58,445 nucleotides of DNA from an uncultured Clostridia bacterium (GTDB lineage: Bacteria; Bacillota; Clostridia; Christensenellales; UBA1242). Made by a program: the position numbers and the translations under genes. Positions within the stretch are counted from its first letter, which is position 1, and each line of letters begins with the position of its first letter. The stretch covers positions 1 through 58,445 of the forward strand of contig CALVOB010000018.1 of assembly GCA_944350095.1 (NCBI GenBank). The letters are read 5' to 3'. Positions 1 through 58,445 of the stretch are shown here, one piece after another. The notes under the pieces are model-generated. The model searched no databases. It was not told where the DNA came from and saw only the letters and a program-made list of their open reading frames with translations.

Positions 1-915
1 GACTGGACAATAAATCAAATTTCAAGAATGCTTCGAAGTCCGTATTATTGCGGAAAGGTCTATGCTGACAACACAGTTTATACAAATATCTATCCACCGA
101 TTATTAGTGAATAATTGTTTGATAGAGTTAACAAAAGTTTGCAAACAGGTAAACGCACAGCAGCACAAAAGAAAGCACCAGTTCCTTTTATTTTGTCAGG
201 CAAACTTGTTTGTGGTAAATGCAAAGCAAATATGACTGGCGACAGCGGAACAGGAAGAAATGGTATTCACTATTATTACAAATGCGTGAACAGAAAAAGA
301 AATCATACTTGTGATAAAAAGAGTGTTGAGAAAGATTATATTGAAAACTATGTTGTTTGTGCTGTGAAAGAGTTTTTAAAACATAATAGACAACTGAAAG
401 AATTATCACAAGCAGTTGCGAATATATTTAACGAATATATCGGCAAAGATGTGGTGTTAAATTCTCTTAATGCACAAATGAAAGAGATAGATAGACAACT
501 CAACAATTTAGCAAATGCAGTGGCAAACGGAATATTCTCAAAAACAACAAATCAAAAACTTAACGAACTTGAACAAGAAAAAGAAGATTTAGAAATTAAA
601 ATTGCAAGACAAAAAATAAAGACAATCACTCCGCTTGATGCTGACAAAGTTTACAATTGGTTTTTATCATTTCAAAACATTGACACAACCGACAAACTTG
701 CTTGTAAAAGAATGATTGATATGTTTGTGAACAAGATAGTTTTGTATGATGATTATTTTGACATATATTTCAACACTTCGGACGATGAAAGCAAAAATAT
801 TAAACTTGACAATCCGGAAGATTTTGAAGAGATAGAAAAAGAGCAACCCAGCGGTTCGGATTGCTCTCACTTGGTGCCGAAGGCGGGACTTGAACCCGCA
901 CATGGTTGCCCATAA
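1..915 (+). pseudogene. Large serine recombinase, C-terminal ~300 codons (5' end outside window), interrupted by in-frame TAA at 112-114
   Basis: Frame 1 reads DWTINQISRMLRSPYYCGKVY..YPPIISE-TAA-LFDRVNK. It continues into a CGKC..YYYKC..HTC zinc-ribbon and a coiled-coil tail typical of large serine recombinases. The ORF tail overlaps tRNA-Leu. Confidence 0.7.
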
Positions 916-957
916 CGGATTTTGAGTCCGTCGCGTCTGCCATTCCACCACTTCGGC
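872..957 (-). tRNA. tRNA-Leu (anticodon CAA), long variable arm, CCA encoded
   Basis: The reverse complement folds as a cloverleaf. Acceptor is GCCGAAG/CTTCGGC, anticodon stem ACGGA/TCCGT with loop CTCAAAA, variable arm ATGG-GCAA-CCAT, T arm GCGGG-TTCAAGT-CCCGC, 3' ACCA. Confidence 0.9.
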
Positions 958-1021
958 AAATTCTTAGTTAGTTTATCACAATTACTTTTACTTTGCAAGT
1001 GTTTTAAACTAACTATATTTT

Positions 1022-1522
1022 TTATACATAATTATCTTCTAATTCTTTAAACTCTAAGCCTAATTTTTCTTTTGCTATTCTTACTGCCTCTTCAACTTGC
1101 AATCTACCCTCCTCTCCCCAATGTAATAACTCTATTGCTTTTTGTGGAGTAGTTAATAATCTTTTGTAAGTTTCCCCATTATCTGGGTCTGGTTGAAGAG
1201 GTCCAATTTTTTCTATTACTGCAACCATTCTAACTTGTGCGTAATGCGGAGTTCCATTCCCCTCATCAACTTCCTGATATCCAATTAAAACAGGAGTTTT
1301 AACTGTTGTATTGACCTCTTCTATCACTTCGCGTCTTAAAGTTCCTTCAATTCCATTATCATAACTTTCAGGCCTACCTCCAGCAAGTGAAAAGTAATCT
1401 TCATTTTGGTTTTGTACATGTCTTAATAATGTTCTTCCGTCTTCAGAAAAAAGTATACCATAAACTTGTTTAATTTTTAAATCTTTTGGCACTTCGCCAT
1501 TATGCCATGTATATGTAACCAT
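1022..1522 (-). CDS. NUDIX hydrolase
   Basis: Nudix box GGRPESYDNGIEGTLRREVIEEVN. Start moved to the ATG at 1522, 8 nt after GGAGG; the track start is a TTG inside the RBS. Confidence 0.7.
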   Translation of the reverse strand: MVTYTWHNGEVPKDLKIKQVYGILFSEDGRTLLRHVQNQNEDYFSLAGGRPESYDNGIEGTLRREVIEEVNTTVKTPVLIGYQEVDEGNGTPHYAQVRMVAVIEKIGPLQPDPDNGETYKRLLTTPQKAIELLHWGEEGRLQVEEAVRIAKEKLGLEFKELEDNYV

Positions 1523-1580
1523 ATTATTTACCTCCAAATATGTATATTATCATAAACTTTTTAAATTTACAAAGAAATTC

Positions 1581-1609
1581 TTGTAATTTTTTTTACTAAG
1601 CTATATAAT
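1581..1609 (+). promoter_or_regulatory. Sigma-70-type promoter TTGTAA-17 nt-TATAAT
   Basis: The hexamers are read directly. The -10 ends 6 nt before the ATG at 1616. Confidence 0.5.
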
Positions 1610-1615
1610 ATTTTT

Positions 1616-1765
1616 ATGAATAAATTAGAACTTTTAAAAATTGCAGAACTTCAAGACAGCGAAGCTTTTTATGAACAGGATTTTGATGAAAAACAAAGCG
1701 AAAAGTATTCAGACTTTTATGACGATATAAAACAACCCAAAAATTATATAAAGGAAGATTGGTAA
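1616..1765 (+). CDS. Small acidic ORF (49 aa), possibly leaderless, coupled to the radical SAM gene
   Basis: MNKLELLKIAELQDSEAFYEQDFDEKQSEKYSDFYDDIKQPKNYIKEDW. No SD. The stop TAA lies 1 nt before the ATG at 1767. It is below the ORF-track size cutoff. Confidence 0.3.
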   Translation: MNKLELLKIAELQDSEAFYEQDFDEKQSEKYSDFYDDIKQPKNYIKEDW

Positions 1766-1766
1766 A

Positions 1767-2624
1767 ATGAATTGCAATCTTTGCCCTAGAAGATGCGGAA
1801 TTAATAGAGAAGAAAAAATAGGATTCTGCGGTGAAAAAAATTTAATAAAAATAGCAAATTTTAGTTTGCATAACTGGGAAGAACCCTGTATTTCTTACGA
1901 AAAAGGCAGTGGTGCTATTTTTTTTAGTGGTTGCAGTTTAAAATGCGTTTATTGTCAGAATTATGAGATTAGTTCACAAGGTGTTGGCCAAACAATTACA
2001 GTGCAAGATTTAGCAAATATCTTTAAAGAGTTAGATAAAAAAGCAGATAATATAAATCTTGTAAACCCTACTCACTTTTCAAATTTAATTATTGAAGCAC
2101 TTAAAATTTACAAACCTAAAAATCCTGTAATTTACAATACACATGGATATGAAATTGAAGAGGAAATAGAAAAACTATCCCCTTATATTGATATTTTTCT
2201 TACAGATTTAAAGTATTATAGTTCAGAACTATCATTAAAATATTCTGGTGTAAAAGACTATTTTGAAGTTGCAACAAAAGCCCTTAAAAAAATGATAGTT
2301 TTAAAACCAACTATTATAGATAACGGAAAACTTTTACAAGGTGTTATAGTAAGGCATTTACTACTACCTAATTTTATAGAAGATAGTAAAAAAATTTTGG
2401 AATATTTAGCAAAAAATCATAGCGAGGTAACCCTTTCTCTTATGGCTCAGTATACTCCTTACGGCAGAGCAAAAGACTTTCCTGAAATAAATAGAAAAAT
2501 AACAGCTCATGAATATAATGAGCTTGTAGATTACGCCATAAAACTAGGATTAGATGGCTATATGCAAGAATTATCTTCTGCTGATGAATGTTATATACCT
2601 AAATTTTCAAACAAAGTTATTTAA
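1767..2624 (+). CDS. Radical SAM protein, PflX/YjjW-like (putative glycyl-radical activating enzyme family)
   Basis: N-terminal CNLCPRRCGINR..GFCG motif and radical SAM cluster CSLKCVYCQN. Confidence 0.75.
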   Translation: MNCNLCPRRCGINREEKIGFCGEKNLIKIANFSLHNWEEPCISYEKGSGAIFFSGCSLKCVYCQNYEISSQGVGQTITVQDLANIFKELDKKADNINLVNPTHFSNLIIEALKIYKPKNPVIYNTHGYEIEEEIEKLSPYIDIFLTDLKYYSSELSLKYSGVKDYFEVATKALKKMIVLKPTIIDNGKLLQGVIVRHLLLPNFIEDSKKILEYLAKNHSEVTLSLMAQYTPYGRAKDFPEINRKITAHEYNELVDYAIKLGLDGYMQELSSADECYIPKFSNKVI

Positions 2625-3037
2625 AAATTATAATCAGGCTCATTTGTTCTATAATCATTATATGTTTTATAAATTTTTTCACTAATTTTTACTTCTTTTA
2701 TAAACCCGTAATTTATGTTTGCAAGTTTTAATGCTTCTTTATTATCTGTAAATAGTGCTTTTGTTTCTAAAATGTTTGAATTGTCCTTAAAACCTTTAAC
2801 AATAAATAAAGTTGCATTATGATTAATTTCAGACAAAGAACTTGCTATTTTTTCTATATACTCTCCACTTTTATTTTTTAAAGCGTTGTATTCTTCTAAA
2901 TTTTCAAAAATTATAATTCTTGATTTTAAAACATTAGGCAAACACTTTTTAGCCTCATCTAAACTAAAAAAACTAGCCACAACTTCAATGCCATCTACCC
3001 AATTATGATAAGCTTTATAAGAAGTTAATTTAAACAT
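2621..3037 (-). CDS. Hypothetical protein (138 aa)
   Basis: Clean ORF with an upstream TTGACA-17-TAAATT promoter (about 3051-3079). No recognisable motif. Confidence 0.5.
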   Translation of the reverse strand: MFKLTSYKAYHNWVDGIEVVASFFSLDEAKKCLPNVLKSRIIIFENLEEYNALKNKSGEYIEKIASSLSEINHNATLFIVKGFKDNSNILETKALFTDNKEALKLANINYGFIKEVKISEKIYKTYNDYRTNEPDYNF

Positions 3038-3078
3038 AAAATCTCCTAACTAAAATTTATCAAATAAATATAAATTTG

Positions 3079-3840
3079 TCAACCCAAGCATATATCTAAT
3101 GTCATCATAAGCAAAAAACCTATTATAAACGAAACAGTACCCAACATGCTTTTACCTTCCGACTGACTTTCAGGCAAAAGTTCTTTTACTGTAACATAAA
3201 CCATGGCTCCAGCCGAAAAAGCAAGCAAATATGGAAGTATTCCCGTTATAGATCCTATCAAAAGTACTGTAATCATTCCACCGATTGGCTCTACAATACC
3301 TGAAATTGCGCCAAAAGAAAAAGCCTTAAACCTACTCATTCCCTCATTTCTTAAAGGAAGCGAAATAGTAGCTCCCTCTGGAATATTTTGAATAGCCATA
3401 CCTATTGCAAGTGTAAATGCAGTAGTTATTCCTGAATTTTCTATGCAAGCTAGTGCAAGTGCAAGCCCAACTGCCATGCCCTCGGGTATATTATGAAGTG
3501 TTACTGCTATAAAAAGTACCCCAGAGCGTTTAAATGTTAGATTTTTACGCTTTTCATAATAACTTAATATCTTTTCAACTAAAAATATAAACAAACAGCC
3601 TGCAACAAATCCTATTAGCACAGGAAAAATTGGTAAAACTCCGCTTTCAGTTGCCATATCAACAGCTGGAAGAATAAGGGACCAAACAGCCGCTGCAAGC
3701 ATTATACCAGAAGAAAAACCAAGACATAATTTATGAAATGTAGGTTTTATTCCTTTAACAAAAAAAACAACACTAGCCCCAAGAACTGTTGCTAGAAATG
3801 TTATGCCCGTTCCTATTAGTACATATAAATAAACATTCAT
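3079..3840 (-). CDS. zupT: ZIP-family zinc transporter
   Basis: Multi-TM protein with HNIPEGMAVG and QNIPEG motifs typical of ZupT. Confidence 0.8.
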   Translation of the reverse strand: MNVYLYVLIGTGITFLATVLGASVVFFVKGIKPTFHKLCLGFSSGIMLAAAVWSLILPAVDMATESGVLPIFPVLIGFVAGCLFIFLVEKILSYYEKRKNLTFKRSGVLFIAVTLHNIPEGMAVGLALALACIENSGITTAFTLAIGMAIQNIPEGATISLPLRNEGMSRFKAFSFGAISGIVEPIGGMITVLLIGSITGILPYLLAFSAGAMVYVTVKELLPESQSEGKSMLGTVSFIIGFLLMMTLDICLG

Positions 3841-3900
3841 AGACTGACCCCACTATCAGCCTATGAATGTTTTTGTTATTTGGTTAAACATATTTTAAAC

Positions 3901-3984
3901 GCACGGAAATGCCGAGCCGTAGTCTCGGCTGAAAACCGCAAAAGCGGTTTTCTAAATTTTGCAAAGCAAAATTTGTTTCCGTGC
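3901..3984 (-). repeat. Four-way-junction palindromic element (subfamily II copy)
   Basis: Outer stem GCACGGAAA/TTTCCGTGC encloses GCCGAG/CTCGGC, AAAACCGC/GCGGTTTT and AAATTTTGC/GCAAAATTT hairpins. It begins 14 nt after the stop of the 1883-aa gene. Confidence 0.7.
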
Positions 3985-3998
3985 CAAGTAAACAAAGC

Positions 3999-6900
3999 TT
4001 ACTGTTTTTTCCAACATGCATAAAGTGTGGTATCGCTTTGCACATTTTCAAGAATAGTAATTCCACTTTTAGTACTTATGTCATTAAATGGTTCTAATCC
4101 CCAACTTTCAGTTTTAAAGGTATTGGTTTTACTAATTCTTGTATATTTTCTTTGAGTTGTAGATACAAATTGAGTTAAATCTAAACTATCACCTTGAAGA
4201 ACTTTAACAGATTGAACTTCTGTTGGTGCACTTACTAAAATGCCTTTGCTTACCCAGCCTATTGGAATATACCATCTTGTATCAAATGTTATAGTAAAAT
4301 ATTCTCTTTCCAAAATTTCCCAATCAGCAATTATCGTTATATTTTTATTTGGCATTATAAAATCTATTTCAATGTCAGAAATATAATCAATAAAAGTATA
4401 ATCTATACGAATTTTTCCATCATCGTAAACATAACTATTTTGCAATGGTAAATTATAAGACTGCCCTTGATAAAGCGAAATTTCACTGTTTATAATTTCC
4501 CCATAATCTGATATAACTTTTAAAGTGTATTTGTTTCTTACAAACAACTTTAAATTTTCATCTGGCATAACTGAAATATTGTATTCATATTCAAAACAAT
4601 TATCTAAATAATATTTTGTTTCAGCATTTAATTTATCAAGCTCTGGGAGGATAATTTCTTCTCCACTTTTAATACGAACTGAATACAAAAGTTCTTCTCT
4701 ATCATAAATGCTTAATTCTTTTGTTATTTCTACACTTTCAACTTTCCAAATTGCAGTTAAGGTTTTATTCTGAGTTGGCATAGCGTTTGCAGAAAAAATT
4801 TGACCGCTTTCATCTTGCCAACCTTGGAAAGAATAAGTTGTTGTTATGTCACCATTTGTTTCTTGCTTAAAGCTATAAGTAGGAAGCTCTATATATTCAC
4901 CTTCTAGCTTTGTAATGTTTAAAGGTCCATCTATCCCACCCAGTAATGTTAAAGTTCTATAATATTCAGTTATAATATCCCACTTTGCATATAGGGTTAA
5001 ATCTCCCCTAGGCATTACATTTAATGTAAACTTTTCCTTATATTCTTGTGAATAATACCAACCTTGAAAATAATAAGATTTTTTTGTGATTTTGTCATCT
5101 AAAACAAAATTATTAATAGTAGGAATAGATATTTCTTCGCCCACTCCTGCTTCAATTGAAACGGGAGTATTTTGATATTCAGTTACAAAGCTTAACGTAT
5201 ACTTCTTTTCGCTTGCTAGTCCCCAATTTCCATCACTAGCCTCATAAAATTGATTTTCTTTATAAGGATATTCTTCTATAAAGTTATTAATATTAGAAAT
5301 ATCCAACTCATCACCAATATTAACTAAGCTTAAATCATTAGTCTTTAAATTTAATTCAAAGGCACTAGCAATTGGCATATAAATATCAAAACACAATTTG
5401 CTAAAATAATCTTTATTATCAACAATAGTTGTATAAAAATCTAATGTTGCACTATCTAACATATCATTGTTTGCAATTTCAGCCAAATTGATTACTATTG
5501 TTTGACAACTTTCATTATTTTTATAATCTAATAAGATTTTACTTATATCAATAGGCGTTTCTCGGTTCATAGATTTTTCTATCGCCTTATTTATTTCACT
5601 CATTATGTCGTCACTAAAACCAAAACCATACTGTAAAAAATAATACATAGGGTCTGCCATTAGTTCAACTGTTGAAATTTTTAATGTTTTCTCGTAAGTT
5701 CTACTAGCAAAAATTGTTTGATTAACAATATCTTTTCTATAAAAATAAACAAAATCATTTGCATAGTAAACTTCTAATTTTCTACTTTTAACTGATGTAT
5801 CTCCCGTTTTATATGGAACATCATTATTTACATTTATTTTTGTAAATCCTGTTACATTGGAACCTATTACAGGAATTTCAAAGCTTGCATATATAATTGG
5901 TTCTCCATCAATTAACTTAACATTAACTAGCATAGGAATATCCATATTTATATCAATTCCTATTACAGAGGCAACAACATTAATTGTGCCTTTAATTTGA
6001 AAATCATTTAAACTTGTTGTGTTTAAAATCGATTTTAACAACTTACTACTATTAGAAATATCTATAAAACTATCAAGTTCTGTTAAATATGGAACACTTA
6101 CAAAATTATTTTTGGTAATTACGGCATTAAAATATGTAGTTGAATTTATAAATATGTTGTTTAATTCTACGCTTTCTAATCCGCTTTCATTGGTATATAA
6201 AATCACATTCATTTCTTTTTGAATATCGCTAATTTTATCACCATTTAAATTTAATTTAAAAGCATTTCCCTCTATACTCATAGATTTAATTAATTCTAGC
6301 AAACTTAACGGATTGCCAAAATCAATTTCTGGAATTAAATTTTGAATATTATCAAAGTTTATATCTTCCCCAATACTATCAAGGAAAGGTATACTTTCTG
6401 GGTTTATTCCTAAAATTTGAAGAGCTAAACTTAAAATTTCTTTTAATGATGAAATACTTACACTAATTTTAAGTTCTTTATATTTTGCATATAAAACATT
6501 ATTTACAACATATATTTCAACAATTTCTTCATTAGCACTAACTTTACCATACAAAGTAAACTCTTTTTCAGCACTGAAAACTAAATTAATATTTATGTGT
6601 TGTAAATTACCATTATCATAAATTAATGTATCAGCAGTTATGTTAAAATTCTTTTCTTTGATAGTGTTTAAAATATTTGAAACAACATTTGTTATTTTAG
6701 TATAAGGTTGATAATTATCAAAATCAACATTTTCAAAAATTATTTTATCAAAATTAGTACAATTAATATCTATATTAAAATCATTAGAATTGTAATTTAT
6801 TTTGTTAATAAATTCGTCAAAATATAGTTTTAAAGATGAACCATTGTTTAAGTTTATATTGGTATAACCATTTATAGTTTCTATGTTTGTAATAAAATCT

Positions 6901-9650
6901 AAATTTAAAGAAGATAAATCAAATTCTTGTATGTTCAAATTTAAATTTGTATTAAAGGTATTATTTATATAAGCTATCAAATCGTTAATATCATCTGTAA
7001 GAATATAAACTTTTAAACCTGCAATATTCAAATAGAAAGTTTGATTTAAATAGTAAATTTCAATATTTAAACCTTTAAAAGTTGTGTTTATATAAGCTAG
7101 TATTTCATCTACAAAAGATATGGCATAGCTAACTTTTATTGTGTTTTTTTCTTCAAACATTGTAAAGTTGAGTGTTAAATCTCCGCTAATATAGCCCTTT
7201 TCAAAAGTGTTTTTAGTTGCAGAAAGCAATGGCAATATTTCTACAATATCTATATAATATTCATTATCAACTGTAACAGTTTTTTCACTACAAAGTGTAA
7301 TATCTCCGCTTAAATCTATATATTTTAGTTTAATATCATTTATTTTGTTATCTTTTAAATTTAAATATAAATTAAAATCTTCAAAAGTTATATTAAATGA
7401 ATTTTCATTGTAATTAATTATTAAATTTTTAATTATTTCTTCAATATTTTCTTTTGATATTTCATCTTTTAAATCTAATATCTTTTCTTTATAATTTGTT
7501 AAATTTAATTCAAATTCATTTTCAATAAATTCTATTAATTTATTAACTTCATTTAAATTACATGTTATTTTTAATCCATTAAATTCTGCAAAAATAATAT
7601 TATTTATTATTTTTATATTTACTATTAAATCATTATAGCTTAAAACTAAATCTGCATTTATTTGATTATTATTTAAACCTAGATAACCGGAAATTAAAAT
7701 GTTTTTGTAACTAAACAAGATATCAAAATTATAATTATTTGAATTTATGTAAGCAGTTATATTTTTAATTAATTCTTCTACATTTTTAAAATCAACATAA
7801 TCATTTTCAATAGATATGTTTAAAGGTTCGTTGTTTAAAACATTTAAGTTTAATTTTACATTTAAATCTTTGTATTGTAAATCAGCCCCTGTTATTACAT
7901 TTCCGTTATGATATAAACTAATTTCAGCATCAAATGTTTGCAAATATAATCCATTAACTAAGAATGTAAAGTTTTCTATTAATTTTTCACTATTTAAAAT
8001 TTCATCAAAAGACATGTCTTGCATATTTATTTTAAATAAATCTGCCATGTTATCTAAAAGTTTTTCTAAATCGTTAAAACTTGCTTTAAGTTTTATACCA
8101 TTAACATTTAAATAAATAGTATTTTCAAGTATAGTTACTTTTAAATCCAATCCTAAATAGTTTGTATTAAATATAGCTTTTATGCCATTTTCAAAATTTA
8201 TTGAATATTCAATATTAAGTTTTTCATTTAAATAATAAATCTCAATATTTCCTGCAAAATTTGTTTTAGAAATTGTGTTTAAAATAGGGTCAACAAATTC
8301 TAAAATATTGTTAGCATTTAGGTATTCTTCTTCAATTATATTTATTGTTTTGTTTTCATAACTAAATAATAATTGCACTTCACTGCTATTTATCATAAAT
8401 GAAACACTATTCAAAATTTCATCTTTAACATTTACTACAATATCAATATCATTTATGCTTATTGTTATCTCATCATCTACCCTAGTAATTTCTTTTATAT
8501 TTAAAATTGCTTTTAATAAATCACCTTGGTTTTCAATATTGTTAAAAGCATCTATTAAGGATAAATCTAAATCAACAAATTTTTTTATAGCATTTAAATA
8601 CTCATTATAATCTGCAATTTCAGCTTTAAACTTTAAATTCCCAAAGCCTGCAAAAAGCATTTCATTCTGATAAGCAAGCAGTAAATTTTTATTAAATATG
8701 TTAGTTGTAATTTGAGCTTTAAAATTATTACTTTTGTCTACAAATAAGTTTCCACTAAAATTTTGGCTTCCACAAACATTTATATTAACATCTATAAAAT
8801 CTTGTTTAAGTGTATTTGCTAAAACCTTTATTAGATTTGCACTTTCTGTTATATCAACAAAATTTTTATCTTGCGGTATTTCAATAATTTGACCTGCATT
8901 TATATCTTTAAGCCCTAACGATGCATTTATGAAAGTGTTTTCCAATTTTAAATTTTCTATATAAATTTTTGTTATGTTGTAATTTAAATCTGTTTGTATT
9001 TTTATTTCAATGTTATCCGAAACTTTAAGAGTTAAAAGCTTGTAATTTTCAAAACTTTCTTCAGAAAGCATACTTTCCAAATCATTTAATATTGACATAT
9101 CAAAATTTTCTATCAAACTATCTAAATCGCCAACTTCTATACCAAAAGCTTGCAAAGCTATTATTGTTCCAGAAATAAAGGAAGAAGCATTAAATGTATA
9201 ATTATAATCATTTAAAGATATGTAAATTTGATCATTTTTATAAAGCAAAAATAGTTCATAATTTTCACTATTATAACTAACATTTATATTAGCCTCAACT
9301 TCTGCACCTGTATAACCTTCATATAAAACAACTTTTAAATTGCCATCTATAAATGTATCTGAATTATTTTCATTATTAAGTGTTAAGTTTAAATCTGTTG
9401 AAAAATTTTGCATTGCCATCAAATTGTTTACAACATTAGCAAAAGCTGATGGCTCCTCTTCTTCTATATCTAATTTAGGCACATCAATTGAAGATGTAGT
9501 ATCTGTTCCTAAAACAATAACAAAACCAAAACAAAATGATAAAAGAACATACACCCCCATGTATGCAAAAAATCTTTTAAAAGAAAACTTTTTTTTCTTT
9601 TTTTCTTTCTTTTTTTCAATTTCCTCTACTCTTATATCTAAATCTTTCAA
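3999..9650 (-). CDS. Giant membrane-anchored surface protein (1883 aa) with about 7 internal modules and C-terminal Listeria-Bacteroides (Flg_new) repeats
   Basis: TTG start 6 nt after GGAG, with an N-terminal TM helix. A recurring ~170-aa module ends in IY(L/I)x(V/I)xG(L/I)K. About 5 C-terminal repeats follow the F-GW..MP..L-A-W pattern. Confidence 0.85.
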   Translation of the reverse strand: MKDLDIRVEEIEKKKEKKKKKFSFKRFFAYMGVYVLLSFCFGFVIVLGTDTTSSIDVPKLDIEEEEPSAFANVVNNLMAMQNFSTDLNLTLNNENNSDTFIDGNLKVVLYEGYTGAEVEANINVSYNSENYELFLLYKNDQIYISLNDYNYTFNASSFISGTIIALQAFGIEVGDLDSLIENFDMSILNDLESMLSEESFENYKLLTLKVSDNIEIKIQTDLNYNITKIYIENLKLENTFINASLGLKDINAGQIIEIPQDKNFVDITESANLIKVLANTLKQDFIDVNINVCGSQNFSGNLFVDKSNNFKAQITTNIFNKNLLLAYQNEMLFAGFGNLKFKAEIADYNEYLNAIKKFVDLDLSLIDAFNNIENQGDLLKAILNIKEITRVDDEITISINDIDIVVNVKDEILNSVSFMINSSEVQLLFSYENKTINIIEEEYLNANNILEFVDPILNTISKTNFAGNIEIYYLNEKLNIEYSINFENGIKAIFNTNYLGLDLKVTILENTIYLNVNGIKLKASFNDLEKLLDNMADLFKINMQDMSFDEILNSEKLIENFTFLVNGLYLQTFDAEISLYHNGNVITGADLQYKDLNVKLNLNVLNNEPLNISIENDYVDFKNVEELIKNITAYINSNNYNFDILFSYKNILISGYLGLNNNQINADLVLSYNDLIVNIKIINNIIFAEFNGLKITCNLNEVNKLIEFIENEFELNLTNYKEKILDLKDEISKENIEEIIKNLIINYNENSFNITFEDFNLYLNLKDNKINDIKLKYIDLSGDITLCSEKTVTVDNEYYIDIVEILPLLSATKNTFEKGYISGDLTLNFTMFEEKNTIKVSYAISFVDEILAYINTTFKGLNIEIYYLNQTFYLNIAGLKVYILTDDINDLIAYINNTFNTNLNLNIQEFDLSSLNLDFITNIETINGYTNINLNNGSSLKLYFDEFINKINYNSNDFNIDINCTNFDKIIFENVDFDNYQPYTKITNVVSNILNTIKEKNFNITADTLIYDNGNLQHININLVFSAEKEFTLYGKVSANEEIVEIYVVNNVLYAKYKELKISVSISSLKEILSLALQILGINPESIPFLDSIGEDINFDNIQNLIPEIDFGNPLSLLELIKSMSIEGNAFKLNLNGDKISDIQKEMNVILYTNESGLESVELNNIFINSTTYFNAVITKNNFVSVPYLTELDSFIDISNSSKLLKSILNTTSLNDFQIKGTINVVASVIGIDINMDIPMLVNVKLIDGEPIIYASFEIPVIGSNVTGFTKINVNNDVPYKTGDTSVKSRKLEVYYANDFVYFYRKDIVNQTIFASRTYEKTLKISTVELMADPMYYFLQYGFGFSDDIMSEINKAIEKSMNRETPIDISKILLDYKNNESCQTIVINLAEIANNDMLDSATLDFYTTIVDNKDYFSKLCFDIYMPIASAFELNLKTNDLSLVNIGDELDISNINNFIEEYPYKENQFYEASDGNWGLASEKKYTLSFVTEYQNTPVSIEAGVGEEISIPTINNFVLDDKITKKSYYFQGWYYSQEYKEKFTLNVMPRGDLTLYAKWDIITEYYRTLTLLGGIDGPLNITKLEGEYIELPTYSFKQETNGDITTTYSFQGWQDESGQIFSANAMPTQNKTLTAIWKVESVEITKELSIYDREELLYSVRIKSGEEIILPELDKLNAETKYYLDNCFEYEYNISVMPDENLKLFVRNKYTLKVISDYGEIINSEISLYQGQSYNLPLQNSYVYDDGKIRIDYTFIDYISDIEIDFIMPNKNITIIADWEILEREYFTITFDTRWYIPIGWVSKGILVSAPTEVQSVKVLQGDSLDLTQFVSTTQRKYTRISKTNTFKTESWGLEPFNDISTKSGITILENVQSDTTLYACWKKQ

Positions 9651-9652
9651 AA

Positions 9653-10540
9653 TTAACTCCTTGGAATTTCAAAATTTCCATCATATTCAAAAGTATCTGT
9701 AAGCTCACCTGTTGTAGTCATGTACATGTTTCCTAATTGTTTTATAGAAACTTGATATTGTTCTTTAACACTTAATTTTAAAAGTCTAAAATTTTCATCT
9801 ATTTCAAATGTAATTTCTACAGATTCAAACTTTGGAAGTTTAGCTGAGCCTGATGTTGTTTTAATTTCATAGGAATAATTCATAACAGAAAAAGCATTGT
9901 CAAGTTTTAATTTAAATTCGTAATTGCCAAGTTCATTTTGCCCAAGATACTCTTCACTTTCAACAGTATTACTGCTAACAATATAATTCACAAAATATGT
10001 AATAGAACTACCATACATTTCTTTATATTCTTCAAGTGTTAGTTCTTTGGTAGGAGTGCTAGGAAATGTAGCCGAAGTTTCTTTAATAGAACTTCCTTCA
10101 TAATAGCCAACTTTATTATCTCCATTTGTATAATAAAGTCTAGTTGCAAGGCTAACTAGCCCGCTAGATATTTTCATTGAATAATATTCACCATTAGAAA
10201 GAATTTTTTCAGCATACAAACCTTGCGTTATTCCAGAAGCATTAACTTTGCCTTGTGTAATCTTTTTAACACTTTTTTCTTTATTCAAATTATACTCTGC
10301 TATTATAAAGTTATTTGTAGGGCTAATTTGGTCTGGAGTTTTGCCAGCATTTTCCGATAAAATTTTGCTAGCATTATCACGAACTCTTTCTTCCGATTCA
10401 GTAACTGCTACAACTTCTATCATAAATTTATCTATATAAAATTGCGCACCAAAATAACCTGTTATAGAAGCAAGCACTATTACTATAACAAGTGAAATAA
10501 TTGTTCTTTTGTGAAAAAAATTTTTAATTTTTGTTTTCAT
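9653..10540 (-). CDS. Single-pass membrane protein (295 aa), operon partner of the giant protein
   Basis: N-terminal TM (IISLVIVIVLASITGYF). Its stop lies 2 nt from the start of the downstream 1883-aa gene. Confidence 0.7.
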   Translation of the reverse strand: MKTKIKNFFHKRTIISLVIVIVLASITGYFGAQFYIDKFMIEVVAVTESEERVRDNASKILSENAGKTPDQISPTNNFIIAEYNLNKEKSVKKITQGKVNASGITQGLYAEKILSNGEYYSMKISSGLVSLATRLYYTNGDNKVGYYEGSSIKETSATFPSTPTKELTLEEYKEMYGSSITYFVNYIVSSNTVESEEYLGQNELGNYEFKLKLDNAFSVMNYSYEIKTTSGSAKLPKFESVEITFEIDENFRLLKLSVKEQYQVSIKQLGNMYMTTTGELTDTFEYDGNFEIPRS

Positions 10541-10738
10541 TTGCTTTTATTATTTATGCAAGCATTATATCAAATGCACACAAATTTTTAAAGTAAATTA
10601 ACAAAAAATTTATCATTTAACCTAAAGTTCTATACAAAGTTCCAAAAATTCCCGCTAAAAGAGAATAAAATTAAAGCTCGTACAATTTTTTTGTTGCAAA
10701 ATTATAAAAATTATGTTATTTATATAAAGAGGGTAAAA

Positions 10739-11611
10739 ATGAACGATTTTGCAAATCTTTTATACGAACTAAGAAAAAATAAACATTTAACACAAGCTGA
10801 ACTTGCTCAAAAAATTGGAGTTAGTAATAAAACTATAAGCAAGTGGGAAAATGGAGAAACCTATCCAGAAACAGCACAGTTGATTGCTTTATCAAGCTTG
10901 TTTAACATAACCATAGATGAACTTTTAAAAGGAAAAATAAAAGAAAAAAATTTAACACCAATAAATAACATTGAAAACACGGAAAACAAAGAAAATAATA
11001 ATAAAGAAATAAATAAAAAAATAGAGCCATCTCCCCTAACAAAGAAAATGGCAATACAAATAATTATAGAACTCGCGCTAATATTTGCCGACATCATTAT
11101 TTTAGTTACTTGTATGGCTTTTGATGTTCCATATCAAATTTATGTATCAATCATAATTGCAAGCATTGCACTAGCCTGCTCTATATTTTTAGACATGAGC
11201 ATATCTAAATCGTTGGAAAATAAAAATTTAAGTTTGGGAAAAAGGTACATACATTATATTTCAGCAGGAGTTTTTTTAACAATAATTTGCCCTATTATTA
11301 TTGTTTGTTTACATGAATTTGTTAGTTTTGGAGTTTATCTTCCAATATTTTTTACACTCCTTGTATTTGCACTTTCATTTCTTATTTACGGCGAAATTAT
11401 GTATGATAGCTTTGAAAGAGAAATAGGAATAAAAAATCCAGACCATTCCACAAATTTTTTTGATTCTGTTTCAGGAATATTATTAATTACTGCAACAGCT
11501 ATTTTTATTTTGGTTGGTTTAATGTTTAGAATTTGGCACCCTGCTTGGATTCTCTTCCCTGTTAGTGGCATTATTATTACAATCATAAACAGCTTTAAAC
11601 ATTTAAAATAA
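10739..11611 (+). CDS. XRE-family HTH protein fused to a multi-TM domain
   Basis: LRKNKHLTQAELAQKIGVSNKTISKWENGETYP HTH, followed by several hydrophobic helices. Start at 10739 after GAGGG. Confidence 0.75.
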   Translation: MNDFANLLYELRKNKHLTQAELAQKIGVSNKTISKWENGETYPETAQLIALSSLFNITIDELLKGKIKEKNLTPINNIENTENKENNNKEINKKIEPSPLTKKMAIQIIIELALIFADIIILVTCMAFDVPYQIYVSIIIASIALACSIFLDMSISKSLENKNLSLGKRYIHYISAGVFLTIICPIIIVCLHEFVSFGVYLPIFFTLLVFALSFLIYGEIMYDSFEREIGIKNPDHSTNFFDSVSGILLITATAIFILVGLMFRIWHPAWILFPVSGIIITIINSFKHLK

Positions 11612-11616
11612 AAATA

Positions 11617-11634
11617 TTTTTTTTTTTTTTTTTT
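11617..11634. repeat. T18 homopolymer
   Basis: Eighteen consecutive T counted directly, between convergent gene ends. Confidence 0.9.
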
Positions 11635-11807
11635 AAAAAATTTTAAAAAATTAAATTTCAATTAACTTTTATCTACTCAACTTTAATCTTATGTATATTT
11701 TAAATTTTTAAAATTTGACTTATTTGGTTTTTATTAACTTAGAGATTAAACATTAAACTTTTAATAATTAAATTTATTATAATCAAATTTATTATTATTT
11801 AAAAAAT

Positions 11808-13682
11808 TTAAAAATTAGAAGAATTAGCAGTCCATAACAAACTTTTTGGAAAAGGATATCCATTATTTATTAAAGAATTTGACACCCAATATGATGTACT
11901 TAGCCCACTGCCTACCAAACTTTTTATTTCATAATTAGTTTTTGTTGTGTATTTTACAGTGTTATTAAAACTTGTTGTATATAAGTCAGCTGTACGATAA
12001 CCTGTTTCTTCTTGTGAGCCAGTATCATACATATCTACAATAGGAGGATAAGGACTATTCTTATATTCCACATAATAATATCTAAATCTTATAGTAAAAT
12101 TTGTTGTATCTCCAGATTTAGAAATTATTACATGGGTTTGTAAAGCATCATCAACAGGTCCAAAATGTCCTGAATCATCAAATGTAAAAGTATTGTTGCT
12201 ACTAGAGTAATTTTCTAATGAACTCCAAGTATTACCATAAAAAAATTCAGGTGTATAATAAGCATCTTTCCATTGTTTTATATCACTGTAGCACGAAAAA
12301 TTTCCGCTAACATTATAATCGTAACTACCTCTTCCATAACAATTGGAATTAGATAAATTTGTATTCCCATTTATCGGTGAATAATAATATTTGTTAACAT
12401 ATGAAAAATAAATTTTTGATGCTTCAAATTGCCCAAACCAATTAGATAAAGAAGGAGACAACGGCTCATCGTAATAAAAATAAACATATGTAAATGTACA
12501 GCTTTTGGTTTGTTTTCCACCAGTAATTGAACCTATATTATAACATTGAGTTGGAGATATAGTAGTATAGCCACTAATTCCTCCCGCATAAGCAGAGATA
12601 GTATAGGTATAAATGATATTTGCATCTGAAACTTTCCAGTTTTTTTCTAAAGCATAATAGTATTTAGATACATATTGAAATGCAAGTTTTGCATTACTAT
12701 CACTTATATCTTTAGTTTCTTTTTTTTGCTTACTATAAGAATAGATGTTTCCAGAATTTCCACAATAACTTATAGTCCCAGAATAGCCAGTTATCCCACC
12801 TGCATAAGATGTTGAAGTAGAACTTGAAGATCCTGCTGTAATTGCACCTTTATTATAACATTCTGTAATTGTTGTTCCTCGCCCTGCTATTCCACCCGCA
12901 TATAAAATTTGATTATTATCAAAATTAGATTGTTTACAAATTATGCTTCCATTATTGTATGATTTTGTTATTGTTCCTAAAGATGCATATCCTATAATTC
13001 CGCCTGCATATCCATAACCTGTTGTTCCTGTTAAAGTAGTATAAACATTTGCAGTGTTTTTACATTCACTTATTTTACCGCTACTTCCATACATATAGCC
13101 AACAATGCCACCCGCATATTTTGAAGATGAAATGGATGCAGAAATATTAACACAATTTGAAATAGTAGAATTATAACAATAACCAGCAATTGCACCTGCA
13201 TATTCCGCATACAAACTTCCGCCCGCTATTGTTACATTATCTATATTTGCATTGTAAATAAATCCAAACAATCCTCCATAAGTTGATGAAGTAACATTGC
13301 AATATAAACCTGTAATTCTATATGCATTTCCATTAAAATTACCATCAAATGAATAGCCATTTCCTATTGGAACCCACGAGTAACTAGATAAATCGATATC
13401 TGCACCTAATTCAAAATACTTTTCACTATAAGATGTACCATTATTTACATTATAAGCCAAACTTGCAAGTTGTTCAGCTGAGGAAATAACATAAGGATTT
13501 GTAGAACTACCCGTTCCACTATCATACGCAAGTTCAGTTATATAGTTTGCTACTAAATAATCAGACCAAGACATTGTCCTTTCATTTTTTGGCAAGAAAA
13601 AACTTACACAAATTGCTAAAAGCAAAACAATAATACAAACTAGTAAATATATTGTATTAAAATTTGCTTTTGATGATTTCAT
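11808..13682 (-). CDS. GLUG-motif surface protein (624 aa), N-terminal TM anchor
   Basis: Repeated GGLFG / AGGI(A/V)GY..I..C.N motifs (GLUG motif). C-terminal LINNGYPFPK..W. Confidence 0.75.
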   Translation of the reverse strand: MKSSKANFNTIYLLVCIIVLLLAICVSFFLPKNERTMSWSDYLVANYITELAYDSGTGSSTNPYVISSAEQLASLAYNVNNGTSYSEKYFELGADIDLSSYSWVPIGNGYSFDGNFNGNAYRITGLYCNVTSSTYGGLFGFIYNANIDNVTIAGGSLYAEYAGAIAGYCYNSTISNCVNISASISSSKYAGGIVGYMYGSSGKISECKNTANVYTTLTGTTGYGYAGGIIGYASLGTITKSYNNGSIICKQSNFDNNQILYAGGIAGRGTTITECYNKGAITAGSSSSTSTSYAGGITGYSGTISYCGNSGNIYSYSKQKKETKDISDSNAKLAFQYVSKYYYALEKNWKVSDANIIYTYTISAYAGGISGYTTISPTQCYNIGSITGGKQTKSCTFTYVYFYYDEPLSPSLSNWFGQFEASKIYFSYVNKYYYSPINGNTNLSNSNCYGRGSYDYNVSGNFSCYSDIKQWKDAYYTPEFFYGNTWSSLENYSSSNNTFTFDDSGHFGPVDDALQTHVIISKSGDTTNFTIRFRYYYVEYKNSPYPPIVDMYDTGSQEETGYRTADLYTTSFNNTVKYTTKTNYEIKSLVGSGLSTSYWVSNSLINNGYPFPKSLLWTANSSNF

Positions 13683-13715
13683 AATATCTCCTAATTTATC
13701 TTAAATATTTTTTAG

Positions 13716-13743
13716 AATGTTTGTCAATTATTTGACAAACATT
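13716..13743. promoter_or_regulatory. Perfect 12-bp inverted repeat AATGTTTGTCAA-ttat-TTGACAAACATT
   Basis: Read directly. The left arm supplies a minus-strand TTGACA, 17 nt upstream of TAAGAT, for the GLUG gene. Confidence 0.4.
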
Positions 13744-13784
13744 TGTTATTTTTTCTTAAAAATAAAAATTAATTTATATTTACT

Positions 13785-13812
13785 TTGTAAAAAAATATTA
13801 AAATAGTATAAT
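13785..13812 (+). promoter_or_regulatory. Candidate glpK promoter TTGTAA-16 nt-TATAAT
   Basis: Hexamers read directly, 18 nt upstream of the glpK ATG region. Confidence 0.5.
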
Positions 13813-13829
13813 AGAATTAGGAGTAAGCA

Positions 13830-15281
13830 ATGGAAAAGAAATATATAATTGGAATTGATGAGGGAACTACAAATGCAAGAGTTGTACTTTATGATATAAA
13901 AAAACATTCTATTATTAAGCAAGAAAGTAAAAGTTTTAAGCAATTTTATCCTAATCCTGGTTGGGTTGAACATGATGCGGAAGAAATTTATAAGGCTGTT
14001 GAAAGTTGTTTAAATTCTATTCTTCAAGGGCTTACAAAAGAAGAAATTTTTGGAATAGGTATAACAAATCAGCGAGAAAGCGTTGTGGCGTGGAACAAAA
14101 AAACAGGAAAGCCAGCTTGCAAAAGCATTGTTTGGCAATGTAGACGAACAGAAAAATTTTGCGAAAATTTAAGTTCTAAAATTAAAAAACAAATAAAGAA
14201 AAAGACAGGGCTTATTGTAGATGCTTATTTTTCCGCATCAAAAATGAAATGGATTCTTGAAAATTCTGAAAAAGCAAGAAAGCTTAATGATGAAAATAAT
14301 CTTTGTTTTGGCACAATAGATAGCTTTTTACTATATAAATTAACACACGGAAAAGTATTTGCAACTGATATTACAAATGCAAGTAGAACTATGCTTTTTA
14401 ATATCAACACTCTTGCTTGGGATAAAGACCTTTTAAAATTTTTTAATATCAAAGAAAATTCACTTCCTAAAATTGTTTCAAATTCTGAGATTTTAGGTTC
14501 AGCTAAAACAATAGTCGGAGAAATTCCTATCGCTTCTATGATAGGCGACCAACAGTCCGCCCTATTTGGTCAAGGCTGTTTTTATAAAGGCATGGCAAAA
14601 GATACTTTTGGCACTGGCTGTTTTTTACTTTATAATTCAGGCGACAAGCCTATTTCCTCAAATAAATTATTAACAGATATAGCTTGGAAAATCCATGGTA
14701 AAACTACTTATGCTCTTGAAGGTAGTGTTTTTAATGCAGGAAGTGCAATCACTTGGCTTGTTGAAAATATGGAAATTATTTCTACACCAAAAGAAACTAA
14801 TGAGATAGATAAAAAAGCACCTTCTAACCTTGGTGTTTACTTTGTGCCTGCATTTACTGGACTTGGTGCTCCACATTGGAAAGGCGAAGTTCGCGGAAGT
14901 ATAACAGGTTTAACACGCGGAACAAATAAATATCATATTGTTAGAGCTTGTCTAGAAAGCATGGTTTATAGTTCGCAAGATATACTTGACCTTATGGGCG
15001 AAATTACAGAACTTAGATGTGACGGAGGAGTTACCAATAGCGACTTTTTACTTCAATTTTTAGCCGACCTATCCCGCCTAAAAGTTACAAGGCAAAAAAG
15101 CGTAGAAGCCACAGTTCTTGGAGCAATTTACCTAGCTGGACTTGCTACCGGAGCATTTAAAGATTTAAATGAAATTTCAAAAATTATTAAACCAGCTAAA
15201 ACATTTATTCCAAAAGAAAACCCAGCTAAAATGCAAGAATATTATGACGGCTGGAAAAAAGCAATAGAACACATTTATTAA
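13830..15281 (+). CDS. glpK: Glycerol kinase
   Basis: YIIGIDEGTTNARVVLYD N-terminus, GDQQSALFGQ motif, FGGY-family length. Confidence 0.9.
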   Translation: MEKKYIIGIDEGTTNARVVLYDIKKHSIIKQESKSFKQFYPNPGWVEHDAEEIYKAVESCLNSILQGLTKEEIFGIGITNQRESVVAWNKKTGKPACKSIVWQCRRTEKFCENLSSKIKKQIKKKTGLIVDAYFSASKMKWILENSEKARKLNDENNLCFGTIDSFLLYKLTHGKVFATDITNASRTMLFNINTLAWDKDLLKFFNIKENSLPKIVSNSEILGSAKTIVGEIPIASMIGDQQSALFGQGCFYKGMAKDTFGTGCFLLYNSGDKPISSNKLLTDIAWKIHGKTTYALEGSVFNAGSAITWLVENMEIISTPKETNEIDKKAPSNLGVYFVPAFTGLGAPHWKGEVRGSITGLTRGTNKYHIVRACLESMVYSSQDILDLMGEITELRCDGGVTNSDFLLQFLADLSRLKVTRQKSVEATVLGAIYLAGLATGAFKDLNEISKIIKPAKTFIPKENPAKMQEYYDGWKKAIEHIY

Positions 15282-15292
15282 AAGGAGTATAT

Positions 15293-16165
15293 ATGATTGA
15301 AAATAAATTTAAATCGTTTGACGGAAAAGAACTTCATTATTATTTACTTGAAGCGAAAGAGCCAAAGGCTGTTGTACAAATAATTCATGGAATGCAAGAA
15401 CATGCAAAAAGATATATTCCATTCATGGAATTTTTACAATCTAATGGCTTTACAGTTTTTGCCTCAGACCTTAGAGGACATGGCGAAAATATAGAAGAAA
15501 TTCCAGGTTATAGCGATGGAGATATCTTTCAAGAAATTGTAAAAGACCAAATTGAAATAACTAAATATTTAAAAGAAAAATACAATTTGCCTGTGTACAT
15601 TTTCGGACATTCATTTGGAAGTTTTATAACACAGTATTATATTGAAAATTCAAATAACATTGCAAGTAAAGCCGTTATTTGCGGTTCAACTTACACAAAA
15701 AGCCCACTTTATACTTTTGGAAAAATATTTGCAAAACTTACTTGTATTTTTAAAGGCAAGAAACATGAGGCAAAATTTATTGAAAATATGTCACTTAAAG
15801 GATACGGAAAAAAATTTGAAGATGGAAATTGGCTTTCAAGAGATAAAGAAAATTGGGAAAGATATAAAGCTGATAAATTTTGCGGACAACCCTTCCCTGC
15901 AAATTTTTATTTAAGTATGTTTAAAAACATGGGAAAAAATTATAAAAGTATAAAAAATATAAAAATTCCTCTTTTAATTATAAGTGGAACACAGGACCCT
16001 GTAAGTGGAAAAAATGCAAGAGGTGCTGAAAAACTTTATAAAACATACAAAGAAGACAATCTTGATGTTTCACTAATACTTTACGACAGAGCAAGACATG
16101 AATTACTAAATGAAACAAATAAAGATGAGGTTTATAGAGATATATTGGAATTCTTTTTAAAATAA
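15293..16165 (+). CDS. Alpha/beta hydrolase (lysophospholipase / monoacylglycerol lipase-like)
   Basis: GHSFGS nucleophile elbow and RGHG motif. Lies 11 nt downstream of glpK. Confidence 0.75.
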   Translation: MIENKFKSFDGKELHYYLLEAKEPKAVVQIIHGMQEHAKRYIPFMEFLQSNGFTVFASDLRGHGENIEEIPGYSDGDIFQEIVKDQIEITKYLKEKYNLPVYIFGHSFGSFITQYYIENSNNIASKAVICGSTYTKSPLYTFGKIFAKLTCIFKGKKHEAKFIENMSLKGYGKKFEDGNWLSRDKENWERYKADKFCGQPFPANFYLSMFKNMGKNYKSIKNIKIPLLIISGTQDPVSGKNARGAEKLYKTYKEDNLDVSLILYDRARHELLNETNKDEVYRDILEFFLK

Positions 16166-16342
16166 AATTAAATGTATATTTAAAAAATTAATATTTAATC
16201 ATTTTATGTTTTGATATTTTTTTAAATATTTTAAGCTGAAATTTCAAAAGTTTTAAAATATTTTAGGCATTTTATACCCAAATTTTTATTAAAATATTTT
16301 ACACCTTTTGTATTTTTTATTTTGCATTATAAAATGATTAAT

Positions 16343-16383
16343 AAAAAACTTAGGCAAGAAATTTTTGCCTAAGTTTATTTTTT
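16343..16383. terminator. Bidirectional rho-independent terminator
   Basis: AAACTTAGGCAA/TTGCCTAAGTTT stem flanked by an A-run and a T-run, between convergent genes. Confidence 0.7.
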
Positions 16384-16390
16384 GGTATTT

Positions 16391-17077
16391 CTAAATAAAT
16401 AATATTGCACTAGCAATTAATATTTGACCTATATAATAGGTTAACAAATTAAATGTATAAACTATATCTTTTGTATCCTTTTTGAAATAGATAAACGATA
16501 AAATCAAATCTGATAGAGCAAAGAATATTACACCCAACATAAATAGTAGTCCTGCAAGAGTATAGCCATTTAAAGCCAAACTCATTATTCCCTGCCCAAG
16601 AACAGTCATTAAAAGTATAGAATATATAGCTACAATTATTCTAAATTTATCAAAATTCAATTTTAACATTTTTTCAGATAAAAGTAGCATTAAAGTTAAT
16701 AAACCACCTATTAAGAACGACCACCAAGTAAATCCATATAAAAATATAAGCCCCAACAAATACATTATTTGCGTAACACAAAAAGAGCCAAAACCAGCAA
16801 ATAGTGCACCCTCTTCATGTTTATCTTTAAAATCTTTTCCTGCAAGATATAAATCTCCAAATATACTTGCAGTAAGACCAATTAAAATAAATAGAACAGG
16901 AAATGTAAGAGCTTCATTCATAAAAGTACAAACAAGTGCTAGCACCATAAAAGCAAAACTAGAAATTCCCTTTAATAAAGAATTCATTGCAGGTTTTGCT
17001 GGGTCTCTCCAAATTAAAAACAATGCTGTTACTATTACCGCAAACCCTAAAATACAATAAAATGGAATATAATTCAC
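16391..17077 (-). CDS. YhhN-family (lysoplasmalogenase-like) membrane protein
   Basis: About 8 TM helices with FGDLYL and ALSDLIL motifs resembling the YhhN family. Confidence 0.5.
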   Translation of the reverse strand: MNYIPFYCILGFAVIVTALFLIWRDPAKPAMNSLLKGISSFAFMVLALVCTFMNEALTFPVLFILIGLTASIFGDLYLAGKDFKDKHEEGALFAGFGSFCVTQIMYLLGLIFLYGFTWWSFLIGGLLTLMLLLSEKMLKLNFDKFRIIVAIYSILLMTVLGQGIMSLALNGYTLAGLLFMLGVIFFALSDLILSFIYFKKDTKDIVYTFNLLTYYIGQILIASAILFI

Positions 17078-17160
17078 TTTTTCACCTCTAAAAAGATTAT
17101 ATCAAAAATTATTGCATGTTCAAAATGATTTAAACATATTTTATATTTTTTAATTTATTC

Positions 17161-17190
17161 TTGCATAGTACATTTAAATTATGATATAAT
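17161..17190 (+). promoter_or_regulatory. Promoter TTGCAT-18 nt-(TG)aTATAAT
   Basis: Read directly upstream of the ABC-F gene. Extended -10 TG at 17182-17183. Confidence 0.55.
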
Positions 17191-17212
17191 CCACTAGAAA
17201 AGCGAGGTAATT

Positions 17213-18781
17213 ATGCTACAAGCTATAAATGTATCTCTTCAATTTGGTGGAAGAGTTCTTTTTAAAGATGTAAATTTAAAATTTACAAAAGGTAATTGTT
17301 ATGGAATTATTGGTGCAAATGGTGCTGGCAAATCCACTTTTTTAAAAATTTTAACAGGCGAAATAGAACCAAACAAAGGCGAAGTTATAAAAGACCCTAA
17401 TGAAAGAATGAGTGTTCTTGTTCAAAATCAAAACGCTTATGATAATAACACGGTTCTTGAAACTGTTTTATTAGGACACAAACGCTTACATGAAATAGAA
17501 GAAGAAAAAAATGCTCTTTATTCAAAAGCAGATTTTAGCGAAGAAGACGGAATTAGAGCCGCAGAACTTGAAACAGAATATGCAGACCTTGGTGGCTGGG
17601 AGGCTGACGGAGAAGCTAAAACACTTTTAAAAGAAATAGGTATTTCTGAAAACGATTTTGATAAGCTTATGAGCGATATGGACCCTAAACAAAAAGTAAA
17701 AGTTCTTCTTGCTCAAGCACTTTTTGGCAATCCTGACATTTTAATTTTAGATGAGCCTACAAACAACTTAGATTTTAAAACTGTAAGGTGGCTAGAAAAC
17801 TTTTTATTAGATTTTGAAAACACTGTCATAATCGTTTCTCACAACCGCCATTTTTTGAATAAGGTTTGTACTCATATTTGTGATGTAGATTATGGTCAAA
17901 TTAACATGTATTTAGGAAATTACGATTTTTGGTATGAAACTAGCCAACTTATGCTCCGTCAAAGCAAAGAACAAAATAAAAAAGCAGAACAACGCGCAAA
18001 AGAACTTAAAGAATTTATTGCAAGATTTAGTGCAAACGCTTCAAAATCTCGTCAAGCTACTTCTAGAAAAAAAGAACTTGAAAAACTAACAATAGACGAT
18101 TTTAAGCCTTCTTCCAGAAAATATCCTTATATTAATTTTGAATTCACGCAAGAACCTGGAAAAGAAATTTTAATTGTTAAAAACTTAACAAAAAAAGGTT
18201 TTTTTAACAATATTTCTTTTACAATTAATGCTGGCGACAAAGTGGCAATTCTTTGCAACAATAGCTTAACCCCTACAATGCTTTTTGAAATTTTAAACGG
18301 AAACATAGAGCCAGATAGTGGCCATGTACATTGGGGTAAAACCATTAAACACACTTATTTAATGCAAAACAATAATCCTTATTTTGAAAACTGTTCACTT
18401 TCAATTGTTGATTGGCTAAGACAATATTCAAAAGACCAAACAGAAGCTTACATTCGTGGCTGGCTAGGAAGAATGTTGTTTTCTGGCGAAGAAGCCTTGA
18501 AACCTGTAAACGTGCTTTCTGGTGGAGAAAAAGTTAGATGTATGTTTGCTAAAATGATGTTAGAGGCTGGGAACTTTATACTATTAGATGAGCCCACAAA
18601 CCACTTAGACCTAGAAAGCATTACTGCACTAAACAAAGGTATGATAAATTTTAAAGGCTCAATGATATTTGCAAGTCACGACCAAGAAATTGTTGAAACA
18701 GTAGCAAACCGTATTTTCGACTTTGTAGATGAGAACACATTTATAGATAAAATGTGCACTTATGAAGATTATGTAAAGTAA
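17213..18781 (+). CDS. ABC-F family ATPase (two ABC domains, no TM domain)
   Basis: GANGAGKSTFLK Walker A, LSGGEKVRC signature, duplicated ATPase domain, linker rich in K/E/Q. Confidence 0.85.
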   Translation: MLQAINVSLQFGGRVLFKDVNLKFTKGNCYGIIGANGAGKSTFLKILTGEIEPNKGEVIKDPNERMSVLVQNQNAYDNNTVLETVLLGHKRLHEIEEEKNALYSKADFSEEDGIRAAELETEYADLGGWEADGEAKTLLKEIGISENDFDKLMSDMDPKQKVKVLLAQALFGNPDILILDEPTNNLDFKTVRWLENFLLDFENTVIIVSHNRHFLNKVCTHICDVDYGQINMYLGNYDFWYETSQLMLRQSKEQNKKAEQRAKELKEFIARFSANASKSRQATSRKKELEKLTIDDFKPSSRKYPYINFEFTQEPGKEILIVKNLTKKGFFNNISFTINAGDKVAILCNNSLTPTMLFEILNGNIEPDSGHVHWGKTIKHTYLMQNNNPYFENCSLSIVDWLRQYSKDQTEAYIRGWLGRMLFSGEEALKPVNVLSGGEKVRCMFAKMMLEAGNFILLDEPTNHLDLESITALNKGMINFKGSMIFASHDQEIVETVANRIFDFVDENTFIDKMCTYEDYVK

Positions 18782-18806
18782 GAATTAAAATTAAATTTAT
18801 AACAAT

Positions 18807-18872
18807 AAAACACAAGTTTTTGAAATACCTTAAAAAATTTGAATTTTTAAGGACTTCATTTACTTGTGTTTT
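18807..18872. terminator. Nested hairpin terminator between convergent genes
   Basis: AAAACACAAGT/ACTTGTGTTTT outer stem with inner CCTTAAAAA/TTTTTAAGG, followed by a T-run. Confidence 0.6.
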
Positions 18873-18896
18873 TATTTTTGTTTAAATTAAAATTAT

Positions 18897-19784
18897 TTAA
18901 TCTAATTTATATCCAAAGTCTTCTATTTCACTTTCTATGTCACGCCAATTTTTTTTAACTCTTACAAAGCATTCAAGCATTACTTTCTTCCCTAACATTT
19001 CCTCTATTTCAGGACGCGCACGAGAAGCAATTTCTTTAATCTTTGAACCATTTTTCCCTATAACTATACTTTTATGGCTTTCTTTTTCACAAATAATATC
19101 CACATTTATGTGTGCAATTTTTCCGCTTTCATCAAAATGCGTTATGTTAATTGCTAAACCATGTGGAAGTTCCTCATTTAATAGCAATAAGGCTTTTTCA
19201 CGAATTATCTCTGCTGTCATGAAACGCACAGATTTATCTGTATACATATCTTCATCAAATTGAAAATTTTTTGTGTCTTGTTCAGGAAGAATTTTTAAAA
19301 TTTCTTTTATAACTTCATCTAAATTCCTGTTTTTATAGCTTGAAAATGGTATTATAGCCTTTATTTCTTTATTTTCACCTAAAGATTTTATAATAGGATA
19401 AATTTTCTCATAGCTCCCTGCATCAACTTTGCTAATACCCACTATTGTTGGAGCTGTATCTGTTAATTTTTTAATATAATCTTTTTCCTCTTCTTTATAT
19501 CTAGTTCCATCTACAACATATAAAATTACATCTACGCCAGCAACCACATTGCGAACATTTTTCATCATATATTTATCTAATTTATTTTTACTCCTATGAA
19601 GCCCCGGAGTATCAACAAATACAAGTTGATAATTGTCCCTAGTTAATATTCCCATAATATTATCTCTTGTAGTTTGTTTCTTTGGAGACACAATAGAAAC
19701 CTTTTCTCCTACAAGAGAATTGACTAATGTGCTTTTGCCCGCATTTGTATTTCCTACAACTCCAACATATCCAAATTTAAACAA
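18897..19784 (-). CDS. era: GTPase Era
   Basis: GNTNAGKSTLVN G1, DTPG G3, C-terminal KH domain. TTG start after GGAGGGAG. Confidence 0.9.
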   Translation of the reverse strand: MFKFGYVGVVGNTNAGKSTLVNSLVGEKVSIVSPKKQTTRDNIMGILTRDNYQLVFVDTPGLHRSKNKLDKYMMKNVRNVVAGVDVILYVVDGTRYKEEEKDYIKKLTDTAPTIVGISKVDAGSYEKIYPIIKSLGENKEIKAIIPFSSYKNRNLDEVIKEILKILPEQDTKNFQFDEDMYTDKSVRFMTAEIIREKALLLLNEELPHGLAINITHFDESGKIAHINVDIICEKESHKSIVIGKNGSKIKEIASRARPEIEEMLGKKVMLECFVRVKKNWRDIESEIEDFGYKLD

Positions 19785-19794
19785 AATCTCCCTC

Positions 19795-20268
19795 CTATCT
19801 TATAATCTTATATTCTTTTAAAATGCCTTCTGCTTTTTCCATCATTTCTTGTTCTTCTTCTTTGTTTTCGTGGTCATAACCTATTAAATGAAGAAGCCCA
19901 TGCAATGCTAAAAAACAGAGTTCTCGTTTATAGCTATGACCATACTCTTTTGCTTGTGATTTTGCTATCTCCTTACAAATAACTATATCTCCAAGAGAAA
20001 CAAGCCCTGTTTCTTGGTCAAGTTCTTCCGAAAGGGCTTTGTTATCTATTTTTTTATCTACAAAATTTAAATTCGGAAAAGAAAGCACATCTGTTTCTTT
20101 ATCTATATTTCTAAACTTTTTATTTAAATTTTGTATTTCTTCCCTATTGCAAATTTTTAAATTTATAGAAAAGCCTCCAAAATCTAATTTTTCAACAGCT
20201 TTATCAAAAATCTTTTTAATTTTGTTTTTTAAACAAAAATGTTTAAAATTTATAAAATTTATTTTCAT
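19795..20268 (-). CDS. ybeY: rRNA maturation endoribonuclease YbeY
   Basis: HGLLHLIGYDH zinc-binding motif. Confidence 0.9.
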   Translation of the reverse strand: MKINFINFKHFCLKNKIKKIFDKAVEKLDFGGFSINLKICNREEIQNLNKKFRNIDKETDVLSFPNLNFVDKKIDNKALSEELDQETGLVSLGDIVICKEIAKSQAKEYGHSYKRELCFLALHGLLHLIGYDHENKEEEQEMMEKAEGILKEYKIIR

Positions 20269-20385
20269 TTTTTATCCTTTTAGTGTAAAATATTATTAAC
20301 TTAAATATAAATTAATTAAATAAAAATGTCAAATATTTGAATGATTAATTTATTTTGAGAAAAAATAATGAAAAGGAGTAAAATT

Positions 20386-21435
20386 ATGACAAAAGTAGTT
20401 CAGTATGGTTGTGGCAAAATGAGCGTCTACACAATGCGATATTGCATCGAAAAAGGGGCAAAAATAATTGGAGCATTCGACATTGATAAATCAAAACACG
20501 GTCACGACATTTCTAGCCTAATGGGCGGTGAAAAATATGGTGTAACAATTCAAGGTGTAGAAGAATTTGAAAATTTTCTTTTAAAGAAAAAACCAGATAT
20601 TGTTATTGTTACTACCATGAGTTTAATTGAAGATGTAAAAGATGTACTTTTAATTTGTGCAAAATGTGGAGTAAATGCAATTACAACTTGCGAGGAAGCT
20701 TTCTTCCCTGCAAATTCTAATCCTAAGGTTTTTAAAAAGATAGACAAACTTGCAAAAGAAACAGGTTGTACAATTTGTGGTAGTGGCTACCAAGATGTAT
20801 TTTGGGGTAATTTAATTACAGTTTTAGCAGGTGCAACACAAAGCATTAAAAAAATAAAGGGAAAAAGTAGTTATAATGTAGAAGATTATGGAATTGCACT
20901 AGCCAAAGCACATGGTGCAGGTCTTACATTAAAAGAATTTGACGAGCAAGTAGCAAGTGTAGACAAAATTTCCGATGAAGAAAGACAAAAAATTATAAAT
21001 AGTGGCAAGTATCTTCCAAGTTATATGTGGAATGTAAATGGTTGGCTTGCTTCACAACTTGGCTTACATGTTAAAAGACAATATCAAAATTGTGTGCCAC
21101 AAATAGCAAAATCTAAGATTTATAGCAGTACACTTAATATGACAATTCCAAAAGGAAACGCAACAGGAATGAGTGCCGTTGTTATAACAGAAACAGAAGA
21201 AGGCATAACATTAGAAACAGAATGTATAGGAAAAGTTTATGACAAAACAGAATTTGACTGCAACGATTGGACAATAGAGGGCGAACCAAACACGAGAGTA
21301 GTTATAGAACGCCCAGCCACAGTAGAGCTTACATGTGCAACAATAGTAAATAGAATACCAGATGTAATTTCTGCTCCTGCGGGATACTACACAACAGAAA
21401 AAATGATAAAGAATGAATTTAGAAAGAAAATTTAA
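20386..21435 (+). CDS. DapB-N-like NAD(P)-dependent oxidoreductase (amine dehydrogenase / 2,4-diaminopentanoate dehydrogenase-like)
   Basis: N-terminal VVQYGCGKMS Rossmann-type motif, about 350 aa. Start at 20386, 7 nt after AAGGAG. The family call is tentative. Confidence 0.45.
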   Translation: MTKVVQYGCGKMSVYTMRYCIEKGAKIIGAFDIDKSKHGHDISSLMGGEKYGVTIQGVEEFENFLLKKKPDIVIVTTMSLIEDVKDVLLICAKCGVNAITTCEEAFFPANSNPKVFKKIDKLAKETGCTICGSGYQDVFWGNLITVLAGATQSIKKIKGKSSYNVEDYGIALAKAHGAGLTLKEFDEQVASVDKISDEERQKIINSGKYLPSYMWNVNGWLASQLGLHVKRQYQNCVPQIAKSKIYSSTLNMTIPKGNATGMSAVVITETEEGITLETECIGKVYDKTEFDCNDWTIEGEPNTRVVIERPATVELTCATIVNRIPDVISAPAGYYTTEKMIKNEFRKKI

Positions 21436-21456
21436 TAGAAGATATTTGCTTAATAC

Positions 21457-21496
21457 AAAAAGAACACATAAAAATTTTTTTATGTGTTCTTTTTTT
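21457..21496. terminator. Bidirectional rho-independent terminator
   Basis: AAAAGAACACATA/TATGTGTTCTTTT stem with flanking A and T runs. Confidence 0.75.
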
Positions 21497-21520
21497 CATT
21501 ATATATTTTTAATTGAAATT

Positions 21521-23074
21521 TTATTCTTCATTATTTTGCCAAAACATGTTTTTAATATAAGGATAGCCATCATTTATTAAGTCTGAACTTGCATAACTAG
21601 AGCCTAACTTACTTGATACAATATCTTTATCGGTGCATTCATTTAACTTAATCGATGAAGGTTTTTTAACATAACTTGAAGTATCTGCATCACTTCCATC
21701 TTCACCTGGTATAGCTTTATATGAACACTCAAACAATAAATGGCAATCTGAATAATTCTTTATAAATTTAACACTATAAGTATAACTAATAAAACTAACA
21801 ACTCCCAAAATTTCAACATCAAATAATTTCGTTCTGTTTTTCACAAAATAATATTCATTTTGTGTTTCAACAGGTAAACTTTGTTTATATACAGACCCAT
21901 TTGAATAACAATTATACCATGTTCCACTTGGTCCAGTAATACCACCAGATAAATTTGCAGATTGCAAAGTTATGTTAAAATTTAAATTATCAAATATATA
22001 ATATCCTGTACTTTCACCTATAGGCAACAATTTTAATCCAAAAAGTTGAAAGTTTACATTATATGTCGTTTGTGTATATCCACCTTTAACCGCTCCCGTA
22101 TTATAACAATTGTAAACAATTCCATATTGTCCGCAAATCCCTCCAGCTATAGCCATAATTGAACGAATTTGTAAAGGATATCTTCTTTCTTGAATATAAG
22201 CCATACCACAAGTAAAAGAATTTGAAATTATTTTTCCATCTTGATAAATGTATAAATTATTATTAGCAGTTACATTGCCCCTATTATATGAATTCCTTAC
22301 TTGTGCCGAAAGTCCTTTACCAACTATTCCTCCTGCGACAGAAAATTGTTCTCTATCTCTACCTTGTGCTGTAATATTACCTAAATTATAACATTCATTA
22401 AGATTTAATGAATTTGACTCTCCTACTATGCCACCAGCAATTGCATTTGCTGAAGTACAACTAATATTCGCATAATTAAAACAGTTTGTAATTGTAATAA
22501 AACTTTGTGAAAATCCTAAAATTCCACCTGTTGAATTTCCTCTTGATATTATATCAACCCCAACATTGCCACAGTTTAATATTTTACAATTATATCCAGC
22601 TTGTCCAACTATGCCACCAGTATAATACTGATTGTTTTGAGTAATTTTCCCACTTAAAATGAATAAATTTTCTATAGTTGCATAATTACAAGAGGCAAAT
22701 AACCCAAGACTTTTTGTTGTAGAAGAACTAGTTATATTTAAATTAGAAATTGATTTTCCGCCACCATTAAAATTTCCTTGAAACGTATTATTTGTACCAA
22801 TAGGTATAAAATTAGAGGTTAAATTGATATTATTTTCGAGTTCAAAATATTTGTTTCTCGTTGTTCCCCCAGAATTTACATATTCTGAAAAATTAATTAA
22901 ATCATCTTCATCATAAATTTTATAAGGGTTATCCTCTACCCCCTCACCAGAAAGTTCTAAGTTTATAACAGCATTCGCATTATTATTGAAAAAAGAGAAT
23001 GATATTGATAATATAAAAATAATAAAAATTGATATAAATATGTATTTTACTGTAAAGTTTTTATTTTTTATCAC
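21521..23074 (-). CDS. GLUG-motif surface protein (517 aa), N-terminal TM anchor
   Basis: LGLFA, TGGIVGQ, TGGILGF and AGGIVGE repeats. C-terminal LINDGYPYIK..W. GTG start 6 nt after GGAGG. Confidence 0.75.
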   Translation of the reverse strand: MIKNKNFTVKYIFISIFIIFILSISFSFFNNNANAVINLELSGEGVEDNPYKIYDEDDLINFSEYVNSGGTTRNKYFELENNINLTSNFIPIGTNNTFQGNFNGGGKSISNLNITSSSTTKSLGLFASCNYATIENLFILSGKITQNNQYYTGGIVGQAGYNCKILNCGNVGVDIISRGNSTGGILGFSQSFITITNCFNYANISCTSANAIAGGIVGESNSLNLNECYNLGNITAQGRDREQFSVAGGIVGKGLSAQVRNSYNRGNVTANNNLYIYQDGKIISNSFTCGMAYIQERRYPLQIRSIMAIAGGICGQYGIVYNCYNTGAVKGGYTQTTYNVNFQLFGLKLLPIGESTGYYIFDNLNFNITLQSANLSGGITGPSGTWYNCYSNGSVYKQSLPVETQNEYYFVKNRTKLFDVEILGVVSFISYTYSVKFIKNYSDCHLLFECSYKAIPGEDGSDADTSSYVKKPSSIKLNECTDKDIVSSKLGSSYASSDLINDGYPYIKNMFWQNNEE

Positions 23075-23114
23075 TATCTTCCTCCCTTGTTTATTTTAAT
23101 TTATTATAAAATTT

Positions 23115-23906
23115 TTAGTCAAATTTCTTTTGCTCGCTATTTGAATAAGTAAAATTACTTTCATTTTGTTTTTTGTATAGATAGTTTAACAAAAATATTA
23201 CTGCTATGCCCCCTGCAACCAATAATATAGACCAAAATTGCGATGGTGACATTCCAAGTATAAAAGCGCCCCTATCGTCACCACGAATAAACTCTATTAA
23301 AAATCTAAAAACACCATAAGCTATCATATATAGTGGTAAATTGTATTTAAAGTTTCGTTTATAAAATAATATTGAACAGAGTGCAAACAATAAAAATAAG
23401 AATAAAAAAACAAAAAGTTGAGTTGGATAAACTTTTGTTAAATGTCTTGGAAATAACACTCCTAACCAAGAATCAGTTTCTATTCCATAACAGCAACCTG
23501 CACAAAAACAACCAATTCTACCAAAAGCATGAGCAATTAGTATGCAACAAGGAGCTATTTGTAATAATTTTAGCATTTCACCTTTTGGATATTTTTTTCT
23601 AAATATAAAATATCCTATTAAAAAAATACCTGCTCCACCTATTAGTCCACCCATAAAGGTTAAGTTTTGAAAATGAAAACCAGCCGATGGATTTTTTATG
23701 TAATCTAATACTGCTTGAACAAGATATGCAAAGAAAAAACCACCAACTATACTTATAATTCCATTATAAAATACAAAATCTAAAAATTTTTTATTAATGT
23801 TAGCATGTTTTCCATATACATACAAAACAACAAAGCATAAAATTATGCCTACACCTATCATTAATCCATACATGGAAAAAAGCCCAAAAATCTTATCTGG
23901 TAACAT
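23115..23906 (-). CDS. lgt: Prolipoprotein diacylglyceryl transferase
   Basis: GRIGCFCAGCCYG and YPTQLF motifs, multi-TM. Confidence 0.8.
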   Translation of the reverse strand: MLPDKIFGLFSMYGLMIGVGIILCFVVLYVYGKHANINKKFLDFVFYNGIISIVGGFFFAYLVQAVLDYIKNPSAGFHFQNLTFMGGLIGGAGIFLIGYFIFRKKYPKGEMLKLLQIAPCCILIAHAFGRIGCFCAGCCYGIETDSWLGVLFPRHLTKVYPTQLFVFLFLFLLFALCSILFYKRNFKYNLPLYMIAYGVFRFLIEFIRGDDRGAFILGMSPSQFWSILLVAGGIAVIFLLNYLYKKQNESNFTYSNSEQKKFD

Positions 23907-23951
23907 AATATTAGTTTATTATTATATGCTTTAAATGTCAATTAAAAAAAG

Positions 23952-24776
23952 CTATTTTAAATAGCTTCTTTTGTAATAAAATAGGTATTGTTGTGCGTAT
24001 CCTGAAAGATTTCCAAACTCATCTATTAGCTTTTTTCTAATTAAATTCCTATTTGAACAGCTTTCATAAAATTGATTATACATCTTTTCTATCCATGTAT
24101 CGACAGGAAAAACATCTTGTCTTGAATAAGCAAAAAGTAGTATACAATCTGCAACCTTAGGTCCAACTCCACTTAAACTAATAAGTTTGTTTCTTAATTC
24201 TTCAGTTGGCAACTCTTTGCTTTTTTCAATATCAAAATTTTCTAGCTCTTTTAAAACTTTTTCAAGATATTTTGCTCTATAACCCGCACCAAGTTTTGCA
24301 AAATATTCTTCGTTTGCTCCCTTTAATTCATTTAAAGTAGGAAAACTATAATATTTCCCTATTCTTTTTCCAAAGTTTTCTCTTATCTTGTTCAATATTT
24401 TAGTTATTCTTTTAATATTGTTATTTGCTGAAACTATAAAAGATATTATTGTTTCAAATATATCTTGTTTTAAAATTCTTATTCCCGAGCCATAATTTAA
24501 AGGTTCTTTCATTACAGAATATTTGCTTAGTTTTTTCTTAATTAGAGAATAATCCGTGGTTAAATCAAAATAATTTATAAAATACTCAGGTGTATTTGTA
24601 TTTATTATATAACAATCTTCCTTTTCTTCTATATTAGCCACCTTGTCCGCGGATTGCACAATAAAATTTTCATTTTCTTTAAAATATGAAAAAACTTGTC
24701 CACACTCTAAAGTCTGGACAAGATTAAAATCTTCTTTATCTACTATAATTTTAGTTTTTTCTATGCTTTTTATCAT
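23952..24776 (-). CDS. ogg: 8-oxoguanine DNA glycosylase / AP lyase (Ogg, HhH-GPD)
   Basis: LECGQVF N-domain motif and HhH-GPD motif LSGVGPKVADCILLF..FPVDTW. Confidence 0.8.
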   Translation of the reverse strand: MIKSIEKTKIIVDKEDFNLVQTLECGQVFSYFKENENFIVQSADKVANIEEKEDCYIINTNTPEYFINYFDLTTDYSLIKKKLSKYSVMKEPLNYGSGIRILKQDIFETIISFIVSANNNIKRITKILNKIRENFGKRIGKYYSFPTLNELKGANEEYFAKLGAGYRAKYLEKVLKELENFDIEKSKELPTEELRNKLISLSGVGPKVADCILLFAYSRQDVFPVDTWIEKMYNQFYESCSNRNLIRKKLIDEFGNLSGYAQQYLFYYKRSYLK

Positions 24777-24806
24777 AAAGTTATTGGTAGTTTTAAGAAT
24801 TTTTTA

Positions 24807-25085
24807 TTATTCAGCAGGATATACACTTGCAATTTTCTTTGCGTTTTTGCTTTCAAATTTAACTACGCCATCTATTAATGCAAAAAGTGTATGGTCTTTA
24901 CCCATTCCACAATTTGTTCCTGGGTAAACCTTTGTTCCGCGTTGACGAAGAATAATAGAACCAGCTAAAATCTTTTGACCAGCGTATGCTTTAACACCAA
25001 GACGCTTGCTTTGACTATCTCTACCATTCTTTGTGCTTCCGCCACCTTTTTTATGAGCAAAAAGCTGTAAGCTTATGAATTTCAT
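24807..25085 (-). CDS. rpmA: 50S ribosomal protein L27 with cleavable N-terminal extension
   Basis: [24 protein letters not shown]. The extension before AHKKG is the Prp substrate type. Confidence 0.95.
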
Positions 25086-25405
25086 TTTGCACTCCTTTTA
25101 ACAGTTCTGATTTGAATGTATTTTTCATTACCTTTCATAATGTCTTCCAATGAAAGTTTTAAAGTTTTTAAAAAATCTTGTGCGTGCATTGCATCTTCTA
25201 ATACTTCAATTTTAAAATAACCGTCACGCTTAACCATATCACACTTTAAATTTAACACTTTACTTATTCCTAAATATGTGCTTTGTGTTAAAGCTGAAAC
25301 TGCACTGCATAGTATATCTGTGCCTTGCTCAGAAAAACCTGTGTGACCAGAACATTCAAACCCTGTAAGATTATTTTTATCTTTAAAAAATATTATTGTT
25401 GTCAT
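25082..25405 (-). CDS. prp: Ribosomal-processing cysteine protease Prp
   Basis: [16 protein letters not shown] motif. Lies between rplU and rpmA with overlapping stop and start codons. Confidence 0.85.
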
Positions 25406-25710
25406 TATTTTATCTCAACAATTTTTATAGCTGTGAAAGGTTGACGGTGACCTTGTTTTTTTCTTTCATTCTTTTTAGCTTTGTATTTAAAAACAACAAC
25501 CTTATCGCCCTTTCCGTGCTCTACAACTTCAGCAACAACGCTTACTTTTTCTACATAAGGTGCACCAGCTGTAATTTTTTCGCCGTCTACAACAAGTAGT
25601 GGTTTAAATGTAATTTTATCCCCTACTGCTCTTTCAAGTTTTTCAACTTGAATTGTATCGCCAGCGCTAACTTTATACTGTTTTCCACCTGTTTCAATAA
25701 TAGCGTACAT
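25405..25710 (-). CDS. rplU: 50S ribosomal protein L21
   Basis: MYAIIETGGKQYKV. Start set at 25710 after AGGAGG; the longer track ORF is an upstream extension. Confidence 0.95.
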   Translation of the reverse strand: MYAIIETGGKQYKVSAGDTIQVEKLERAVGDKITFKPLLVVDGEKITAGAPYVEKVSVVAEVVEHGKGDKVVVFKYKAKKNERKKQGHRQPFTAIKIVEIK

Positions 25711-25796
25711 GGTATTCCTCCTTCCTAAAAAACTCGCTGTTAAGGTAGCCAAAAGCTTTATAACCTTTTCCATGCGGATAACATATGAATAGTATC

Positions 25797-25825
25797 AAAA
25801 AAAATGCTTGATGTCAAGCATTTTT
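25797..25825 (-). terminator. Rho-independent terminator whose stem also carries the rplU -35 box
   Basis: ATGCTTG-acat-CAAGCAT followed by U8 on the minus strand. TTGACA (25812-25817) -17 nt- TACTAT (25789-25794). Confidence 0.7.
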
Positions 25826-25905
25826 AAGTTTTATTTTTGTATAGAAGCAAATATTGCAAAACATAATAATTTAATCTATATTTTACAGTATTTCCATAGA
25901 GAGTA

Positions 25906-25978
25906 GCATTGCCTTTTGCCTGCAAAAGATAACTTGCATAAGCAAGTTGTAATTTTGACAAGGTCAAAATTGCAATGC
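25906..25978 (-). repeat. Four-way-junction palindromic element (subfamily I copy)
   Basis: Outer GCATTGC/GCAATGC encloses CTTTTGC/GCAAAAG, (AT)AACTTGC/GCAAGTT(gt) and AATTTTGAC/GTCAAAATT with no linker nt. It ends 2 nt from the stop of the lipoprotein gene. Confidence 0.7.
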
Positions 25979-25980
25979 GT

Positions 25981-26487
25981 TTATGCCGTTGGAGCTTGCT
26001 CTAAGGTTGCACTACTATCTACACTTAATGTGTAAGTTACCTCGGCTGATGTAGAATTCCATTTAATTTTAACTTGCACATTATTCTCTTTGCTTACACT
26101 AGTAATCCAAACAAGTGAGCCATCTTCTTCAAAAGCAGTTTCATCATATTCATTCCAACCGCTTTCATCTTGTCTATTTGTAGTTTTAACATAGGCATCT
26201 TCACCACCTACTGTTAAGCCAGATGGTGGAGTAAATCTTATAGCAACAATATTTCCAGCTTCAATTCCAAGCACGGTTTCACTATAAGGTATTGTACCTT
26301 TCAAAACAAGATTATAACCGTTTTGAGTTAGTGAATATTCTGCCTCTTCTGTGATTGGCGTAAAAGTTTGATTAGAACTATTGTATGTTCCAAGTGTAAC
26401 TTTTTCTGCCGGATTTCCACAAGCAATTAAGCTGGTTACTGCAAGACCAACAACTAAAGCTAGTGAAAAACTTTTTAAAATTCTCAT
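25981..26487 (-). CDS. Lipoprotein (168 aa), function unknown
   Basis: Signal peptide with lipobox LIAC-G. Start at the second ATG, 6 nt after AAAGGAG. Confidence 0.7.
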   Translation of the reverse strand: MRILKSFSLALVVGLAVTSLIACGNPAEKVTLGTYNSSNQTFTPITEEAEYSLTQNGYNLVLKGTIPYSETVLGIEAGNIVAIRFTPPSGLTVGGEDAYVKTTNRQDESGWNEYDETAFEEDGSLVWITSVSKENNVQVKIKWNSTSAEVTYTLSVDSSATLEQAPTA

Positions 26488-26708
26488 AAACATCTCCTTT
26501 TAATTTGAAATCAAAGAGATTATAATCTTTAAATTTTTAAAAGTCTTGTAAAAAAATTAGTTAAATTGTCAAATATTAAATTTTTATATTTAATATAAAT
26601 TTTAGCAGACTTTTAGTAAAAATAACAAAAAAATACATGCCTTTTAAAATTTCACTAACCAAATGTTAAATCTTTGATTCAAAAATTATATAAAGGCATG
26701 TATATAAA

Positions 26709-27902
26709 TTATTTTGAAAGTCTTAAAGTATCTTCAGCTATTGCAAGTTCTTCATTTGTAGGTATTCTATAAATTTTAACCTTTGATGACGGCAAAGAAA
26801 TTTCTTGCTCAGTATCACGAGGTAGTTTCCAATTTTTTTCCTTATCTATTTGAATACCTAAAAAGTCTAATCCCTCTAAGCACATTTCACGAATATCTTC
26901 TTGGTTTTCACCTATTCCACCAGTAAATACAATAGCATCTACTCCACCCATTGCAGCTGCAAAAGCACCTATATATTTTTTAATTTGATAAGCTAAAATA
27001 TCTAAAAAGAGTTTAGCACGCTTATCTCCCTGTGCAATTAAGTCGTTGTTTTCTCTCATATCGCTTGTCTTTCCATTAAGTCCAAGCATTCCGCTTTTTT
27101 TATTTAAATAGTTTGTTATTTCTTCAATACTCCAACCCGTCTTTTTGTTTATATATTCTATAATTGAAGGGTCAATATTTCCAGAGCGTGTGCCCATAAT
27201 TAAGCCGTCAAGTGGTGTCATACCCATAGTTGTATCAATAGAATGTCCGTCTTTAACCGCCGTCATGCTAGAACCGTTTCCAAGATGAATAGTTATTACT
27301 TTTAAGTCTTCTAATGGCTTTCCAATTATGCTTGCAACTCTTCCTGATACATATTTATGACTTGTTCCATGAAAACCATATTTTCTTATTTGCCAATCTG
27401 TATAAGCTGAATATGGAAGCCCGTACATATATGCACATTCTGGCATCTTTGCATGGAATGCTGTATCAAAAACAGCAACATTAGGAACATCTGTAAGTTC
27501 TTTACAAGCTTTTATACCCTTTATATTTGCAGGTTGATGTAATGGAGCTAGTGGAATAAGACTTTCCAAATTATTAAGCACAGTATCATCTATTAAAACA
27601 CTATCCTTGTAAATTTCTCCCCCGTGCACAACTCTGTGTCCGATTGCTCCTATTTCAGCAATGTCCATTATCACGCCCACTTCCTTATCTTGAAGTGTTT
27701 TTAAAACAAGTTCTATTGCATCAGAATGATTCTTAATTTCCTCAGTAAAAATAACTTCTTTACCGTGAGCTTTATACTTCATAAAAGAAGTTGGAAGCCC
27801 AATCTTTTCACAGTTTCCCTTAGCTATAACACTTCTATCGTTCATATCAAAAAGTTGATATTTAAGTGAGCTACTGCCTGCATTTAAAACTAATATTTTC
27901 AT
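26709..27902 (-). CDS. ackA: Acetate kinase
   Basis: MKILVLNAGSSSLKYQLF N-terminus. Start at 27902 after AAGGAG. Confidence 0.95.
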   Translation of the reverse strand: MKILVLNAGSSSLKYQLFDMNDRSVIAKGNCEKIGLPTSFMKYKAHGKEVIFTEEIKNHSDAIELVLKTLQDKEVGVIMDIAEIGAIGHRVVHGGEIYKDSVLIDDTVLNNLESLIPLAPLHQPANIKGIKACKELTDVPNVAVFDTAFHAKMPECAYMYGLPYSAYTDWQIRKYGFHGTSHKYVSGRVASIIGKPLEDLKVITIHLGNGSSMTAVKDGHSIDTTMGMTPLDGLIMGTRSGNIDPSIIEYINKKTGWSIEEITNYLNKKSGMLGLNGKTSDMRENNDLIAQGDKRAKLFLDILAYQIKKYIGAFAAAMGGVDAIVFTGGIGENQEDIREMCLEGLDFLGIQIDKEKNWKLPRDTEQEISLPSSKVKIYRIPTNEELAIAEDTLRLSK

Positions 27903-27912
27903 AAAATCTCCT

Positions 27913-28887
27913 TTATTCACATTGAATTGCCGTTATGGCTGTTAAAATAATAATATCTTTTACATTACAACCTCTTGAAAGGTCGTTTATTGGTTTATTA
28001 AAGCCCTGAGTTATTGGACCTATTGCGTTAAGACCGCCAAAATATTGTATTGCCTTATAAACAATGTTACCTGCATTTATGTCTGGCACTAAAAGAATGT
28101 TAGCCTCTCCTTTTATTTCACTATTAGGCGCTTTTCTTTTAGCTACTTCAGGAACAAGTGATGCATCAAGTTGAAGTTCCCCATCTGCTAAGATGTTTGG
28201 ATTTTTGCTTTTAAAAATTTCACAAGCTATTCTAACTTTGTCTATGCTTTCCCCTTTTGCACTTCCCTTACTAGAATACGATAAGAACGCAAGTTTAGGA
28301 TTAAGCCCAATAAAATCATTTGCCGATTTGACTGTTTGAGAAGCAATTTCCGCAAGCCCTTCGCTTGTTGGATTTTCAACCAATCCAGCATCAGCTAAGA
28401 AAAATGGTCTATTTTTCATAAATTTATTTTTCCCATAGAACATAAAACAAGAACTTACAAGCCCGCTTTTACCCTTAATAACTTCAAGTGCAGGTTTTAA
28501 ATTTCTAGCAGTGGAAACTTCTGCTCCGCCAACCATACCATCTGCATATCCAGCTTGTACAAGCATAGTGGAAAAATAAAAAGGGTCTAACATCTTTTCA
28601 TTTGCTTCTTCTAAGCTAATACCTTTATTTTTTCTTAATTCATAAAATTTTTCCGCAAGTACATTAGTTAGTTCAGAAGTTTTAGGATTGATAACTTGCA
28701 TATTATCTAGTTTTCCATATTTCAAAACAAGACTGCTTTCATCACCAATAAGTATAACATTTGCAATCTTATTTTTAGCTACTATTTTAGTTGCCTCTAT
28801 AATTCTAGGACTAAAATCCGCTTCAGGATAAACAATAGTTTTAAATTTTTCTTTTGCCTTTGTTATTAACAATTTTTCAACATTCAT
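27913..28887 (-). CDS. pta: Phosphate acetyltransferase
   Basis: Short-form Pta (IVYPEADFSPRIIEA.., C-terminal DLSRG). Start is uncertain, 28887 or 28914. Confidence 0.85.
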   Translation of the reverse strand: MNVEKLLITKAKEKFKTIVYPEADFSPRIIEATKIVAKNKIANVILIGDESSLVLKYGKLDNMQVINPKTSELTNVLAEKFYELRKNKGISLEEANEKMLDPFYFSTMLVQAGYADGMVGGAEVSTARNLKPALEVIKGKSGLVSSCFMFYGKNKFMKNRPFFLADAGLVENPTSEGLAEIASQTVKSANDFIGLNPKLAFLSYSSKGSAKGESIDKVRIACEIFKSKNPNILADGELQLDASLVPEVAKRKAPNSEIKGEANILLVPDINAGNIVYKAIQYFGGLNAIGPITQGFNKPINDLSRGCNVKDIIILTAITAIQCE

Positions 28888-28933
28888 ATATTTTTCTCTC
28901 ATTAAACCAACCATTTAATTATATTAATATAAC

Positions 28934-29911
28934 ATGAGATTGTCAAACAAATTTAGCATAAATAAAAAGCTTATTTTAATTATGATAGTTTGCATTTTAT
29001 TGGGGGCTATTATAATTAACCCTGCAATTTATATTACTTCATGTTTAAATGGAATAATTGTTTGGGCTACCGTTGTTCTTCCCGCTCTTCTTCCCTTTAT
29101 GTTCTTTACCAAAACTTTAACAGAACTTGGAGTTGCAGAAATTTTAGCAACAAAATTTAAGCTATTTCCTAAAATTTTTAAAGTTCCTTCCGTGGCAGTT
29201 TATGTGTTTGTTTTAAGCATACTTTCAGGATATCCTGTTGGTGCAAAAATAGTTGCCGATTTATATGAAAGTGGAAATATAACAAAAGAAGAAGCTTATA
29301 AAATTACTACTTTTACTTCAAACTCTGGTCCTATGTTTATTTTAGGAAGTGTGGGCATTGGAATGTTTGCTAATAAAAAACTTGGAATTATAATTTTAAT
29401 TTCTCATATTTTAGGAGCTTTAATTAATGGACTGATTTACAGAAATCATAAAGAAAAAAAATTAGAAAAAAATAAAAAAATAATTGTTAAAAATAATTTA
29501 AGTTTAGGCGAACTAATGTGGAATACAGTAAATTCCGTGCTTATTATTGGTGGTTTTATAGCACTATTTTTTGTAATTATAGAAATATTAAATAATTTGC
29601 ATATTTTTTCACCAATTTCAAACCTATTTTCCTCCATTTTTAATTGTAATTCTAATATATTTAACGCTATTTTTAACGGAATTTTTGAAATTACAAGAGG
29701 TTGCCTTGACATTTCTAAACTTGGCTTAAACGAATTTTTTTCAGGCTTATTATGTACTTTTATTATTAGTTTTGGCGGACTTGCTACCGCTATGCAAGCT
29801 TTTGTATTTTTAAAAAAATTTGATATGAGATTTTCTTTCTTTATAAAACAAAAAATAACGCATGCAATTTTTGCAAGCATTATTTCAATAATTATATTAT
29901 TTATTTTTTAA
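28934..29911 (+). CDS. YlbJ-like nucleoside-recognition (Gate) domain membrane protein
   Basis: Multi-TM protein whose N-terminal region resembles sporulation integral membrane protein YlbJ. The call is tentative. Confidence 0.5.
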   Translation: MRLSNKFSINKKLILIMIVCILLGAIIINPAIYITSCLNGIIVWATVVLPALLPFMFFTKTLTELGVAEILATKFKLFPKIFKVPSVAVYVFVLSILSGYPVGAKIVADLYESGNITKEEAYKITTFTSNSGPMFILGSVGIGMFANKKLGIIILISHILGALINGLIYRNHKEKKLEKNKKIIVKNNLSLGELMWNTVNSVLIIGGFIALFFVIIEILNNLHIFSPISNLFSSIFNCNSNIFNAIFNGIFEITRGCLDISKLGLNEFFSGLLCTFIISFGGLATAMQAFVFLKKFDMRFSFFIKQKITHAIFASIISIIILFIF

Positions 29912-30450
29912 TTATTATTCATCAATGTTTCATATACATATTCATAAACTAAATGTGCTTTTTCACGCCAATTTTTACAAGTTTCTATTGCATTTTGCCT
30001 AGATGGAGTTTTTACTTTCATTTCAAACAAACTTTGGTTTACAAGCGAAGAACGAATTTTTAACACTACTGTATATGAACCATCATCGTTTTTATTGTAA
30101 TCGCTTACATATTCTTGTGCTCTTTTAAAATGCACCTTATTTTCCTTAGCATATTCAGCAATTTGTTCTCTAAGTTCTGCGGGTATTCTATCGTAAAAAT
30201 GCTCTAAGCAATTCTGCCCTTCATAAGTAATATTATAGCGCTCTTCATTAGCATTCCCCGTTCCAGATTTATATACAAAATTTGCCTCTATAAGTTGATA
30301 GAGAACATCTTTACATTCCATGTAATTAAGCCAATCATTTCTACTTGTACAAATATCTATAATGGAATTCTCTGTTAGAGGTATTTCCATTTTTTCTAAG
30401 ATGAAAAGTAGAGTTAGTTTACTTACAGTTGAGTCTTGTGAAAATTCCAT
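29908..30450 (-). CDS. DUF4364-like protein
   Basis: KLTLLFILEKMEIPL..W.NY..L..L.E..F and IT..G.. pattern, with length matching DUF4364. From memory only. Confidence 0.5.
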   Translation of the reverse strand: MEFSQDSTVSKLTLLFILEKMEIPLTENSIIDICTSRNDWLNYMECKDVLYQLIEANFVYKSGTGNANEERYNITYEGQNCLEHFYDRIPAELREQIAEYAKENKVHFKRAQEYVSDYNKNDDGSYTVVLKIRSSLVNQSLFEMKVKTPSRQNAIETCKNWREKAHLVYEYVYETLMNNN

Positions 30451-30578
30451 ATTATTACGCCCTTAAACAAATTAATTCTAGCATACTAAATAAAATTTAG
30501 CAAAGATTTTATAGTTAAAGTTATTAAATTTCTTTGTTTTTTATTAAGTTTGTGATATTATCTATCTTGGAGAATAAT

Positions 30579-31367
30579 ATGATTTCAATAGAAGAAGTAG
30601 CAAAAATAAATAATCTTATAAATAGTTGCGATGAGCTTGTAAATGGGAAATTTATACTTTCAGAATATAAGATAGCAAAAATTTTAAAGGATATTGGTGA
30701 AAGTAAAGAAGTATATAAATTACTTGCCCAGTGTATGCAAAATTTTAACTTTGACCGAGAATTTTCTCGTGCTGAAATTTCTCTTCCAAGAAAAAAATTT
30801 GTAATGCCAGAAGAACCAGAAAAAATTCTTCCATTTGTGTTCTGTTTATTAATGGAGATAAACAATAAAAAAATTAATTTAAATTCTTTTTTAAACGAAT
30901 ACTATGCAGATGAAGAAAATGTAGATCCATTTACAAAATTTGTAAATAGCACAGTTAAACCATTTAGAGATATAATTTACAATTATTTTAAAGAAGAAGA
31001 AAATAACGAGCAAGAAGATAACAAGCAAGAGCAAAACACTAACAACCCACCTACTCAAAACAACAATCAGTTAGAGCAAGAACACAAAGAAGAAATAGAC
31101 GAAGAAGAAATAGAAATTGAAAACTTTTTCAATGAATGTGAAAATATATGTAAAGACATACTTTCAGAGCTACAATATGAACGCAAAAAAGATTTAGTAG
31201 ACGATGCAAAATATGTAGTAGAAACAATGATTACAGCTTGTGAAGAAAAAAATTTCCGAACCCTAAGTGCCCTAATAATATCATTCGGAGCAATGAGTGA
31301 AAACTTAAAGAGCATACGCTTTTTAACAAGAGAATTAAAAAACATTTTAATATCTTTTTTCGGTTAA
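30579..31367 (+). CDS. Hypothetical acidic protein (262 aa)
   Basis: Start at 30579 after GGAG. Low-complexity E/N/Q-rich centre. Confidence 0.5.
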   Translation: MISIEEVAKINNLINSCDELVNGKFILSEYKIAKILKDIGESKEVYKLLAQCMQNFNFDREFSRAEISLPRKKFVMPEEPEKILPFVFCLLMEINNKKINLNSFLNEYYADEENVDPFTKFVNSTVKPFRDIIYNYFKEEENNEQEDNKQEQNTNNPPTQNNNQLEQEHKEEIDEEEIEIENFFNECENICKDILSELQYERKKDLVDDAKYVVETMITACEEKNFRTLSALIISFGAMSENLKSIRFLTRELKNILISFFG

Positions 31368-31369
31368 TT

Positions 31370-31404
31370 AAAAATCCACTAATTTTAAATTAGTGGATTT
31401 TTTT
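31370..31404. terminator. Bidirectional rho-independent terminator
   Basis: AAAATCCACTAATT/AATTAGTGGATTTT stem, followed by a T-run. Confidence 0.75.
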
Positions 31405-31529
31405 ATTCTACATTTAGTAGTTTTTATTATTTAACCAAATAAAAAAATATTATAATTTCTACAATTTTAAGAAAAACAAAAATATTCTTATTTATAATTT
31501 TCCATAAAAAAGAGGCTTAAAAAACCCCT

Positions 31530-32231
31530 TTAATTATCTAAATAAATATATCTTCTACAATTTTCACATTCAAGAATTCCATTTTTCTTTAACTTTTCTA
31601 TTTGTGCCACTGAAAGCTCCATCATACAGCCACCACATGATGAACCCCTAAGAGGAACAAATATTGGAAAAAATTTATCCGTTCTTTTTGCTTTATATCT
31701 ACTTAATAATTCTTTATCTATTCCCTTTTCTAAGCTTGCAAGTTCTTGTTGAAGTTTATGAATTTCGGGCTCTTTCTTCTGCCTTTCAACTTCATATTTT
31801 TGTTTATGTTCGGCATGTTTTGCTTTTGCTACACCATATCTTTTTTTGGTGTTGTCAAACTCATCTAAAATCTTTTTTACTGTATCAGCTTGCGACATGA
31901 TTTTCTTTTCAAGATAATTTAAGTTGGAAACTATTTTATTTGTCAATTCTTTTAAGTCTTGAATTCCTTTTTCGTCAAGAGCATCTAAATCTTTTCTTTC
32001 CAAAGTGTCTAAAAGTTTTTGATTGTCTTCAAAAGCTTTTTTTAAATTATTGTAATCTCTTACTACATCTTCTGCATTTTTATCTAAACTAGCTGAACGA
32101 GCCTGTGCATCTTTTGCCACATTTTGCATATTTTGATAAATCTTTCTATCTTCACTAGTTTCTAATTCACGCTCTAAATTTATAACTTTTTTATCTTTTT
32201 CTTGATATTCTAAAATCTTTTTTATATCCAT
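31530..32231 (-). CDS. Coiled-coil protein with C-terminal C4 zinc ribbon (COG1579 / zf-RING_7 type)
   Basis: Long coiled coil followed by CGGC..(x)..CENC. Confidence 0.6.
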   Translation of the reverse strand: MDIKKILEYQEKDKKVINLERELETSEDRKIYQNMQNVAKDAQARSASLDKNAEDVVRDYNNLKKAFEDNQKLLDTLERKDLDALDEKGIQDLKELTNKIVSNLNYLEKKIMSQADTVKKILDEFDNTKKRYGVAKAKHAEHKQKYEVERQKKEPEIHKLQQELASLEKGIDKELLSRYKAKRTDKFFPIFVPLRGSSCGGCMMELSVAQIEKLKKNGILECENCRRYIYLDN

Positions 32232-32240
32232 AAACTTCTC

Positions 32241-33296
32241 CTATTCATTAAAATCTACAAGTTTTTTTGCTCTTGATGGATGTCTTAATTTCCTAAGAGC
32301 CTTGGCTTCAATCTGACGAATTCTTTCACGCGTAACATTAAACTCTCTGCCCACTTCCTCAAGCGTTCTAGGGTGAGAATCATCAAGACCATATCTTAGT
32401 CTTATAACTTTTTGTTCTCTTGGAGTTAAAGTTTCTATAATAGACAATAATTGTTCTCTAAGAAGATTTTGACTAGCAACTTCAACAGGCGATTTTATGG
32501 TTTCATCTTCAATAAAATCTGCAATTTTGCTATCATCTTCTTCACCAACAGGGCTTTCAAGTGAAATAGGGTCTTGTGCTATTTTTTGAATTTCACTAAC
32601 CTTATCTGCTGATATACCCATAAATTCAGCAATCTCTTCTGTTGTTGGGTCACGCCCTAATTTTTGAATTAATTGTCTTGTTGCACGAGTAAGTTTATGA
32701 ATTGTTTCAACCATGTGAACAGGTATTCTTATAGTTCTAGCTTGGTCTGCCATGGCACGAGTTATGCTCTGACGAATCCACCAAGTTGCATAAGTAGAAA
32801 AACGGAAACCTTTTGTATGGTCAAATTTTTCAACAGCTTTAATTAATCCTATGTTGCCTTCTTGAATTAAATCCAAAAACTGCATTCCAGAGCGTCCTAC
32901 ATAACGCTTTGCTATGCTTACAACAAGCCTTAAATTGCTTTCAGATAGTTTAGCCTTTGCATATTCATCACCCTCCAAAACTTTTTTAGCAAGTTCAACT
33001 TCCTCTTCTGGCGACAAAAGTGGCGCTTTGCCTATATCCTTTAAATACATTTTAACAGGGTCATCTGAATTTACTTGAACTAAAAGGCTGTCTAAATTCA
33101 TATCCTTTTCAGGCTCTAACGACTTTATAATTTTAATGCCATGCTCTTCTAGCCTTTTTATAAATTCGTTTGTTTCCTCCGCTGTTGCTTCAGCCTTAAA
33201 AAGTTTAGCATAAATATCTTCATCGTTCACAGAACCTTTTTTAGAACCAATATCAATAAATTTTTTTAGTTCCAACTGTAATTTTTCGTTAAGCAT
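32241..33296 (-). CDS. sigA: Primary RNA polymerase sigma factor
   Basis: [27 protein letters not shown] region 2.4/3 and a region 4 HTH. Overlaps the dnaG stop. Confidence 0.95.
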
Positions 33297-35064
33297 TAAA
33301 ATCCTCCAAATTTTTATTCTTCACTTGTTTTGTAACAGAGTTTAATTCCTCTAAAATTTTTTTTCTTTCTTCTTGCGAAGTAGCTTCTTTAAACATTGTT
33401 GTAAGTTTTGCTTGCTTGTCCTTTAAATAACTTTCTACTATAAGCCAAAGACATTCTTCAAAGTATTGCTTTTCATCTTTAATTTCTTCAAAGTTGTAAT
33501 TTATTATCTCTTTTATTTCTGGCAAGTTGTCAACATCATAATAATCAAAAAGCGTTGTTATATGAAGTTCCTTTCCACTATTCTTTCTTTCTTTTATAAG
33601 TGCATAAAGTGAACTTTGATTAGGGTCTTGAATTAATTTGCTTAAATCAAATTTAATTTCAGCAAATTCCTTTCTATGAAGCATGCAAGCCAAAATATAA
33701 TTTATTGCCTTTGTGCTAACATTTAAAGGCTTAACTTGCAAATCTTCTTTTTTTTCTTCTTTAACTTGTCCTAAAAGGTCTCGGCGAAGAACATCAAGCG
33801 GTACACCAGAAATATCTTTTATTACCTTTAAATAAACATCTTTTTCCGTTTCTGAACTTAATTCTCTTAAAACATTGAGTGCTTCGCTTACAAACTTTGC
33901 CTTTTCTGCCGGATTAGAAATGTTATATTTCTTTTTTACGGATAAAATTTTAAAATCAGTTGCTGGCACAGCATTTTGTAAAAGCTCTTTAAGCTTGTCC
34001 GCACCATACTCTTTTAGATATTCGTCTGGGTCCTTGCCGTCTGGAAGCATAGCAACTTTAACATTCAAGCCTGCCGTCTCTAAAATAGGTATTGCCCTTA
34101 AACTTGCCTTAATTCCCGCAGTATCGCCATCAAAACAAAGCACTATGTTTTCTGAATATCTTTTAAGCTCCCTAGCATGCTCGTAAGTAAAAGCTGTTCC
34201 AAGGCAAGCAACTGTCTGCCTAAAACCTGCCTTATGCATTGCTATAACATCTATTTGACCTTCTACAATTATTAAATTAGGTATTCCATTTGCTTGTTTT
34301 TCCTTTTTAACAAGGTTTATAGCATAAACAGTTTTACTTTTATCAAAAATAGGTGTAGACGGCGTGTTTTTATACTTTGCCATGCTTTGTCCTGTTAAAT
34401 CTCTAGCACTAAACGCAATACAATCGTTGTTTGAGTTTACTATAGGAAATATAAGCCTGCCAGCTAAAACATCATAGTAACCGCCTTTATTTCCACTTTC
34501 AATGAGCCCTGCTTTTTTTATATCCTCTAACTTTTTGCCTTTCCCCGTTAAATAATTGACTAAATCGTTATAATTTAAACTATAACCAATCTCAAAATTT
34601 TCAAGTTCTCGCCTGCCAAGCCCGCGTTTTTTTATGTAATCTTGTGCAAGTTTTGCCTCTTTTAAATATATGTTTTCCTTATAATGCTCTCGGGCCAAAT
34701 TTAAAATGCTAAGTAACTCGTCCTTTTCCTTTTTTCTTTCTAGAAATTTTTCATCACCAGAATACTTAGGAAGTTCAAGCCCTGCGTTTTTTGCAAGTTC
34801 TTCAACTGCATCAGGATAATCTAGATTTTCATATTTCATTATAAAAGTTATAACATCGCCAGATTCCTTACAGCCAAAGCAGTGATAATATTGGTCATAT
34901 TCATTAATGCAAAAAGATGGAGTTTTCTCGGAATGAAAGGGGCAACAAGCCCAATAATTTTTTCCTTTTTTCTCCACGCGTAAATATTTAGAGATAGTGC
35001 TAACAATTTCATTTTTACTCTTTAGTTTATCAATGAAATCGGAGTTAAATCCTTTACCTAACAT
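33289..35064 (-). CDS. dnaG: DNA primase
   Basis: [25 protein letters not shown] zinc finger and Toprim EGQIDV. Confidence 0.95.
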
Positions 35065-35274
35065 TAAAAATAAGACCCTTTAAAAATCGCAACTAATATA
35101 GTTATTCGACATTAGAGTCTTAAATTCCTTTTTTATTTTAAAAATTTTTAAAAAGTTAAAAGAAAAGTCCAAACGATTTGAAATAATGTGAAAAAGTCAA
35201 TGATAATTTTAGCAAAGTTTTAATGTTCTAAAAAGAGTTTTTTTAAAGTTAAATTAAAGTTACATAAGTTATAA

Positions 35275-35350
35275 AAAAACACCACATAAGGTTTTAAGCG
35301 AATATTTAATAGCCTAGCTATTAAATTGCGTATATCCATGTGGTGTTTTT
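35275..35350. terminator. Long hairpin (13-bp outer stem plus inner 10-bp stem), terminator-like
   Basis: AAAAACACCACAT/ATGTGGTGTTTTT encloses ATTTAATAGC/GCTATTAAAT. A-run on the left, T-run on the right. Confidence 0.5.
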
Positions 35351-35471
35351 AAAGTTAAAATTAAATTTTATAAGGTTAAATTATTTAAACGGGTTGTATA
35401 CCTTACTATTTTAAGCTGTTTTTCTAACCTTTTATTTTAAAGAGATTTATCAAACCATTTTAAGCGGTTTG

Positions 35472-38381
35472 TTATTTCCAAGCAGAACCATTCCACACAT
35501 AAGTTGTAGAACCATTAGTAAGTTTAATTTTATTTGTCATTGAACTTCCAATAACACTTGAAGTAAGTTTGGTTTTAGCAGTTCTAATTTGTCCGCTTGC
35601 AACTGTTATAACAGTTGGAGTTTTTGTTGAAGCATCGGTGCAAAAGGATTCAATACCTAAGGTTAAATTATTCCAGTCTACAACATTTGTCATGTCTATA
35701 TTAATTAATCCACTGCAACCATAAAAGGCATAAACATCTATTCTTATTACTCCTTCTGGAATATTTATACTACTTAAATTTCTACAATGATAAAAGGCTC
35801 TATTACCTATACTTTTTACTCCTTCTGGCAAACTTATGCTACTTAAATTAGAACAATAAGAAAAGGCATACTCACCTATACTTGTTAACTGGCTGTTTTC
35901 ACCAAAAGTCACGCTACTTAAATTACTGCACTTATAAAAGGCATACTCACCTATACTTGTTACACTACTTGGCAAAATTATGTTAGTTAAACTACTGCAA
36001 GAAGAAAATGCACTAGAACCTATGCTTATTCCACTGTTTGGCAAAGTTACGCTAGTTAAATTACTGCAAGAAGAAAATGCACTAGAACCTATACTTGTTA
36101 CACTATTTGGCAAACTAACGCTAGTTAAAGCATAGCATTTATAAAAAGCATACTCATTTATTTCAGTAGTTCCAGCTTTTATGTTTACTTCTTTAATACT
36201 TGACCTATCTATTGGTGATAATGCTATATATGTTCCATCATCATTTTTATAGTACTGCATTCCATATTCTTTTATTATTTTTGTTTGTTCATCTGTAGTA
36301 TGTATTACTTTTTCATAACTAAAATAACTTGAAACATTTAAACCTGTATAGTTATATACTTCTGCTAGGGCATAGCAATAATTAAAGGCAGAAGAACCTA
36401 TCTCTTTTACACTGCTTGGCAAAGTTAGGCTAGTTAAAGCGTAGCATTCATAAAAGGCATATTTGTTTATCTTAGTTGTACTATCTTTAAAGGTTATTTC
36501 ATTTATTGTATTTCTATTGCCATATGTACCTATTGCTATTATATCTGTGCCATCATCATAATACTGCACATTGCCATTTCCTGATATTTTAGATGCTGGC
36601 TTTTCATCTCCTACTTTTAAGTTATGTATTTTTAATGCATATTGCCCTAAATCTCCAACACTAGAAGAACCATCTAAAGTTAAACTTGAATAGTTATATA
36701 TTTCTACTAGTGCATAGCAACTATCAAAGGCAAGAGTTCCTATACTTGATACAGTACTTGGAATTGTTATGCTACTTAAACTAGTGCAACTAGAAAAAGC
36801 AGAAGAACCTATCTCTGTTACTCCTTCTGGTATATTTATGCTACTTAAACTACTGCAATCCCTAAAGGCAGAAGAACCTATCTCTGTTACTCCTTCTGGT
36901 ATGTTTATGCTACTTAAACTACTGCATTGATAAAAGGCCTTATAACCTATACTTGTTAACTGGCTATTCGAACCAAAACTCACGCTACTTAAACCACTGC
37001 AACCATTAAAGGCACCATTACCTATACTTTTTACTCCATCTAGAATTGTTATGCTACTTAAACTACTACAATTATAAAAGGTATAATTACCTATACTTTT
37101 TACTCCATCTGGAATTGTTATGCTACTTAATAAACTACTGCAATTATAAAAGGCATGCTCACCTATACTTGTTACTCCATCTGGAATATTTATGCTACTT
37201 AAACTACTACAATTATAAAAGGCATAATCACCTATACTTGTTGCTCCATCTGGAATTGTTATGCTACTTAAACTACTACAATTATAAAAGGTATAATCAC
37301 CTATACTTGTTACTCCTTTTGGAATATTTATGCTACTTAAACTATTGCAATTATAAAAGGCAGAACCACCTATGCTTTTTACACTTTCTGCTATATTAAT
37401 TGAGGTCAAATCTTTGCAACTATAAAAAGCATAGCTATCTATCGTAATTATTCCATTTTGAATTATAATATTGCTAGAAGGTGCCAAATCTGTAAATCCG
37501 CTATTAGGTATTGAAGGTTTTTCTGGAAGTCGTATAATATTATGATTATTTATCACACCGACAAAATTTGAATTACTATCCATTGTTTTTATTGCTGTTA
37601 TAGGAGTTCCATCAAAATACATGCTCGGCACAACCAATGTTTCAGGTTTTTCTTCTAAATTTTTATATGTATCTGATAATCCCGTTACTGCTGTATGGTC
37701 AGAACTGTAAGTAAAATAATCATAATTTATCGTAGGAGGAACAAATACCTCAAAATTTACATCTATCGTTAAACTTTTGTTTGTAAATGATGATGAAAAG
37801 TTTGTTAACTTCATTGTTATTGTATATGTTCCTGTTTGGGCTGTTTCACCATTATAGCCACCTATTGTTAAAGATGAAGATGTTTCTTCTATGTTTACCT
37901 TTCCTTGAACATCTGTATCTTGTAAAAAGGTGTCTTTATTTGTGGTTATTGTTGCTTGGATATCTTTCTCTGAATAGTTTGTAAATGTTAAACTATATCT
38001 TATTATGTTTTCTTCTTCACTAAACTCTACATTCCCTATTGTCCATGCTGTCATAGTACCATTTGATGATGTTCCTACTGGCGCATCATTATAATCTGTT
38101 GTTTGAGTGTCAGTTTCCTGTTCTTCATCTACTGCGTCATAAGAATATCCTATGTAGTAATAGTCTGAACCCTCTGGTTCTTCTGCTCTTGTAGGTTCTG
38201 TGGTATCATTACCCTTTAAAACTTCACCTTTTACTTTTACATAAACTCCGCTAGCCTCAAAGCTTACACTACTTGTTACATTTAAACCTACTTGGCTTGC
38301 TGATAGTACGCCTACTATCATCATACATAGGCTTGCACAAAATGCTGTTAGTGTACCTATTAACTTTGCTCTCTTCTTCAT
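35472..38381 (-). CDS. BspA-type leucine-rich-repeat surface protein (969 aa) with N-terminal TM anchor
   Basis: Dozens of about 23-aa units, SIG..AF..CSSLSSI.IP.GV. The N-terminal 215 aa are paralogous to the 300-aa protein at 47120-48022. Confidence 0.85.
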   Translation of the reverse strand: MKKRAKLIGTLTAFCASLCMMIVGVLSASQVGLNVTSSVSFEASGVYVKVKGEVLKGNDTTEPTRAEEPEGSDYYYIGYSYDAVDEEQETDTQTTDYNDAPVGTSSNGTMTAWTIGNVEFSEEENIIRYSLTFTNYSEKDIQATITTNKDTFLQDTDVQGKVNIEETSSSLTIGGYNGETAQTGTYTITMKLTNFSSSFTNKSLTIDVNFEVFVPPTINYDYFTYSSDHTAVTGLSDTYKNLEEKPETLVVPSMYFDGTPITAIKTMDSNSNFVGVINNHNIIRLPEKPSIPNSGFTDLAPSSNIIIQNGIITIDSYAFYSCKDLTSINIAESVKSIGGSAFYNCNSLSSINIPKGVTSIGDYTFYNCSSLSSITIPDGATSIGDYAFYNCSSLSSINIPDGVTSIGEHAFYNCSSLLSSITIPDGVKSIGNYTFYNCSSLSSITILDGVKSIGNGAFNGCSGLSSVSFGSNSQLTSIGYKAFYQCSSLSSINIPEGVTEIGSSAFRDCSSLSSINIPEGVTEIGSSAFSSCTSLSSITIPSTVSSIGTLAFDSCYALVEIYNYSSLTLDGSSSVGDLGQYALKIHNLKVGDEKPASKISGNGNVQYYDDGTDIIAIGTYGNRNTINEITFKDSTTKINKYAFYECYALTSLTLPSSVKEIGSSAFNYCYALAEVYNYTGLNVSSYFSYEKVIHTTDEQTKIIKEYGMQYYKNDDGTYIALSPIDRSSIKEVNIKAGTTEINEYAFYKCYALTSVSLPNSVTSIGSSAFSSCSNLTSVTLPNSGISIGSSAFSSCSSLTNIILPSSVTSIGEYAFYKCSNLSSVTFGENSQLTSIGEYAFSYCSNLSSISLPEGVKSIGNRAFYHCRNLSSINIPEGVIRIDVYAFYGCSGLINIDMTNVVDWNNLTLGIESFCTDASTKTPTVITVASGQIRTAKTKLTSSVIGSSMTNKIKLTNGSTTYVWNGSAWK
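36714..37448 (-). repeat. Tandem 69-bp (one 72-bp) near-identical coding repeats
   Basis: The period is visible directly in the DNA and in the antisense ORF 37046-37399. It corresponds to LRR units at about aa 312-556. Confidence 0.85.
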
Positions 38382-38630
38382 ATTTTACTCCTTTGTTTAT
38401 TTTGTTAAATTTACACTCAAATATTCATAATCATTAATTTACTATTAATATAACACATTTAATCAAACATATCAAAGCAAATTTAACATATTTTTTAATA
38501 AAATATAAGCAAATGTATTATGTTTTTTACAAATAATTGACCTATATTCAATAAATTATTTTCATAACTTATATACAAATAAAAATATTTATAAATAAAA
38601 TAATAAGAACATAATTTTTTATGCTAATAA

Positions 38631-38684
38631 ATTCTACCCCCGCATTTTTCAAACAAACGAATATTTTTTTTGAAAAAATATTCG
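38631..38684 (-). promoter_or_regulatory. Poly-G (G5) cassette homologous to the 48111-48138 promoter, plus a 12-bp AT hairpin
   Basis: Minus strand reads AAAAATGC-G5-TAGAAT. CGAATATTTTTT/AAAAAATATTCG is at 38658-38684. Lies about 250 nt upstream of the LRR gene. Confidence 0.4.
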
Positions 38685-38810
38685 CAAATTTTTTTACTAA
38701 CACTATCTTTAACCAAATTTTATTTTACTCTGATTAAAATTTTCAATTTTAAAGTTTTTTTGTTATTATTTAAAAAAATAAAGAACTTTGAATTTTTAAC
38801 ATTTACGCAT

Positions 38811-38856
38811 AAAAAAATGCCCTATAATATGAAAATCATATTTTAGGGCGTTTTTA
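38811..38856 (-). terminator. Rho-independent terminator ending the phage-like operon
   Basis: 14-bp stem GCCCTATAATATGA/TCATATTTTAGGGC (1 mismatch) flanked by A7 and T5, 42 nt after the holin stop. Confidence 0.75.
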
Positions 38857-38897
38857 TTTAATTTATTTTAAATTATTTTAAGATTTTTATTATATTT

Positions 38898-39185
38898 TTA
38901 ATCTTTTTTATCTTCAATTTCTACTATATTTTCTTTGTCTTTTTCTTCTGAATTTTTTTGGTTAATTTCTGTTTCTTCTGTGTTTTCTTCTGTTTCTTTT
39001 TTATTTGGCATTGTAACTATTCCAAATACAACTAAAACTCCGCAAACAGACATTATTATATCAGATATTAACTCTTCTTGTACTTCTACTCCAAAGCACT
39101 TTGTTATAGACTGCACAAGTATTACTACCGCACCAGAAAGTGCCGTCCAAAATCCATACGATTTTATTCTATCTTTAAATTTCAT
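38898..39185 (-). CDS. Holin (phi LC3 / Phage_holin_1-like)
   Basis: KDRIKSYGFWTALSGAVVILVQ..FG..VVFGIVTMP pattern, two TM helices, charged C-tail. Confidence 0.6.
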   Translation of the reverse strand: MKFKDRIKSYGFWTALSGAVVILVQSITKCFGVEVQEELISDIIMSVCGVLVVFGIVTMPNKKETEENTEETEINQKNSEEKDKENIVEIEDKKD

Positions 39186-39411
39186 TTAATTTTTTTCCTT
39201 TTTTCTTGGGCATTATTATAACTTTTTTTATTTCACAAATATCTTCTTTTATATCTTCAACGATATCTAAATGATGTGAAAGTTTTTTAATTGCGTCTTG
39301 ATATTTTTCTTCCCGCTTTTTACTATCCTTAATTTGAATAAATAAAAGTGATACAAAAAGTATGGCAAAAATACCATTACTTATAATAATATTAATAATA
39401 TCTTGCCACAT
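39175..39411 (-). CDS. BhlA/UviB-family holin-like protein
   Basis: Single N-terminal TM (GIFAILFVSLLFIQIK), then DSKKREEKY and a helical tail, as in BhlA/UviB. Confidence 0.5.
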   Translation of the reverse strand: MWQDIINIIISNGIFAILFVSLLFIQIKDSKKREEKYQDAIKKLSHHLDIVEDIKEDICEIKKVIIMPKKKGKKLNEI

Positions 39412-39413
39412 AA

Positions 39414-40283
39414 CTATCTATTTTTTAGAGCTTGCAAAAGTGTAGCGTAATAATTGCCAAGTTCAATTTTATATTGGTCGTTATTAGTAAGTTCAGCCAA
39501 AGCTTCATCTTTATCTAATGTATAGAAATATGAAAGAGCTAAGTTGTACTTTTCCCCTTCTTTAACTCTATTTAGAGCTGTTGAACCATATTTACCAATA
39601 AAATCTGCTAATTCTTGATTTTGCTTTTGCTGATTTAATTTATACTCAGCTTCTGTTTCCGCTATCTTGTTGTTATACTCTAATACTTCCTTTTCTTTTT
39701 CTTCAATTTCTTTATTAATCTCTTCTATTTTTTCATTAAGTTTGGTAGCGTAAGAAATATCAAAGGAATTTAATGCATTTTGTTTTTGACTTTCTAAAAG
39801 CGATTTTTCTTCTTCTAATTCTTGAAATTTTTGATTATATTCTTGATCTAATTTAGAATATTCTTCAAGCATACCTTGGTCAAAAGCATCTAAAATATTT
39901 ACAACAATTGAAGACCTAGCAAGGCCTCTACTAGTTGCATCCATAGACGCATCTTGTTTTAATTCAGAATATGTGTTTTTTAAACTTTCCTTTTGTGTAT
40001 CTAAATTTTGTTTATTAGTAGATTGAAGATTGTTTATACTATCCACTTTTGTTGAATATTCTTCCAATATATCGTTTTTACCTTGGTCTAAATAGCTTTG
40101 CAAACTAGACTTAGCACTTTCTTCCACTTCTTCCTTAGTTGGAGCTGTGTATTCCATTCTATCAAGGGTTAAATCGGAATTATCAAAAGAATATTTTTTA
40201 TCAATGTTTTTAAACTCATCAAAAAGATTAGCTTGCTTATTTATTTTTTCTGACTGTTCGTCTGTAAATTTGTATGTATACAT
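39414..40283 (-). CDS. Coiled-coil phage-module protein (289 aa)
   Basis: Start at 40283 after AAAGGAG. Heptad-rich E/K/Q sequence. Function unknown. Confidence 0.5.
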   Translation of the reverse strand: MYTYKFTDEQSEKINKQANLFDEFKNIDKKYSFDNSDLTLDRMEYTAPTKEEVEESAKSSLQSYLDQGKNDILEEYSTKVDSINNLQSTNKQNLDTQKESLKNTYSELKQDASMDATSRGLARSSIVVNILDAFDQGMLEEYSKLDQEYNQKFQELEEEKSLLESQKQNALNSFDISYATKLNEKIEEINKEIEEKEKEVLEYNNKIAETEAEYKLNQQKQNQELADFIGKYGSTALNRVKEGEKYNLALSYFYTLDKDEALAELTNNDQYKIELGNYYATLLQALKNR

Positions 40284-40382
40284 TTTTTCTCCTTTTGCAT
40301 TTCTCTTAAATTTAAAATTTCTGGACATTTTTCATAAAAATTTTTTCTTTTAAACCTTTGTATTTTATAATAAATTTCTAAA

Positions 40383-41888
40383 TCATCCATAAACTGAAAG
40401 CACCACTTCTGGACAAGAAATTTCCGCATTTCCATTTTCCGTGATAAAGCTTAATTGAATATACTCTCCACGAACATTTGTTCTCACTCTTTGCGTTCCA
40501 TCTTTTCCTAAAATTTCATATTCTTTTTCTTCAATATCAGATTTTACAACTATTTTACAATCATACTTACTTTTTATAAAAACTTCTTTTATACGCTTTT
40601 GCTTACCAGCATAACCTAAATTAGAATTAGGAGAAAGCCACACACTTTTTAAAACTTCCCCAAACACTGTTCCATCATGAGTTAACTCACCCATTTTATT
40701 GGCATAAGTTCCATTAAAACAAGCAACAAGTTTAGATACTTCTCCTTCTTCAAGGCTAATCATTTTATTTATATCAACACCACGCATAATGTTTATATCA
40801 CCAGACTTTAAGTCATATTCAATAAGAGCATTGTTTATAAATTCACCCGTTTCACAACCAATTTTTTCATCGTCTGGAAAATTGAGTTTACAAGCTAAAT
40901 AATATTTGCCGTTATGAAAAACGCTAGACGCATTTTCATTCTCAACACCCTCAAACATACTCTCTATTCCAAGGTCAAGTTTTGTTGTTGTATAGCCACT
41001 AAAATAATGAACACCGTCTTTGGCTAAAAACATTATTCTATCTCCGCACGAACAAACTGTTCCACCATATATTTTAACGCTTGATATGAATAATTGACTT
41101 ACACTAAAATCTTCAAGCGAGCCATAAGCCGAAACTCTGGCAACACCATAATCACGAAATACATATACATAATCATTAAAAGATAACACTGCACACATAC
41201 TTCCGCGCTCATCTACCATTTGAATAAAGCCAGCTTCATCTAATTCATAATTCCATGCTGTAGGGTCTAAATTTGCGCTAAAAACAAGAGTGTTTCTTTC
41301 GCCCTCTAAAATGGCAAATAATCTTTCATAATGAATACAAACTGATACAAGTTTTGGTGCATCATCATAGGTTTTTGCTAAATAATTTTGTGTAAACACA
41401 AGCATTGAATCGGTTGGAGATGAAAAAATCATACAATCTTCACCATTAAGTCTATAATTTATAGCAACAGGAACGCTTGTAAACAATGGAATGTCTGGAA
41501 CTTTAAAAGAATTAGAAACATAATGTAAAACATCAAAATAACAAAGGTCACCATCTTGTGTGGTGTACATAATTTTATGTTTTCTCTTTTCAGTTAAATT
41601 GTCGTAATACCTAAAATGCCAAAGATTTGTTATGTTTTTATTTTCATAAATTTCTATAACTCTATTTTCACCAAACTCATCGGGTATAGTGTTTGGAAGC
41701 GTAAGTTCTTTAAAGCCAAGCCCTGTTTTTAATGCGCCGTTTTTAACTTGATAATTGTATACAAGTTTGCCTTGTTTGTGTGGAAGAAGATTATCATCTA
41801 TTTCTGTGTTCATACCAGAAGCAAAACTAGAATAAGTAATTTTATAATTTTTTGTGGACTTTGTTTTAACCTTATTTGAATAAAACAC
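40383..41888 (-). CDS. Phage-module structural protein (about 501 aa), beta-rich; tail/nozzle/receptor-binding candidate
   Basis: Position after the connector-like gene. Preferred start is the GTG at 41888, 8 nt after AGGAGG and overlapping the upstream TAG; the track start at 41897 abuts the RBS. Confidence 0.5.
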   Translation of the reverse strand: MFYSNKVKTKSTKNYKITYSSFASGMNTEIDDNLLPHKQGKLVYNYQVKNGALKTGLGFKELTLPNTIPDEFGENRVIEIYENKNITNLWHFRYYDNLTEKRKHKIMYTTQDGDLCYFDVLHYVSNSFKVPDIPLFTSVPVAINYRLNGEDCMIFSSPTDSMLVFTQNYLAKTYDDAPKLVSVCIHYERLFAILEGERNTLVFSANLDPTAWNYELDEAGFIQMVDERGSMCAVLSFNDYVYVFRDYGVARVSAYGSLEDFSVSQLFISSVKIYGGTVCSCGDRIMFLAKDGVHYFSGYTTTKLDLGIESMFEGVENENASSVFHNGKYYLACKLNFPDDEKIGCETGEFINNALIEYDLKSGDINIMRGVDINKMISLEEGEVSKLVACFNGTYANKMGELTHDGTVFGEVLKSVWLSPNSNLGYAGKQKRIKEVFIKSKYDCKIVVKSDIEEKEYEILGKDGTQRVRTNVRGEYIQLSFITENGNAEISCPEVVLSVYG

Positions 41889-42451
41889 TAAATCCACCTC
41901 CTAGATGGTAATCTTATTTCGCTTTTTTTAGAATAGGCTTCTTTTAGTCCACTATAAAATCTTGTTTCCCATACTTCTGCATCATCATAAAGCCCTGTAA
42001 TTAAACAAAATTCCATTGCTATGCCATAAGCAAGAACTCTATCTTGAATTTTACCGCCAAACATGAAAACTTCGTCTTCAAATGATAACTCTTCTGGAGC
42101 GTAGCTATATGTTAATTGTGCACAAAGAACATTTGCATGAATTCCATCTTCTTCAAGAGAATATGGTATATTTTTTCCATTGGCATAGAGTTTTCTAATT
42201 TCTGTTATGGTTTTTGACAATTTGTTATAAGCAAGCACCCCATCTATGAAAACAACTTGTTCAGTTTTTATAAGTGGAATATAAGCAGTAGCTATTTCAT
42301 TATAAACAAGGTTAAAACATTTTTTTAAATGTTCTATTTCTGTATTTTCAAGAGTTGGAATTGTGGTTTGCTCACCAAATGGAGAATATATAAGCAAATC
42401 CTCCCTGTTTAAAAACATTAACGCAAGTTTTAATATTTCCTTAACTTTCAT
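41888..42451 (-). CDS. Head-tail connector/adaptor-like protein (187 aa)
   Basis: Called from position and size, plus an N-terminal MKVKEILKLALMFLNREDLL pattern reminiscent of gp6-like connectors. Weak. Confidence 0.35.
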   Translation of the reverse strand: MKVKEILKLALMFLNREDLLIYSPFGEQTTIPTLENTEIEHLKKCFNLVYNEIATAYIPLIKTEQVVFIDGVLAYNKLSKTITEIRKLYANGKNIPYSLEEDGIHANVLCAQLTYSYAPEELSFEDEVFMFGGKIQDRVLAYGIAMEFCLITGLYDDAEVWETRFYSGLKEAYSKKSEIRLPSRRWI

Positions 42452-42710
42452 ATACTCCTCTCTTTCTATTTTCTTCGTCTAGTTCTTTTAATAATCTATC
42501 CCGATTTTCAACACGGGTTTGATTAACAAAATCTATTGTACGAGAGTCTAATTCATCAAAAGGAACAGTCAGACAATATGTGTCTGACTGCCCACTGTGA
42601 TGAATTTCATACTTTTTCTTTTTCGTGTTATAGAGGATAAAATATTTGAAATCTATCTCTTTTAGCCTTTGGCTGATGTAATAAACATCATTTTTTATTT
42701 CAATTAGCAT
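42441..42710 (-). CDS. Hypothetical phage-module protein (89 aa)
   Basis: Strong AGGAGGAG RBS and translational coupling to the next gene. Confidence 0.5.
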   Translation of the reverse strand: MLIEIKNDVYYISQRLKEIDFKYFILYNTKKKKYEIHHSGQSDTYCLTVPFDELDSRTIDFVNQTRVENRDRLLKELDEENRKRGVYES

Positions 42711-42731
42711 TTTTCTCCTCCTATTTTTAAG

Positions 42732-42810
42732 GCAAGGAAGTGCCGACTTTAAAAAGTCGGCTGGCGATGAAATCGCCTAAAAATTTTTACAAAAATTTTT
42801 ACTTCCTTGC
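42732..42810 (-). repeat. Four-way-junction palindromic element (subfamily II copy) abutting the capsid stop codon
   Basis: Outer GCAAGGAAGT/ACTTCCTTGC encloses GCCGACTTT/AAAGTCGGC, GGCGAT/ATCGCC and TAAAAATTTTT/AAAAATTTTTA. Confidence 0.7.
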
Positions 42811-44046
42811 TTAATTTCCTGCGTTAGTTTCTTGAATAGCAGTAACAATATCACTAAACGGACTAGAAACAGTAGCAGATATATTAGAAATTTTAGCCTG
42901 ACCATTAGGTCTATCGCAAATAAGGTCTGCGTATTTAACAAGAGTAGCTGAATATGTAGGATAACCAGCGTTTTGTTTGATAACTTTTCCGTCGTCACCT
43001 TCAAGCCATTTCCAGTCGCAAAGTTGATGAAGTGTAAAATCATTAGTATTAAGTAAATACATAGTTCCATCTTCAACAAATCTATCTGCAACAACAGGAA
43101 TACCGTTGTAAGTTATAGCTTTATATCCACCGCTAAGCTCACAAACATCTATGTTTCTTCTAAACTTAGTTAAATAATCTTGATAAGCTCTTCTAACCTT
43201 TGTTGAACAAGAAATAAAGTTTACTTCACTTCCGCTAGCCTGCTCTAAGAAATCTATTGCATCTTGAATTAAAATGTCAGAAATTTCTGTAGCAGTGTTA
43301 GAAACATAAGGGTTAAGCCAAGGATATTCGCTTTTTGTTAAACCATAAAGTGTAGCATCAGCACCAAAAATAGCACCTAATCCTGTAATTTCGTATCCCT
43401 TAGAATTTTGAACATAAATTTTAGAACCGCTTGCAATGCTAGCACTAAAAGAAGATTCAAAATCTAAATAAATCCTTTTGTTAGTTCTATCCACAAAAGT
43501 AACTCTATATCCACTTGCATCTTCAATTTTAGAATCTGCATTATAAATATCTACAACCATACCTTCTATAAAATTTCTTACATCGTCCATTTGAAGATAT
43601 TTTTCAGAATTAGAATAAACTTTTGTTGTTGTTCCAAGAAGACCTGTACCATCACCATAAAGCATTCTTCCAAGATTAAAACTACTAGCTTTTATTAAGC
43701 CTTCCATTTCATCATTAAGTAAATTTACAAATGCACCTGCATTATTTGCAGAAGCTCTAATAGCCTTATCAGAAATTTCAATTTTTCCATAAAGGTTTTT
43801 AAGTGATGTTTTGAATTGAACATAATTATTCCCCGCAGCCTTTGGAAGAGGGTCTGTTTCGTCACCAGCACCTATACCGCCGTTAATACCATAAGGTGCA
43901 AGTTTAATAATTTCTTTTCCCCACACATCTTGTGAAGATTGTTTAATTTTGCCAAGAAGAGGATTAGCATTTATATTAAGTTGATTTGCAACAACTCCAA
44001 GATAAACACTTTTTAACGCCTCGTTAGCACTTGAAATTGAAACCAT
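42811..44046 (-). CDS. Major capsid protein (HK97-fold candidate, 411 aa)
   Basis: Lies directly after the scaffold gene. Size and the LYGKIEISDKAIRAS..A.V..L..E..GL......N..R.LYGDGTG pattern resemble phage capsid families. Confidence 0.7.
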   Translation of the reverse strand: MVSISSANEALKSVYLGVVANQLNINANPLLGKIKQSSQDVWGKEIIKLAPYGINGGIGAGDETDPLPKAAGNNYVQFKTSLKNLYGKIEISDKAIRASANNAGAFVNLLNDEMEGLIKASSFNLGRMLYGDGTGLLGTTTKVYSNSEKYLQMDDVRNFIEGMVVDIYNADSKIEDASGYRVTFVDRTNKRIYLDFESSFSASIASGSKIYVQNSKGYEITGLGAIFGADATLYGLTKSEYPWLNPYVSNTATEISDILIQDAIDFLEQASGSEVNFISCSTKVRRAYQDYLTKFRRNIDVCELSGGYKAITYNGIPVVADRFVEDGTMYLLNTNDFTLHQLCDWKWLEGDDGKVIKQNAGYPTYSATLVKYADLICDRPNGQAKISNISATVSSPFSDIVTAIQETNAGN

Positions 44047-44055
44047 AATTTTCTC

Positions 44056-44658
44056 CTATTTAAAAAATTTCTCTACAATTTTTTTAGCATCATTTAAATT
44101 TTTAGGGTTAAATTCCTCTTTTGAAGAAAGTTTAGCCCCGTTACCACCAGAAATTACAGGCGGAGCAACTTTTAGTTCCTTTAAATAGCTTTGCAAAACT
44201 TGTTTTTTAATTTCTTCATTATTAAAAACATAAGAATTTAAAAAGGTTTTATCACTAACCAATTTTTCTGGTTCAACATATTTTTTCATGGCTATGCTAG
44301 ACCATGCAAGTTCCAAAGCATTTTCTTTAGATTTTAGTTCAGAATTATTTAAAATCTCCTCAGAAATTTCTTTGGAATATTTTTTAGCCTCTGGATTTTT
44401 TTCTAAAAAATTGGCTACGCGTCTATTCCAATCTTCTTCATTATAGATAGTTTTATTTTTTTCATTTTCCAGAGCACTTAATTTTTGACACTTCTTAGTA
44501 AACTCTGCCTGCAAATTGTTATAGGCGTTAAGTAAACTTTGTGCGTCTTTAAATTTTCCAAGGGAGCCATCACTTTCAAGATTTGCTGTGCCACTAATGC
44601 AATCCTTTTGCACCTCACTATCAAGATTTGGTTGTTCCCTAATAACATTTTCTTCCAT
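44056..44658 (-). CDS. Scaffolding protein
   Basis: Acidic helical 200-aa protein between portal and capsid genes. Carries the GKFKDAQSLLNAYNNLQAEFTKK motif common in phage scaffolds. Confidence 0.55.
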   Translation of the reverse strand: MEENVIREQPNLDSEVQKDCISGTANLESDGSLGKFKDAQSLLNAYNNLQAEFTKKCQKLSALENEKNKTIYNEEDWNRRVANFLEKNPEAKKYSKEISEEILNNSELKSKENALELAWSSIAMKKYVEPEKLVSDKTFLNSYVFNNEEIKKQVLQSYLKELKVAPPVISGGNGAKLSSKEEFNPKNLNDAKKIVEKFFK

Positions 44659-46499
44659 TATTTATTTTCTCCTACTATAGATAAAATTTGTTTATGCGTT
44701 CTTATATGTTTTAAAAGCTCTTCTTTTTGTTTCTCTGTAAGTTCGTTAGCCAAATAAAATGATGTATGCTCATCTATATGCAAACTATGATTGTCTATCT
44801 CACAAGGCTCTGGCATACTTCCTTCTAAAAGCATAGCATTTTCTTTACTAGCTCTTTTTGTGTGTTGCTCATTTAAATCTTGTGAATTTTCCCAAATTCC
44901 AAACCCTAAAAGCTCCAATGCTTTTATTCTCATACGGTTACTTAATTTTCCGTTTTCGTCATGAAGAAGACCAGCATTTAAAAGTTCAAGCACCATACTT
45001 CTACGCTGAGCCAAGCTTTCATTTATTTCATTTTCTGTTTCAAAAACAACTTCATCAGAAGTTATATCAGCTGATGTAAAGTATAAAACTTCAAGGTCAC
45101 CATTTTCACCTACAATCTTTAAAAGTCTAGGAAGAGTAGCAAATTGTTTGTAAAGCCTTAAAACTTGTTGCGCCATTCTTCTTAGTGCCTCTCTAATATT
45201 TTCAGCCGTAACTGAAATTCTGGTTTCATCTTGGTCAATCAAAAGTTGAAGAGCCGTTCCACTTAAACTATTAGTTATTGTGCTATCATTTAAAATATCA
45301 GAAGTTCCACTAACCACAGTAAACTCATTTAAAAGCCTTTCTTCTTCATAAGTAAAATCTAACGGCACACTACCTGTGCTTAAATATTTTGGAGCAGAAG
45401 AACCTTGCCTATAAACAAGCACTTTGCCAGGACATAAACCTTCTTCTTCTAAATTTTCTGTATCCACAGAGCCATCTTCTACTGTTAAAATCCCCATAGA
45501 AAGTCTGTTTAAAAACTCGTGCTTTCTATTTTTGATTGCATTATAAGAGCGTTGAAGTGGAATAACTCTTTCCACAATGCTAGTTCCCCAAAAACTACCC
45601 GTTTGGTCACAAGCAACTTGTCTAATAAATGGGAATCCTCTTTTGCCATCTTCACCATTAATAAAAGGCAGTTCCCCAACATACAAAAGTTTATCCCCTG
45701 CAACTATAACAAGTCTACCATTAGGATATTTAATAGTTGGAGCTTCATATCGTTCGATTACTATTGCATAATTATCTCGTGAAGAAGATATAACCTTGTT
45801 TACATTTGTGTTATATCCAAGCCCACCCATATTTCTAGATACACCATCTAGTGAAAAAACATTTAAGGTTTCGCCTTTAACATCTACACCCCACTTATTT
45901 TTAATTTCGTCTACATGATAAGCTTTTGCATGAATTAAACTTCTACAATCCTCGATATTTGCACAATTTACGCTTTCAGGGTATATTTCAAAAGGAGATA
46001 CCGCAGTTATTTCGATATCTCCCATAGTTATATTTTCACCTTTATTATTTTTTGCTAAAAAATTTCCTTTTGCACTATTCCAAATAATTTTATAAAAAGA
46101 AGTTCCACAAATTTCGCTCCACTTTGTAGCTTCTGTAATTACATTATAAACATTTAATTTGTTATATATAGAATTTACAATTTTTTTAGATATTTTAGCC
46201 GTTTTAATATCTCTTTCATCTCCCGATGATGGAATAACCGTCATAGTAGGACGAACTCTTTGAAGTTTTGCCATTCTTCTTTCTATTAGCGGTGCTATGT
46301 GATTATAAACTTCATGTTCTTGCCAAAAAAATTGTTTTTCAAAGTCAGTAATTTCGCCGTTATAACCAATGCCACAATATTGATTACCCATAACAAAATT
46401 CATATTTAATTGCCACTGTGCTTCAAAACTTCTTTTTTCTTCTTGTCTTTTTTTAAAGTCTTCTATAACTTCATTTACTAATTTTTCTTCAACTTTCAT
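44658..46499 (-). CDS. Portal protein (613 aa)
   Basis: Called from synteny (upstream of scaffold and capsid) and size. TAATG stop-start overlap with the scaffold gene. Confidence 0.6.
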   Translation of the reverse strand: MKVEEKLVNEVIEDFKKRQEEKRSFEAQWQLNMNFVMGNQYCGIGYNGEITDFEKQFFWQEHEVYNHIAPLIERRMAKLQRVRPTMTVIPSSGDERDIKTAKISKKIVNSIYNKLNVYNVITEATKWSEICGTSFYKIIWNSAKGNFLAKNNKGENITMGDIEITAVSPFEIYPESVNCANIEDCRSLIHAKAYHVDEIKNKWGVDVKGETLNVFSLDGVSRNMGGLGYNTNVNKVISSSRDNYAIVIERYEAPTIKYPNGRLVIVAGDKLLYVGELPFINGEDGKRGFPFIRQVACDQTGSFWGTSIVERVIPLQRSYNAIKNRKHEFLNRLSMGILTVEDGSVDTENLEEEGLCPGKVLVYRQGSSAPKYLSTGSVPLDFTYEEERLLNEFTVVSGTSDILNDSTITNSLSGTALQLLIDQDETRISVTAENIREALRRMAQQVLRLYKQFATLPRLLKIVGENGDLEVLYFTSADITSDEVVFETENEINESLAQRRSMVLELLNAGLLHDENGKLSNRMRIKALELLGFGIWENSQDLNEQHTKRASKENAMLLEGSMPEPCEIDNHSLHIDEHTSFYLANELTEKQKEELLKHIRTHKQILSIVGENK

Positions 46500-46509
46500 A
46501 ATTTCTCCT

Positions 46510-46719
46510 TTAAATTTTGCTTAACCTTTTAGGTGAATAAGGTGCATCTAAGCTTCTTGGTATAATACTTCTTCCAAGCTCCTCAAAAAGCTCCTTTTTA
46601 CAATTTTCACAAAAGTGAATTTTAGGGCTAAATCGTTTTCTAGTAAAAAAGCAATATTTAGCCTCATTTTTACAACCCAGCATATCGCAAGTAGCCTTGT
46701 AAGAAATTTCTCTAATCAT
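46510..46719 (-). CDS. Small zinc-ribbon protein (69 aa)
   Basis: C..C(x)..FCENC cysteine pairs. Confidence 0.5.
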   Translation of the reverse strand: MIREISYKATCDMLGCKNEAKYCFFTRKRFSPKIHFCENCKKELFEELGRSIIPRSLDAPYSPKRLSKI

Positions 46720-47002
46720 AATCCTCCTCTTCTAAAAGCTTAATAAGTCTGTTGCGTTCAGCTTTTAATTCTTCATCAGTCATAAGTTCAATTTCTTCCC
46801 TGCTTAAATTTCCATATCTTTCAATTAAAATTTTCATAGCAGAGATATCAGGTGCATAATGTTTTTTAGTAACTTTCTTTTTGCAAAGTTTAGCAGTACC
46901 CTCTTCATCAAAGGAATACTCTTCAACAACTTCATCTGCGTCATATCCTAACGCTCTTTTTATCAAAGCCTTCTTTAATTTTTTCTCGTTAAATTCCTCC
47001 AT
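46712..47002 (-). CDS. Terminase small-subunit-like fragment (96 aa, no HTH)
   Basis: ALGYDADEVVEEY..KKKVTKKHYAPDISAMKILIE resembles the C-terminal half of Firmicute phage TerS proteins. From memory only. Confidence 0.35.
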   Translation of the reverse strand: MEEFNEKKLKKALIKRALGYDADEVVEEYSFDEEGTAKLCKKKVTKKHYAPDISAMKILIERYGNLSREEIELMTDEELKAERNRLIKLLEEEDYD

Positions 47003-47119
47003 AAAAAACCTTCTTAAATTAAAAAAGTTACCGCCGAAAATTTCCGCGATAACTTTAATTACCTATATTTTATTTTATAAATATAAAAAATTCAATTCCA
47101 CATGACAAAATAAGGTTTA

Positions 47120-48022
47120 TTACATTCCTTGACCGCCTGATGCTCCATCCTGCACAGTTTTTACTTTAGTTGTAATATTAAGTGTATAATCAACACCTTG
47201 AGTTAATTCAGGTACTACAAACTTTGTAATAAATATGTGCTTATCTGGAATCATTCCTCCATGAAAAGTTAAATCAAAGTCTGCTTGATCTGTAATTATA
47301 TCTCCTTCCCTAAGCATAAAGGGTTCAGATGTAGATAATGTTACTTCTTCACCATTAATAAAAACATTACTATGGTTTGAACCTGAAGATAGATACAATT
47401 CCGCATAAACAGGTGTATACTTTTCAAAAACAAATTCCGCATTAAGTTGTCTTTCTTCTCCTGTAAATGACTTTGTAAAATCATTTAATCTTATTGTTAT
47501 TGTATAAGTATAAGGGCTAACTGTTCCAGTATATGCTGGCAATATTATAGAACCTTCCTTACTTTCTATTACATTACTATCGCCAAATAAAGTTTTTAAA
47601 GCATATAAATTTATAGATTTTCTAACTAAAACTTCTGTTTCTGTGTAATTTGTAAATGTAAATTCATATTTTACTACATTCTCAGTAGTTGTAAATGTTA
47701 CATCTGTTCCTGCTGACCATGTTGCTTCTGTGCTTCCGTTGCTTGTTACAAATTTATCTGTTTGAGCACCGCTTGGCTTAGCGTCACTGTCGCTTACAGG
47801 TTTATATGAATATCCTTTTATATTAGATAAGCTTGTTTGGCTTGTTGCTGTGCCCTGTTTAATATCCCCTTGAAGCATTACATACACGCCCTCTGCTGTA
47901 AAAGATAGATTACTTGTAACATTAAAACTTACTGTACCTACTGCTAGCACTCCCACTACAAATAAACCTAATGTAAAACATAATGTGCTAATTAATGCTA
48001 TTATCTTTGTTCTTTTATTCAT
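47120..48022 (-). CDS. Membrane-anchored surface protein (300 aa), paralog of the LRR protein N-domain
   Basis: It shares several motifs with the 969-aa protein: VGVL, NVTS..SF.A.GVYV, GYSY, SNG...W..G..V.F..EN..Y..FTNY.E and YTIT..L..F..SF. Confidence 0.65.
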   Translation of the reverse strand: MNKRTKIIALISTLCFTLGLFVVGVLAVGTVSFNVTSNLSFTAEGVYVMLQGDIKQGTATSQTSLSNIKGYSYKPVSDSDAKPSGAQTDKFVTSNGSTEATWSAGTDVTFTTTENVVKYEFTFTNYTETEVLVRKSINLYALKTLFGDSNVIESKEGSIILPAYTGTVSPYTYTITIRLNDFTKSFTGEERQLNAEFVFEKYTPVYAELYLSSGSNHSNVFINGEEVTLSTSEPFMLREGDIITDQADFDLTFHGGMIPDKHIFITKFVVPELTQGVDYTLNITTKVKTVQDGASGGQGM

Positions 48023-48110
48023 ATATTTTTCTCCTGTTTTTATTTACTTATTATTATAACTTAATATTTTAAAAATATCAAATAAATATAATAAATAATT
48101 TTTACAAAAA

Positions 48111-48138
48111 AATTTACCCCCCCCCGCATTTTTGTCAA
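48111..48138 (-). promoter_or_regulatory. Promoter TTGACA-16 nt-TAAATT with a G9 tract inside the spacer
   Basis: Minus strand reads TTGACA AAAATGC-G9 TAAATT. It lies about 90 nt upstream of the 300-aa gene and just downstream of a terminator. Confidence 0.5.
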
Positions 48139-48198
48139 CTAAAAAACAACATTTTTCAAAAATTTTTTTATGCAACTTATTAATATTTTATTTTAAAT

Positions 48199-48239
48199 AA
48201 AAAAGCGAACCATTTAAGTATAATACTTTTGTGGTTCAC
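48199..48239 (-). terminator. Rho-independent terminator after the 1115-aa gene
   Basis: Minus-strand stem GUGAACCA/UGGUUCGC (one G-U, which would be a C-A mismatch on the other strand), followed by U6. Confidence 0.65.
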
Positions 48240-48267
48240 TTATTTTTACAAGTTTTAAATATAAATA

Positions 48268-51200
48268 TTAATAATAATCACTCATGAATCCTGCACTTCT
48301 AGATTTTCTTATAATTAACCAAATTGCTACGCCTAATATTCCAGCTCCACCAATTCCGCCTAATGTCCACCAAAGCCAATTAAGATTAGAACCCGCATCT
48401 TCAGCCTTCTCAATATTGGCTATCAACAAAAATTGCTGATTAGATGTTCTAAATGTTATTTCTTCATCAGAAGCAGATGAATTCTTTAAAAAACTTTCAA
48501 TTGGGTCTGATGTATTGCCCGCTTGCCAACCTTTAAATTCATAACCGTCTTTTACTTCTATCCTAATAATAACATCAGCATCTCTTGAAATAGAACCACT
48601 GAATACATAGTTATTTTCAGATGAATATTCATAAGGAACTTCATTTATGTAAATTGTTGCACAATTTTCTGTGCTTAATGAAGTTCTTACCGTCATATTA
48701 CATATTTGACTTGTAAAAATAGCTCTTAAAGTATAAACTTGGTTAATTTCAGTTGGCATTGGAACATAAAGATATGTGTTCCCTAAATTTTCACTTGAAA
48801 ATCTTATAGCAACTGACTGTCTTGCTGGTAGTCTAGTATCCTCATTGCCAACAGCAGTTTGCCCCAATTTTGCAGTTGTTAAAACCTCTTGTCCATCAAC
48901 TTCGGTAACCCAAACCCATTCTACAAATCCATAATTCTTAGCAGGAACAGCTTCAAATTCGTATAATCCTCCGCTAGAAACATTAATTTCTATCTTATCA
49001 AGTTCTTTTTGTGCCCCTCTAATTCTAACACCACCTTGTGCTAAATCCTGGCTTTCTACAACTAAATTATAGCTTATAGGCTCAGTTATAATAGTATATA
49101 GTCCGCTTGTAGAAGCATTCATTATAAATGTTACGCTCACCCCTGTTTCATCTTTAATTAATTCTAATGATTGTCCGTCTTTTTGAATGTTAGAAATTGC
49201 GTATAATAGTTCTTCACCTTCTGCAACTTCAGCTTTGATAGTAACAGTATCTCCAAATTTAACTAAATTTTCTCCTTCTTGAAAACTATCAGCTATTATT
49301 TGAGGACTTTGTTTCACATGTGTAGAATATGACAATGAAATTGTAAAGCTTTCAAAAGGTTGTAAAACAATATGTTCTTCACCTGCTTTTGCATACCATT
49401 TTTCACTAAAATTCCATGGATAGAATATTGTGTCCCACATTGATGAAGATACAAATGTGCTTTGTTCCCTAAAAATAGAAACATTAGAAACTTTTGTACA
49501 ACTAGTTAAAATATAGGTGGTTTCAGCTCCAATTAAATCATAACTTGAACTAGAAGCAGTATGGTTATATGCTATATTTCCAACAACAGGTAAATAAACG
49601 CCTGTTCCCATTTCACCAAAAAGTAATCCAACTTTTGGTGCAACATCATCATTTACAGTAACGCCATATATTTCGCCCGTTGCAAAATTATTTACGATTT
49701 TGCCTTCCCAAACAACTCCTACCAATCCACCTACTATTACATCGGTAATAGGCATACTGTCAGTAGTTAAGTCGTTTTTTACAACTTCCGCCCAAAGCAT
49801 TTTTTCTAAATTAGAGTTTGTGCAAAACACAAAACTATTTGAAATTTCACCCTCTACTTGTTTGCCAACAAGTCCGCCAACAACAATTTGACTTGCTGTT
49901 AAACTAGTACCTGTTGCCTTAATCTGTGCAGTTGAATAAGAATTGGAAATCTTTGTCCCTGTACTTGTTCCTACAATACCACCCGCTATTATTGATGTAT
50001 TTGCGTTTACTTCAATATAACCGCTTACTTCAACACTATCTATAATAGAGCCCTCGGCTGTGTGAGCAAGTAATCCAACGCTTGAACTTGATGTAAAAGT
50101 TGTCCAATCTTCAATTTTAAGATTCTTAATTGTCGCATTAGTAAGCCTATTGAAAAGACCGCCATTTTCACTTATTATAGAATTTTTTATATTTGTAATA
50201 TTAAAGGAATAATTGCTTGATTGAATATTTCCAAATAATGAATAAAATGTATAAGAAATTAACTCCTCTTCTCCTGCACTAATATATCCTATAATTTCGC
50301 TTGATGTTATTTTATTTTCCCCGCCAGCTGTACCTTCCACAACAAATGAATATCTTAATGGCGAAGAATTTACATTTTTTACATTTAATTCAAGTTGAGT
50401 TAAATTTTTTATTACAAAAGTATAGTTTTCTGGATTGTTCATAACATTTACATTATCACTAAAATATCCATTTGTTCTATTTGGATCTCCACCAATGTAA
50501 AATGAAATATCATGTTCTCCAGGAGCAAGAGTTATTGTAAATTCAGATGTACTATTTCCATCTTCCACAACCCCATTAACCTGAGCTTCCATTATTAAAT
50601 TTAAGGTTATTGCTTTGTCTGTATTATTTACAAACTTCTTAGAATAATCTGTTGGAATACATAACATATTATTTAAATTCTCAACAAAAACATAGTTTAA
50701 ACTTCCAAGTCCAAATTTTATTAAACCACTATTGATTATGTCACTTAAATTTATAAATGTTACCATATCGTTATTGATAGTATAATCAATTATTTCTGGT
50801 GTGTTTTCAGTATTTTCATATTCAATTTTTAATATATTACCTTCTTTGGAAATAGTAACTATTCTATTAGTTTCATTTAAATTTTTCAATACAAAATTGA
50901 AACTTTCATTTCCAAAGGAAACATTTAATGTTATTCCTCCAACATATCCATGATTTAATGTTGGAACAGTAAAATTTGCAGTGTTGTCATCTTGGATAAT
51001 TAGTGAGATATCGCTGTAATCAGAAACTCCATAATAATCATCTATATTTTGAGAACCAGATTCAACCGTTTTAATTTCTTCAACTATTAAAGAAATATTT
51101 TGATAGTTACTAACTACATCGTTATAAGAAATGCCTGTAAAAAGAGAAGAAATTGTGTTTGAAAGCTGAATATCACCTAAAATTGAATCTCTATTAAAAG

Positions 51201-51615
51201 TGTAAGAATTAGAATCAATAACAGTTTCACCACTAATTTGATACTTATATTTTAAAGATGAAATTTCTCTAAAAACATGCACTGAGTTAGTAATAACTCC
51301 ATCAGAAGAAGTAAGAATATTAGAACTTTGTCCTATTTCTAAATCCTGTCCTTGTGTTTGTTCAAGTGAAATAGAATATCCATTTCCATCTAAAACACCT
51401 GAAAAATTTATAGGCTTATAATCTGATGTTAATTTAATATCGCTAGCAAGATAATATGAACCTGTCGTAATTTTAGAAAAATCTTCTGCACTACTTATTG
51501 CTTCGCCAGCTGGCGTTTGAGCGCTTGCAGAATTATATGTATTATTAAAATTAAAAAAACTAAGCCCCAAAGTAGCTATACAAAAAACTAAAATTAAGCT
51601 AAATATTTTTTTCAA
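48268..51615 (-). CDS. GLUG-motif surface protein (1115 aa) with signal peptide and C-terminal TM anchor
   Basis: N-terminal signal (..SASAQ). Central GGLFN, AGGIVGT and VGGLVGK repeats. C-terminal WWTLGGIGGAGILGVAIWLII-RKSR. TTG start after GAGG. Confidence 0.75.
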   Translation of the reverse strand: MKKIFSLILVFCIATLGLSFFNFNNTYNSASAQTPAGEAISSAEDFSKITTGSYYLASDIKLTSDYKPINFSGVLDGNGYSISLEQTQGQDLEIGQSSNILTSSDGVITNSVHVFREISSLKYKYQISGETVIDSNSYTFNRDSILGDIQLSNTISSLFTGISYNDVVSNYQNISLIVEEIKTVESGSQNIDDYYGVSDYSDISLIIQDDNTANFTVPTLNHGYVGGITLNVSFGNESFNFVLKNLNETNRIVTISKEGNILKIEYENTENTPEIIDYTINNDMVTFINLSDIINSGLIKFGLGSLNYVFVENLNNMLCIPTDYSKKFVNNTDKAITLNLIMEAQVNGVVEDGNSTSEFTITLAPGEHDISFYIGGDPNRTNGYFSDNVNVMNNPENYTFVIKNLTQLELNVKNVNSSPLRYSFVVEGTAGGENKITSSEIIGYISAGEEELISYTFYSLFGNIQSSNYSFNITNIKNSIISENGGLFNRLTNATIKNLKIEDWTTFTSSSSVGLLAHTAEGSIIDSVEVSGYIEVNANTSIIAGGIVGTSTGTKISNSYSTAQIKATGTSLTASQIVVGGLVGKQVEGEISNSFVFCTNSNLEKMLWAEVVKNDLTTDSMPITDVIVGGLVGVVWEGKIVNNFATGEIYGVTVNDDVAPKVGLLFGEMGTGVYLPVVGNIAYNHTASSSSYDLIGAETTYILTSCTKVSNVSIFREQSTFVSSSMWDTIFYPWNFSEKWYAKAGEEHIVLQPFESFTISLSYSTHVKQSPQIIADSFQEGENLVKFGDTVTIKAEVAEGEELLYAISNIQKDGQSLELIKDETGVSVTFIMNASTSGLYTIITEPISYNLVVESQDLAQGGVRIRGAQKELDKIEINVSSGGLYEFEAVPAKNYGFVEWVWVTEVDGQEVLTTAKLGQTAVGNEDTRLPARQSVAIRFSSENLGNTYLYVPMPTEINQVYTLRAIFTSQICNMTVRTSLSTENCATIYINEVPYEYSSENNYVFSGSISRDADVIIRIEVKDGYEFKGWQAGNTSDPIESFLKNSSASDEEITFRTSNQQFLLIANIEKAEDAGSNLNWLWWTLGGIGGAGILGVAIWLIIRKSRSAGFMSDYY

Positions 51616-51692
51616 AATAATTACCTCACTACTTTATATTCTATCTAAATATAACACAATTATTTAAATTAACAAAATTAATTTTAAATAAT

Positions 51693-53120
51693 TTAATAAT
51701 ATTTTTTAGATAATTTTTTAATTAATTTTTCTTTATCTTTTTGAATGTCAGTTTTAAATGTTATTTTTTTAGGAATTTCAGGTCTGCTAATTATATAATA
51801 TCTAAGTTCATCTAAGGCATGGTCATCTTTTTTTACAGGATTATCCCCTTTACCCCAAAAGTATCCTTTTATTTCTCTAATTAAATTTGTGCAAGTTCTA
51901 AAAATAAAAAGTTTTGCCTTGCCCTCACCATCTTTTAAATAGCTTTTTACCCTTGAAATTCCAGCAAATAAATTTTTATCTACCTTAGGATTTGCTAGAA
52001 TTCCATTATCGTAAAAAAGTTCAACTACACTACGCTCAGCCGATAATGTCCTTTGAGTTGCTGCACTGTCTATTAAAGTAGAAATCATTCCATTACTAGC
52101 TCTGTGCCAATTTAATTTGTCTGATATTTCCTTTATTTTTTCTGCATGATAAATTATATCCCTTTTAGCTTCGTAATGCTCAGCAATTACATACACATTT
52201 CCATCATAATCTACAGCATACCAATGTGCAGACAACGGATTATTTAGTCCAGGGTCTATTGAAATATTATCTTGCCATTCATAAGGAATATCAAAAGGGT
52301 CTATTACATGAACATTTTCATCAAATTCACTATAAACTAAACCTCCATTAGCTGTAAATCGGCCATATTTTCTTGCTTCAAGCTCGCTTTCACTTAAAGT
52401 TGATGTTAAAAGTTTAATTTCATCTTTATCTAAAAAAGGATTATCTTCCCAATTCATTTGTTCGCACCAAATTTCAGGATTATTTTTTTCGTTTAAATAA
52501 ATTTCATTATAAACCCAAGTTAATCCTTTTAAAGGTGTCATAGTGCCAAATATATCACCTTTTTTATCAAAAACTCTCATTAAACATTCAAAGTATATAT
52601 CTTCTGGAGGTTCTTCATCAAACCAAACAAAATCTAAACTCGCACCTTGAAATTTATCTCTACCTTGGTCAGCACTTTTAAAATAAATTTTACTATTTAA
52701 TCCAGAAACATTTTTAATTATTATATAGTCTATAATACCACTTTCATATCCTTCTTTTCTCCCCTCAACCATGCAAACATCAACAATCCAATCAGCATTT
52801 AAATAATGCAGAATTTTACTTTGTGCAACTTCTCTTTGAACTTGTCTGGAAACAGAAACAACCCAACCTGTAACACACCTTTTATTTTTTCTGTATGGAT
52901 GAATTCCTCTTGCAAGCCAAATACATTCAACAGCTCCACATTCAGTTTTTCCGCTTCTATTTCCACCAAACACCCAACGATTTCTTTTTGGACATTTATG
53001 AAACAAAAGCTGTTTTTCATGGACAACTTTTCCTGTATTGTATCTATTTAAAGCGTTTTTAGAATATCGTTTTATAATTTCTTTATTTACTTTATCTAAT
53101 TTTTTTAATAACTCTTTCAA
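51693..53120 (-). CDS. terL: Terminase large subunit
   Basis: Walker A GGNRSGKT, Walker B LDFVWFDEE, C-terminal nuclease-like half. TTG start 7 nt after GGAGG. Confidence 0.85.
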   Translation of the reverse strand: MKELLKKLDKVNKEIIKRYSKNALNRYNTGKVVHEKQLLFHKCPKRNRWVFGGNRSGKTECGAVECIWLARGIHPYRKNKRCVTGWVVSVSRQVQREVAQSKILHYLNADWIVDVCMVEGRKEGYESGIIDYIIIKNVSGLNSKIYFKSADQGRDKFQGASLDFVWFDEEPPEDIYFECLMRVFDKKGDIFGTMTPLKGLTWVYNEIYLNEKNNPEIWCEQMNWEDNPFLDKDEIKLLTSTLSESELEARKYGRFTANGGLVYSEFDENVHVIDPFDIPYEWQDNISIDPGLNNPLSAHWYAVDYDGNVYVIAEHYEAKRDIIYHAEKIKEISDKLNWHRASNGMISTLIDSAATQRTLSAERSVVELFYDNGILANPKVDKNLFAGISRVKSYLKDGEGKAKLFIFRTCTNLIREIKGYFWGKGDNPVKKDDHALDELRYYIISRPEIPKKITFKTDIQKDKEKLIKKLSKKYY

Positions 53121-53139
53121 ATTGTGTCCTCCAAATTAG

Positions 53140-53224
53140 AAAGAGGCATTGCAATTTTGACTTCGTCAAAATTATAACTTGCTACTGCAAGTTATCTTTT
53201 GCAAGCAAAAGGCAATGCCTCTTT
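53140..53224. repeat. Four-way-junction palindromic element (subfamily I copy) upstream of terL
   Basis: 13-bp outer stem AAAGAGGCATTGC/GCAATGCCTCTTT encloses AATTTTGAC/GTCAAAATT, ATAACTTGC/GCAAGTTAT and CTTTTGC/GCAAAAG with zero linker nt. Confidence 0.7.
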
Positions 53225-53367
53225 GGTACGGGCGGAAATTTTGCAAAATACAAAAATAAATTTTTTTGCTTTGCTATATTTCTTACCACTTAAAAAAACG
53301 CAAAATTGGTATTTTTTAGACAAAAATATAAATGCCAACTTTGCACTAAAAGAATTAAAATTGTTTT

Positions 53368-54177
53368 ATGAAAATTTTATTGGTTATTGCATTAATTCTA
53401 ATAAATATTTTTACTTTTACTAATATGCCCGCCCAAGCCTCTTCGGACGAGATAATCTATGCACGAATAACCACAAACAATGTGTGTTTTTACTCTGCTC
53501 CATCGGAGAGTTCCGCCTTATTCTATATTCCAAATTCTTATTTTGTACAACTACTTGATAATGCTGGCGATGAATTTTACAGTGCACGCTATTCCGACCT
53601 ATTTGGATATGTGAAAAAAAGCGAAGTATCTCCTGTTAAAGGAAACCCTATAACCCCCTATGCAGAAAAAATTTCTTTTAGAGTTATATCGTTAAATGGT
53701 CTTGAACTTAGAAGCGTACCTAAAAGCACTTCACCATTTGAAATTGTTGACAATGTTCCATTTTTAGAAACAGACTTAGTTTACTATGGCACAATGTTAG
53801 GCGACTCCTTAGTTCCAGAATGCACAAATATTTGGTATTATTGTAAGTATCTAGATGGAACAAGAAGTTCAATGGGATATCTTTATTCTTTGTTTTGCGA
53901 CAAGTTAACAAATATTCCAACAAACACAGAAGTACTTGAAATTAGAACTGAACCAATATTTGTAGAAGAAGAGAATCCAGGCCCTAATAGTACTTTAAAT
54001 TTTTCCTCTCCTACACAAATTTTAATAGTAGTGGCAGTATGTTTGCCATGTTTACTTATAATATATCTTTTATTTAAACCTACTAAAATAGCTAATAAAG
54101 AAGTTGAGGCTAAAAATGCTAAAACTAAAAAGATAAAGCGTTTAAAAAGAAGCGATTATTACGAAATAGACGACTAA
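53368..54177 (+). CDS. Secreted SH3-like repeat protein with C-terminal TM anchor (269 aa)
   Basis: Signal peptide (..MPAQASS). Two segments resemble bacterial SH3 domains. C-terminal hydrophobic helix followed by a K-rich tail. Confidence 0.5.
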   Translation: MKILLVIALILINIFTFTNMPAQASSDEIIYARITTNNVCFYSAPSESSALFYIPNSYFVQLLDNAGDEFYSARYSDLFGYVKKSEVSPVKGNPITPYAEKISFRVISLNGLELRSVPKSTSPFEIVDNVPFLETDLVYYGTMLGDSLVPECTNIWYYCKYLDGTRSSMGYLYSLFCDKLTNIPTNTEVLEIRTEPIFVEEENPGPNSTLNFSSPTQILIVVAVCLPCLLIIYLLFKPTKIANKEVEAKNAKTKKIKRLKRSDYYEIDD

Positions 54178-54716
54178 TTCGCCAAAGATAGTTTTTTGTA
54201 GTCTCTTATAACCATATTTAAGTAATCATTATCTATTTTAACAAAATCATCATGCATAGCCTCTTTACCAACTTCAAATAACCATGTTTCGTCATGTAGT
54301 TCACTTTCAAGTTTTTCTTTTGTATAACCTAAATTTTCTGCTTCCATTGATGCCATTCCTAAGGCTTCATTAATTCTTCTATAGCAAGTGCGCTCAGATA
54401 TTTCAAAATGCTTTGCAATAGTTTTAATTGAATATCCATCTATAAATCTTAATATTAGTGTCTTTGCTAAGTTTTTATCTATATTTTTTGCAATTAAGTT
54501 TGCAAGCACTTTTAAATTAATAAGTGCCACTTTTTTTTGTGAAAGCTTTATTAAATTTTCAGTCAAATTATAAACATCGTTGTAGCTTACTGCACTGCCA
54601 CTCATAACTCCTGCATTTAAAGCCCTAGCCGAAAAAACTTTATCTATGGAGTCTATAATTCTTGGCAAATGTCTATAAACCATAAATATTGTTTTAATCC
54701 AAGTTTTTAAATTCAT
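54174..54716 (-). CDS. Sigma-70 region-4-like HTH protein (180 aa), putative transcription regulator
   Basis: LRFIDGYSIKTIAKHFEISERTCYRRINEALG resembles sigma region 4 and phage late-regulator HTHs. No region 2 was recognised. Confidence 0.5.
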   Translation of the reverse strand: MNLKTWIKTIFMVYRHLPRIIDSIDKVFSARALNAGVMSGSAVSYNDVYNLTENLIKLSQKKVALINLKVLANLIAKNIDKNLAKTLILRFIDGYSIKTIAKHFEISERTCYRRINEALGMASMEAENLGYTKEKLESELHDETWLFEVGKEAMHDDFVKIDNDYLNMVIRDYKKLSLAN

Positions 54717-55063
54717 ATAATTCCCCCATTATTGTGATTATATCTTGCCAAATTTATTAGCATCAAATAATTTGGCATCATTTTGTAAAAAACTTCGAAA
54801 AAATTTCTATTTTTTACAAAAAAGTTCAATTTTTCGCTTTTTATAGAACTTATGTTCAATAATAAAGGTAAAAAACTGCCAAAAGTTTGTCAACTATATA
54901 AAAAACAAAATAATTTCTAGAAGTTTTCTGCAAACATTTTAATTGTGAAAATATATAATATTCAAGATAACATGACAAATTTTAATTAAAATCTTACAAA
55001 AAAATTAAACCTCTCATATCTAAAAGGCTTAATAAAAACTAATAAGGATTTATCTCATAAAAT

Positions 55064-55091
55064 TAAAAAATAGAGCAATACTGCCCTATTT
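55064..55091 (-). terminator. Rho-independent terminator after the SPT-like gene
   Basis: Minus-strand stem AAAUAGGGC/GCUCUAUUU (one G-U), followed by a U-run. Confidence 0.6.
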
Positions 55092-55128
55092 ATAATGATT
55101 TATATATAATTTAAAAATTATATGGTTA

Positions 55129-56316
55129 TTATTTTATATCTAAAATGTTTAAAACTTCTACAATGGCATCTATTGCTTTATCCATTTGTTCTTTGGTATG
55201 GGTGGCTGTATAACTTGTTCTTAAAAGTGATTGTCCAGGTGGCGTTGCAGGCGTAACAACAGGATTAACATAAACTCCTCTTTCTAATAAAAGTTTACAA
55301 GCCTTAAAAGATTTTTCGTCGTCATAAGTATAAATTGGAATTATAGGAGTACTATCTATTTCTATAATTTTAACTCCCCTTGCTTTTAAACCAGCACGCA
55401 TATAGTCTGAAATATCTCTAAGTGCTTGAACTCTTTGTGGTTCATTTTTTAAAATTTCCAATGCTTTTCTAGCACAAGCAACACTTGCAGGAGTTATTGA
55501 AGCACTAAATATAAACGGACGAGAATTATGCCTTACATAATCCACAACTTCTTTTTTAGCTGCCATATATCCGCCAAGACTAGCTAAACTTTTACTAAAA
55601 GTGCCCATGTAAATATCAACTTCATTTTCTAGTCCAAAGTGTTCAGCCGTACCTCTGCCGTGTTTACCTAATACACCTAATCCGTGAGCATCATCTACCA
55701 TTACTTTTGCGCCATATTTTTTTGCAAGTTTTACAATTTCTGGGAGTTTGCAGATTTCCCCACTCATGCTAAATACTCCGTCTGTAACTATAAGTATACC
55801 CGCAGTATCTGGCACTGTTTTTAATTGACGCTCTAAATCTTCCATATCACTATGAGTATATCTAAGCATCTTAGCATAACTAAGCCTACAAGCATCATAA
55901 ATGCTAGCATGATTTTCTTTATCGCAAAGAATATAATCATTTCTTCCTGCAATAGCACTAATAATACCTAAATTGCTTTGAAAACCTGTACTAAAAGTTA
56001 CAACAGCTTCTTTATGTAAAAAGTCAGCAAGTTCTTTTTCAAGTTTGACATGAATATCTAATGTTCCATTTAAAAATCTTGAACCAGAACAACCAGAGCC
56101 GTATTTTTTTAATGCTTCAATCCCCGCTTTAATAACTTCTGGGTGAGAAGTTAAACCTAAATAGTTGTTTGAGCCTATCATTATCGTATCGTGGCCACTC
56201 ATAACAACCTGTGTGTCCTGACCTGTGGTAAGCTCGTGAAAATAAGGATAAAGACCACTTTCTTTAACTCCATTTAACCATTCTTGATAATCGCTACATT
56301 TTTTAAATAAATCCAT
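55129..56316 (-). CDS. PLP-dependent alpha-oxoamine synthase, serine palmitoyltransferase-like
   Basis: GSRFLNGTLDIHVKLE, DDAHGLG, GTFSKSLASLGGY (PLP lysine) and YVNPVVTPATPPGQSLLR motifs. Start at 56316. Confidence 0.7.
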   Translation of the reverse strand: MDLFKKCSDYQEWLNGVKESGLYPYFHELTTGQDTQVVMSGHDTIMIGSNNYLGLTSHPEVIKAGIEALKKYGSGCSGSRFLNGTLDIHVKLEKELADFLHKEAVVTFSTGFQSNLGIISAIAGRNDYILCDKENHASIYDACRLSYAKMLRYTHSDMEDLERQLKTVPDTAGILIVTDGVFSMSGEICKLPEIVKLAKKYGAKVMVDDAHGLGVLGKHGRGTAEHFGLENEVDIYMGTFSKSLASLGGYMAAKKEVVDYVRHNSRPFIFSASITPASVACARKALEILKNEPQRVQALRDISDYMRAGLKARGVKIIEIDSTPIIPIYTYDDEKSFKACKLLLERGVYVNPVVTPATPPGQSLLRTSYTATHTKEQMDKAIDAIVEVLNILDIK

Positions 56317-56330
56317 AATTTTATTTCCTT

Positions 56331-57116
56331 TTAACCATATAATTTTTTTACTATCCAAAGCATAAACTTAGTTGGCACTATTTTTACAAGCAACGCAATA
56401 AGTTTATACGAAAAGCCTACTGTTTTGCAAGCAGGAGAACGCTTTTTTTTGATAATTTTAAAAATAACTTTACTAACAGCACTTGCAGGCATACCTTTTT
56501 GTTCATCTTTTTCCATTTTTTCTATTGAATGGACAATTCTATTGCCATAAAATTCGTCCTCTTCAACTCTATCTTTAATTCTAGCAGAAGTAAAACCTGT
56601 TTTGGTATCTCCGGGGCAAACAACGCTTACATCTATTTTAAAAGGCTTTACCTCTAAACGAAGTGCATAGGAAAATTGTTGTACAGCAGATTTGGTCGCT
56701 GAATAAAATGCTTGAAATGGAATTGGAACAAAAGATGCAACAGAACTAACATTTACAATTTTTCCTCCACCACTTGCTCTCATATAAGGGATTACAAGTT
56801 TACAAGTATTGATAAGTGCAAGAACATTCACATCAAAAATTTTCTTTATATCTTCTTCACTTGAATATTCTACCGCTCCAGATATACCCATGCCTGCATT
56901 ATTAATTAAAACATCAATTTTTCCCTCTTTTTCATAAATTTCTTTTAAACATTCACTCGTGCGTGAATAATCAGTTATGTCGCAAGGTAAATTTTGAAAA
57001 TATTCACATTCAAACAGTCTTCTAGAAAGGCCATAAACCTTATGCCCTTTCAAAGACAAAAGTTTAGCAGTTTCAAATCCTATTCCACTTGATGCACCTG
57101 TTATAACTACAACCAA
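56331..57116 (-). CDS. Classical short-chain dehydrogenase/reductase
   Basis: TGASSGIG, NNAG and YSATK motifs. TTG start after AAAGGAG. The stop lies 14 nt before the SPT-like start. Confidence 0.8.
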   Translation of the reverse strand: MVVVITGASSGIGFETAKLLSLKGHKVYGLSRRLFECEYFQNLPCDITDYSRTSECLKEIYEKEGKIDVLINNAGMGISGAVEYSSEEDIKKIFDVNVLALINTCKLVIPYMRASGGGKIVNVSSVASFVPIPFQAFYSATKSAVQQFSYALRLEVKPFKIDVSVVCPGDTKTGFTSARIKDRVEEDEFYGNRIVHSIEKMEKDEQKGMPASAVSKVIFKIIKKKRSPACKTVGFSYKLIALLVKIVPTKFMLWIVKKLYG

Positions 57117-57156
57117 TTTTTTTACTCCTTTTTGAATTTTATTAAATTTTTAAATA

Positions 57157-57179
57157 ATTGTCAAACATAAATTGACAAT
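57157..57179. promoter_or_regulatory. Back-to-back -35 boxes (ATTGTCAA-7 nt-TTGACAAT) for the divergent SDR genes
   Basis: Minus strand: TTGACA-17-TAAAAT. Plus strand: TTGACA-18-TATACT (57196-57201). Confidence 0.45.
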
Positions 57180-57207
57180 GATTTTTTAAATTTTGTATAC
57201 TAATTTT

Positions 57208-57990
57208 ATGAATATTATAATAACAGGCGCTAGTAGCGGAATTGGAAAATGTTTGGCTGAAAATTTTAGAAAACAAGGTCATAATGTTATTGGCTTATCA
57301 AGGCACCCACAAACAACATTTGATATCTTTTGTGATGTATCTAATATAGAAAGTGTTAAAACTACATTTAAAGAAATATCAAAAAAATATGATAAAATAG
57401 ATATTTTAATAAATAATGCAGGCTATGGAATTTCAGGAGCAACTGAGCTTATAACAAACGAAGATGCTCATAAAATATTTGAAACAAATTTTTTTGGAGT
57501 ACTAAACTGCTCTCGTGAAGCATTGTCATTAATGAAAAGTGGTTCAAAAATAGTAAACATAAGTTCTGTATGTGCAATGTTCCCACTTCCCTTTCGAGCC
57601 CTTTACTGTGCAAGCAAAGCTAGTGTAAATTTACTATCTTCTTCAATGCGAATGGAACTATCTCCCGCCGGAATAGATATAACTTGTATATGTCCGGGTG
57701 ATACTAAAACAAATTTTACTAAAAACCGAGAAAAGAATTTTGAAACTAATGAAAGATACAACGATAGAATAGAAAACGCTACAAATAAAATAGACAAAAA
57801 TCAAAATAAAAGAATGAGTGTAGAAAAAGTAAGCAAAAAAATTCAAAAAATATGTTTAAAAAATAAAACAAAACCAATTTATATTATAGGTGCAAAATAT
57901 AAAACATTAAATTTTTTAACAAAAATTTTTCCTTTTAATTTATTAGTAAAATTTACAGGGAAAATATATGGAGGAAATACAAAAAAATAA
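57208..57990 (+). CDS. Classical short-chain dehydrogenase/reductase (paralog of 56331-57116)
   Basis: TGASSGIG, NNAG and YCASK motifs. The ATG at 57208 lies 6 nt after TATACT with no SD, so it is possibly leaderless. Confidence 0.8.
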   Translation: MNIIITGASSGIGKCLAENFRKQGHNVIGLSRHPQTTFDIFCDVSNIESVKTTFKEISKKYDKIDILINNAGYGISGATELITNEDAHKIFETNFFGVLNCSREALSLMKSGSKIVNISSVCAMFPLPFRALYCASKASVNLLSSSMRMELSPAGIDITCICPGDTKTNFTKNREKNFETNERYNDRIENATNKIDKNQNKRMSVEKVSKKIQKICLKNKTKPIYIIGAKYKTLNFLTKIFPFNLLVKFTGKIYGGNTKK

Positions 57991-58040
57991 GCGAAAGGTT
58001 AAAACCTTTTGAAACTAGCAAAATAAAAGAACTAAAAAGA

Positions 58041-58075
58041 AAAGGAACTATACACATAAAGTAAAGTTCCTTTTT
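58041..58075 (+). terminator. Rho-independent terminator
   Basis: AAAGGAACT/AGTTCCTTT stem followed by a T-run. It is nested inside a 9-bp outer pairing, 58009-58017 with 58080-58088. Confidence 0.6.
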
Positions 58076-58182
58076 GTATTAGTTTCAAAAATAACAGACT
58101 AAAGTTAATGAATTTTGAAGCTAGAGAAAAAGATTATCAAATTATTAAATTGTATGTTATAATTAAAACATAGGAGTAAAAA

Positions 58183-58445
58183 ATGAACTTTATAGTAGAT
58201 AAACGAACAGAGTTGATGAGCGTTATTTTAGCATTGTCGCAAGGAAATGAATATATTGAAGAACACTTTTCTTTTGACATTAAAGATGAATATAGACAAC
58301 TATTATATAATCACTTTTCCAAGTTCAAAAATCACAAAGCGGTTGCACTAGCCAAACAAATAGCCAAGAATGTTGAAGGGTTTTGTTTTGATAACCCAAT
58401 TAGATTAGCATTTGCATTAAACAAACAATTAAAATTTGATGGCAA
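58183..58445 (+). CDS. Hypothetical protein, 5' fragment (continues beyond the window)
   Basis: ATG 7 nt after AGGAG. MNFIVDKRTELMSVILALSQGNEYIEEHF.. is possibly DUF4932-like. Weak. Confidence 0.45.
   Translation, partial: MNFIVDKRTELMSVILALSQGNEYIEEHFSFDIKDEYRQLLYNHFSKFKNHKAVALAKQIAKNVEGFCFDNPIRLAFALNKQLKFDG

Follow-up and report, generated by a model that had tools for sequence, protein, structure and literature searches.

The short spacer between the gene of a giant surface protein (1883 aa) and zupT raises the question of what an almost completely paired four-way junction might be doing there. A first-pass annotation suggested that the fold could serve as a conditional leader of the zinc transporter, with its middle hairpin and the adjoining UUUUC as a possible terminator. 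The analysis described here covers the whole stretch of DNA to which the locus belongs (58,445 nt, hereafter the window), from a lineage of uncultured human-gut Clostridia with roughly 30% G+C, and it points to a different answer. In our opinion, with a probability of about 0.7, the element (W1) is one copy of a dispersed nested-palindrome repeat of the REP/BIME, MITE or bcr1 kind, which would be maintained at the DNA level and is found in intergenic DNA and in one prophage.

The genes that flank W1 are both on the minus strand, and the element is located in the 3′ UTR of the surface-protein gene. All the parts of the junction that had been described by the first-pass annotation were found where it had placed them, and its distances to the neighboring genes were confirmed (Table 1). 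The three hairpins are perfect. In the sense of the transcript their order is reversed and the AT-rich hairpin leads, so that the element reads GCACGGAAA, H1 AAATTTTGC(TTT), H2 GAAAACCGC(TTTT), H3 GCCGAG(ACTACGG) and TTTCCGTGC. According to ViennaRNA, the minimum free energy and centroid structures are both the four-way junction in three settings, namely, RNA of the minus strand (-45.9 kcal/mol, z -8.3), RNA of the plus strand (-44.0 kcal/mol, z -7.9) and single-stranded DNA (-33.5 kcal/mol, z -8.5), and in each of them none of 200 dinucleotide shuffles folded as well. Its predicted strength is about the same in DNA and in the RNA of both strands.

Table 1. Positions of W1, its parts, its neighboring genes and other copies of the repeat. 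Coordinates are those of the window, except for the L128 and L132 copies, which belong to relatives.
Feature	Position	Strand	Details
W1, copy of the four-way-junction repeat (subfamily 1)	3901..3984	-	from sequence, folds and CM R1
W1 closing stem	3901-3909 with 3976-3984	+	GCACGGAAA pairs TTTCCGTGC, 9 bp
W1 hairpin GCCGAG/CTCGGC	3911-3929	+	7-nt loop
W1 hairpin GAAAACCGC/GCGGTTTTC	3931-3952	+	4-nt loop
W1 hairpin AAATTTTGC/GCAAAATTT	3954-3974	+	3-nt loop
W1 linkers	3910, 3930, 3953, 3975		one base each
W1 closing-stem 5′ arm, transcript sense	3976..3984	-	GCACGGAAA, pairs with 3901-3909
W1 H1, AT-rich	3954..3974	-	AAATTTTGC-TTT-GCAAAATTT
W1 H2, A-tract/T-tract	3931..3952	-	GAAAACCGC-TTTT-GCGGTTTTC; bidirectional-terminator-like (A-tract, GC core, T-tract)
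W1 H3, GC-rich	3911..3929	-	GCCGAG-ACTACGG-CTCGGC
Giant surface-protein ORF, 1883 aa	3999..9650	-	14 nt from stop to W1 (3985-3998)
zupT	3079..3840	-	Pfam Zip; 60 nt from W1 to ATG (3841-3900)
W2 (subfamily 2)	25906..25978	-	closing GCATTGC; hairpins AATTTTGAC, AACTTGC, CTTTTG
W3 (subfamily 1)	42732..42810	-	W1-like architecture; -39 kcal/mol, z -8.3
W4 (subfamily 2)	53140..53224	+	13-bp closing stem AAAGAGGCATTGC
L128 copy	15233-15318		
L132 copy	8627-8713		

W1 is one of several such junctions in the window. A descriptor scan, with minimum lengths of 6 bp for the closing stem and 5 bp for each of three perfect hairpins and with linkers no longer than 2 nt, found four of them only (beginning at 3901, 25906, 42732 and 53140). 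When the window was shuffled 40 times with its dinucleotides preserved, no such junction appeared. The same four copies, W1 to W4, were recovered by CM R1, a covariance model trained on members of subfamily 1 (relatives of the zupT copy). W2 and W4 were not part of the training set and scored 31.9 bits (E 3e-5) and 38.6 bits (E 7e-7), respectively, while W1 reached 91.8 bits (E 1e-19). The likeness between W1 and the copy at 42732, pointed out in the first-pass annotation, is real, as both have the same architecture and are related by the model (57.3 bits for W3). When CM R1 was run over 688 kb of unrelated genomes, the sole match was L011. An additional match of the model in the window, at 6327-6414 on the plus strand (22.7 bits), was discarded as chance, since it is AT-rich, is inside the giant gene and has no junction fold.

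The surroundings of these copies are diverse. W2, one of the two copies (with W4) that the first-pass annotation had missed, begins 2 nt past the stop of a 170-aa gene and is followed by rplU, with a canonical terminator in between. Two of the four copies, W3 and W4, are within a prophage. W3 begins 0 nt past the stop of the major head protein gene (42811..44046; phrog_14242, E 4e-55) and ends 9 nt ahead of the RBS of the next gene of the phage late operon. W4, for its part, occupies the divergent region that precedes the gene of the terminase large subunit (51693..53120, minus strand, assigned by Terminase_6N), antisense to this gene and 7 nt from its RBS.

Outside the window, at least ten copies were found at unrelated genes. 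They come from related MAGs and metagenomes and include, besides those of L128 and L132, the copies of L011, L016 (GCA_944345545.1), L020, L136, L137, L140, L151 and L153. In about 150 kb of DNA of the lineage there is approximately one copy per 10–20 kb, all of them extragenic, and the members of the family are confined to intergenic spacers, where they are found in both orientations. The genes beside the copies are functionally unrelated and include those for the phage major head, terminase, rplU, rpmA, the SCIFF peptide/maturase pair (with the copy between the precursor gene and the maturase), dapA, an ABC binding protein, PLD and an MBL-fold protein. Elements are 73–96 nt long, with a closing stem of 7–15 bp around three hairpins and linkers of 0–2 nt, and at least three sequence subfamilies share this one architecture. 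The inner part of the closing stem is conserved as CGGAAG(C)/(G)CTTCCG in subfamily 1, where no stretch is better conserved than CGGAA(G), and as GCATTG(C/T) in subfamily 2; an H1 arm, AAATTTTG(A)C, is common to both. In helix 1, pairs 5–8 do not vary among the 10 sequences compared, while the outer pairs covary.

Simple pattern searches were less specific. The hairpin pattern AATTTTGACNNNGTCAAAATT matched at least 114 stretches of a genome-contig collection, and among the matches listed the true members were L011, L016 and L020, the remaining ones being lone hairpins or other repeat families. The subfamily-1 pattern had 12 matches in a metagenome collection (three true members and one degenerate), the subfamily-2 pattern had none there, and neither the AATTTTGACNNNGTCAAAATT nor the subfamily-1 pattern found members in IMG/VR. 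BLAST of W1 against plasmids and phages gave no match. Two other identities were considered and rejected. A tRNA-like element is not indicated, as ARAGORN and the Rfam tRNA model give only tRNA-Leu at 872-957, and arms of 5–13 bp with loops of about 3–4 nt across the family are not those of a cloverleaf tRNA. H1 (AATTTTG..CAAAATT) was also compared with the CodY box, AATTTTCWGAAAATT, from which it differs in both half-site and spacing.

The reading of W1 as a metal-responsive, riboswitch-like leader that controls zupT has some points in its favor, as the very stable junction is only 60 nt from the gene and the element is found upstream of zupT where ZupT is 100, 91 and 89% identical. However, the three additional copies of the window, like those elsewhere, adjoin unrelated genes, with no association with a single pathway such as metal transport. 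Conservation at orthologous zupT loci was not observed either. The W1 site is filled where ZupT is 100, 91, 89 and 83% identical and empty where it is 78%. In L128 (83%), a 203-aa gene is found between the element and zupT. In L149/L150 (78%), the C-terminus of the orthologous giant gene is followed by only 60 nt, without the junction, and the zupT-proximal leader is conserved together with its own start-codon hairpin. In L148 (70%), the element is also absent. At orthologous loci, the element thus goes with the giant gene, at its 3′ end, and not with zupT.

The structure itself also speaks against a zinc leader. The 180-nt leader of zupT is predicted to fold as two independent modules, the junction and the start hairpin, with no alternative pairing between them of the kind that an anti-sequestor logic needs. 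Loops and linkers vary freely around perfect stems, so that no conserved unpaired core is left for a ligand. Additionally, Rfam 15, searched over the whole window at the gathering score and at E≤10, has no match on W1–W4, in agreement with the earlier remark that no known class of zinc riboswitch fits. A multi-copy repeat that is gained and lost between close relatives would not be a zinc-sensing switch, and we give this reading almost no credence; on the comparative data it is already contradicted. Judging from the orthologous loci, W1 is not a zinc sensor, and the leader and start-codon hairpin that are conserved at zupT are this gene's own. For annotation purposes, a false riboswitch or regulator lead is thereby removed from zupT, and the conserved start-codon hairpin becomes the candidate control element of this gene.

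Gain and loss are not limited to the W1 site. The W2 site is empty in relatives at 86% and 73% (L151/L152 and L153) and, conversely, L151 has a junction directly after rpmA that is missing in the window. Comparison of filled and empty sites for W1 and W2 revealed no target-site duplication or direct repeat, at a resolution limited by the divergence of the flanks, and the empty sites of close relatives show no visible replacement. The element is gained and lost between close relatives. W1 and W3, which are in one genome, are quite diverged; because copies within one genome have diverged in this way, most of them are old. The retention of the element at the giant-gene site down to 83% ZupT identity could equally be due to a selected function.

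In an alignment that was fitted to the structure, and in which some rows are orthologues and not independent copies, 18 of 33 stem pairs have changed on both sides and none on one side only, 97.6% of the cells are paired, and none of 500 shuffles reached these values of stem pairing and double change. Among 17 elements there are 603 Watson–Crick and three G-U pairs, and no pair has followed a one-sided GC/GU/AU path. This near-absence of G-U suggests a constraint on DNA, where both strands must fold. Conservation is restricted to the stems. The outer bases of the closing stem vary from copy to copy, yet they stay complementary; the three loops all vary from one orthologue to another and even from strain to strain, and otherwise identical copies differ in their loops. 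The orthologous copies of W1 show the same kind of compensatory changes. For instance, the L128 orthologue of H2 is AAAAAATCAC/GTGATTTTTT, with three compensated pairs with respect to W1, and H3 of W1 is a decayed form of the GCCGAGCC...GGCTCGGC present in orthologues.

This pattern does not resemble that left by a constraint on one RNA strand. If W1 is a dispersed nested-palindrome repeat, the folding constraint could act on single-stranded DNA during replication or transposition or, alternatively, intrastrand template switching might re-perfect the palindromes. Recombination, or an enzyme acting in trans, would account for the spread. Against such a repeat, a search near the copies for genes of a transposase, a RAYT-like protein or an integrase, which covered 30 ORFs of the window and about 60 kb of this genome, had no result.

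A literature search found no described four-way-junction repeat in Clostridia, and its closest parallel is bcr1, known from the Bacillus cereus group, a transcribed, MITE-like mobile repeat of ~155 bp with a cruciform-like fold that is kept by compensatory changes (PMC3184786). Both repeats have a low-G+C Gram-positive host, are dispersed in intergenic DNA, vary in distribution between close relatives and have a multi-stem fold with compensatory changes. This likeness is one of fold and published description. By contrast, bcr1 has about double the length, its stem bears two independent stem-loops, it is flanked by 5-bp direct repeats and its transcription is documented, whereas the present elements have three hairpins in a near-perfect four-way junction, no direct repeats and sequence-unrelated subfamilies.

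Other MITEs (Correia, RUP, BOX-type) are also small, non-coding and intergenic, the closing stem corresponds to their terminal inverted repeats, and presence/absence polymorphism is observed here at the W1, W2 and rpmA sites. They are co-transcribed with neighboring genes and have effects on mRNA fate (PMC3733652; see also PMC11602168). The present elements differ from them in that there is no target-site duplication, no matching parent IS was found by BLAST of plasmids and phages, and the interior is wholly palindromic. The differences between copies in the outer closing stem are not what a MITE that simply cuts or copies itself, with terminal inverted repeats that are fixed, would give.

The REP, BIME and REPIN elements, which are mobilized by RAYT transposases (IS200/IS605-like HUH enzymes), are high-copy extragenic palindromes that are often found at gene 3′ ends, have conserved stems and variable loops, and are recognized as folded single-stranded DNA. 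A REP is a single imperfect palindrome, 20–40 nt in length, one end of which bears a GTAG or CGTC tag that is unpaired (PMC3733652). Our elements, by contrast, are perfectly paired and have no conserved GTAG/CGTC tag at either end. In a REPIN, moreover, two inverted REPs produce one long hairpin, while here three hairpins are nested in a closing stem, and no RAYT gene was seen among the ORFs examined in the 58-kb window. Effects on mRNA stability and on termination have been attributed to REP, BIME and MITE elements (PMC3733652), and a role in supercoiling also to REP, BIME and REPIN (PMC3733652; see also PMC2817692 and PMC3116915).

A related explanation would be a site at which folded single-stranded DNA recombines, comparable to integron attC or an IS200/IS605-type end, whose DNA structure would be recognized by a recombinase or HUH enzyme. 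Structure is conserved over sequence across the subfamilies, the position directly past ORF stop codons is attC-like, the Watson–Crick-only constraint points to DNA, and the central part of larger attC sites can be branched. However, the stems are perfect, with no R/L core motifs (RYYYAAC/GTTRRRY), extrahelical bases or GTAG/CGTC tag, and the neighbors are core housekeeping genes and not cassettes. The regions examined contained neither an integrase nor a Y1 transposase, and we regard such a site as very unlikely.

Although the stems point to DNA, the position of the copies is not what a neutral DNA element would lead us to expect. Most copies are in sense, about 0–16 nt 3′ of a stop codon. 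Upstream-stop distances at nine independent sense-oriented loci are -1, 0, 2, 2, 10, 14, 35, 35 and 196 nt, i.e., the element starts at most 14 nt from the stop in six of the nine, and the ratio of sense to antisense is approximately 9:2 among independent loci. Stop-codon proximity and this bias are hard to explain by neutrality at the DNA level and hint at an RNA-level or translation-linked role.

One such role would be that of a lineage-specific compound intrinsic terminator, in which the closing stem or the middle hairpin, followed by a U-run, halts the RNA polymerase. GC-containing hairpins at gene ends are indeed terminator-like, the A-tract, GC core and T-tract of bidirectional terminators are present in the middle hairpin in subfamily 1, some copies are between convergent genes (L016 and L020), and T9 follows the closing stem of L128a, T5 that of L137 and TATTTTT that of L140. 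However, most copies, including W1 (where GUUUAAAA follows the closing stem), W2, W3, W4, L011 and L133a, have no U-run at this point. Canonical terminators coexist with the elements, one of them ~90 nt beyond W2. The RBS beyond W3 belongs to the same late operon, and W4 and the SCIFF-locus copies are upstream of genes. The middle hairpin of W1 is flagged by a terminator scan on the plus (antisense) strand only, and its UUUUC, short as a U-run, is itself paired in the transcript, which makes the terminator proposed in the first-pass annotation a weak candidate. In general, we consider this explanation unlikely, and partial termination may nevertheless occur at some other copies with T5–T9 (L128a and L137).

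The copies could also be a selected cis-acting RNA module that serves as a kind of punctuation, in which the transcribed junction would be a barrier to 3′ exonucleases or a processing signal for an RNase (RNase III/Y/P-like). It would set unequal stabilities for the cistrons on its two sides, such as the giant gene and zupT, the major head and downstream genes, or the SCIFF peptide and its maturase. The stop-codon proximity and mostly sense orientation described above agree with this proposal, and after the phage major head gene and between the SCIFF precursor and maturase genes differential expression is expected. At the equivalent position after the major head gene, related phages have plain hairpins, terminators or nothing, and no junction. 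Compensatory changes maintain the fold over the sampled divergence, and the two antisense copies, 7–12 nt upstream of an RBS, might provide a 5′ structure that stabilizes a processed mRNA. By contrast, a G-U content of 3/606 without one-sided GC/GU/AU paths is atypical of selection at the RNA level, the copies are found in either orientation, with W4 in a divergent promoter region, and the sites that are empty in close relatives have no visible replacement. For these reasons, we hold RNA punctuation only as a tentative possibility.

A dispersed repeat maintained at the DNA level may still have consequences for the transcripts that include it. The predicted junction energies of the transcribed copies are -28 to -62 kcal/mol, and the transcribed W1 junction would shield the mRNA of the giant surface protein at its 3′ end, while read-through into zupT would be weakly attenuated or insulated. 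It might also get in the way of ribosomes at termination. In E. coli, REPs within ~15 nt of the stop codon can stall terminating ribosomes. On the predicted folds, the 3′ UTR copy, when transcribed, is probably a barrier at the mRNA end or a weak attenuator.

It is also conceivable, although we consider it doubtful, that the recognized signal is the shape itself, that is, a closed, near linker-free, Watson–Crick-only junction. One possibility is a DNA element that would be read by a structure-specific enzyme, i.e., a new mobile or self-maintaining class acted upon by a Holliday-junction-binding or -resolving enzyme, or by an HUH-type enzyme, on DNA that is extruded or single-stranded. Alternatively, the shape would be RNA punctuation, cut by a structure-specific RNase at gene boundaries of both the bacterium and the phage.

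In any of these cases, the family appears to be undescribed, and its unit is a near-perfect four-way junction and not a single hairpin. The sharing of one architecture by unrelated sequences, the double, Watson–Crick-only changes and the position at stop codons, with copies also in a prophage, bear on how palindromes arise, stay perfect and are tolerated, and also on whether such repeats are used by hosts and phages to set mRNA boundaries. The elements are also a likely cause of assembly breaks and of false "structured RNA" calls in MAGs, and they are practical markers for strain-level insertion polymorphism. Between strains, W3 is kept in eight contigs with a loop indel as the sole difference, W4 has an identical copy in L173, and a strain variant of H3 of W1 has a C>T change that produces a G-U pair.

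The layout of a four-way junction that the first-pass annotation had assigned to positions 3901-3984 (copy W1) is confirmed, as every arm was found in the sequence and the ViennaRNA fold agrees. Inside a closing stem of 9 bp (GCACGGAAA/TTTCCGTGC) lie three perfect hairpins (6, 9 and 9 bp), with linkers of 1 nt each, and this structure is both the minimum free energy and the centroid fold in three ViennaRNA settings: minus-strand RNA (-45.9 kcal/mol, z -8.3 against shuffles), plus-strand RNA (-44.0 kcal/mol) and single-stranded DNA (-33.5 kcal/mol). No shuffled sequence folded as stably in any of them. In the transcript sense, the AT-rich hairpin (H1 of H1-H3) stands first. The distances proposed earlier also hold, the element beginning 14 nt past the stop codon of the giant surface-protein gene and ending 60 nt before the zupT ATG, and its architecture is identical to that of the copy at 42732-42810 (W3), as had been suspected.

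W1 is a copy of a repeat family and not a single-locus leader. A structural descriptor (closing stem ≥6 bp, three perfect hairpins each ≥5 bp, linkers ≤2 nt) finds four junctions in the window, W1 to W4, and none in 40 dinucleotide-preserving shuffles of it. A covariance model trained solely on W1 relatives, with W2 and W4 left out, recovers exactly the same four in the window when run with filters off, and the untrained copies are found in the orientation previously assigned (W2, E = 3e-5; W4, E = 7e-7). Over 688 kb of mostly unrelated genomes, the sole match of this model was the known member L011, and no Rfam family matches any of the four window copies, even at E<=10. The stems of W2 and W4 are identical (closing GCATTGC; hairpins AATTTTGAC, AACTTGC and CTTTTG), while their loops differ and their orientations are opposite. 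Additional members were obtained from collection scans (L011, L016 and L020 are among the matches listed) and from look-ups of orthologous contigs; their sources have ~27-36% G+C, and the labelled ones are all "Clostridia bacterium" MAGs. At nine independent sense-oriented loci, the distances from the upstream stop codon are -1, 0, 2, 2, 10, 14, 35, 35 and 196 nt. The gene preceding W3 encodes a major head protein (phrog_14242, E 4e-55), and W4 is antisense to the terminase large-subunit gene, 7 nt from its RBS.

Coordinates and settings of the junction copies and neighbouring features (window unless a related contig, L plus number, is named)
Feature	Position	Strand	Setting
W1	3901-3984	minus	past stop of giant surface-protein gene
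W2	25906-25978	minus	2 nt past stop of 170-aa gene; then canonical terminator and rplU operon
W3	42732-42810	minus	0 nt past stop of prophage major head gene; next RBS 9 nt on
W4	53140-53224	plus	divergent region upstream of prophage terminase large-subunit gene
L011 copy			between flavoprotein gene and dapA
L016 copy			past 217-aa gene convergent with PLD gene
L020 copy			past ABC binding-protein gene
L128 copy	15233-15318		between SCIFF peptide and radical-SAM maturase genes, antisense to both
L132 copy	8627-8713		as L128
L136 copy			as L128
L137 copy			no ORF of at least 60 aa within ~300 nt
L140 copy			10 nt past metallo-beta-lactamase-fold gene
L151 copy, third subfamily	2657-2735		directly past rpmA, overlapping final base of its stop codon
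L153 copy, third subfamily	4698-4779		35 nt past Zn-ribbon gene
L156 junction-like element	4534-4602		~340 nt downstream of phage major head gene
Giant surface protein (1883 aa, Flg_new repeats)	3999..9650	minus	
zupT (ZIP transporter)	3079..3840	minus	
zupT start-codon hairpin	3831-3872	minus	
Conserved stretch	3873-3888		before zupT hairpin
L128 203-aa ORF	9336-9947		between junction and zupT
Subfamily-2 tail, W2	25836-25905	minus	
Subfamily-2 tail, W4	53225-53295	plus	
Subfamily-2 tail, L016	6539-6600		
Subfamily-1-like segment	53225-53260	plus	right after W4
Terminator and leader	25700-25835	minus	before rplU-prp-rpmA
Prophage-like block	~35.4-54.7 kb	minus	abuts dnaG/sigA (33289..35064, 32241..33296)
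Terminase large subunit	51693..53120	minus	prophage block
Portal	44658..46499	minus	prophage block
Major head	42811..44046	minus	prophage block
HTH/sigma-r4 protein (180 aa)	54174..54716		prophage block

The first-pass annotation had also proposed that W1 could serve as a conditional, zinc-responsive leader of zupT, a reading that the comparative evidence refutes. ZupT homologues form a graded series of identity, and contigs of the 91, 89, 83, 78 and 70% lineages were compared. In the 91% and 89% lineages, a junction immediately adjoins the giant-gene stop codon, with closing stem GCGCGGAAG; H3 is longer there (8-10 bp), and none of the three loops is the same. In the 83% lineage (L128, GCA_944345545.1), the junction lies 16 nt past this stop and is followed by T9, and an ORF without Pfam match intervenes before zupT. 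In the 78% lineage (L149/L150), the giant-protein C-terminus is clearly orthologous (..TLYACWYKQ*) and the 60-nt gap between both genes holds no junction; in the 70% lineage (L148), another gene and an ordinary terminator precede zupT. Judged from this series of orthologous loci, the junction belongs to the giant-gene 3′ end and is dispensable for zupT, and the difference at the W1 site is an insertion or else a deletion polymorphism. For the 180-nt zupT leader, two independent modules are predicted, with no alternative pairing.

The 50 nt adjoining zupT are conserved in all lineages down to 78% identity, including the one with the empty site, and in them the start codon is paired within an 18-bp hairpin (AAACATTCATAGGCTGA..TCAGTCTATGAATGTTT). 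This hairpin (AAACATTCATAGGCTGA-TAGTGG-GGTCAGTCTATGAATGTTT) sets a GGGG/GAGG Shine-Dalgarno within or beside its loop, and a single pair of it has changed from G-U to U-A among the orthologues; the preceding stretch, TTTAACCAAATAAC, is likewise conserved. The start-codon hairpin, rather than the junction, is the candidate element for control of zupT, at translation or as an operator.

Presence of the repeat also varies at other sites. At the W2 locus, relatives (170-aa protein 86% and 73% identical) are without a ~145-nt block composed of the junction and a ~70-nt tail that is loosely common to W4 and L016, and they still have the terminator as well as the leader of rplU. The reverse is seen past rpmA, where a junction is present in L151 and missing from the window. 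Between strains, W1 and W3 hardly vary, the exceptions being a loop indel and a C>T change by which a G-U pair arises. As the tail belongs to the block absent at empty W2 sites, subfamily 2 may move as a unit that extends beyond the junction. The tail is AT-rich and ~65-70 nt long (..GGAAAT..TG.AAAATA..TAAATT.TT.TG.TTTGC.ATATTT..), with an extended -10-like sequence (TGCTATATT in W4, TGCAATATT in W2). Right after W4, GGGCGGAAATTTTGCAAAAT resembles the start of the subfamily-1 closing stem and H1 (CGGAAxxAAATTTTGC) and may be the remnant of a decayed subfamily-1 copy. Past the W2 tail there is a canonical intrinsic terminator (AAAATGCTTGA-CAT-CAAGCATTTTTTTT) and then a structured leader, well conserved in relatives, on which Rfam makes no call at gathering score. 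The annotated start of the 122-aa L21 ORF is probably ~63 nt too early, since L21 has 101 aa in relatives.

The stems evolve under strict pairing. When ten subfamily-1 members, some of them orthologues, were fitted to the structural model (alignment A6), standard pairs filled 97.6% of cells, and both sides had changed in 18 of 33 pairs and one side alone in none; these figures come from a structure-fitted alignment with orthologue rows included. None of 500 shuffles reached any observed pairing measure, and sliding the partners by one column reduced pairing to ~51%. The stems of 17 elements contain 603 Watson-Crick pairs and just three G-U pairs. Loops and linkers are variable even among copies with identical stems and, as no unpaired position is conserved, the pattern does not look like that of a ligand-binding RNA. 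The usual GC-GU-AU path is absent, which argues that both DNA strands must stay self-complementary. We infer that the constraint would act at the DNA level, through the folding of single-stranded DNA or through template switching that makes the palindromes perfect.

The family consists of nested palindromes that are dispersed through intergenic DNA and polymorphic for insertion; it comprises several subfamilies and occurs in chromosome and prophage alike. It would be a non-autonomous element of the REP/BIME, MITE or bcr1 sort; no transposase was found among the gene neighbourhoods examined, no target duplication in the filled/empty site comparisons at W1 and W2, and no REP tag on the junction copies. 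The ~155-bp bcr1 repeat of the Bacillus cereus group is the closest precedent: it is transcribed and mobile, and compensatory changes preserve its cruciform-like fold (PMC3184786). The ecology and proposed mRNA effects of REP/BIME/REPIN-RAYT and MITEs are also shared (PMC3733652; see also PMC2817692, PMC3116915 and PMC11602168), but the junction repeat lacks both the short single hairpin with GTAG/CGTC tag that defines REPs and the target duplication of MITEs. An attC site, for which R/L boxes are missing and no integrase was found among the ORFs examined, and a tRNA-like element were rejected. The repeat therefore belongs with structured intergenic repeats and to no named family (bcr1 was compared by description). 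Literature searches found no account of a comparable four-way-junction repeat. The family is apparently undescribed so far; its structure is unusual, and the questions it raises are tractable.

Effects on mRNA may accompany the repeat. As most copies appear to be co-transcribed at gene 3′ ends, a transcribed junction in its predicted fold (~-28 to -62 kcal/mol across elements) would block 3′ exonucleases and attenuate read-through and, when placed 0-16 nt past a stop codon, may hinder terminating ribosomes. W1 would then stabilise the giant-gene message or insulate it from zupT. At the post-capsid position of W3, related phages have ordinary hairpins, terminators or nothing, which fits an mRNA-end role. 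That the junction was selected for an RNA function is a rather doubtful explanation, which we keep as a serious rival mainly because copies lie close to stop codons and are biased towards the sense orientation. The family is probably a palindromic repeat in its biology, with mRNA effects that are secondary.

Related and look-alike repeats were also observed. The GC-rich third subfamily (closing ..GCGAG/CTCGC; hairpins GGCGC, GAAAGGGC and GCCCAGTG/GCTTGGGC), which is found in close relatives, has no sequence in common with subfamilies 1 and 2 apart from the middle hairpin's A-tract/T-tract layout. In an IMG/VR phage with a 71% identical major head protein (L156), an AT-rich element with closing stem AAAATTACAA and hairpins CAACC, AATTTTG-CTTG-CAAAATT and GTTTTT is possibly a distant member. 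A separate repeat, which consists of one long hairpin (GGTTGGAAAAGAATTAAATTTTGAC-NNN-GTCAAAATTTAATTCTTTTCCAACC), is present in other low-G+C "Clostridia" MAGs (L012, L014, L042, L052, L068, L074, L080 and L115 among the matches listed), and its tip, AAATTTTGAC, equals the H1 hairpin of the junction family, which suggests a recognition module common to several lineages. The AATTTTGAC-NNN-GTCAAAATT hairpin also occurs, among the matches listed, in two further unrelated families: a ~120-nt multi-hairpin element of Saprospiraceae MAGs (L058, L088, L101, L123) and, in gut Clostridia MAGs of ~50% G+C (L021, L030, L032, L044, L069, L079, L087, L104), a long palindrome (GGATATTTCTCC...GGAGAAATATCC) flanking an AGGAGG-ATG-like core. 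Finally, the prophage-like block also encodes large unknown proteins of 969 and 1115 aa, and the relative L153 carries phage holin genes on the corresponding side of dnaG.

Follow-up and report, generated by a model that had tools for sequence, protein, structure and literature searches.

Immediately downstream of a lipoprotein gene, the 58,445-nt stretch of DNA analysed here (the window) carries a branched, self-complementary sequence, and a hairpin terminator of ordinary type follows it separately.

Fold and surroundings of the junction

The element, which we call F1, is a four-way junction in which a 7-bp outer stem surrounds three abutting perfect hairpins at 25906-25978, as the first-pass annotation had read it (Table 1). 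On the plus strand, the sequence runs GCATTGC, CTTTTGC-ct-GCAAAAG, AT-AACTTGC-ataa-GCAAGTT-GT, AATTTTGAC-aag-GTCAAAATT and GCAATGC. On the minus strand, which is the sense strand of the lipoprotein gene, the outer arm GCATTGC is followed by hairpins H1 (AATTTTGAC-ctt-GTCAAAATT), H2 (A(C/T)AACTTGC-ttat-GCAAGTTAT) and H3 (CTTTTGC-ag-GCAAAAG) and by the closing arm GCAATGC. The arms are 7-9 bp long and are joined without linkers, and the loops of H1, H2 and H3 measure 3, 4 and 2 nt, with conserved lengths and variable sequences. The AT...GT extension of H2 in the window consists of an A-T and a G.T pair; in most strains, H2 is a perfect 9-bp stem, ATAACTTGC/GCAAGTTAT. Each hairpin pattern occurs exactly twice in the 58-kb window, against an expectation of 0.00-0.01. 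With DNA parameters, the four-way junction is the minimum free-energy (MFE) structure of both F1 copies on both strands (z -5.9 to -10.7). With RNA parameters, it is the MFE structure of copy 2 (-41.8 kcal/mol, z -8.9), and in copy 1 a long competing hairpin takes its place (-31.2 kcal/mol, z -4.3).

The surroundings of copy 1 also agree with the initial description. The TAA stop codon of the lipoprotein gene (minus strand, 25981-25983) lies 2 nt from the junction, and the hairpin with its T8 run lies beyond the junction as seen from that codon. The hairpin overlaps a TTGACA-17-TACTAT promoter-like site of the rplU-prp-rpmA operon (minus strand), and a permissive Rfam scan gave a weak L21_leader match at 25732-25776. 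The lipoprotein itself matches no Pfam or PHROG family. Copy 1 is present in all nine same-species metagenome contigs that cover the site; the organism occurs in the ERZ24773xxx ('BRZ') and ERZ286xxxxx ('ONAT22') series of samples. A conserved small open reading frame within the F1 unit was considered and rejected, since the 47-aa frame at 25824-25967 is not conserved in copy 2.

Table 1. Positions of the junction elements and neighbouring features; positions refer to the window unless another contig is named.
Feature	Position	Strand	Remarks
F1 copy 1, 73-nt four-way junction	25906..25978	-	
Copy 1 tail	25842..25905	-	~63 nt, AT-rich; stretch homologous to the copy 2 tail ~25845-25895
Bidirectional hairpin with A/T runs	25797..25825	.	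AAAAATGCTTGA..TCAAGCATTTTT; kept in relatives without F1
Lipoprotein gene	25981..26487	-	168 aa (public contig calls); signal peptide and ...LIAC lipobox
F1 copy 2	53140..53224, core 53146-53218	+	outer stem extended to 13 bp, AAAGAGGCATTGC/GCAATGCCTCTTT
Copy 2 tail	53225..53290	+	homologous stretch ~53234-53284
Terminase large subunit gene	51693..53120	-	Pfam Terminase_6N 1.7e-17; phrog_2 3.9e-32
F2	3901..3984	-	-45.9 kcal/mol, z -8.1
F3	42732..42810	-	-39.0 kcal/mol, z -7.5
F4	L021 3763-3838		-54.2 kcal/mol, z -9.5; after the stop codon of a Zn-ribbon gene

Copies, inserted unit and empty sites

The same stems had been noted at a second place in the window, and this proved to be a real copy (53146-53218 within 53140-53224); however, its hairpins come in reverse order, so that copy 2 is inverted relative to copy 1. 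A repeat search finds the two 73-nt arms to be 92% complementary. Copy 2 lies between a gene for a sigma/ArpU-like regulator and the terminase gene, in a 5' region and in the opposite orientation to the nearest gene. Beyond its end, a GGAGG follows after 12 nt and the TTG start codon of terminase after 25 nt. It is identical in contig L014, and in the L025 strain it shows two differences in 281 nt, both within the H2 loop. The adjacency to terminase looks incidental, because orthologous clusters are without F1. A prophage or invertible segment bounded by the inverted copies was rejected, as dnaG, rpoD, pta and ackA lie in the 27 kb that separate the copies, and the phage-like cluster (38.9-54.7 kb) is syntenic in relatives that have no F1; a terminase pac/cos or late-promoter site was rejected on the same synteny. 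Flip-flop inversion of the hairpins was likewise discarded, because the loops of the two copies are not reverse complements except for AA/TT in H3.

The similarity of the two copies extends beyond the junction, on its H3 side, into a tail that the first-pass annotation had not noticed. The tails share 39 of 52 positions, and their local alignment scores 40 against 16.4+-2.7 in shuffles and exceeds all 1605 AT-rich 80-mers of the window. The copy 2 tail stops at an A7 run (53292-53298) that is also found at the empty site of the relative L015. The F1 unit is a non-coding insertion of about 136-150 nt, composed of the 73-85-nt junction and an AT-rich tail of about 60 nt. It has no coding capacity and no terminal inverted repeats, since GCATTGC... 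(or AAAGAGGCATTGC...) at one end is not complementary to ...ATATTTGCTTC (or ...TTCTTACCAC) at the other.

A third copy was the only match when a sequence pattern was scanned against 185,579 species-representative genomes. It lies in the metagenome-assembled genome (MAG) of another uncultured Clostridia (L011), behind an unrelated gene of 217 aa and next to cls; that MAG holds one F1 copy in all, and a T7 run follows its outer stem on the strand opposite to sense. A covariance model built from the F1 copies found no further member in 245 kb of the species and its relatives. An F1 cassette that travels with a gene was rejected, as the lipoprotein and the 217-aa protein are dissimilar and their genes occur without F1 in relatives.

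Relatives also provide the empty counterpart of each site. For copy 1, three contigs (L019, L020 and L021; lipoprotein 86% and 73% identical) show the stop codon, about 20 nt and then the same hairpin with its T8, and no F1; the intergenic region is 270 nt long in the window and 134-135 nt in these relatives. For copy 2, the TerL orthologues in L015 and L017 have no F1 upstream; the upstream region is 247 nt in the window against 97 nt in Candidatus Caccopulliclostridium gallistercoris (TerL 89% identical) and 82 nt in a more distant relative (71%). At the third site, the relatives L034 and L036 (neighbouring proteins 92% and 82% identical) have a plain terminator only. The filled-minus-empty difference is 135-136 nt for copy 1 and 150 nt for copy 2, equal to junction plus tail. 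There are thus three insertions at three unrelated sites. No target duplication of 3 nt or more is seen between filled and empty sites; since the empty sites come from diverged relatives, the boundaries are good to about +-3 nt and a 1-2-nt TA duplication is possible. The far end of the tail abuts an A-run in all three copies, the same A-run stands at the empty sites of copies 1 and 2, and it is the sole feature common to the three flanks, in which no shared target word could be recognised. Each insertion is bordered on one side by a stop codon (or ribosome-binding site) and on the other by the A-tract side of a hairpin that was already there.

These comparisons bear directly on how the element had been interpreted. 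That F1 is an addition to a normal terminator and no replacement of it is supported by the relatives L019, L020 and L021, in which the hairpin and T8 stand without F1, and the terminator downstream of copy 1 is older than F1. On the other hand, a role tied to this lipoprotein mRNA is not borne out, since F1 is an insertion that also occurs inverted upstream of the terminase gene and, in another species, behind an unrelated gene. F1 is a structured, low-copy and dispersed insertion, copied into a minimum of three unrelated intergenic sites across two uncultured gut Clostridia.

Constraint on the fold and other elements of the same shape

The suggestion that the stems are conserved while the loops drift is upheld by the paralogues, in which 0 of 64 stem positions differ against 5 of 9 loop positions (Fisher p=8e-6); the full stem identity (64/64) uses the strain consensus, the window itself having one T>C at the junction-proximal pair of H2. 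All junction differences between copies 1 and 2 in the window fall in the three loops and at this one junction-proximal pair. The tails differ at 13 of 52 positions, again against 0 of 64 in the stems (Fisher p=1.2e-5). Within the species, ten strains give a similar picture: 2 of 64 stem columns are variable, both at one junction-proximal pair, against 2 of 9 in the loops and 11 of 64 in the tail (stems versus tail, p=0.016; stems versus tail and loops, p=0.006). None of the next 152 nt, which cover the terminator/promoter, the leader and the start of rplU, is variable. H2 carries two single-arm polymorphisms, each of which would give a G.U pair, but on opposite strands, so they do not identify the functional strand.

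Comparison with the third copy adds compensatory change. The L011 copy keeps all 37 pairs, with five double changes and no disruptive one. Neither H1 nor H2 has changed. C-G has become T-A both at the outer-stem pair next to the junction and at the pair that closes the H3 loop, and the outer stem is extended by AAATA/TATTT in place of AAAGAG/CTCTTT. In a nine-sequence alignment, 91.8% of the cells are paired, compared with 36-41% when the partners are slid. The observed covariation is reached by 2 of 500 shuffles, although it rests on few independent events because F1 is known from three loci in two species. Compensatory change and stems that are more conserved than the unpaired parts, the generic marks of a conserved structured single strand, are thus both found in F1. 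Selection preserves the junction fold as a single strand and does not preserve the loops and tail. The contrast of 2 of 64 with 11 of 64 within the species indicates that the fold of each copy is individually constrained, and a constraint that acts copy by copy argues for a function at the locus, beyond transposition competence alone. This constraint within the population is the best argument that the fold matters where F1 sits.

The same shape recurs with unrelated sequences. A combinatorial scan for perfect hairpins, three in direct succession and enclosed by an outer stem, gave two more strong cases in the window (F2 and F3) and one in a sister species (F4), against about 0.2 weak A/T-only matches in shuffled windows. 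F2 begins 14 nt past the stop codon of a gene for an 1883-aa surface protein; its outer stem GCACGGAAA/TTTCCGTGC encloses hairpins AAATTTTGC, GAAAACCGC and GCCGAG with loops of 3, 4 and 7 nt and 1-nt linkers. F3 abuts the stop codon (42811-42813) of a 411-aa gene in the capsid position, with the outer stem GCAAGGAAGT/ACTTCCTTGC around AAAAATTTTT, GGCGAT and GCCGACTTT (loops of 2, 3 and 2 nt). In F4, a T7 run follows the junction. By comparable criteria, the scan gave no five-way junctions and, among three-way junctions, one marginal A/T-only match (28897-28939). A recoding signal was rejected, since no slippery sequence precedes the stop codon of either the lipoprotein gene or the capsid-position gene.

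The F3 site is informative about what is kept. In nine strains, the only difference in F3 is a 1-nt loop indel. At the corresponding site of sister species, L017 has a plain hairpin. L015 has a G+C-rich hairpin of 160 nt, with an outer stem that is homologous to the F3 outer stem and shows covariation with it (TAAGGAAG/CTTCCTTA versus GCAAGGAAG/CTTCCTTGC). What is conserved at this site is the presence of some stable structure after the gene.

Three properties are common to the junction elements. Five of the six independent sites (F1 copy 1, the L011 copy, F2, F3 and F4) start 0-38 nt after a stop codon. Not one G.U pair occurs among the 199 predicted pairs. On the sense strand of the upstream gene, T/U predominates in the hairpin loops (31 T : 11 A, p=0.003, for counts that are not fully independent), and the T-rich loops lie on the minus strand, which is the lagging-strand template by GC skew. 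One might go further and regard perfect, linker-free four-way junctions of any sequence, with exactly three hairpins and a closing outer stem, as a distinct element class of this Clostridia lineage, recognised by shape by a dedicated protein as a single-strand Holliday-junction mimic, with F1 as a mobile family of the class; such a new structure-guided insertion element or RNA module seems to us rather doubtful.

Known families and competing explanations

F1 belongs to no known repeat or RNA family among those compared, so that its identification as a known repeat, which the first-pass annotation had named as a possible refutation, did not come about. At the gathering score, Rfam 15 reports tRNA only in the whole window and nothing in L011, L021 or L014, and a permissive scan of 25700-26100 placed only sub-threshold chance matches over F1. 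A tRNA cloverleaf has a 7-bp acceptor stem, D, anticodon and T arms, 7-nt loops and conserved linkers; F1 is not tRNA-like, and ARAGORN and Rfam give only tRNA-Leu at 872-957. Retron non-coding RNAs have an a1/a2 outer stem that encloses the msr/msd hairpins, next to a reverse-transcriptase gene. F1 is similar in shape, but it is 73-85 nt long and no reverse-transcriptase domain is found in the neighbouring reading frames. By blastn, phage and plasmid collections contain no F1 match. IMG/VR gave none for F1 to F4 except one chance match to H1 only in a giant-virus-like contig (L024), and the JGI metagenomes gave two chance matches, both without the structure. In the literature searched, no four-way-junction element of this kind was found, only stem-loop repeat families (in general, PMC2267715), REPs with RAYTs, and unannotated multi-hairpin loci. 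A compact, strictly Watson-Crick four-way-junction element is not described in Rfam or in this literature.

Partial likenesses are nevertheless evident. Two reports describe REPs as single imperfect hairpins of 20-40 nt with a GTAG/CGTC head, in tens to hundreds of copies and with a genomic RAYT gene (PMC3733652, PMC3333891). Like the REP, BIME and REPIN sequences of Proteobacteria, F1 is extragenic, lies mostly just past stop codons and folds as a single strand; it also occurs in either orientation and is present or absent between close relatives, and, as with those sequences, one genome holds several families of the same shape. Unlike REPs, F1 is perfect, has three hairpins and a closing stem and lacks the GTAG tag, with no GTAG/CGTC at either foot of its stems; it occurs twice in 58 kb, no RAYT is present in the window, and no Y1/HUH domain was found among the window reading frames scanned. 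Elements of this group stabilise mRNA 3' ends and owe their mobility to RAYT Y1 transposases; a REP acts as a barrier to 3' exonucleases upstream of, or in place of, terminators. BOX and RUP of pneumococcus, ERIC/IRU, Correia and bcr1 of the Bacillus cereus group are structured MITE-like repeats that are co-transcribed with their neighbours and affect mRNA stability or termination; they have terminal inverted repeats and/or TA or TTTAT duplications, and their ends form one long hairpin. F1 shares with them the intergenic non-coding insertion of 100-150 nt, the stable predicted RNA fold and the patchy distribution, and as in MITEs it occupies three dispersed loci with presence or absence between relatives. 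In contrast, its structure lies at one end, the tail is not palindromic, no duplication of 3 nt or more is detectable and the copies are far fewer.

Regarding DNA sites that act as folded strands, F1 resembles integron attC sites in lying immediately 3' of a reading frame and in conserving structure over sequence. attC sites are recognised as folded single strands of 57-141 nt, the long ones with branched terminal structures, and need RYYYAAC/GTTRRRY core sites, extrahelical bases, an unpaired central spacer and the integron integrase. F1 is without these features: its outer stem GCATTGC/GCAATGC is perfect and has no bulges, no integrase lies beside any copy, and the flanking genes are syntenic housekeeping genes, not cassettes. 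The IS200/IS605-derived PATEs are non-autonomous and defined by DNA hairpins used on one strand; each end has an imperfect subterminal hairpin, and the elements insert 3' of a fixed word of four or five nucleotides. F1 is similarly small, without terminal inverted repeats or detected target duplication, but it has one compound structure at one end only and no conserved hairpin in its tail, and its flanks (boundaries ~+-3 nt) share only the A-run, with no target word recognisable in all of them.

Terminators and 3' 'retroregulator' stem-loops, such as those downstream of the Bacillus thuringiensis cry genes, are also found right after stop codons and are highly stable, and a relative carries an ordinary hairpin at the F3 site. 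F1 differs from them in being branched and in having no sense U-tract, and its canonical hairpin with T8 follows separately. In the sense direction, the outer stem is followed by TACTCTCT in copy 1 and by GGTACGGG in copy 2 (plus strand), and no U-tract follows it at copy 1, copy 2, F2 or F3. An intrinsic terminator would have its U-tract directly behind a G+C-rich hairpin on the transcribed strand; the only matches of a terminator scan are the separate hairpin at 25800-25825 and one inside F1, made by H2 with ATCTTTTG.

We tentatively favour the reading that F1 is a low-copy duplicative element whose working form is a folded single strand and whose most likely role is that of a 3'-UTR barrier before the normal terminator. 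Read-through from the lipoprotein gene would place the junction in the 3' UTR, 2 nt past the stop codon and about 80 nt before the true terminator. As a closed and very stable block, it might then stop 3'-to-5' exonucleases and/or pause RNA polymerase, in a manner that can be likened to REP/BIME, ERIC or 3' retroregulator stem-loops. Since all pairs are Watson-Crick, the fold would work in either orientation of insertion. A role in cis on the transcript is favoured because five of six sites are at stop codons, because some stable structure is conserved at one of them, because each copy is constrained in the population and because the older terminator still stands downstream. The excess of T/U in the loops on the sense strand points to the same kind of role. 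A protected 3' end at F1 would be plausible. If F1 is an orientation-independent 3' barrier of mRNA, it would provide a portable module for stability or insulation, possibly useful in synthetic biology. Small structured intergenic repeats are already known; a strict Watson-Crick four-way junction that recurs with unrelated sequences beside stop codons and is constrained copy by copy has no counterpart in Rfam or in the literature searched. Whatever its role, F1 shows that attention to architecture when sequence is read can reveal low-copy elements that escape repeat finders and libraries of covariance models.

Several observations speak against a transcript barrier. A plain hairpin would suffice as an exonuclease block, and the recurrence of exactly three hairpins with 0-1-nt linkers is left unexplained. 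The absence of G.U among 199 pairs is unusual for selection on RNA only and fits a constraint at the DNA level or on both strands. For copy 1, the four-way junction is the optimum with DNA parameters and not with RNA parameters. The 2-nt loop of H3 is too short for an RNA hairpin to close, although the pair that closes it has covaried in L011. For copy 2, the site is a 5' region and the orientation is opposite to that of the nearest gene, and the covariation comes from three loci in two species.

The shape with three hairpins, the lack of G.U pairs, the 2-nt H3 loop and the optimum with DNA parameters would be better explained by the main rival, a selfish single-stranded DNA element, which on the whole we consider possible but unlikely. 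Here, the junction would fold on the lagging-strand template, be recognised by a structure-specific enzyme acting in trans (a HUH/Y1 transposase of the kind that serves IS200/IS605-derived PATEs and REPINs, or a junction-binding recombinase) and be cut-and-pasted or copied there, with effects on the neighbouring genes being incidental. Three independent insertions with empty sites in relatives fit this explanation, and the lack of a detected target duplication and of terminal inverted repeats recalls transposition of the IS200/IS605 and IS91 types. Strictly Watson-Crick stems, a junction that is the DNA optimum on both strands, a covarying pair that closes a 2-nt loop, and T-rich loops on the lagging-strand template all fit as well, and the sharing of one shape by unrelated sequence families is reminiscent of structure-recognised attC sites and REPs. 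If recognition by shape serves mobilisation, F1 points to an unknown structure-specific enzyme in poorly studied uncultured gut Clostridia. However, the copy number is very low (2 in 58 kb, none more in 245 kb and one in the L011 MAG), the two copies have opposite orientations within one replichore, hairpins occupy one end of the unit only, and no transposase or recombinase gene lies near any copy. Selection for mobility alone also does not predict that stems are constrained at a single locus while the tail drifts.

F1 might have no function, its palindromes being kept by self-correction through intrastrand template switching and its copies arising by microhomology-mediated duplication between terminator regions flanked by A/T runs. 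We consider this improbable, although all stems are perfect and loops vary freely, an A-run adjoins the tail end of every unit and stands at the empty sites of copies 1 and 2 too, and low copy number comes without hallmarks of transposition. Under template switching, a change is either undone or carried over to the opposite arm, so double changes are expected at a nearly neutral rate, but none is found between paralogues whose tails are 25% different, or among the ten strains. The recurrence of three hairpins and an outer stem with unrelated sequences, and an outer stem that covaries with its arms 59 nt apart, would also be left unexplained. Still less probable is a site in duplex DNA, in which the palindromes serve as operators or res-like subsites for a dimeric protein or recombinase, or as a packaging or regulatory site of the phage-like cluster. 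Every F1 arm ends in a TTGC/TTGAC half-site-like motif, the 3-, 4- and 2-nt spacers are conserved in length and vary in sequence, and copy 2 does lie between the regulator and terminase genes. This reading is largely refuted by the covariation and by the absence of F1 from the orthologous phage-like clusters in L015-L018: binding to a duplex leaves no role for the outer repeat, 59 bp apart, with its covarying extension (AAAGAG/CTCTTT versus AAATA/TATTT), F2, F3 and F4 have the shape in common but not a half-site, and copy 1 and the L011 copy lie in housekeeping contexts. Finally, a promoter in the tail could drive an independent small RNA of about 90 nt from tail to junction, antisense to the 3' end of the lipoprotein gene at copy 1 and, at copy 2, supplying the terminase mRNA with its 5' leader; we judge this to be about as improbable as the absence of function. 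A TTGCAA-17-TATATT promoter-like site does occur on the plus strand inside the copy 1 tail (25854-25882), a TATTTT motif is common to all three tails in the alignment, and the outer stem of L011 is followed by T7 in the direction of such an RNA. In contrast, no part varies more among strains than the tail, neither copy 1 nor copy 2 has a T-run behind the junction, and the scan gave no such promoter in the tails of copy 2 and the L011 copy. Promoter-like matches stay near the shuffle expectation at copy 2 (2 versus 1.9) and in L011 (3 versus 2.5); around copy 1, there are five against 1.6 expected from shuffles.

Junctions with the architecture of F1

Three further four-way junctions share the architecture of F1, the main element of outer stem and three abutting hairpins, in sequences unrelated to it (see the table). 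F2, the second perfect junction, has an outer stem of 9 bp enclosing hairpins of 9, 9 and 6 bp with linkers of 1 nt. It begins 14 nt after the stop codon of a gene for a 1883-aa Listeria-Bacteroides-repeat surface protein, and a ZIP transporter gene lies downstream. The start codon of the transporter falls inside a 9-bp hairpin (CATTCATAG...CTATGAATG).

F4, the G+C-rich junction of the sister species, has an outer stem of 10 bp and hairpins of 6, 8 and 8 bp, and is followed by T7. It is located between a Zn-ribbon gene and the ortholog of the lipoprotein gene that adjoins copy 1 of F1. The orthologous Zn-ribbon gene in the window species is followed by a plain terminator (31500-31530).

F3 follows the capsid-position gene (411 aa), abutting its stop codon, and the next ribosome-binding site is 14 nt beyond F3. 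Across nine strains, the sole variation in F3 is a 1-nt loop indel. In contig L015, and also in L016, a long imperfect hairpin of 160 nt occupies the exact position of F3, with an outer stem homologous to that of F3. The hairpin is approximately 60% G+C in a genome of approximately 30% G+C, and it has a folding energy of -74.6 kcal/mol (z -5.7). Between species, a conserved stem appears to have had its interior exchanged.

Features of the window and of related contigs
Feature	Sequence	Positions	Strand
F2, second perfect four-way junction	window	3901-3984	
F3, third four-way junction	window	42732-42810	
Long imperfect hairpin, 160 nt	L015	19246-19405	
Long imperfect hairpin, 160 nt	L016	12534-12693	
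F4, G+C-rich four-way junction	L021	3763-3838	
Compact phage-like gene cluster	window	38898-54716	-
Inverted repeat, arms 10-11 bp (GCAAAATTGG...CCAACTTTGC), spacer 25 nt	window	53292-53344	
ORF with serine-recombinase zinc-ribbon domain (Zn_ribbon_recom, 1.4e-13)	window	115-957 region	
969-aa BspA-type leucine-rich-repeat protein	window	35472-38381	
Large Glug-motif surface proteins, several	window	11808-13682, 21521-23074, 48268-51615	
Two paralogous short-chain dehydrogenase genes, divergent	window	56331-57990	
Tandem arrays of abutting hairpins	L024 (IMGVR_UViG_3300021093_005316)	530-690	

The phage-like cluster and its inverted repeat

The cluster encodes a sigma70-r4/ArpU/Q-like regulator, the terminase large subunit, a 1115-aa surface protein, a P22-type portal, the capsid-position gene product, a DUF7934 protein and a holin. 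Its synteny is kept in many Clostridia MAGs, and the chromosomal neighbourhoods differ. The terminase large subunit has 4989 homologues at E<=1e-20, with identities of 67-89% among the relatives listed. Two possible readings of the cluster are a small, widespread prophage and a particle/GTA-like system that has been domesticated.

The inverted repeat lies between the terminase gene and the 269-aa gene, which diverge from each other, and promoter-like hexamers overlap it. It is preceded by A7, which reads as T7 on the terminase strand, and is conserved in L015 with a covarying mismatch. A possible function of this repeat is regulation of the late operon, as its operator or attenuator.

Other features

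The zinc-ribbon ORF overlaps or abuts tRNA-Leu(CAA) (872-957), and the window seems to open here at the boundary of an integrated element. The BspA-type gene contains internal DNA repeats with a 69-nt period (repeat families D1-D3). The inverted repeat I2 (74 nt, 76%) is explained by the two divergent dehydrogenase paralogues. The hairpin arrays of L024 lie in a giant-virus-like contig with a D5-type helicase as neighbour; one of them carries the AATTTTGAC...GTCAAAATT arm by chance and is unrelated to F1.

Follow-up and report, generated by a model that had tools for sequence, protein, structure and literature searches.

A Nested-Palindrome Repeat Predicted to Fold as a Four-Way Junction between a Capsid Gene and Its Downstream Neighbor in an Uncultured Clostridia Bacterium

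Introduction

The REP, BIME and REPIN sequences of Proteobacteria are repetitive extragenic palindromes scattered over 3' untranslated regions and the spaces between cistrons. PMC12306157, citing Liang et al. 2015, reports that roughly half of the REPs of E. coli are situated no more than 15 nt from a stop codon and that ribosomes stall on them there, with a drop in translation; it also credits REPs with stabilizing the mRNA upstream of them (citing Higgins et al. 1988). Each REP is a single imperfect hairpin of 20-40 nt carrying a GTAG or CGTC tag, and REPs are present in hundreds of copies and tied to a RAYT transposase. Bacterial MITEs and the Gram-positive repeats (BOX and RUP of pneumococcus, bcr1 of Bacillus cereus), as well as Correia elements, are small non-coding sequences with terminal inverted repeats, which occur in multiple copies, are present or absent between relatives, are co-transcribed with neighboring genes and form stable RNA folds; MITEs normally have target-site duplications and a parent insertion sequence. 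Two viral systems share part of this design. In the inverted terminal repeats (ITRs) of parvoviruses (AAV), an outer palindrome encloses two hairpins in a T-shaped three-way junction with essentially no unpaired junction bases, located at the genome ends, where it serves as a replication origin. In phage T7, the intercistronic RNase III R sites and the T-phi terminator after gene 10 are single hairpins, conserved in the phage lineage, that place a stable structure within an operon after a highly expressed structural gene and either leave a protective 3' hairpin on the upstream message or attenuate read-through.

We describe here a 79-nt element, E2, located in a 58,445-nt stretch of DNA from an uncultured Clostridia bacterium (the whole stretch is referred to as the window), together with its relatives E1, E3 and E4 in the same window and others on separate metagenome contigs (Table 1). 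Like REPs, these elements are dispersed and intergenic, are frequently placed within 15 nt downstream of a stop codon (seven of eight), fall into sub-families within one genome and show no target-site duplication. Unlike REPs, they are composites of 73-130 nt with four perfect helices, they are known in only a handful of copies, and no consistent tag was seen in them; by inspection, GACG/CGTC occurs in the outer stems of the L141 and L168 elements and is absent from E1-E4 and L143. E2 was rejected as a classical REP because its unit is a four-helix junction. Like MITEs, the elements are small, non-coding and bounded by terminal inverted repeats, and they occur in multiple copies that are present or absent between relatives, form stable folds and are probably co-transcribed with their neighbors. 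Unlike MITEs, they have yielded neither target-site duplication nor parent insertion sequence, their interiors consist of three abutting perfect hairpins, and their sequence varies far more among copies while the architecture stays fixed. The family thus has some of the hallmarks of a MITE (terminal inverted repeats, presence/absence) and lacks another (target-site duplication).

The resemblance to AAV ITRs lies in the outer palindrome enclosing smaller ones with essentially no unpaired junction bases, in the equal folding of either strand and in the perfect symmetry maintained at the DNA level; here, however, three hairpins are enclosed and the elements are internal, mostly beside stop codons. 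E2 recalls the T7 sites in following a structural gene, but it is absent from the closest relatives of its phage-like island and has paralogues at host loci. Literature searches found no description of a four-way-junction, cloverleaf or nested-palindrome repeat like these. The elements are best filed as a new REP/MITE-like structured intergenic repeat of unusually strict architecture, and the family is small, apparently undescribed and found in a narrow group of uncultured gut Clostridia.

Location and Predicted Structure of E2

The ORF upstream of E2 matches phrog_14242 'major head protein' (E = 4e-55), and two of its homologues are named 'phage major capsid protein' by their sources. E2 lies between the stop codon of this gene and the Shine-Dalgarno (SD) sequence of the next one, an AGGAGG located 9 nt beyond the element. 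The outer stem is formed by GCAAGGAAGT (42732-41) paired with ACTTCCTTGC (42801-10). The minus strand, which has the sense of the mRNA, folds as RNA into a four-way junction of -39 kcal/mol, compared with -14.4 +/- 3.0 for shuffled sequences (z = -8.3; 0 of 200 shuffles as good), and E2 folded as single-stranded DNA gives z = -9.4. The preliminary description of this DNA had reported a near-perfect four-way junction at 42732-42810, and all of its coordinates check. Its hairpins are correctly positioned, with one change of length: hairpin 1 was given 9 bp, which would leave only a 2-nt loop, so it is an 8-bp stem with a 4-nt loop. In addition, A42801 had been counted twice, in hairpin 3 and in the outer stem. 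When the first 13 nt are removed, an alternative fold appears in which the pyrimidine-rich 3' arm pairs with the downstream AGGAGG, a hint from modeling that this arm could pair with the SD if the 5' arm were held open.

Table 1. Coordinates of E2, its neighboring genes and related elements. Unprefixed positions refer to the window; prefixed positions refer to other contigs.
Feature	Position	Strand	Gap from stop codon (nt)	Details
Major head (capsid) protein gene	42811-44046	-		Stop TAA 42811-42813; from the ORF list
Downstream 89-aa gene	42441-42722	-		AGGAGG 42717-42722; start codon 42708-42710
E2	42732-42810	-	0	Four-way-junction element, 79 nt; 10-bp outer stem and three hairpins
E2 outer stem, 5' arm on mRNA	42801-42810	-		GCAAGGAAGU; first base adjoins stop codon
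E2 outer stem, 3' arm on mRNA	42732-42741	-		ACUUCCUUGC; pyrimidine-rich
E2 hairpin GCCGACUU / AAGUCGGC	42742-42761	-		8-bp stem, 4-nt loop
E2 hairpin GGCGAU / AUCGCC	42763-42777	-		6-bp stem, 3-nt loop
E2 A/U-only hairpin	42778-42800	-		9-10-bp stem, 4-nt loop (UGUA in one fold)
E1	3901-3984	-	14	Closest paralogue of E2
E4	25906-25978	-	2	
E3	53140-53224	+		Near-twin of E4
L141a	L141:12998-13087		0	Sister-species element recovered by models R1/R2
L143 element	L143:13164-13248		0	Sister-species element recovered by models R1/R2
L121 element	L121:15024-15122		5	Sister-species element recovered by models R1/R2
L141b	L141:1643-1719		5	Sister-species element recovered by models R1/R2

A scan of 42600-42950 revealed neither promoter-like nor terminator-like sites in the space that separates the capsid gene from its downstream neighbor, and the sequence directly after E2, CUUAAAAAUAGGAGG, contains no U-run. 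An intrinsic (Rho-independent) terminator is defined as a GC-rich hairpin followed immediately by a U-run; E2 was rejected as one because the U-run is absent. The preliminary description had likewise held that E2 is not a plain terminator and that it is placed for co-transcription with the genes on either side, and both statements agree with the absence of promoter-like and terminator-like sites. A strong hairpin lies downstream of E2 within the 89-aa gene itself (42521-42620, minus strand, -34 kcal/mol); its arms, 42550-42575 and 42581-42606, are 81% complementary.

A Family of Four-Way-Junction Elements

The window was searched for similar structures in two ways, with a sequence-free pattern consisting of a closing stem and three hairpins and with a sliding-window fold. 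Both searches picked the same four sites, E1, E4, E2 and E3, with scores of -30 to -43 kcal/mol; the best score in twenty 58-kb Markov shuffles was -17.8. With the same detector, neither the window nor nine related loci showed a closing stem around two or around four hairpins, so the four-way form is specific. Two weaker candidates were not counted. The four-way junction at 4534-4602 of the L009/L130 contig (-15.6 kcal/mol) falls within the shuffle range (best -17.8), and an AT-rich stem with three hairpins at window 13708-13794 (-18.2 kcal/mol) lies at its edge. The latter site has a conserved counterpart in L111; it probably represents a terminator or operator region and does not belong to the family.

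Covariance models were built from E1 alone (R2) and from E3 and E4 together (R1). Besides E1 itself, the only significant matches to R2 in the window were E2 (49.3 bits, minus strand, E = 4e-9), E3 (E = 1e-6) and E4 (E = 2e-5), the next best match scoring 15 bits (E = 0.33); R1 recovered E1 at E = 2.4e-5. Outside the window, R1 recovered the L141, L143 and L168 elements, and R2 recovered L121:15024-15122 and two L141 sites. Neither model gave a spurious match (E <= 0.05) when run on 378 kb of further sequence, taken from other relatives and from unrelated contigs. The family of four that had been proposed for the window is therefore supported by structure searches and covariance models alike, and the covariance-model search suggested at that stage recovers copies in related metagenomes as well. 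About nine independent copies were found in total, four of them within the 58-kb window. They measure 73-130 bp, and in each an outer inverted repeat surrounds exactly three hairpin palindromes; the two arms of the outer stem are perfect inverted repeats, 7-30 bp long, the stems have 6-13 bp or more, and the loops have 3-4 nt. The longest is L168:92-221, on an unrelated metagenome contig, a 130-nt element with a 30-bp outer stem and a fold of about -109 kcal/mol.

The copies in the window differ in their surroundings. E1 follows the stop codon of a gene for a 1883-aa surface protein, with a terminator-like hairpin 28 nt further on, and its neighbors are ordinary host genes (the large surface protein and a ZIP transporter). 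E4 follows a 170-aa gene, 80 nt before a terminator hairpin, and lies upstream of the rplU-prp-rpmA operon, which also consists of ordinary host genes. E3, located 27 kb from E4 and differing from it at 6 of 73 nt, sits between divergent genes, 19 nt ahead of the terminase start, and the motif ACGGGCGGAAAT comes after it.

Could these structures be the product of chance or of faulty assembly? The AT-rich composition (the GC content of the window is about 30%) does yield weak look-alikes, and nothing else speaks for this explanation, which is already refuted: no shuffle approaches the observed energies, and both E2 and E1 recur in contigs from independent samples and assemblers. E2 is present in 8 independent metagenome contigs with an identical head protein, its sequence unchanged except for a 1-nt loop insertion in two, and E1 was found in about ten independent contigs. 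Scans with a sequence pattern derived from E1/E2 gave 39 matches in viral contigs and 54 in representative genomes, all of them by chance, in unrelated and mostly GC-rich DNA, and none folding into a four-way junction. The core pattern of E3/E4 had 0 matches in viral and metagenome contigs, and BLAST found no match to E2 in the phage collection or to E2 and L168 in the plasmid collection.

Comparison with known RNA families was equally negative. Across the whole window, Rfam 15 at the gathering threshold matched only a tRNA-Leu (anticodon CAA, 872-957, minus strand), which is also the sole ARAGORN match in the window. Permissive Rfam scans of 42650-42900 and 25700-26050 gave sub-threshold noise only, and the sister loci and L168 had no match at the gathering score. 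The absence of E2 from known Rfam families, suspected earlier from inspection, was thus upheld by an Rfam scan of the kind then proposed. Other candidates were considered and set aside. An integron attC site was set aside because the elements have four helices and are not part of a cassette array, and an informal look showed no core sites. A phi29-type packaging RNA is at odds with the T4-type large terminase of the island and with the lack of an Rfam match. Terminal repeats of the phage-like island were rejected because only E3 lies at a boundary. For E4, a ribosomal protein L21 leader was rejected since the weak match lies elsewhere, at 25732-25776; this sub-threshold match (19.4 bits vs a gathering score of 36) is just upstream of rplU. 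A small RNA derived from the 3' UTR, with GCGGGCGGAAAU as its seed, had nothing in its favor beyond the motif.

Selection on Base-Pairing

Comparison of related copies allowed changes in stems and loops to be counted arm by arm by hand, alongside the covariance models. Between E3 and E4, 5 of 11 loop nucleotides differ, against 1 of 62 in the stems (Fisher p = 1.7e-4). L141 and L143 carry an element at the same site, starting at the stop codon of a gene that is 66% identical between them at third codon positions. Their stems differ at 8 nt, where about 25 changes would be expected from the third-codon-position divergence (p = 4e-6); six of these eight changes make up three compensated pairs, and 7 of 12 loop bases differ. 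In the model alignment of E1 with E2, 11 pairs have changed on both sides, with no one-sided change and no broken pair, in keeping with the compensatory differences between these two copies (3901-3984 and E2) that the preliminary description had pointed out. RNAalifold found no structure in a MAFFT alignment of the four elements because that alignment was not structurally consistent. These comparisons indicate that the Watson-Crick pairing of all four helices has been kept by selection while the loops drift.

The level at which this selection acts was approached through the symmetry of the two strands. The predicted folds of eight elements contain 306 Watson-Crick pairs (99%) and 3 G-U pairs, and the sense and antisense strands fold with nearly equal energy. 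The few one-sided changes favor the sense strand twice and the antisense strand twice. With respect to the upstream gene, the models match E1, E2, E4 and L141a in the sense orientation and L141:1643-1719 in the antisense orientation, and the orientation of the L121 element is ambiguous. This symmetry is not what a constraint on one RNA strand would produce. It points to a DNA-level palindrome, or an element that works in either orientation, and is compatible with an effect at the RNA level. Among the options offered by the preliminary description, a DNA-level nested-palindrome repeat is the one favored by the Watson-Crick content, the strand symmetry, the dispersed paralogues and their presence or absence between relatives. 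An RNA-level effect, stabilizing or attenuating, would be a plausible consequence of such a repeat.

Each strand might instead form a cloverleaf or Holliday-junction-like structure in single-stranded or supercoiled DNA and act as DNA with no role for the RNA. As part of this reading, which we regard as rather unlikely, the structure would be read by a single-strand transposase, a junction-binding or junction-resolving protein, a nucleoid protein or gyrase. The scarcity of G-U pairs, the symmetric folding and the z-score of the single-stranded DNA fold given above all fit, as do the number of arms, which is always exactly four and never three or five, and a conserved motif, GCGGGCGGAAAT, located within or next to the outer stem. 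L141:1643-1719 and L009 contain GAA triloops with C-G closing pairs, which form stable DNA mini-hairpins of the d(GCGAAGC) type. Against these points, the bias toward stop codons and terminators is more easily reached through transcription, translation or selection acting on them, no candidate structure-specific protein was found, and a double cloverleaf would have to be extruded from the duplex, which is energetically demanding.

Placement at Stop Codons

The elements are biased toward stop codons. All but one of the eight of known context, E3 being the exception, begin 0-14 nt after a stop codon, and when the gaps were set against a uniform distribution over the interval from the stop codon to the following feature, the combined p was 0.0045 for six independent loci. 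At five loci the order is stop codon, element and, 20-80 nt further downstream, a canonical terminator hairpin; since the terminator is separate, the element is not itself the terminator.

Such placement recalls the tRNA-punctuation model for the processing of mitochondrial transcripts, in which case RNase P and/or RNase Z would cut at the base of the element and free the upstream mRNA after its stop codon. The presence of exactly one closing stem and three arms, and the start of most copies 0-5 nt after the stop codon, are as this explanation would have it. It is nevertheless very improbable: ARAGORN and the Rfam tRNA model (RF00005) call only the genuine tRNA-Leu, the loops have 3-4 nt instead of 7, the stems reach 6-13 bp or more with no junction nucleotides, and T-loop, D-loop and CCA-like features are absent.

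Insertion and Absence from Close Relatives

The closest other islands, whose capsid proteins are 87% and 82% identical to that of the window, have no element at this position and only 17 and 22 nt between stop and start codons. Removal of the 79 nt of E2 from the window leaves TAA, 9 nt and AGGAGG, which is comparable to the relatives. The lack of E2 in these islands therefore marks it as a precise 79-nt insertion and not a conserved operon signal, one that recently entered the space between the capsid stop codon and the ribosome-binding site that follows. In nine more distant viral contigs, the same site holds a simple hairpin in four (two with a T-run), nothing in four and a long repeat-filled spacer in one.

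Other copies vary between relatives in the same way, all comparisons being between species. E2 and E3 are missing from L121, E2 is missing from L125, and the L121 element is missing from the window. In L121, the 87% relative, a GC-rich four-way junction whose sequence is unrelated begins 5 nt past the stop codon of the holin gene (-88 kcal/mol for the 131-nt stretch folded), and the window has only a terminator at that position. Following synteny around ackA did not lead to an orthologue of the E4 site, and a look-up of one gene at the end of the window returned no record. No direct repeat that would mark a target-site duplication flanks E1-E4 or the L121 element; TTAA does occur on either side of E2, but with a C in between, and TTAA is a palindrome in its own right. 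We infer mobility only from the distribution of copies, because no transposase, target-site duplication or empty/filled pair within a single species was found. The gene call L121:15073-16266 starts inside the GC-rich junction at 15024-15122, and its start was probably mis-called because of the element.

These comparisons also bear on the proposal, made in the preliminary description, of a dedicated capsid-operon signal. A cis-acting RNA belonging to the capsid operon, such as an intercistronic stabilizer, an RNase III-type processing site or an expression-ratio attenuator, would be akin to the T7 sites described above and would suit the position of E2 inside a transcription unit with neither promoter nor terminator nearby, as well as the better scores of the sense orientation for E1, E2, E4 and L141a. 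If the helices of E2 stack coaxially over some 20 bp or more, they could serve as a substrate for RNase III, and in four of the nine more distant relatives a simple hairpin occupies the position of E2. We nonetheless consider a dedicated operon RNA unlikely and do not uphold the proposal. The two closest island relatives are without E2, the paralogues follow unrelated host genes upstream of ordinary terminators, G-U pairs make up only 1% of the total with both strands folding equally, and the loops vary freely. Because the loops are free to vary, no sequence-specific recognition is evident.

A Model for the Origin and Effect of E2

These results lead us to lean, with limited assurance, toward a reading of E2 as a REP/MITE-like nested-palindrome repeat that was inserted, has been selected for pairing, is co-transcribed and probably acts as an exonuclease block or a hindrance to ribosomes. 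The analyses above show the structure, the membership in a family, the insertion, the selection on pairing and the bias toward stop codons, whereas we infer the mechanism of mobility, the transcription of E2 and any effect on mRNA or translation. The elements would have spread or been duplicated within the genomes of uncultured Clostridia close to Candidatus Caccopulliclostridium, with copies ending up almost always 0-14 nt downstream of a stop codon. E2 would have arrived as a recent insertion ahead of the ribosome-binding site of the next gene, not as an ancestral operon signal, and selection after insertion would have preserved the pairing of the helices while allowing the loops to vary. 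Since E2 lies inside a transcription unit, a highly stable four-way junction should be present in the mRNA from the stop codon onward, and because the closed stem joins the ends of E2, the stop codon would be held near the next SD. By analogy with REPs, this structure would be likely to block 3'-to-5' exonucleases, thereby protecting the capsid cistron, and/or to hinder the terminating ribosome. Some observations sit less well with the inserted-repeat model: the structure is preserved at one site between L141 and L143, as discussed below, it seems of little benefit to a capsid gene to have its translation lowered by a roadblock, and E3 does not adjoin a stop codon.

A broader proposition is that the elements constitute an unrecognized, structure-defined class in bacteria, in which a perfect four-helix junction, in every case with exactly three inner hairpins, is placed at the stop codon and maintained by host-level selection across species because it has a dedicated role where translation or the message ends. 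Such a role may be that of a mark for mRNA 3'-end processing, a control of ribosome termination or re-initiation, or a Holliday-junction-like DNA site. Preservation of the structure between L141 and L143 over about 34% third-position divergence, which is unlike a decaying selfish copy, argues for a host-level function; the alternative is that the elements are merely tolerated selfish DNA. We view the functional class as a tentative proposition of low probability.

If the inserted-repeat model holds, uncultured gut Clostridia carry a class of repeats placed at stop codons, with a strict arrangement of one stem and three hairpins and compensatory upkeep of their pairing. The REP/MITE idea would then extend to a new shape and a new phylum, and the elements would offer a natural system for the effects of structure at stop codons on termination, translational coupling and mRNA decay in Bacillota. 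For the island, the insertion of E2 would now separate the capsid gene from the next gene, and their expression ratio may have changed. On a practical level, elements of this kind can mislead gene callers and assemblers, as with the L121 gene call that begins inside one, and they would be useful strain markers for this group of Clostridia.

The Phage-Like Island and Neighboring Sequences

The RpoD encoded in the window falls in a 90%-identity cluster with that of Candidatus Caccopulliclostridium gallistercoris, an uncultured Clostridia bacterium represented solely by metagenome-assembled genomes (MAGs). E2 lies within a compact phage-like island of about 14 kb (window 38900-53230) that encodes a large terminase, a 1115-aa protein, a P22-like portal, the head protein, a DUF7934 protein and holin-like genes; no tail genes were recognized in 38900-53230. 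Homologues of the head protein number more than 6400, and many of them are encoded on long chromosomal contigs, the largest reaching 405 kb. The island adjoins dnaG-rpoD in the window and in L125 but is located elsewhere in L121. It may represent a minimal prophage that is widespread in Clostridia, or else an element resembling a gene-transfer agent.

A motif, (A/G)CGGGCGGAAAT, is found directly after E3 (53228-53239) and after the L141 element (13091-13105), in the unpaired flank, and a second copy occurs about 200 nt downstream in L141. In L168:92-221 it lies inside the 30-bp outer stem, paired with ATTTCCGCCCGC. The presence of the flanking motif as part of a stem in L168 suggests that some copies are 5'-truncated versions of a longer element. 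Allowing up to 2 mismatches, the motif occurs 5 times in the window vs 0.75 expected; a 14-mer of it had at least 120 viral matches, none of them adjoining an element. In L141:13088-13300, the 3' half of the junction and the flanking motif (about 56 nt) are duplicated some 200 nt downstream. This downstream copy is closer to the L143 orthologue than is the 3' half of the intact L141 element, which points to a local rearrangement or repair event.

Further structured sequences were encountered at other sites. On the related viral contig shared with L130, a 477-nt non-coding spacer follows the head-protein gene (L009:4195-4670) and contains 5 tandem GTGAATA units and three hairpin-rich repeats of about 70 nt with GCGAAGC mini-hairpins. 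Next to the L21-leader match in the window, a palindromic, bidirectional terminator-like hairpin (25800-25825) overlaps a good promoter-like site (TTGACA, 17 nt, TG-TACTAT). Finally, L168 has a second nested palindrome at 262-360, 40 nt past the 130-nt junction, in which GTCATTGCGA and TCGCAATGAC form the outer arms around inner hairpins; this intergenic region is therefore packed with palindromes.

Follow-up and report, generated by a model that had tools for sequence, protein, structure and literature searches.

Gene content of the locus and a predicted promoter with a G9 spacer

The window, by which we mean the whole stretch of 58,445 nucleotides analysed here, carries the chromosomal markers dnaG and housekeeping rpoD and, between 38.9 and 54.7 kb, a phage-like late module encoded on the minus strand (Table 1). 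In addition to the genes listed, this module holds a 96-aa gene, a 69-aa gene, a scaffold gene and further genes. Between the gene for the terminase large subunit (TerL) and the 96-aa gene stand two genes, of 1115 and 300 codons, and the feature of interest, a run of nine G residues, lies in the intergenic region that separates them.

Table 1. Features of the window discussed in the text, in order of position; hexamers, ribosome binding site and terminators are predicted.
Feature	Position	Strand	Remarks
Housekeeping rpoD	32241-33296		Chromosome marker
dnaG	33289-35064		Chromosome marker
969-aa BspA-type LRR surface protein	35472-38381	-	PF13306, E = 1e-182
Decayed second core copy, TTTGAAAAATGC-G5-TAGAAT	38631-38653	-	About 250 nt upstream of the 969-aa LRR gene
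Holin	38898-39185	-	Phage late module
Major capsid protein	42811-44046	-	Phage late module
P22-type portal	44658-46499	-	Phage late module
Terminator after the 300-aa gene	47018-47056	-	11-bp G+C-rich stem and U-run, z = -3.4
Accessory cassette	47111-48265	-	1155 nt; terminator, P1 with G9, P2 and 300-aa gene
300-aa gene	47120-48022	-	N-terminal membrane helix, then all-beta; member of a surface-protein family that shares a leader
RBS AGGAG	48031-48035	-	8 nt before the ATG of the 300-aa gene
P2, TTGATA-17-TATAAT	48053-48081	-	11/12 consensus matches; 30 nt downstream of P1
-10-like hexamer TAAATT of P1	48111-48116	-	Degraded relative to the family consensus TAAAAT
G9 homopolymer	48117-48125	-	Variable part of the P1 spacer, candidate slipped-strand tract
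AAAATGC, fixed part of the P1 spacer	48126-48132	-	With the -35 forms the block (GC)TTGACAAAAATGC
-35 hexamer TTGACA of P1	48133-48138	-	Within a wider conserved core
Terminator after the 1115-aa gene	48199-48239	-	Hairpin and T6, z = -4.3; left end of the cassette
1115-aa gene	48268-51615	-	Signal peptide and C-terminal anchor; between TerL and the 96-aa gene
Terminase large subunit (TerL)	51693-53120	-	Phage late module
Sigma-like regulator	54174-54716	-	Upstream of TerL

The original prediction described on the minus strand a TTGACA hexamer, a 16-nt spacer containing nine G and a TAAATT hexamer, and exactly this sequence is found at 48138-48111. We refer to it as P1; its spacer is made up of AAAATGC followed by the G tract. 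The surroundings were also described correctly, P1 lying 82 nt downstream of the terminator of the 1115-aa gene and 88 nt upstream of the ATG (position 48022) of the 300-aa gene. In a window of about 29% G+C, the G9 tract is the sole run of G or C longer than five, which bears out the earlier remark that it stands out from its AT-rich surroundings: shuffles preserving dinucleotide composition gave on average 0.12 matches to G8 whereas the window has two, which overlap, and the expected count of the 18-mer TTGACAAAAATGCGGGGG is 0.02. The two hexamers are less telling. The -35 box is indeed a perfect TTGACA, but promoter-like sites are no commoner in this AT-rich window than in shuffled sequence (12 found versus 12.2 expected), so that a match to the hexamers is by itself weak evidence, and a second predicted promoter, P2, which is a better match to the consensus than P1, had been overlooked. 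A homopolymer of at least about seven residues is nevertheless present between sigma-70-type -35 and -10 hexamers, and the conservation, orientation and position of the site suggest that P1 is used as a promoter. When Rfam covariance models were run over the window and 15 loci of the family described below, the gathering score was reached by tRNAs only.

The product of the 300-aa gene is a candidate surface protein, as judged from its predicted architecture and from the N-terminal leader that it has in common with the 969-aa leucine-rich repeat (LRR) protein. It has no match in Pfam, PHROG or NCBIfam, and no database record holds the exact protein. Five relatives were found in the protein database and none in IMG/VR by a protein-pattern search. 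An AlphaFold2 model built from six sequences was weak (mean pLDDT 59), and a Foldseek search with this model returned Gram-positive pilins at TM-scores of 0.13-0.20, which are not meaningful; with scores of 0.2 or less, a likeness to pilins was set aside as evidence.

The core of P1 is repeated in genomes of one Clostridia lineage

When the exact flanks of the window tract were searched with the tract length left free, no match was obtained in the viral, metagenome or genome collections. With no more than TAAA demanded on the right, the genome and metagenome scans recovered a family of sites, while the relaxed pattern gave no match in IMG/VR. Besides the window, the core TTGACA-AAAATGC-Gn-TAAAAT was found in 44 places, all of them in metagenome-assembled genomes (MAGs) or metagenome contigs that belong to a single lineage of uncultured gut Clostridia, Ca. 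Caccopulliclostridium and its relatives. The scan of 185,579 species genomes with the pattern TTGACAAAAATGCGGGGG(0-10)TAAA yielded 29 exact-core sites in six MAGs only: 9 in Candidatus Caccopulliclostridium gallistercoris, 11 in 'uncultured Clostridia' E13__bin66, 5 in E07__bin144, 3 in BRZ_GA__bin74 and one each in E08__bin117 and 'uncultured Firmicutes' SI.O36. The metagenome scan contributed 14 further sites, two of which came from unrelated organisms and do not enter the family counts (L053, and L052, which precedes an autotransporter-like gene), and protein-guided look-ups contributed another 8. The number of copies is 9-11 per MAG, or roughly ten per genome. Ca. Caccopulliclostridium belongs to the GTDB family UBA1242 (PMC8035907), a lineage with genomes below 1 Mb and a presumed dependence on other cells (PMC12306168). 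The chromosomal genes of the window are syntenic with those of three of these MAGs, at protein identities of 66-98% (all but one at 70% or more), which places the window in the same group.

The position of the copies is uniform. Every one of them is intergenic, with an ORF on the same strand 70-700 nt downstream, and in 24 of the 28 cases that could be read this ORF opens with the leader MKKRxKII..LC..L..GV.A...NVTS..F.A.GVYV, a leader of signal-anchor type, without lipobox, which is also carried by the 300-aa and 969-aa LRR proteins of the window. The fetched DNA, 377 kb in total, contains 52 runs of at least seven G; every one of these stands in the context GC-Gn-TA(A/G)AA(T/G), and none is coding. 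The -10 hexamer reads TAAAAT in 42 of 46 copies, and the TAAATT of the window is found in no other family copy; TTGACA is identical in all copies by construction, since the search pattern demanded it. At one locus, L049, the poly-G site is the sole sigma-70-like site before its gene. Upstream of the relatives of the 300-aa protein, TTGACAAAAATGC-Gn-TAAAAT was present in three of the four regions that were read, including that of the diverged relative L019, where the flanks have drifted apart while P1 and P2 stand as conserved blocks.

The tract is mostly G8 or G9 across the family, and both lengths are mixed within each MAG. As the remainder of the spacer is fixed, G8 gives a spacer of 15 nt, G9 of 16 nt and G10 of 17 nt. 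Among the 44 family copies the spacer measures 12 nt in one, 15 nt in 11, 16 nt in 26, 17 nt in three, 18 nt in two and 19 nt in one; it therefore lies within 15-17 nt in 40 copies, and the commonest length, 16 nt, falls one nucleotide below the textbook optimum.

Tract length differs between strains

The original prediction had proposed a comparison of tract length across strain and metagenome variants. Carried out on consensus contigs, several of them covered only 1.5-6.6x, this comparison gave a different tract in four of seven orthologous sets, between flanks that are 91-100% identical, and the same length in the other three. The window and the phage cassette of L017 have G9 and G5 respectively (flanks 95.5% identical upstream and 91.3% downstream); L022 has G9 where L062 has G5AG5 (100% and 99.6%); L041, L055 and L059 all have G9 where L063 has G11, between near-identical flanks, and a second tract in the same leader reads G7, G8 and G9 in this set; and L034 and L051, again with near-identical flanks, have G12 and G9. 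No change of length was observed between L042 and L064 (flanks 96.0% identical upstream and 91.6% downstream) or between L036 and L043, whose upstream sequence is the same, albeit with identity unquantified. The third unchanged set is a locus adjacent to rpsR, the nearest chromosomal orthologue of the window copy, which was read in five samples with near-identical flanks: four have G8A and one has G9, and the spacer is 16 nt throughout.

Illumina reads and assemblers are known to miscount long G runs, and at the low coverage of several contigs some of the one-base differences may be errors. On the whole the G tract is clearly more mutable than its surroundings, though not at every locus.

The predicted promoter and its gene lie on an accessory cassette of the phage

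No near match to the window phage was found among GenBank phages. IMG/VR yielded 15 related phages (portal proteins 42-59% identical), and in 13 of them the gene right after TerL is the 96-aa gene or, where none was detected, the portal gene. Of the other two, L003 has at this spot a gene for a 732-aa protein related to the 1115-aa one, and L007 has an interrupted TerL gene. Since most related phages have no insert after TerL, the 1115-aa and 300-aa genes are insertions, i.e. morons.

The two genes differ in their distribution within the phage population. At least 23 contigs encode the identical 96-aa protein, and 10 of them were compared with the window. The 1115-aa gene, an older moron, is kept in all variants of the window phage. 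The 1155-nt segment that follows it, hereafter the cassette, is absent from seven contigs (L065, L066, L068, L069, L070, L071 and L074) whose sequences on both sides are 97.6-99.8% identical to the window. About 88 nt with a different terminator replace it in these contigs, so that the 1115-aa gene is followed immediately by this terminator and then by the 47056-47018 hairpin; the 96-aa and 69-aa genes are retained, as are the portal, scaffold and capsid genes where the contig reaches them. In L072 most of the cassette has been lost by a clean deletion of 47237-48210. The cassette is present in the window, in L017 and in L067, the last of which stops before the promoter. This pattern amounts to an insertion/replacement polymorphism in the phage population. 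A gene placed between conserved phage genes and missing from close relatives, preceded by predicted promoters of its own (P1 and P2) and bracketed by predicted terminators, has the organisation of a moron.

The cassette has a counterpart on the host chromosome. Positions 47397-48170 of the window, a stretch that spans the promoter region together with some two thirds of the 300-aa gene, are 89% identical to the chromosomal copy beside rpsR (L018), and the sample from which L018 derives also holds the portal gene of the window phage (L016). In view of this identity, the cassette has evidently been acquired from, or exchanged with, the host gene family.

The second promoter, P2, is conserved together with the gene: it is found in L017, in L018, in the diverged L019 and in L075-L078. 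Being the stronger match and conserved, it may allow the 300-aa gene to be expressed at any tract length. L017 is the sole other phage-borne copy with a readable promoter, and here the tract is reduced to G5 and the spacer to 12 nt while the gene is intact and 91% identical to that of the window, so that P1 looks dispensable in L017.

Inverted copies and palindromes accompany many copies of the core

Many copies of the core are accompanied by additional sequence features. An inverted copy of the block (GC)TTGACAAAAATGC lies 57-82 nt upstream in 22 of the 44 family copies, and 11 of 41 have another one some 100 nt downstream. A perfect palindrome of about 20 bp, with compensatory differences between copies, encloses the -10 hexamer and the final three Gs in 16 of 45 copies. 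In the window copy neither the inverted block copies nor the -10 palindrome were found. A plain promoter needs neither AAAATGC nor inverted copies, and both hint at an extra bound factor.

We considered whether the palindromes after the -10 might act as terminators on P1 transcripts, a question that leaves the window copy unaffected. As a transcript starting 6-9 nt past the -10 would begin within the 5' arm of the palindrome, a role in stopping read-through from upstream is more plausible.

An inverton was considered for the window promoter and rejected: no credible inverted repeats flank it, the only candidates being a pair of AT-rich arms that are roughly 70% complementary and a pair of 10 nt at 90%. 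No promoter in inverted configuration was seen among the fetched copies, in a search whose pattern could detect the 'on' orientation only.

Proposed function of the G tract and alternative explanations

We consider it moderately probable that G9 is the variable spacer of a sigma-A-type promoter, P1, and a slipped-strand switch belonging to a surface-protein family of the UBA1242 lineage. [quoted passage not shown] Each member of the family could in this way be tuned up or down independently and heritably, and the members together would constitute a contingency 'phasome'. Slightly below even chances we place a wider reading, in which UBA1242 has a phasome resembling those of Mycoplasma or Treponema, about ten dispersed poly-G loci switching independently, with an extra layer of control in many copies (the inverted -35 block copies and the palindromes that bury the -10), and in which a temperate phage has taken one such cassette from the host chromosome and thereby carries a lysogenic-conversion surface protein whose expression is stochastic as well.

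For the window itself, the difference in tract length between strains suggests that the G9 promoter probably switches the 300-aa gene at random. The phage cassette would have obtained its promoter and the first two thirds of its gene from the host chromosomal copy, and P1 could act in the window on the 300-aa gene only, where it would probably modulate expression on top of P2 rather than turn it cleanly on and off. The case is weaker for the window copy than for the family: the -10 is degraded, P2 is conserved and L017 has only G5, and the phage P1 may therefore do no more than modulate, or may be decaying. The phase-variable switch of the original prediction stands as a candidate for the 300-aa gene, backed by the 44 further copies and by the tract polymorphism, and has to be qualified for this degraded copy with a second promoter at hand.

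These last observations are also those on which the most serious alternative is built, namely that the core is a relic of the host poly-G family, that G9 drifts in length without effect in the phage and that the 300-aa gene is transcribed from P2. The conservation of P2 in all members of the subfamily, including the diverged L019, with 11 of 12 consensus positions, the missing A in the window -10, the intact gene behind the shortened spacer of L017 and the lack of the cassette in most phage variants are all in keeping with it. A neutral tract, however, would be expected to shrink or to be interrupted, given that a run of nine G is costly in a genome of 29% G+C; moreover, the -35 and AAAATGC are still perfect in the window, G9 yields precisely the modal spacer of the family, and TAAATT retains T1, A2 and T6, the most important positions of a -10. 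We regard a relic as rather unlikely, albeit worth serious consideration. A different objection is that the site is not mainly a promoter and that GCTTGACAAAAATGC binds a dedicated regulator or recombinase, the G run being a spacer or hinge within a larger protein-DNA or DNA-structure element, in which case expression of the family would be set by that factor or by rearrangement and not by tract length. In its favour, AAAATGC varies no more than the hexamers do, partly through the design of the search, and there are the upstream and downstream inverted blocks (22/44 and 11/41) and the palindromes around the -10 (16/45). Against this, only the -35/Gn/-10 core is universal and the window copy is devoid of the accessory features; all fetched copies have a single orientation towards their gene, as retrieved with a pattern blind to the inverted form; and the hexamers and their spacing fit sigma-A, with no alternative promoter site at L049. 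We judge this explanation improbable.

A slipped-strand switch at P1 had originally been extended to phage particle production, on the grounds that no convincing terminator follows the 300-aa gene and that P1 could also drive the genes for a TerS-like protein, portal, scaffold and capsid. The genes from the 96-aa gene to the capsid gene do share the strand of the 300-aa gene and stand close together, with a gap of only 117 nt after the 300-aa gene, yet this very gap contains a strong hairpin with a U-run, at 47056-47018, which stands just before the 96-aa gene and belongs to the shared phage backbone. The seven cassette-less contigs of the same phage keep the downstream genes without having P1 or the 300-aa gene, 13 of the 15 related phages have nothing inserted between TerL and the 96-aa or portal genes, and the phage has a sigma-like late regulator of its own upstream of TerL. 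Both the absence of a terminator and the control of the virion genes by P1 are thus contradicted, and phase-variable particle production appears very improbable. Finally, poly-G artefacts exist, for instance in two-colour Illumina sequencing, and G9 might in principle be an error of sequencing or assembly. More than 45 independent contigs, drawn from many samples and built with several assemblers, have the tract between the same 13-nt left context and TAAAAT on the right, and on account of this recurrence we reject an artefact, whose likelihood we consider negligible.

If a switch by spacer slippage is the correct reading, this uncultured, genome-reduced Clostridia lineage would vary its surface by the same trick as the classical pathogens with small genomes, which would bear on its dealings with partners, phages or host immunity. 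With the signature TTGACAAAAATGC-Gn-TAAAAT, metagenomic reads could then be used directly to follow about ten loci as they turn on and off. The phage-borne copy would indicate, if the reading of the family holds, that contingency cassettes pass between host chromosome and prophage. The consequence for the window is modest, as it concerns one accessory prophage gene whose expression probably drifts with tract length.

Comparison with known systems

Promoters with a homopolymer in the spacer are textbook knowledge in Neisseria, Treponema, Bordetella and Mycoplasma, while phase variation in Firmicutes and gut commensals is known mainly as DNA inversion. The mechanism proposed here is thus already known; its novelty, judged from non-exhaustive searches of the open-access literature, lies in the lineage of uncultured Clostridia, in the identical core in many copies and in the copy carried by a phage. 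To our knowledge, no phasome of simple-repeat promoters has so far been described in Clostridia, nor a promoter of this kind on a phage moron, and if confirmed this would be the first of each.

The invertons of gut bacteria and of C. difficile (cwpV, flgB, cmrRST) provide stochastic on/off control of surface structures in gut Firmicutes, and the UBA1242 family resembles them in that many copies carry inverted copies of the -35 block. The variable element in the UBA1242 family is however the length of the tract, and the window promoter is devoid of flanking inverted repeats. Morons of the bor and lom type of phage lambda have their own promoter and terminator, lie between conserved phage genes and bring about lysogenic conversion. 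The cassette is comparable in being located between conserved late genes, absent from relatives and from the majority of variants of the window phage, equipped with predicted promoters of its own, bracketed by terminators and coding for a candidate surface protein; it is distinguished by the contingency promoter of a host family, with a mutable G tract, and by its 89% identity to a chromosomal paralogue across the promoter and the first two thirds of the gene. A homopolymer-spacer promoter is not known to us from any moron described so far.

The closest parallels to the promoter itself are porA of N. meningitidis and tp0126 of T. pallidum, where a poly-G tract between the -35 and -10 sets transcription through the length of the spacer, with an optimum of 17 nt (PMC7864442). 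As in P1, the tract occupies the spacer of a sigma-70-type promoter, in front of a gene for a surface protein (a candidate one in the case of P1), and lengths of 8-11 are typical. These are single loci of Gram-negative or spirochaete pathogens with measured expression, whereas UBA1242 has about ten copies of an identical core, recognised from sequence alone, and a modal spacer of 16 nt instead of 17. A multigene counterpart is found in the tpr genes of T. pallidum (tprE, G, J, F, I and L), whose promoter poly-G tracts of 7-11, mostly 8-9, vary within isolates and change reporter expression, a CRP homologue acting together with the tract (PMC7864442). Both families consist of paralogous putative surface proteins, each with a variable promoter poly-G. 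The tpr tract is located just upstream of the transcription start and not clearly between the hexamers as in the UBA1242 family, and its host belongs to a different phylum, with a high-G+C genome and no link to a phage.

In its overall design the family also resembles the vlp genes of M. hyorhinis, each of which has a poly-A tract in its promoter spacer, according to Citti and Wise 1995 as cited in PMC10502178. Both systems combine a reduced genome with a multigene family, of surface proteins in M. hyorhinis and of putative ones in UBA1242, whose promoter regions and leader peptides are near-identical. The vlp genes differ in having poly-A, in encoding lipoproteins and in being clustered, whereas the UBA1242 family has poly-G, signal-anchor leaders and dispersed loci, including one copy on a prophage. 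Because each gene in a vlp-type arrangement possesses its own promoter homopolymer, the members can switch independently, and a combinatorial variation of the surface would follow.

Conservation and decay of the core

Besides the G9 copy, the window carries on its minus strand a second, decayed version of the putative promoter core (TTGACA-AAAATGC-Gn-TAAAAT), which reads TTTGAAAAATGC-G5-TAGAAT. The gene that follows it at a distance of about 250 nt encodes a 969-aa BspA-type LRR surface protein, whose N-terminal leader is that of the 300-aa protein. At comparison locus L058, the family gene has shrunk to a 17-codon remnant (MKRAKMAIALSTCVLCL*) located about 190 nt downstream of an intact core with a G8 tract. 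At this locus, the putative promoter has outlasted the gene behind it.

Features of the window and of comparison contig L052
Feature	Location	Strand	Remark
T18 homopolymer	window 11617-11634
969-aa LRR gene	window 35472-38381
Decayed second core	window 38631-38653	minus
Phage-like element	window 38898-54716		holin to sigma-like regulator
300-aa cassette	window 47111-48265
Segment deleted in L072	window 47237-48210		within the cassette
269-aa membrane-protein gene	window 53368-54177	opposite to phage module	conserved in related IMG/VR contigs
First poly-G site	L052 3915-3945
Second poly-G site	L052 6537

Repeats surrounding the core

A perfect palindrome, some 20 bp long, was found right behind the G tract in 16 of the 45 family copies (those of comparison loci L022, L024, L027, L028, L033, L034, L041, L046, L050, L051, L055, L058, L059, L061, L062 and L063) and is not present at the window copy. 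Its 5' arm is made up of the final three Gs of the tract together with the TAAAAT hexamer, in the layout GGGTAAAAT-X...X'-ATTTTACCC, and the inner stem varies among copies through compensatory changes, with folding energies ranging from -23 to -36 kcal/mol across these 16 copies. The palindrome may insulate the putative promoter against upstream read-through, or may act at the DNA level.

The -35 block (the TTGACA hexamer and the fixed AAAATGC segment) also recurs in inverted orientation, upstream at 57-82 nt from the core in 22 of 44 family copies (GCATTTTTGnCAAGC vs GCTTGACAAAAATGC) and downstream at about 100 nt in 11 of 41 (GCATTTTTGTA). These inverted blocks suggest either a bound factor or past rearrangements; an inverted configuration was not seen among the family loci.

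Additional poly-G modules occur inside the 250-700-nt leaders of L024, L034, L041, L051, L055, L062 and L063. Some lack a complete -35 (GC-G9-TAGAAT, or ATGC-G7/8/9-TAAAAG), and a complete second core with GA-G9-TAGAAT is also among them. Such long leaders are mosaics of repeated G+C-rich segments, in genomes that are otherwise roughly 30% G+C.

Polymorphism of the cassette and interrupted assemblies

The phage-like element spans only about 16 kb, within which no tail, integrase or replication genes were recognised. It may be a small but complete phage, a defective phage or something satellite-like. The 269-aa membrane-protein gene separates the regulator from the terminase gene, an arrangement shared with related phage contigs from IMG/VR. 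At least ten further metagenome contigs (L065-L074) carry the same phage at 97.6-99.8% identity; the 300-aa cassette is present in some of them and absent from others, and L072 displays one clean internal deletion in it.

Many metagenome and MAG contigs, including L036, L038, L047, L048, L049, L054, L056, L063 and others, have their start or end only a few dozen bases away from the core, as expected if a repeated promoter, and perhaps also tract heterogeneity, disrupted short-read assembly. Because of these breaks, the numbers of core copies per genome are lower bounds.

Other homopolymers

The longest homopolymer of the window is a T18 run directly following an ORF that ends at 11611. Contig L052, from an unrelated organism, carries TTGACAAAAATGC-G6-TATAAT, and the product of the gene located some 160 nt further downstream has an autotransporter-type extended signal peptide (MNKVYKLVWSK...). 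A second site on this contig, elsewhere, reads CTTGACAAGAAAACGC-G7. This may represent an independent poly-G promoter or a chance occurrence.
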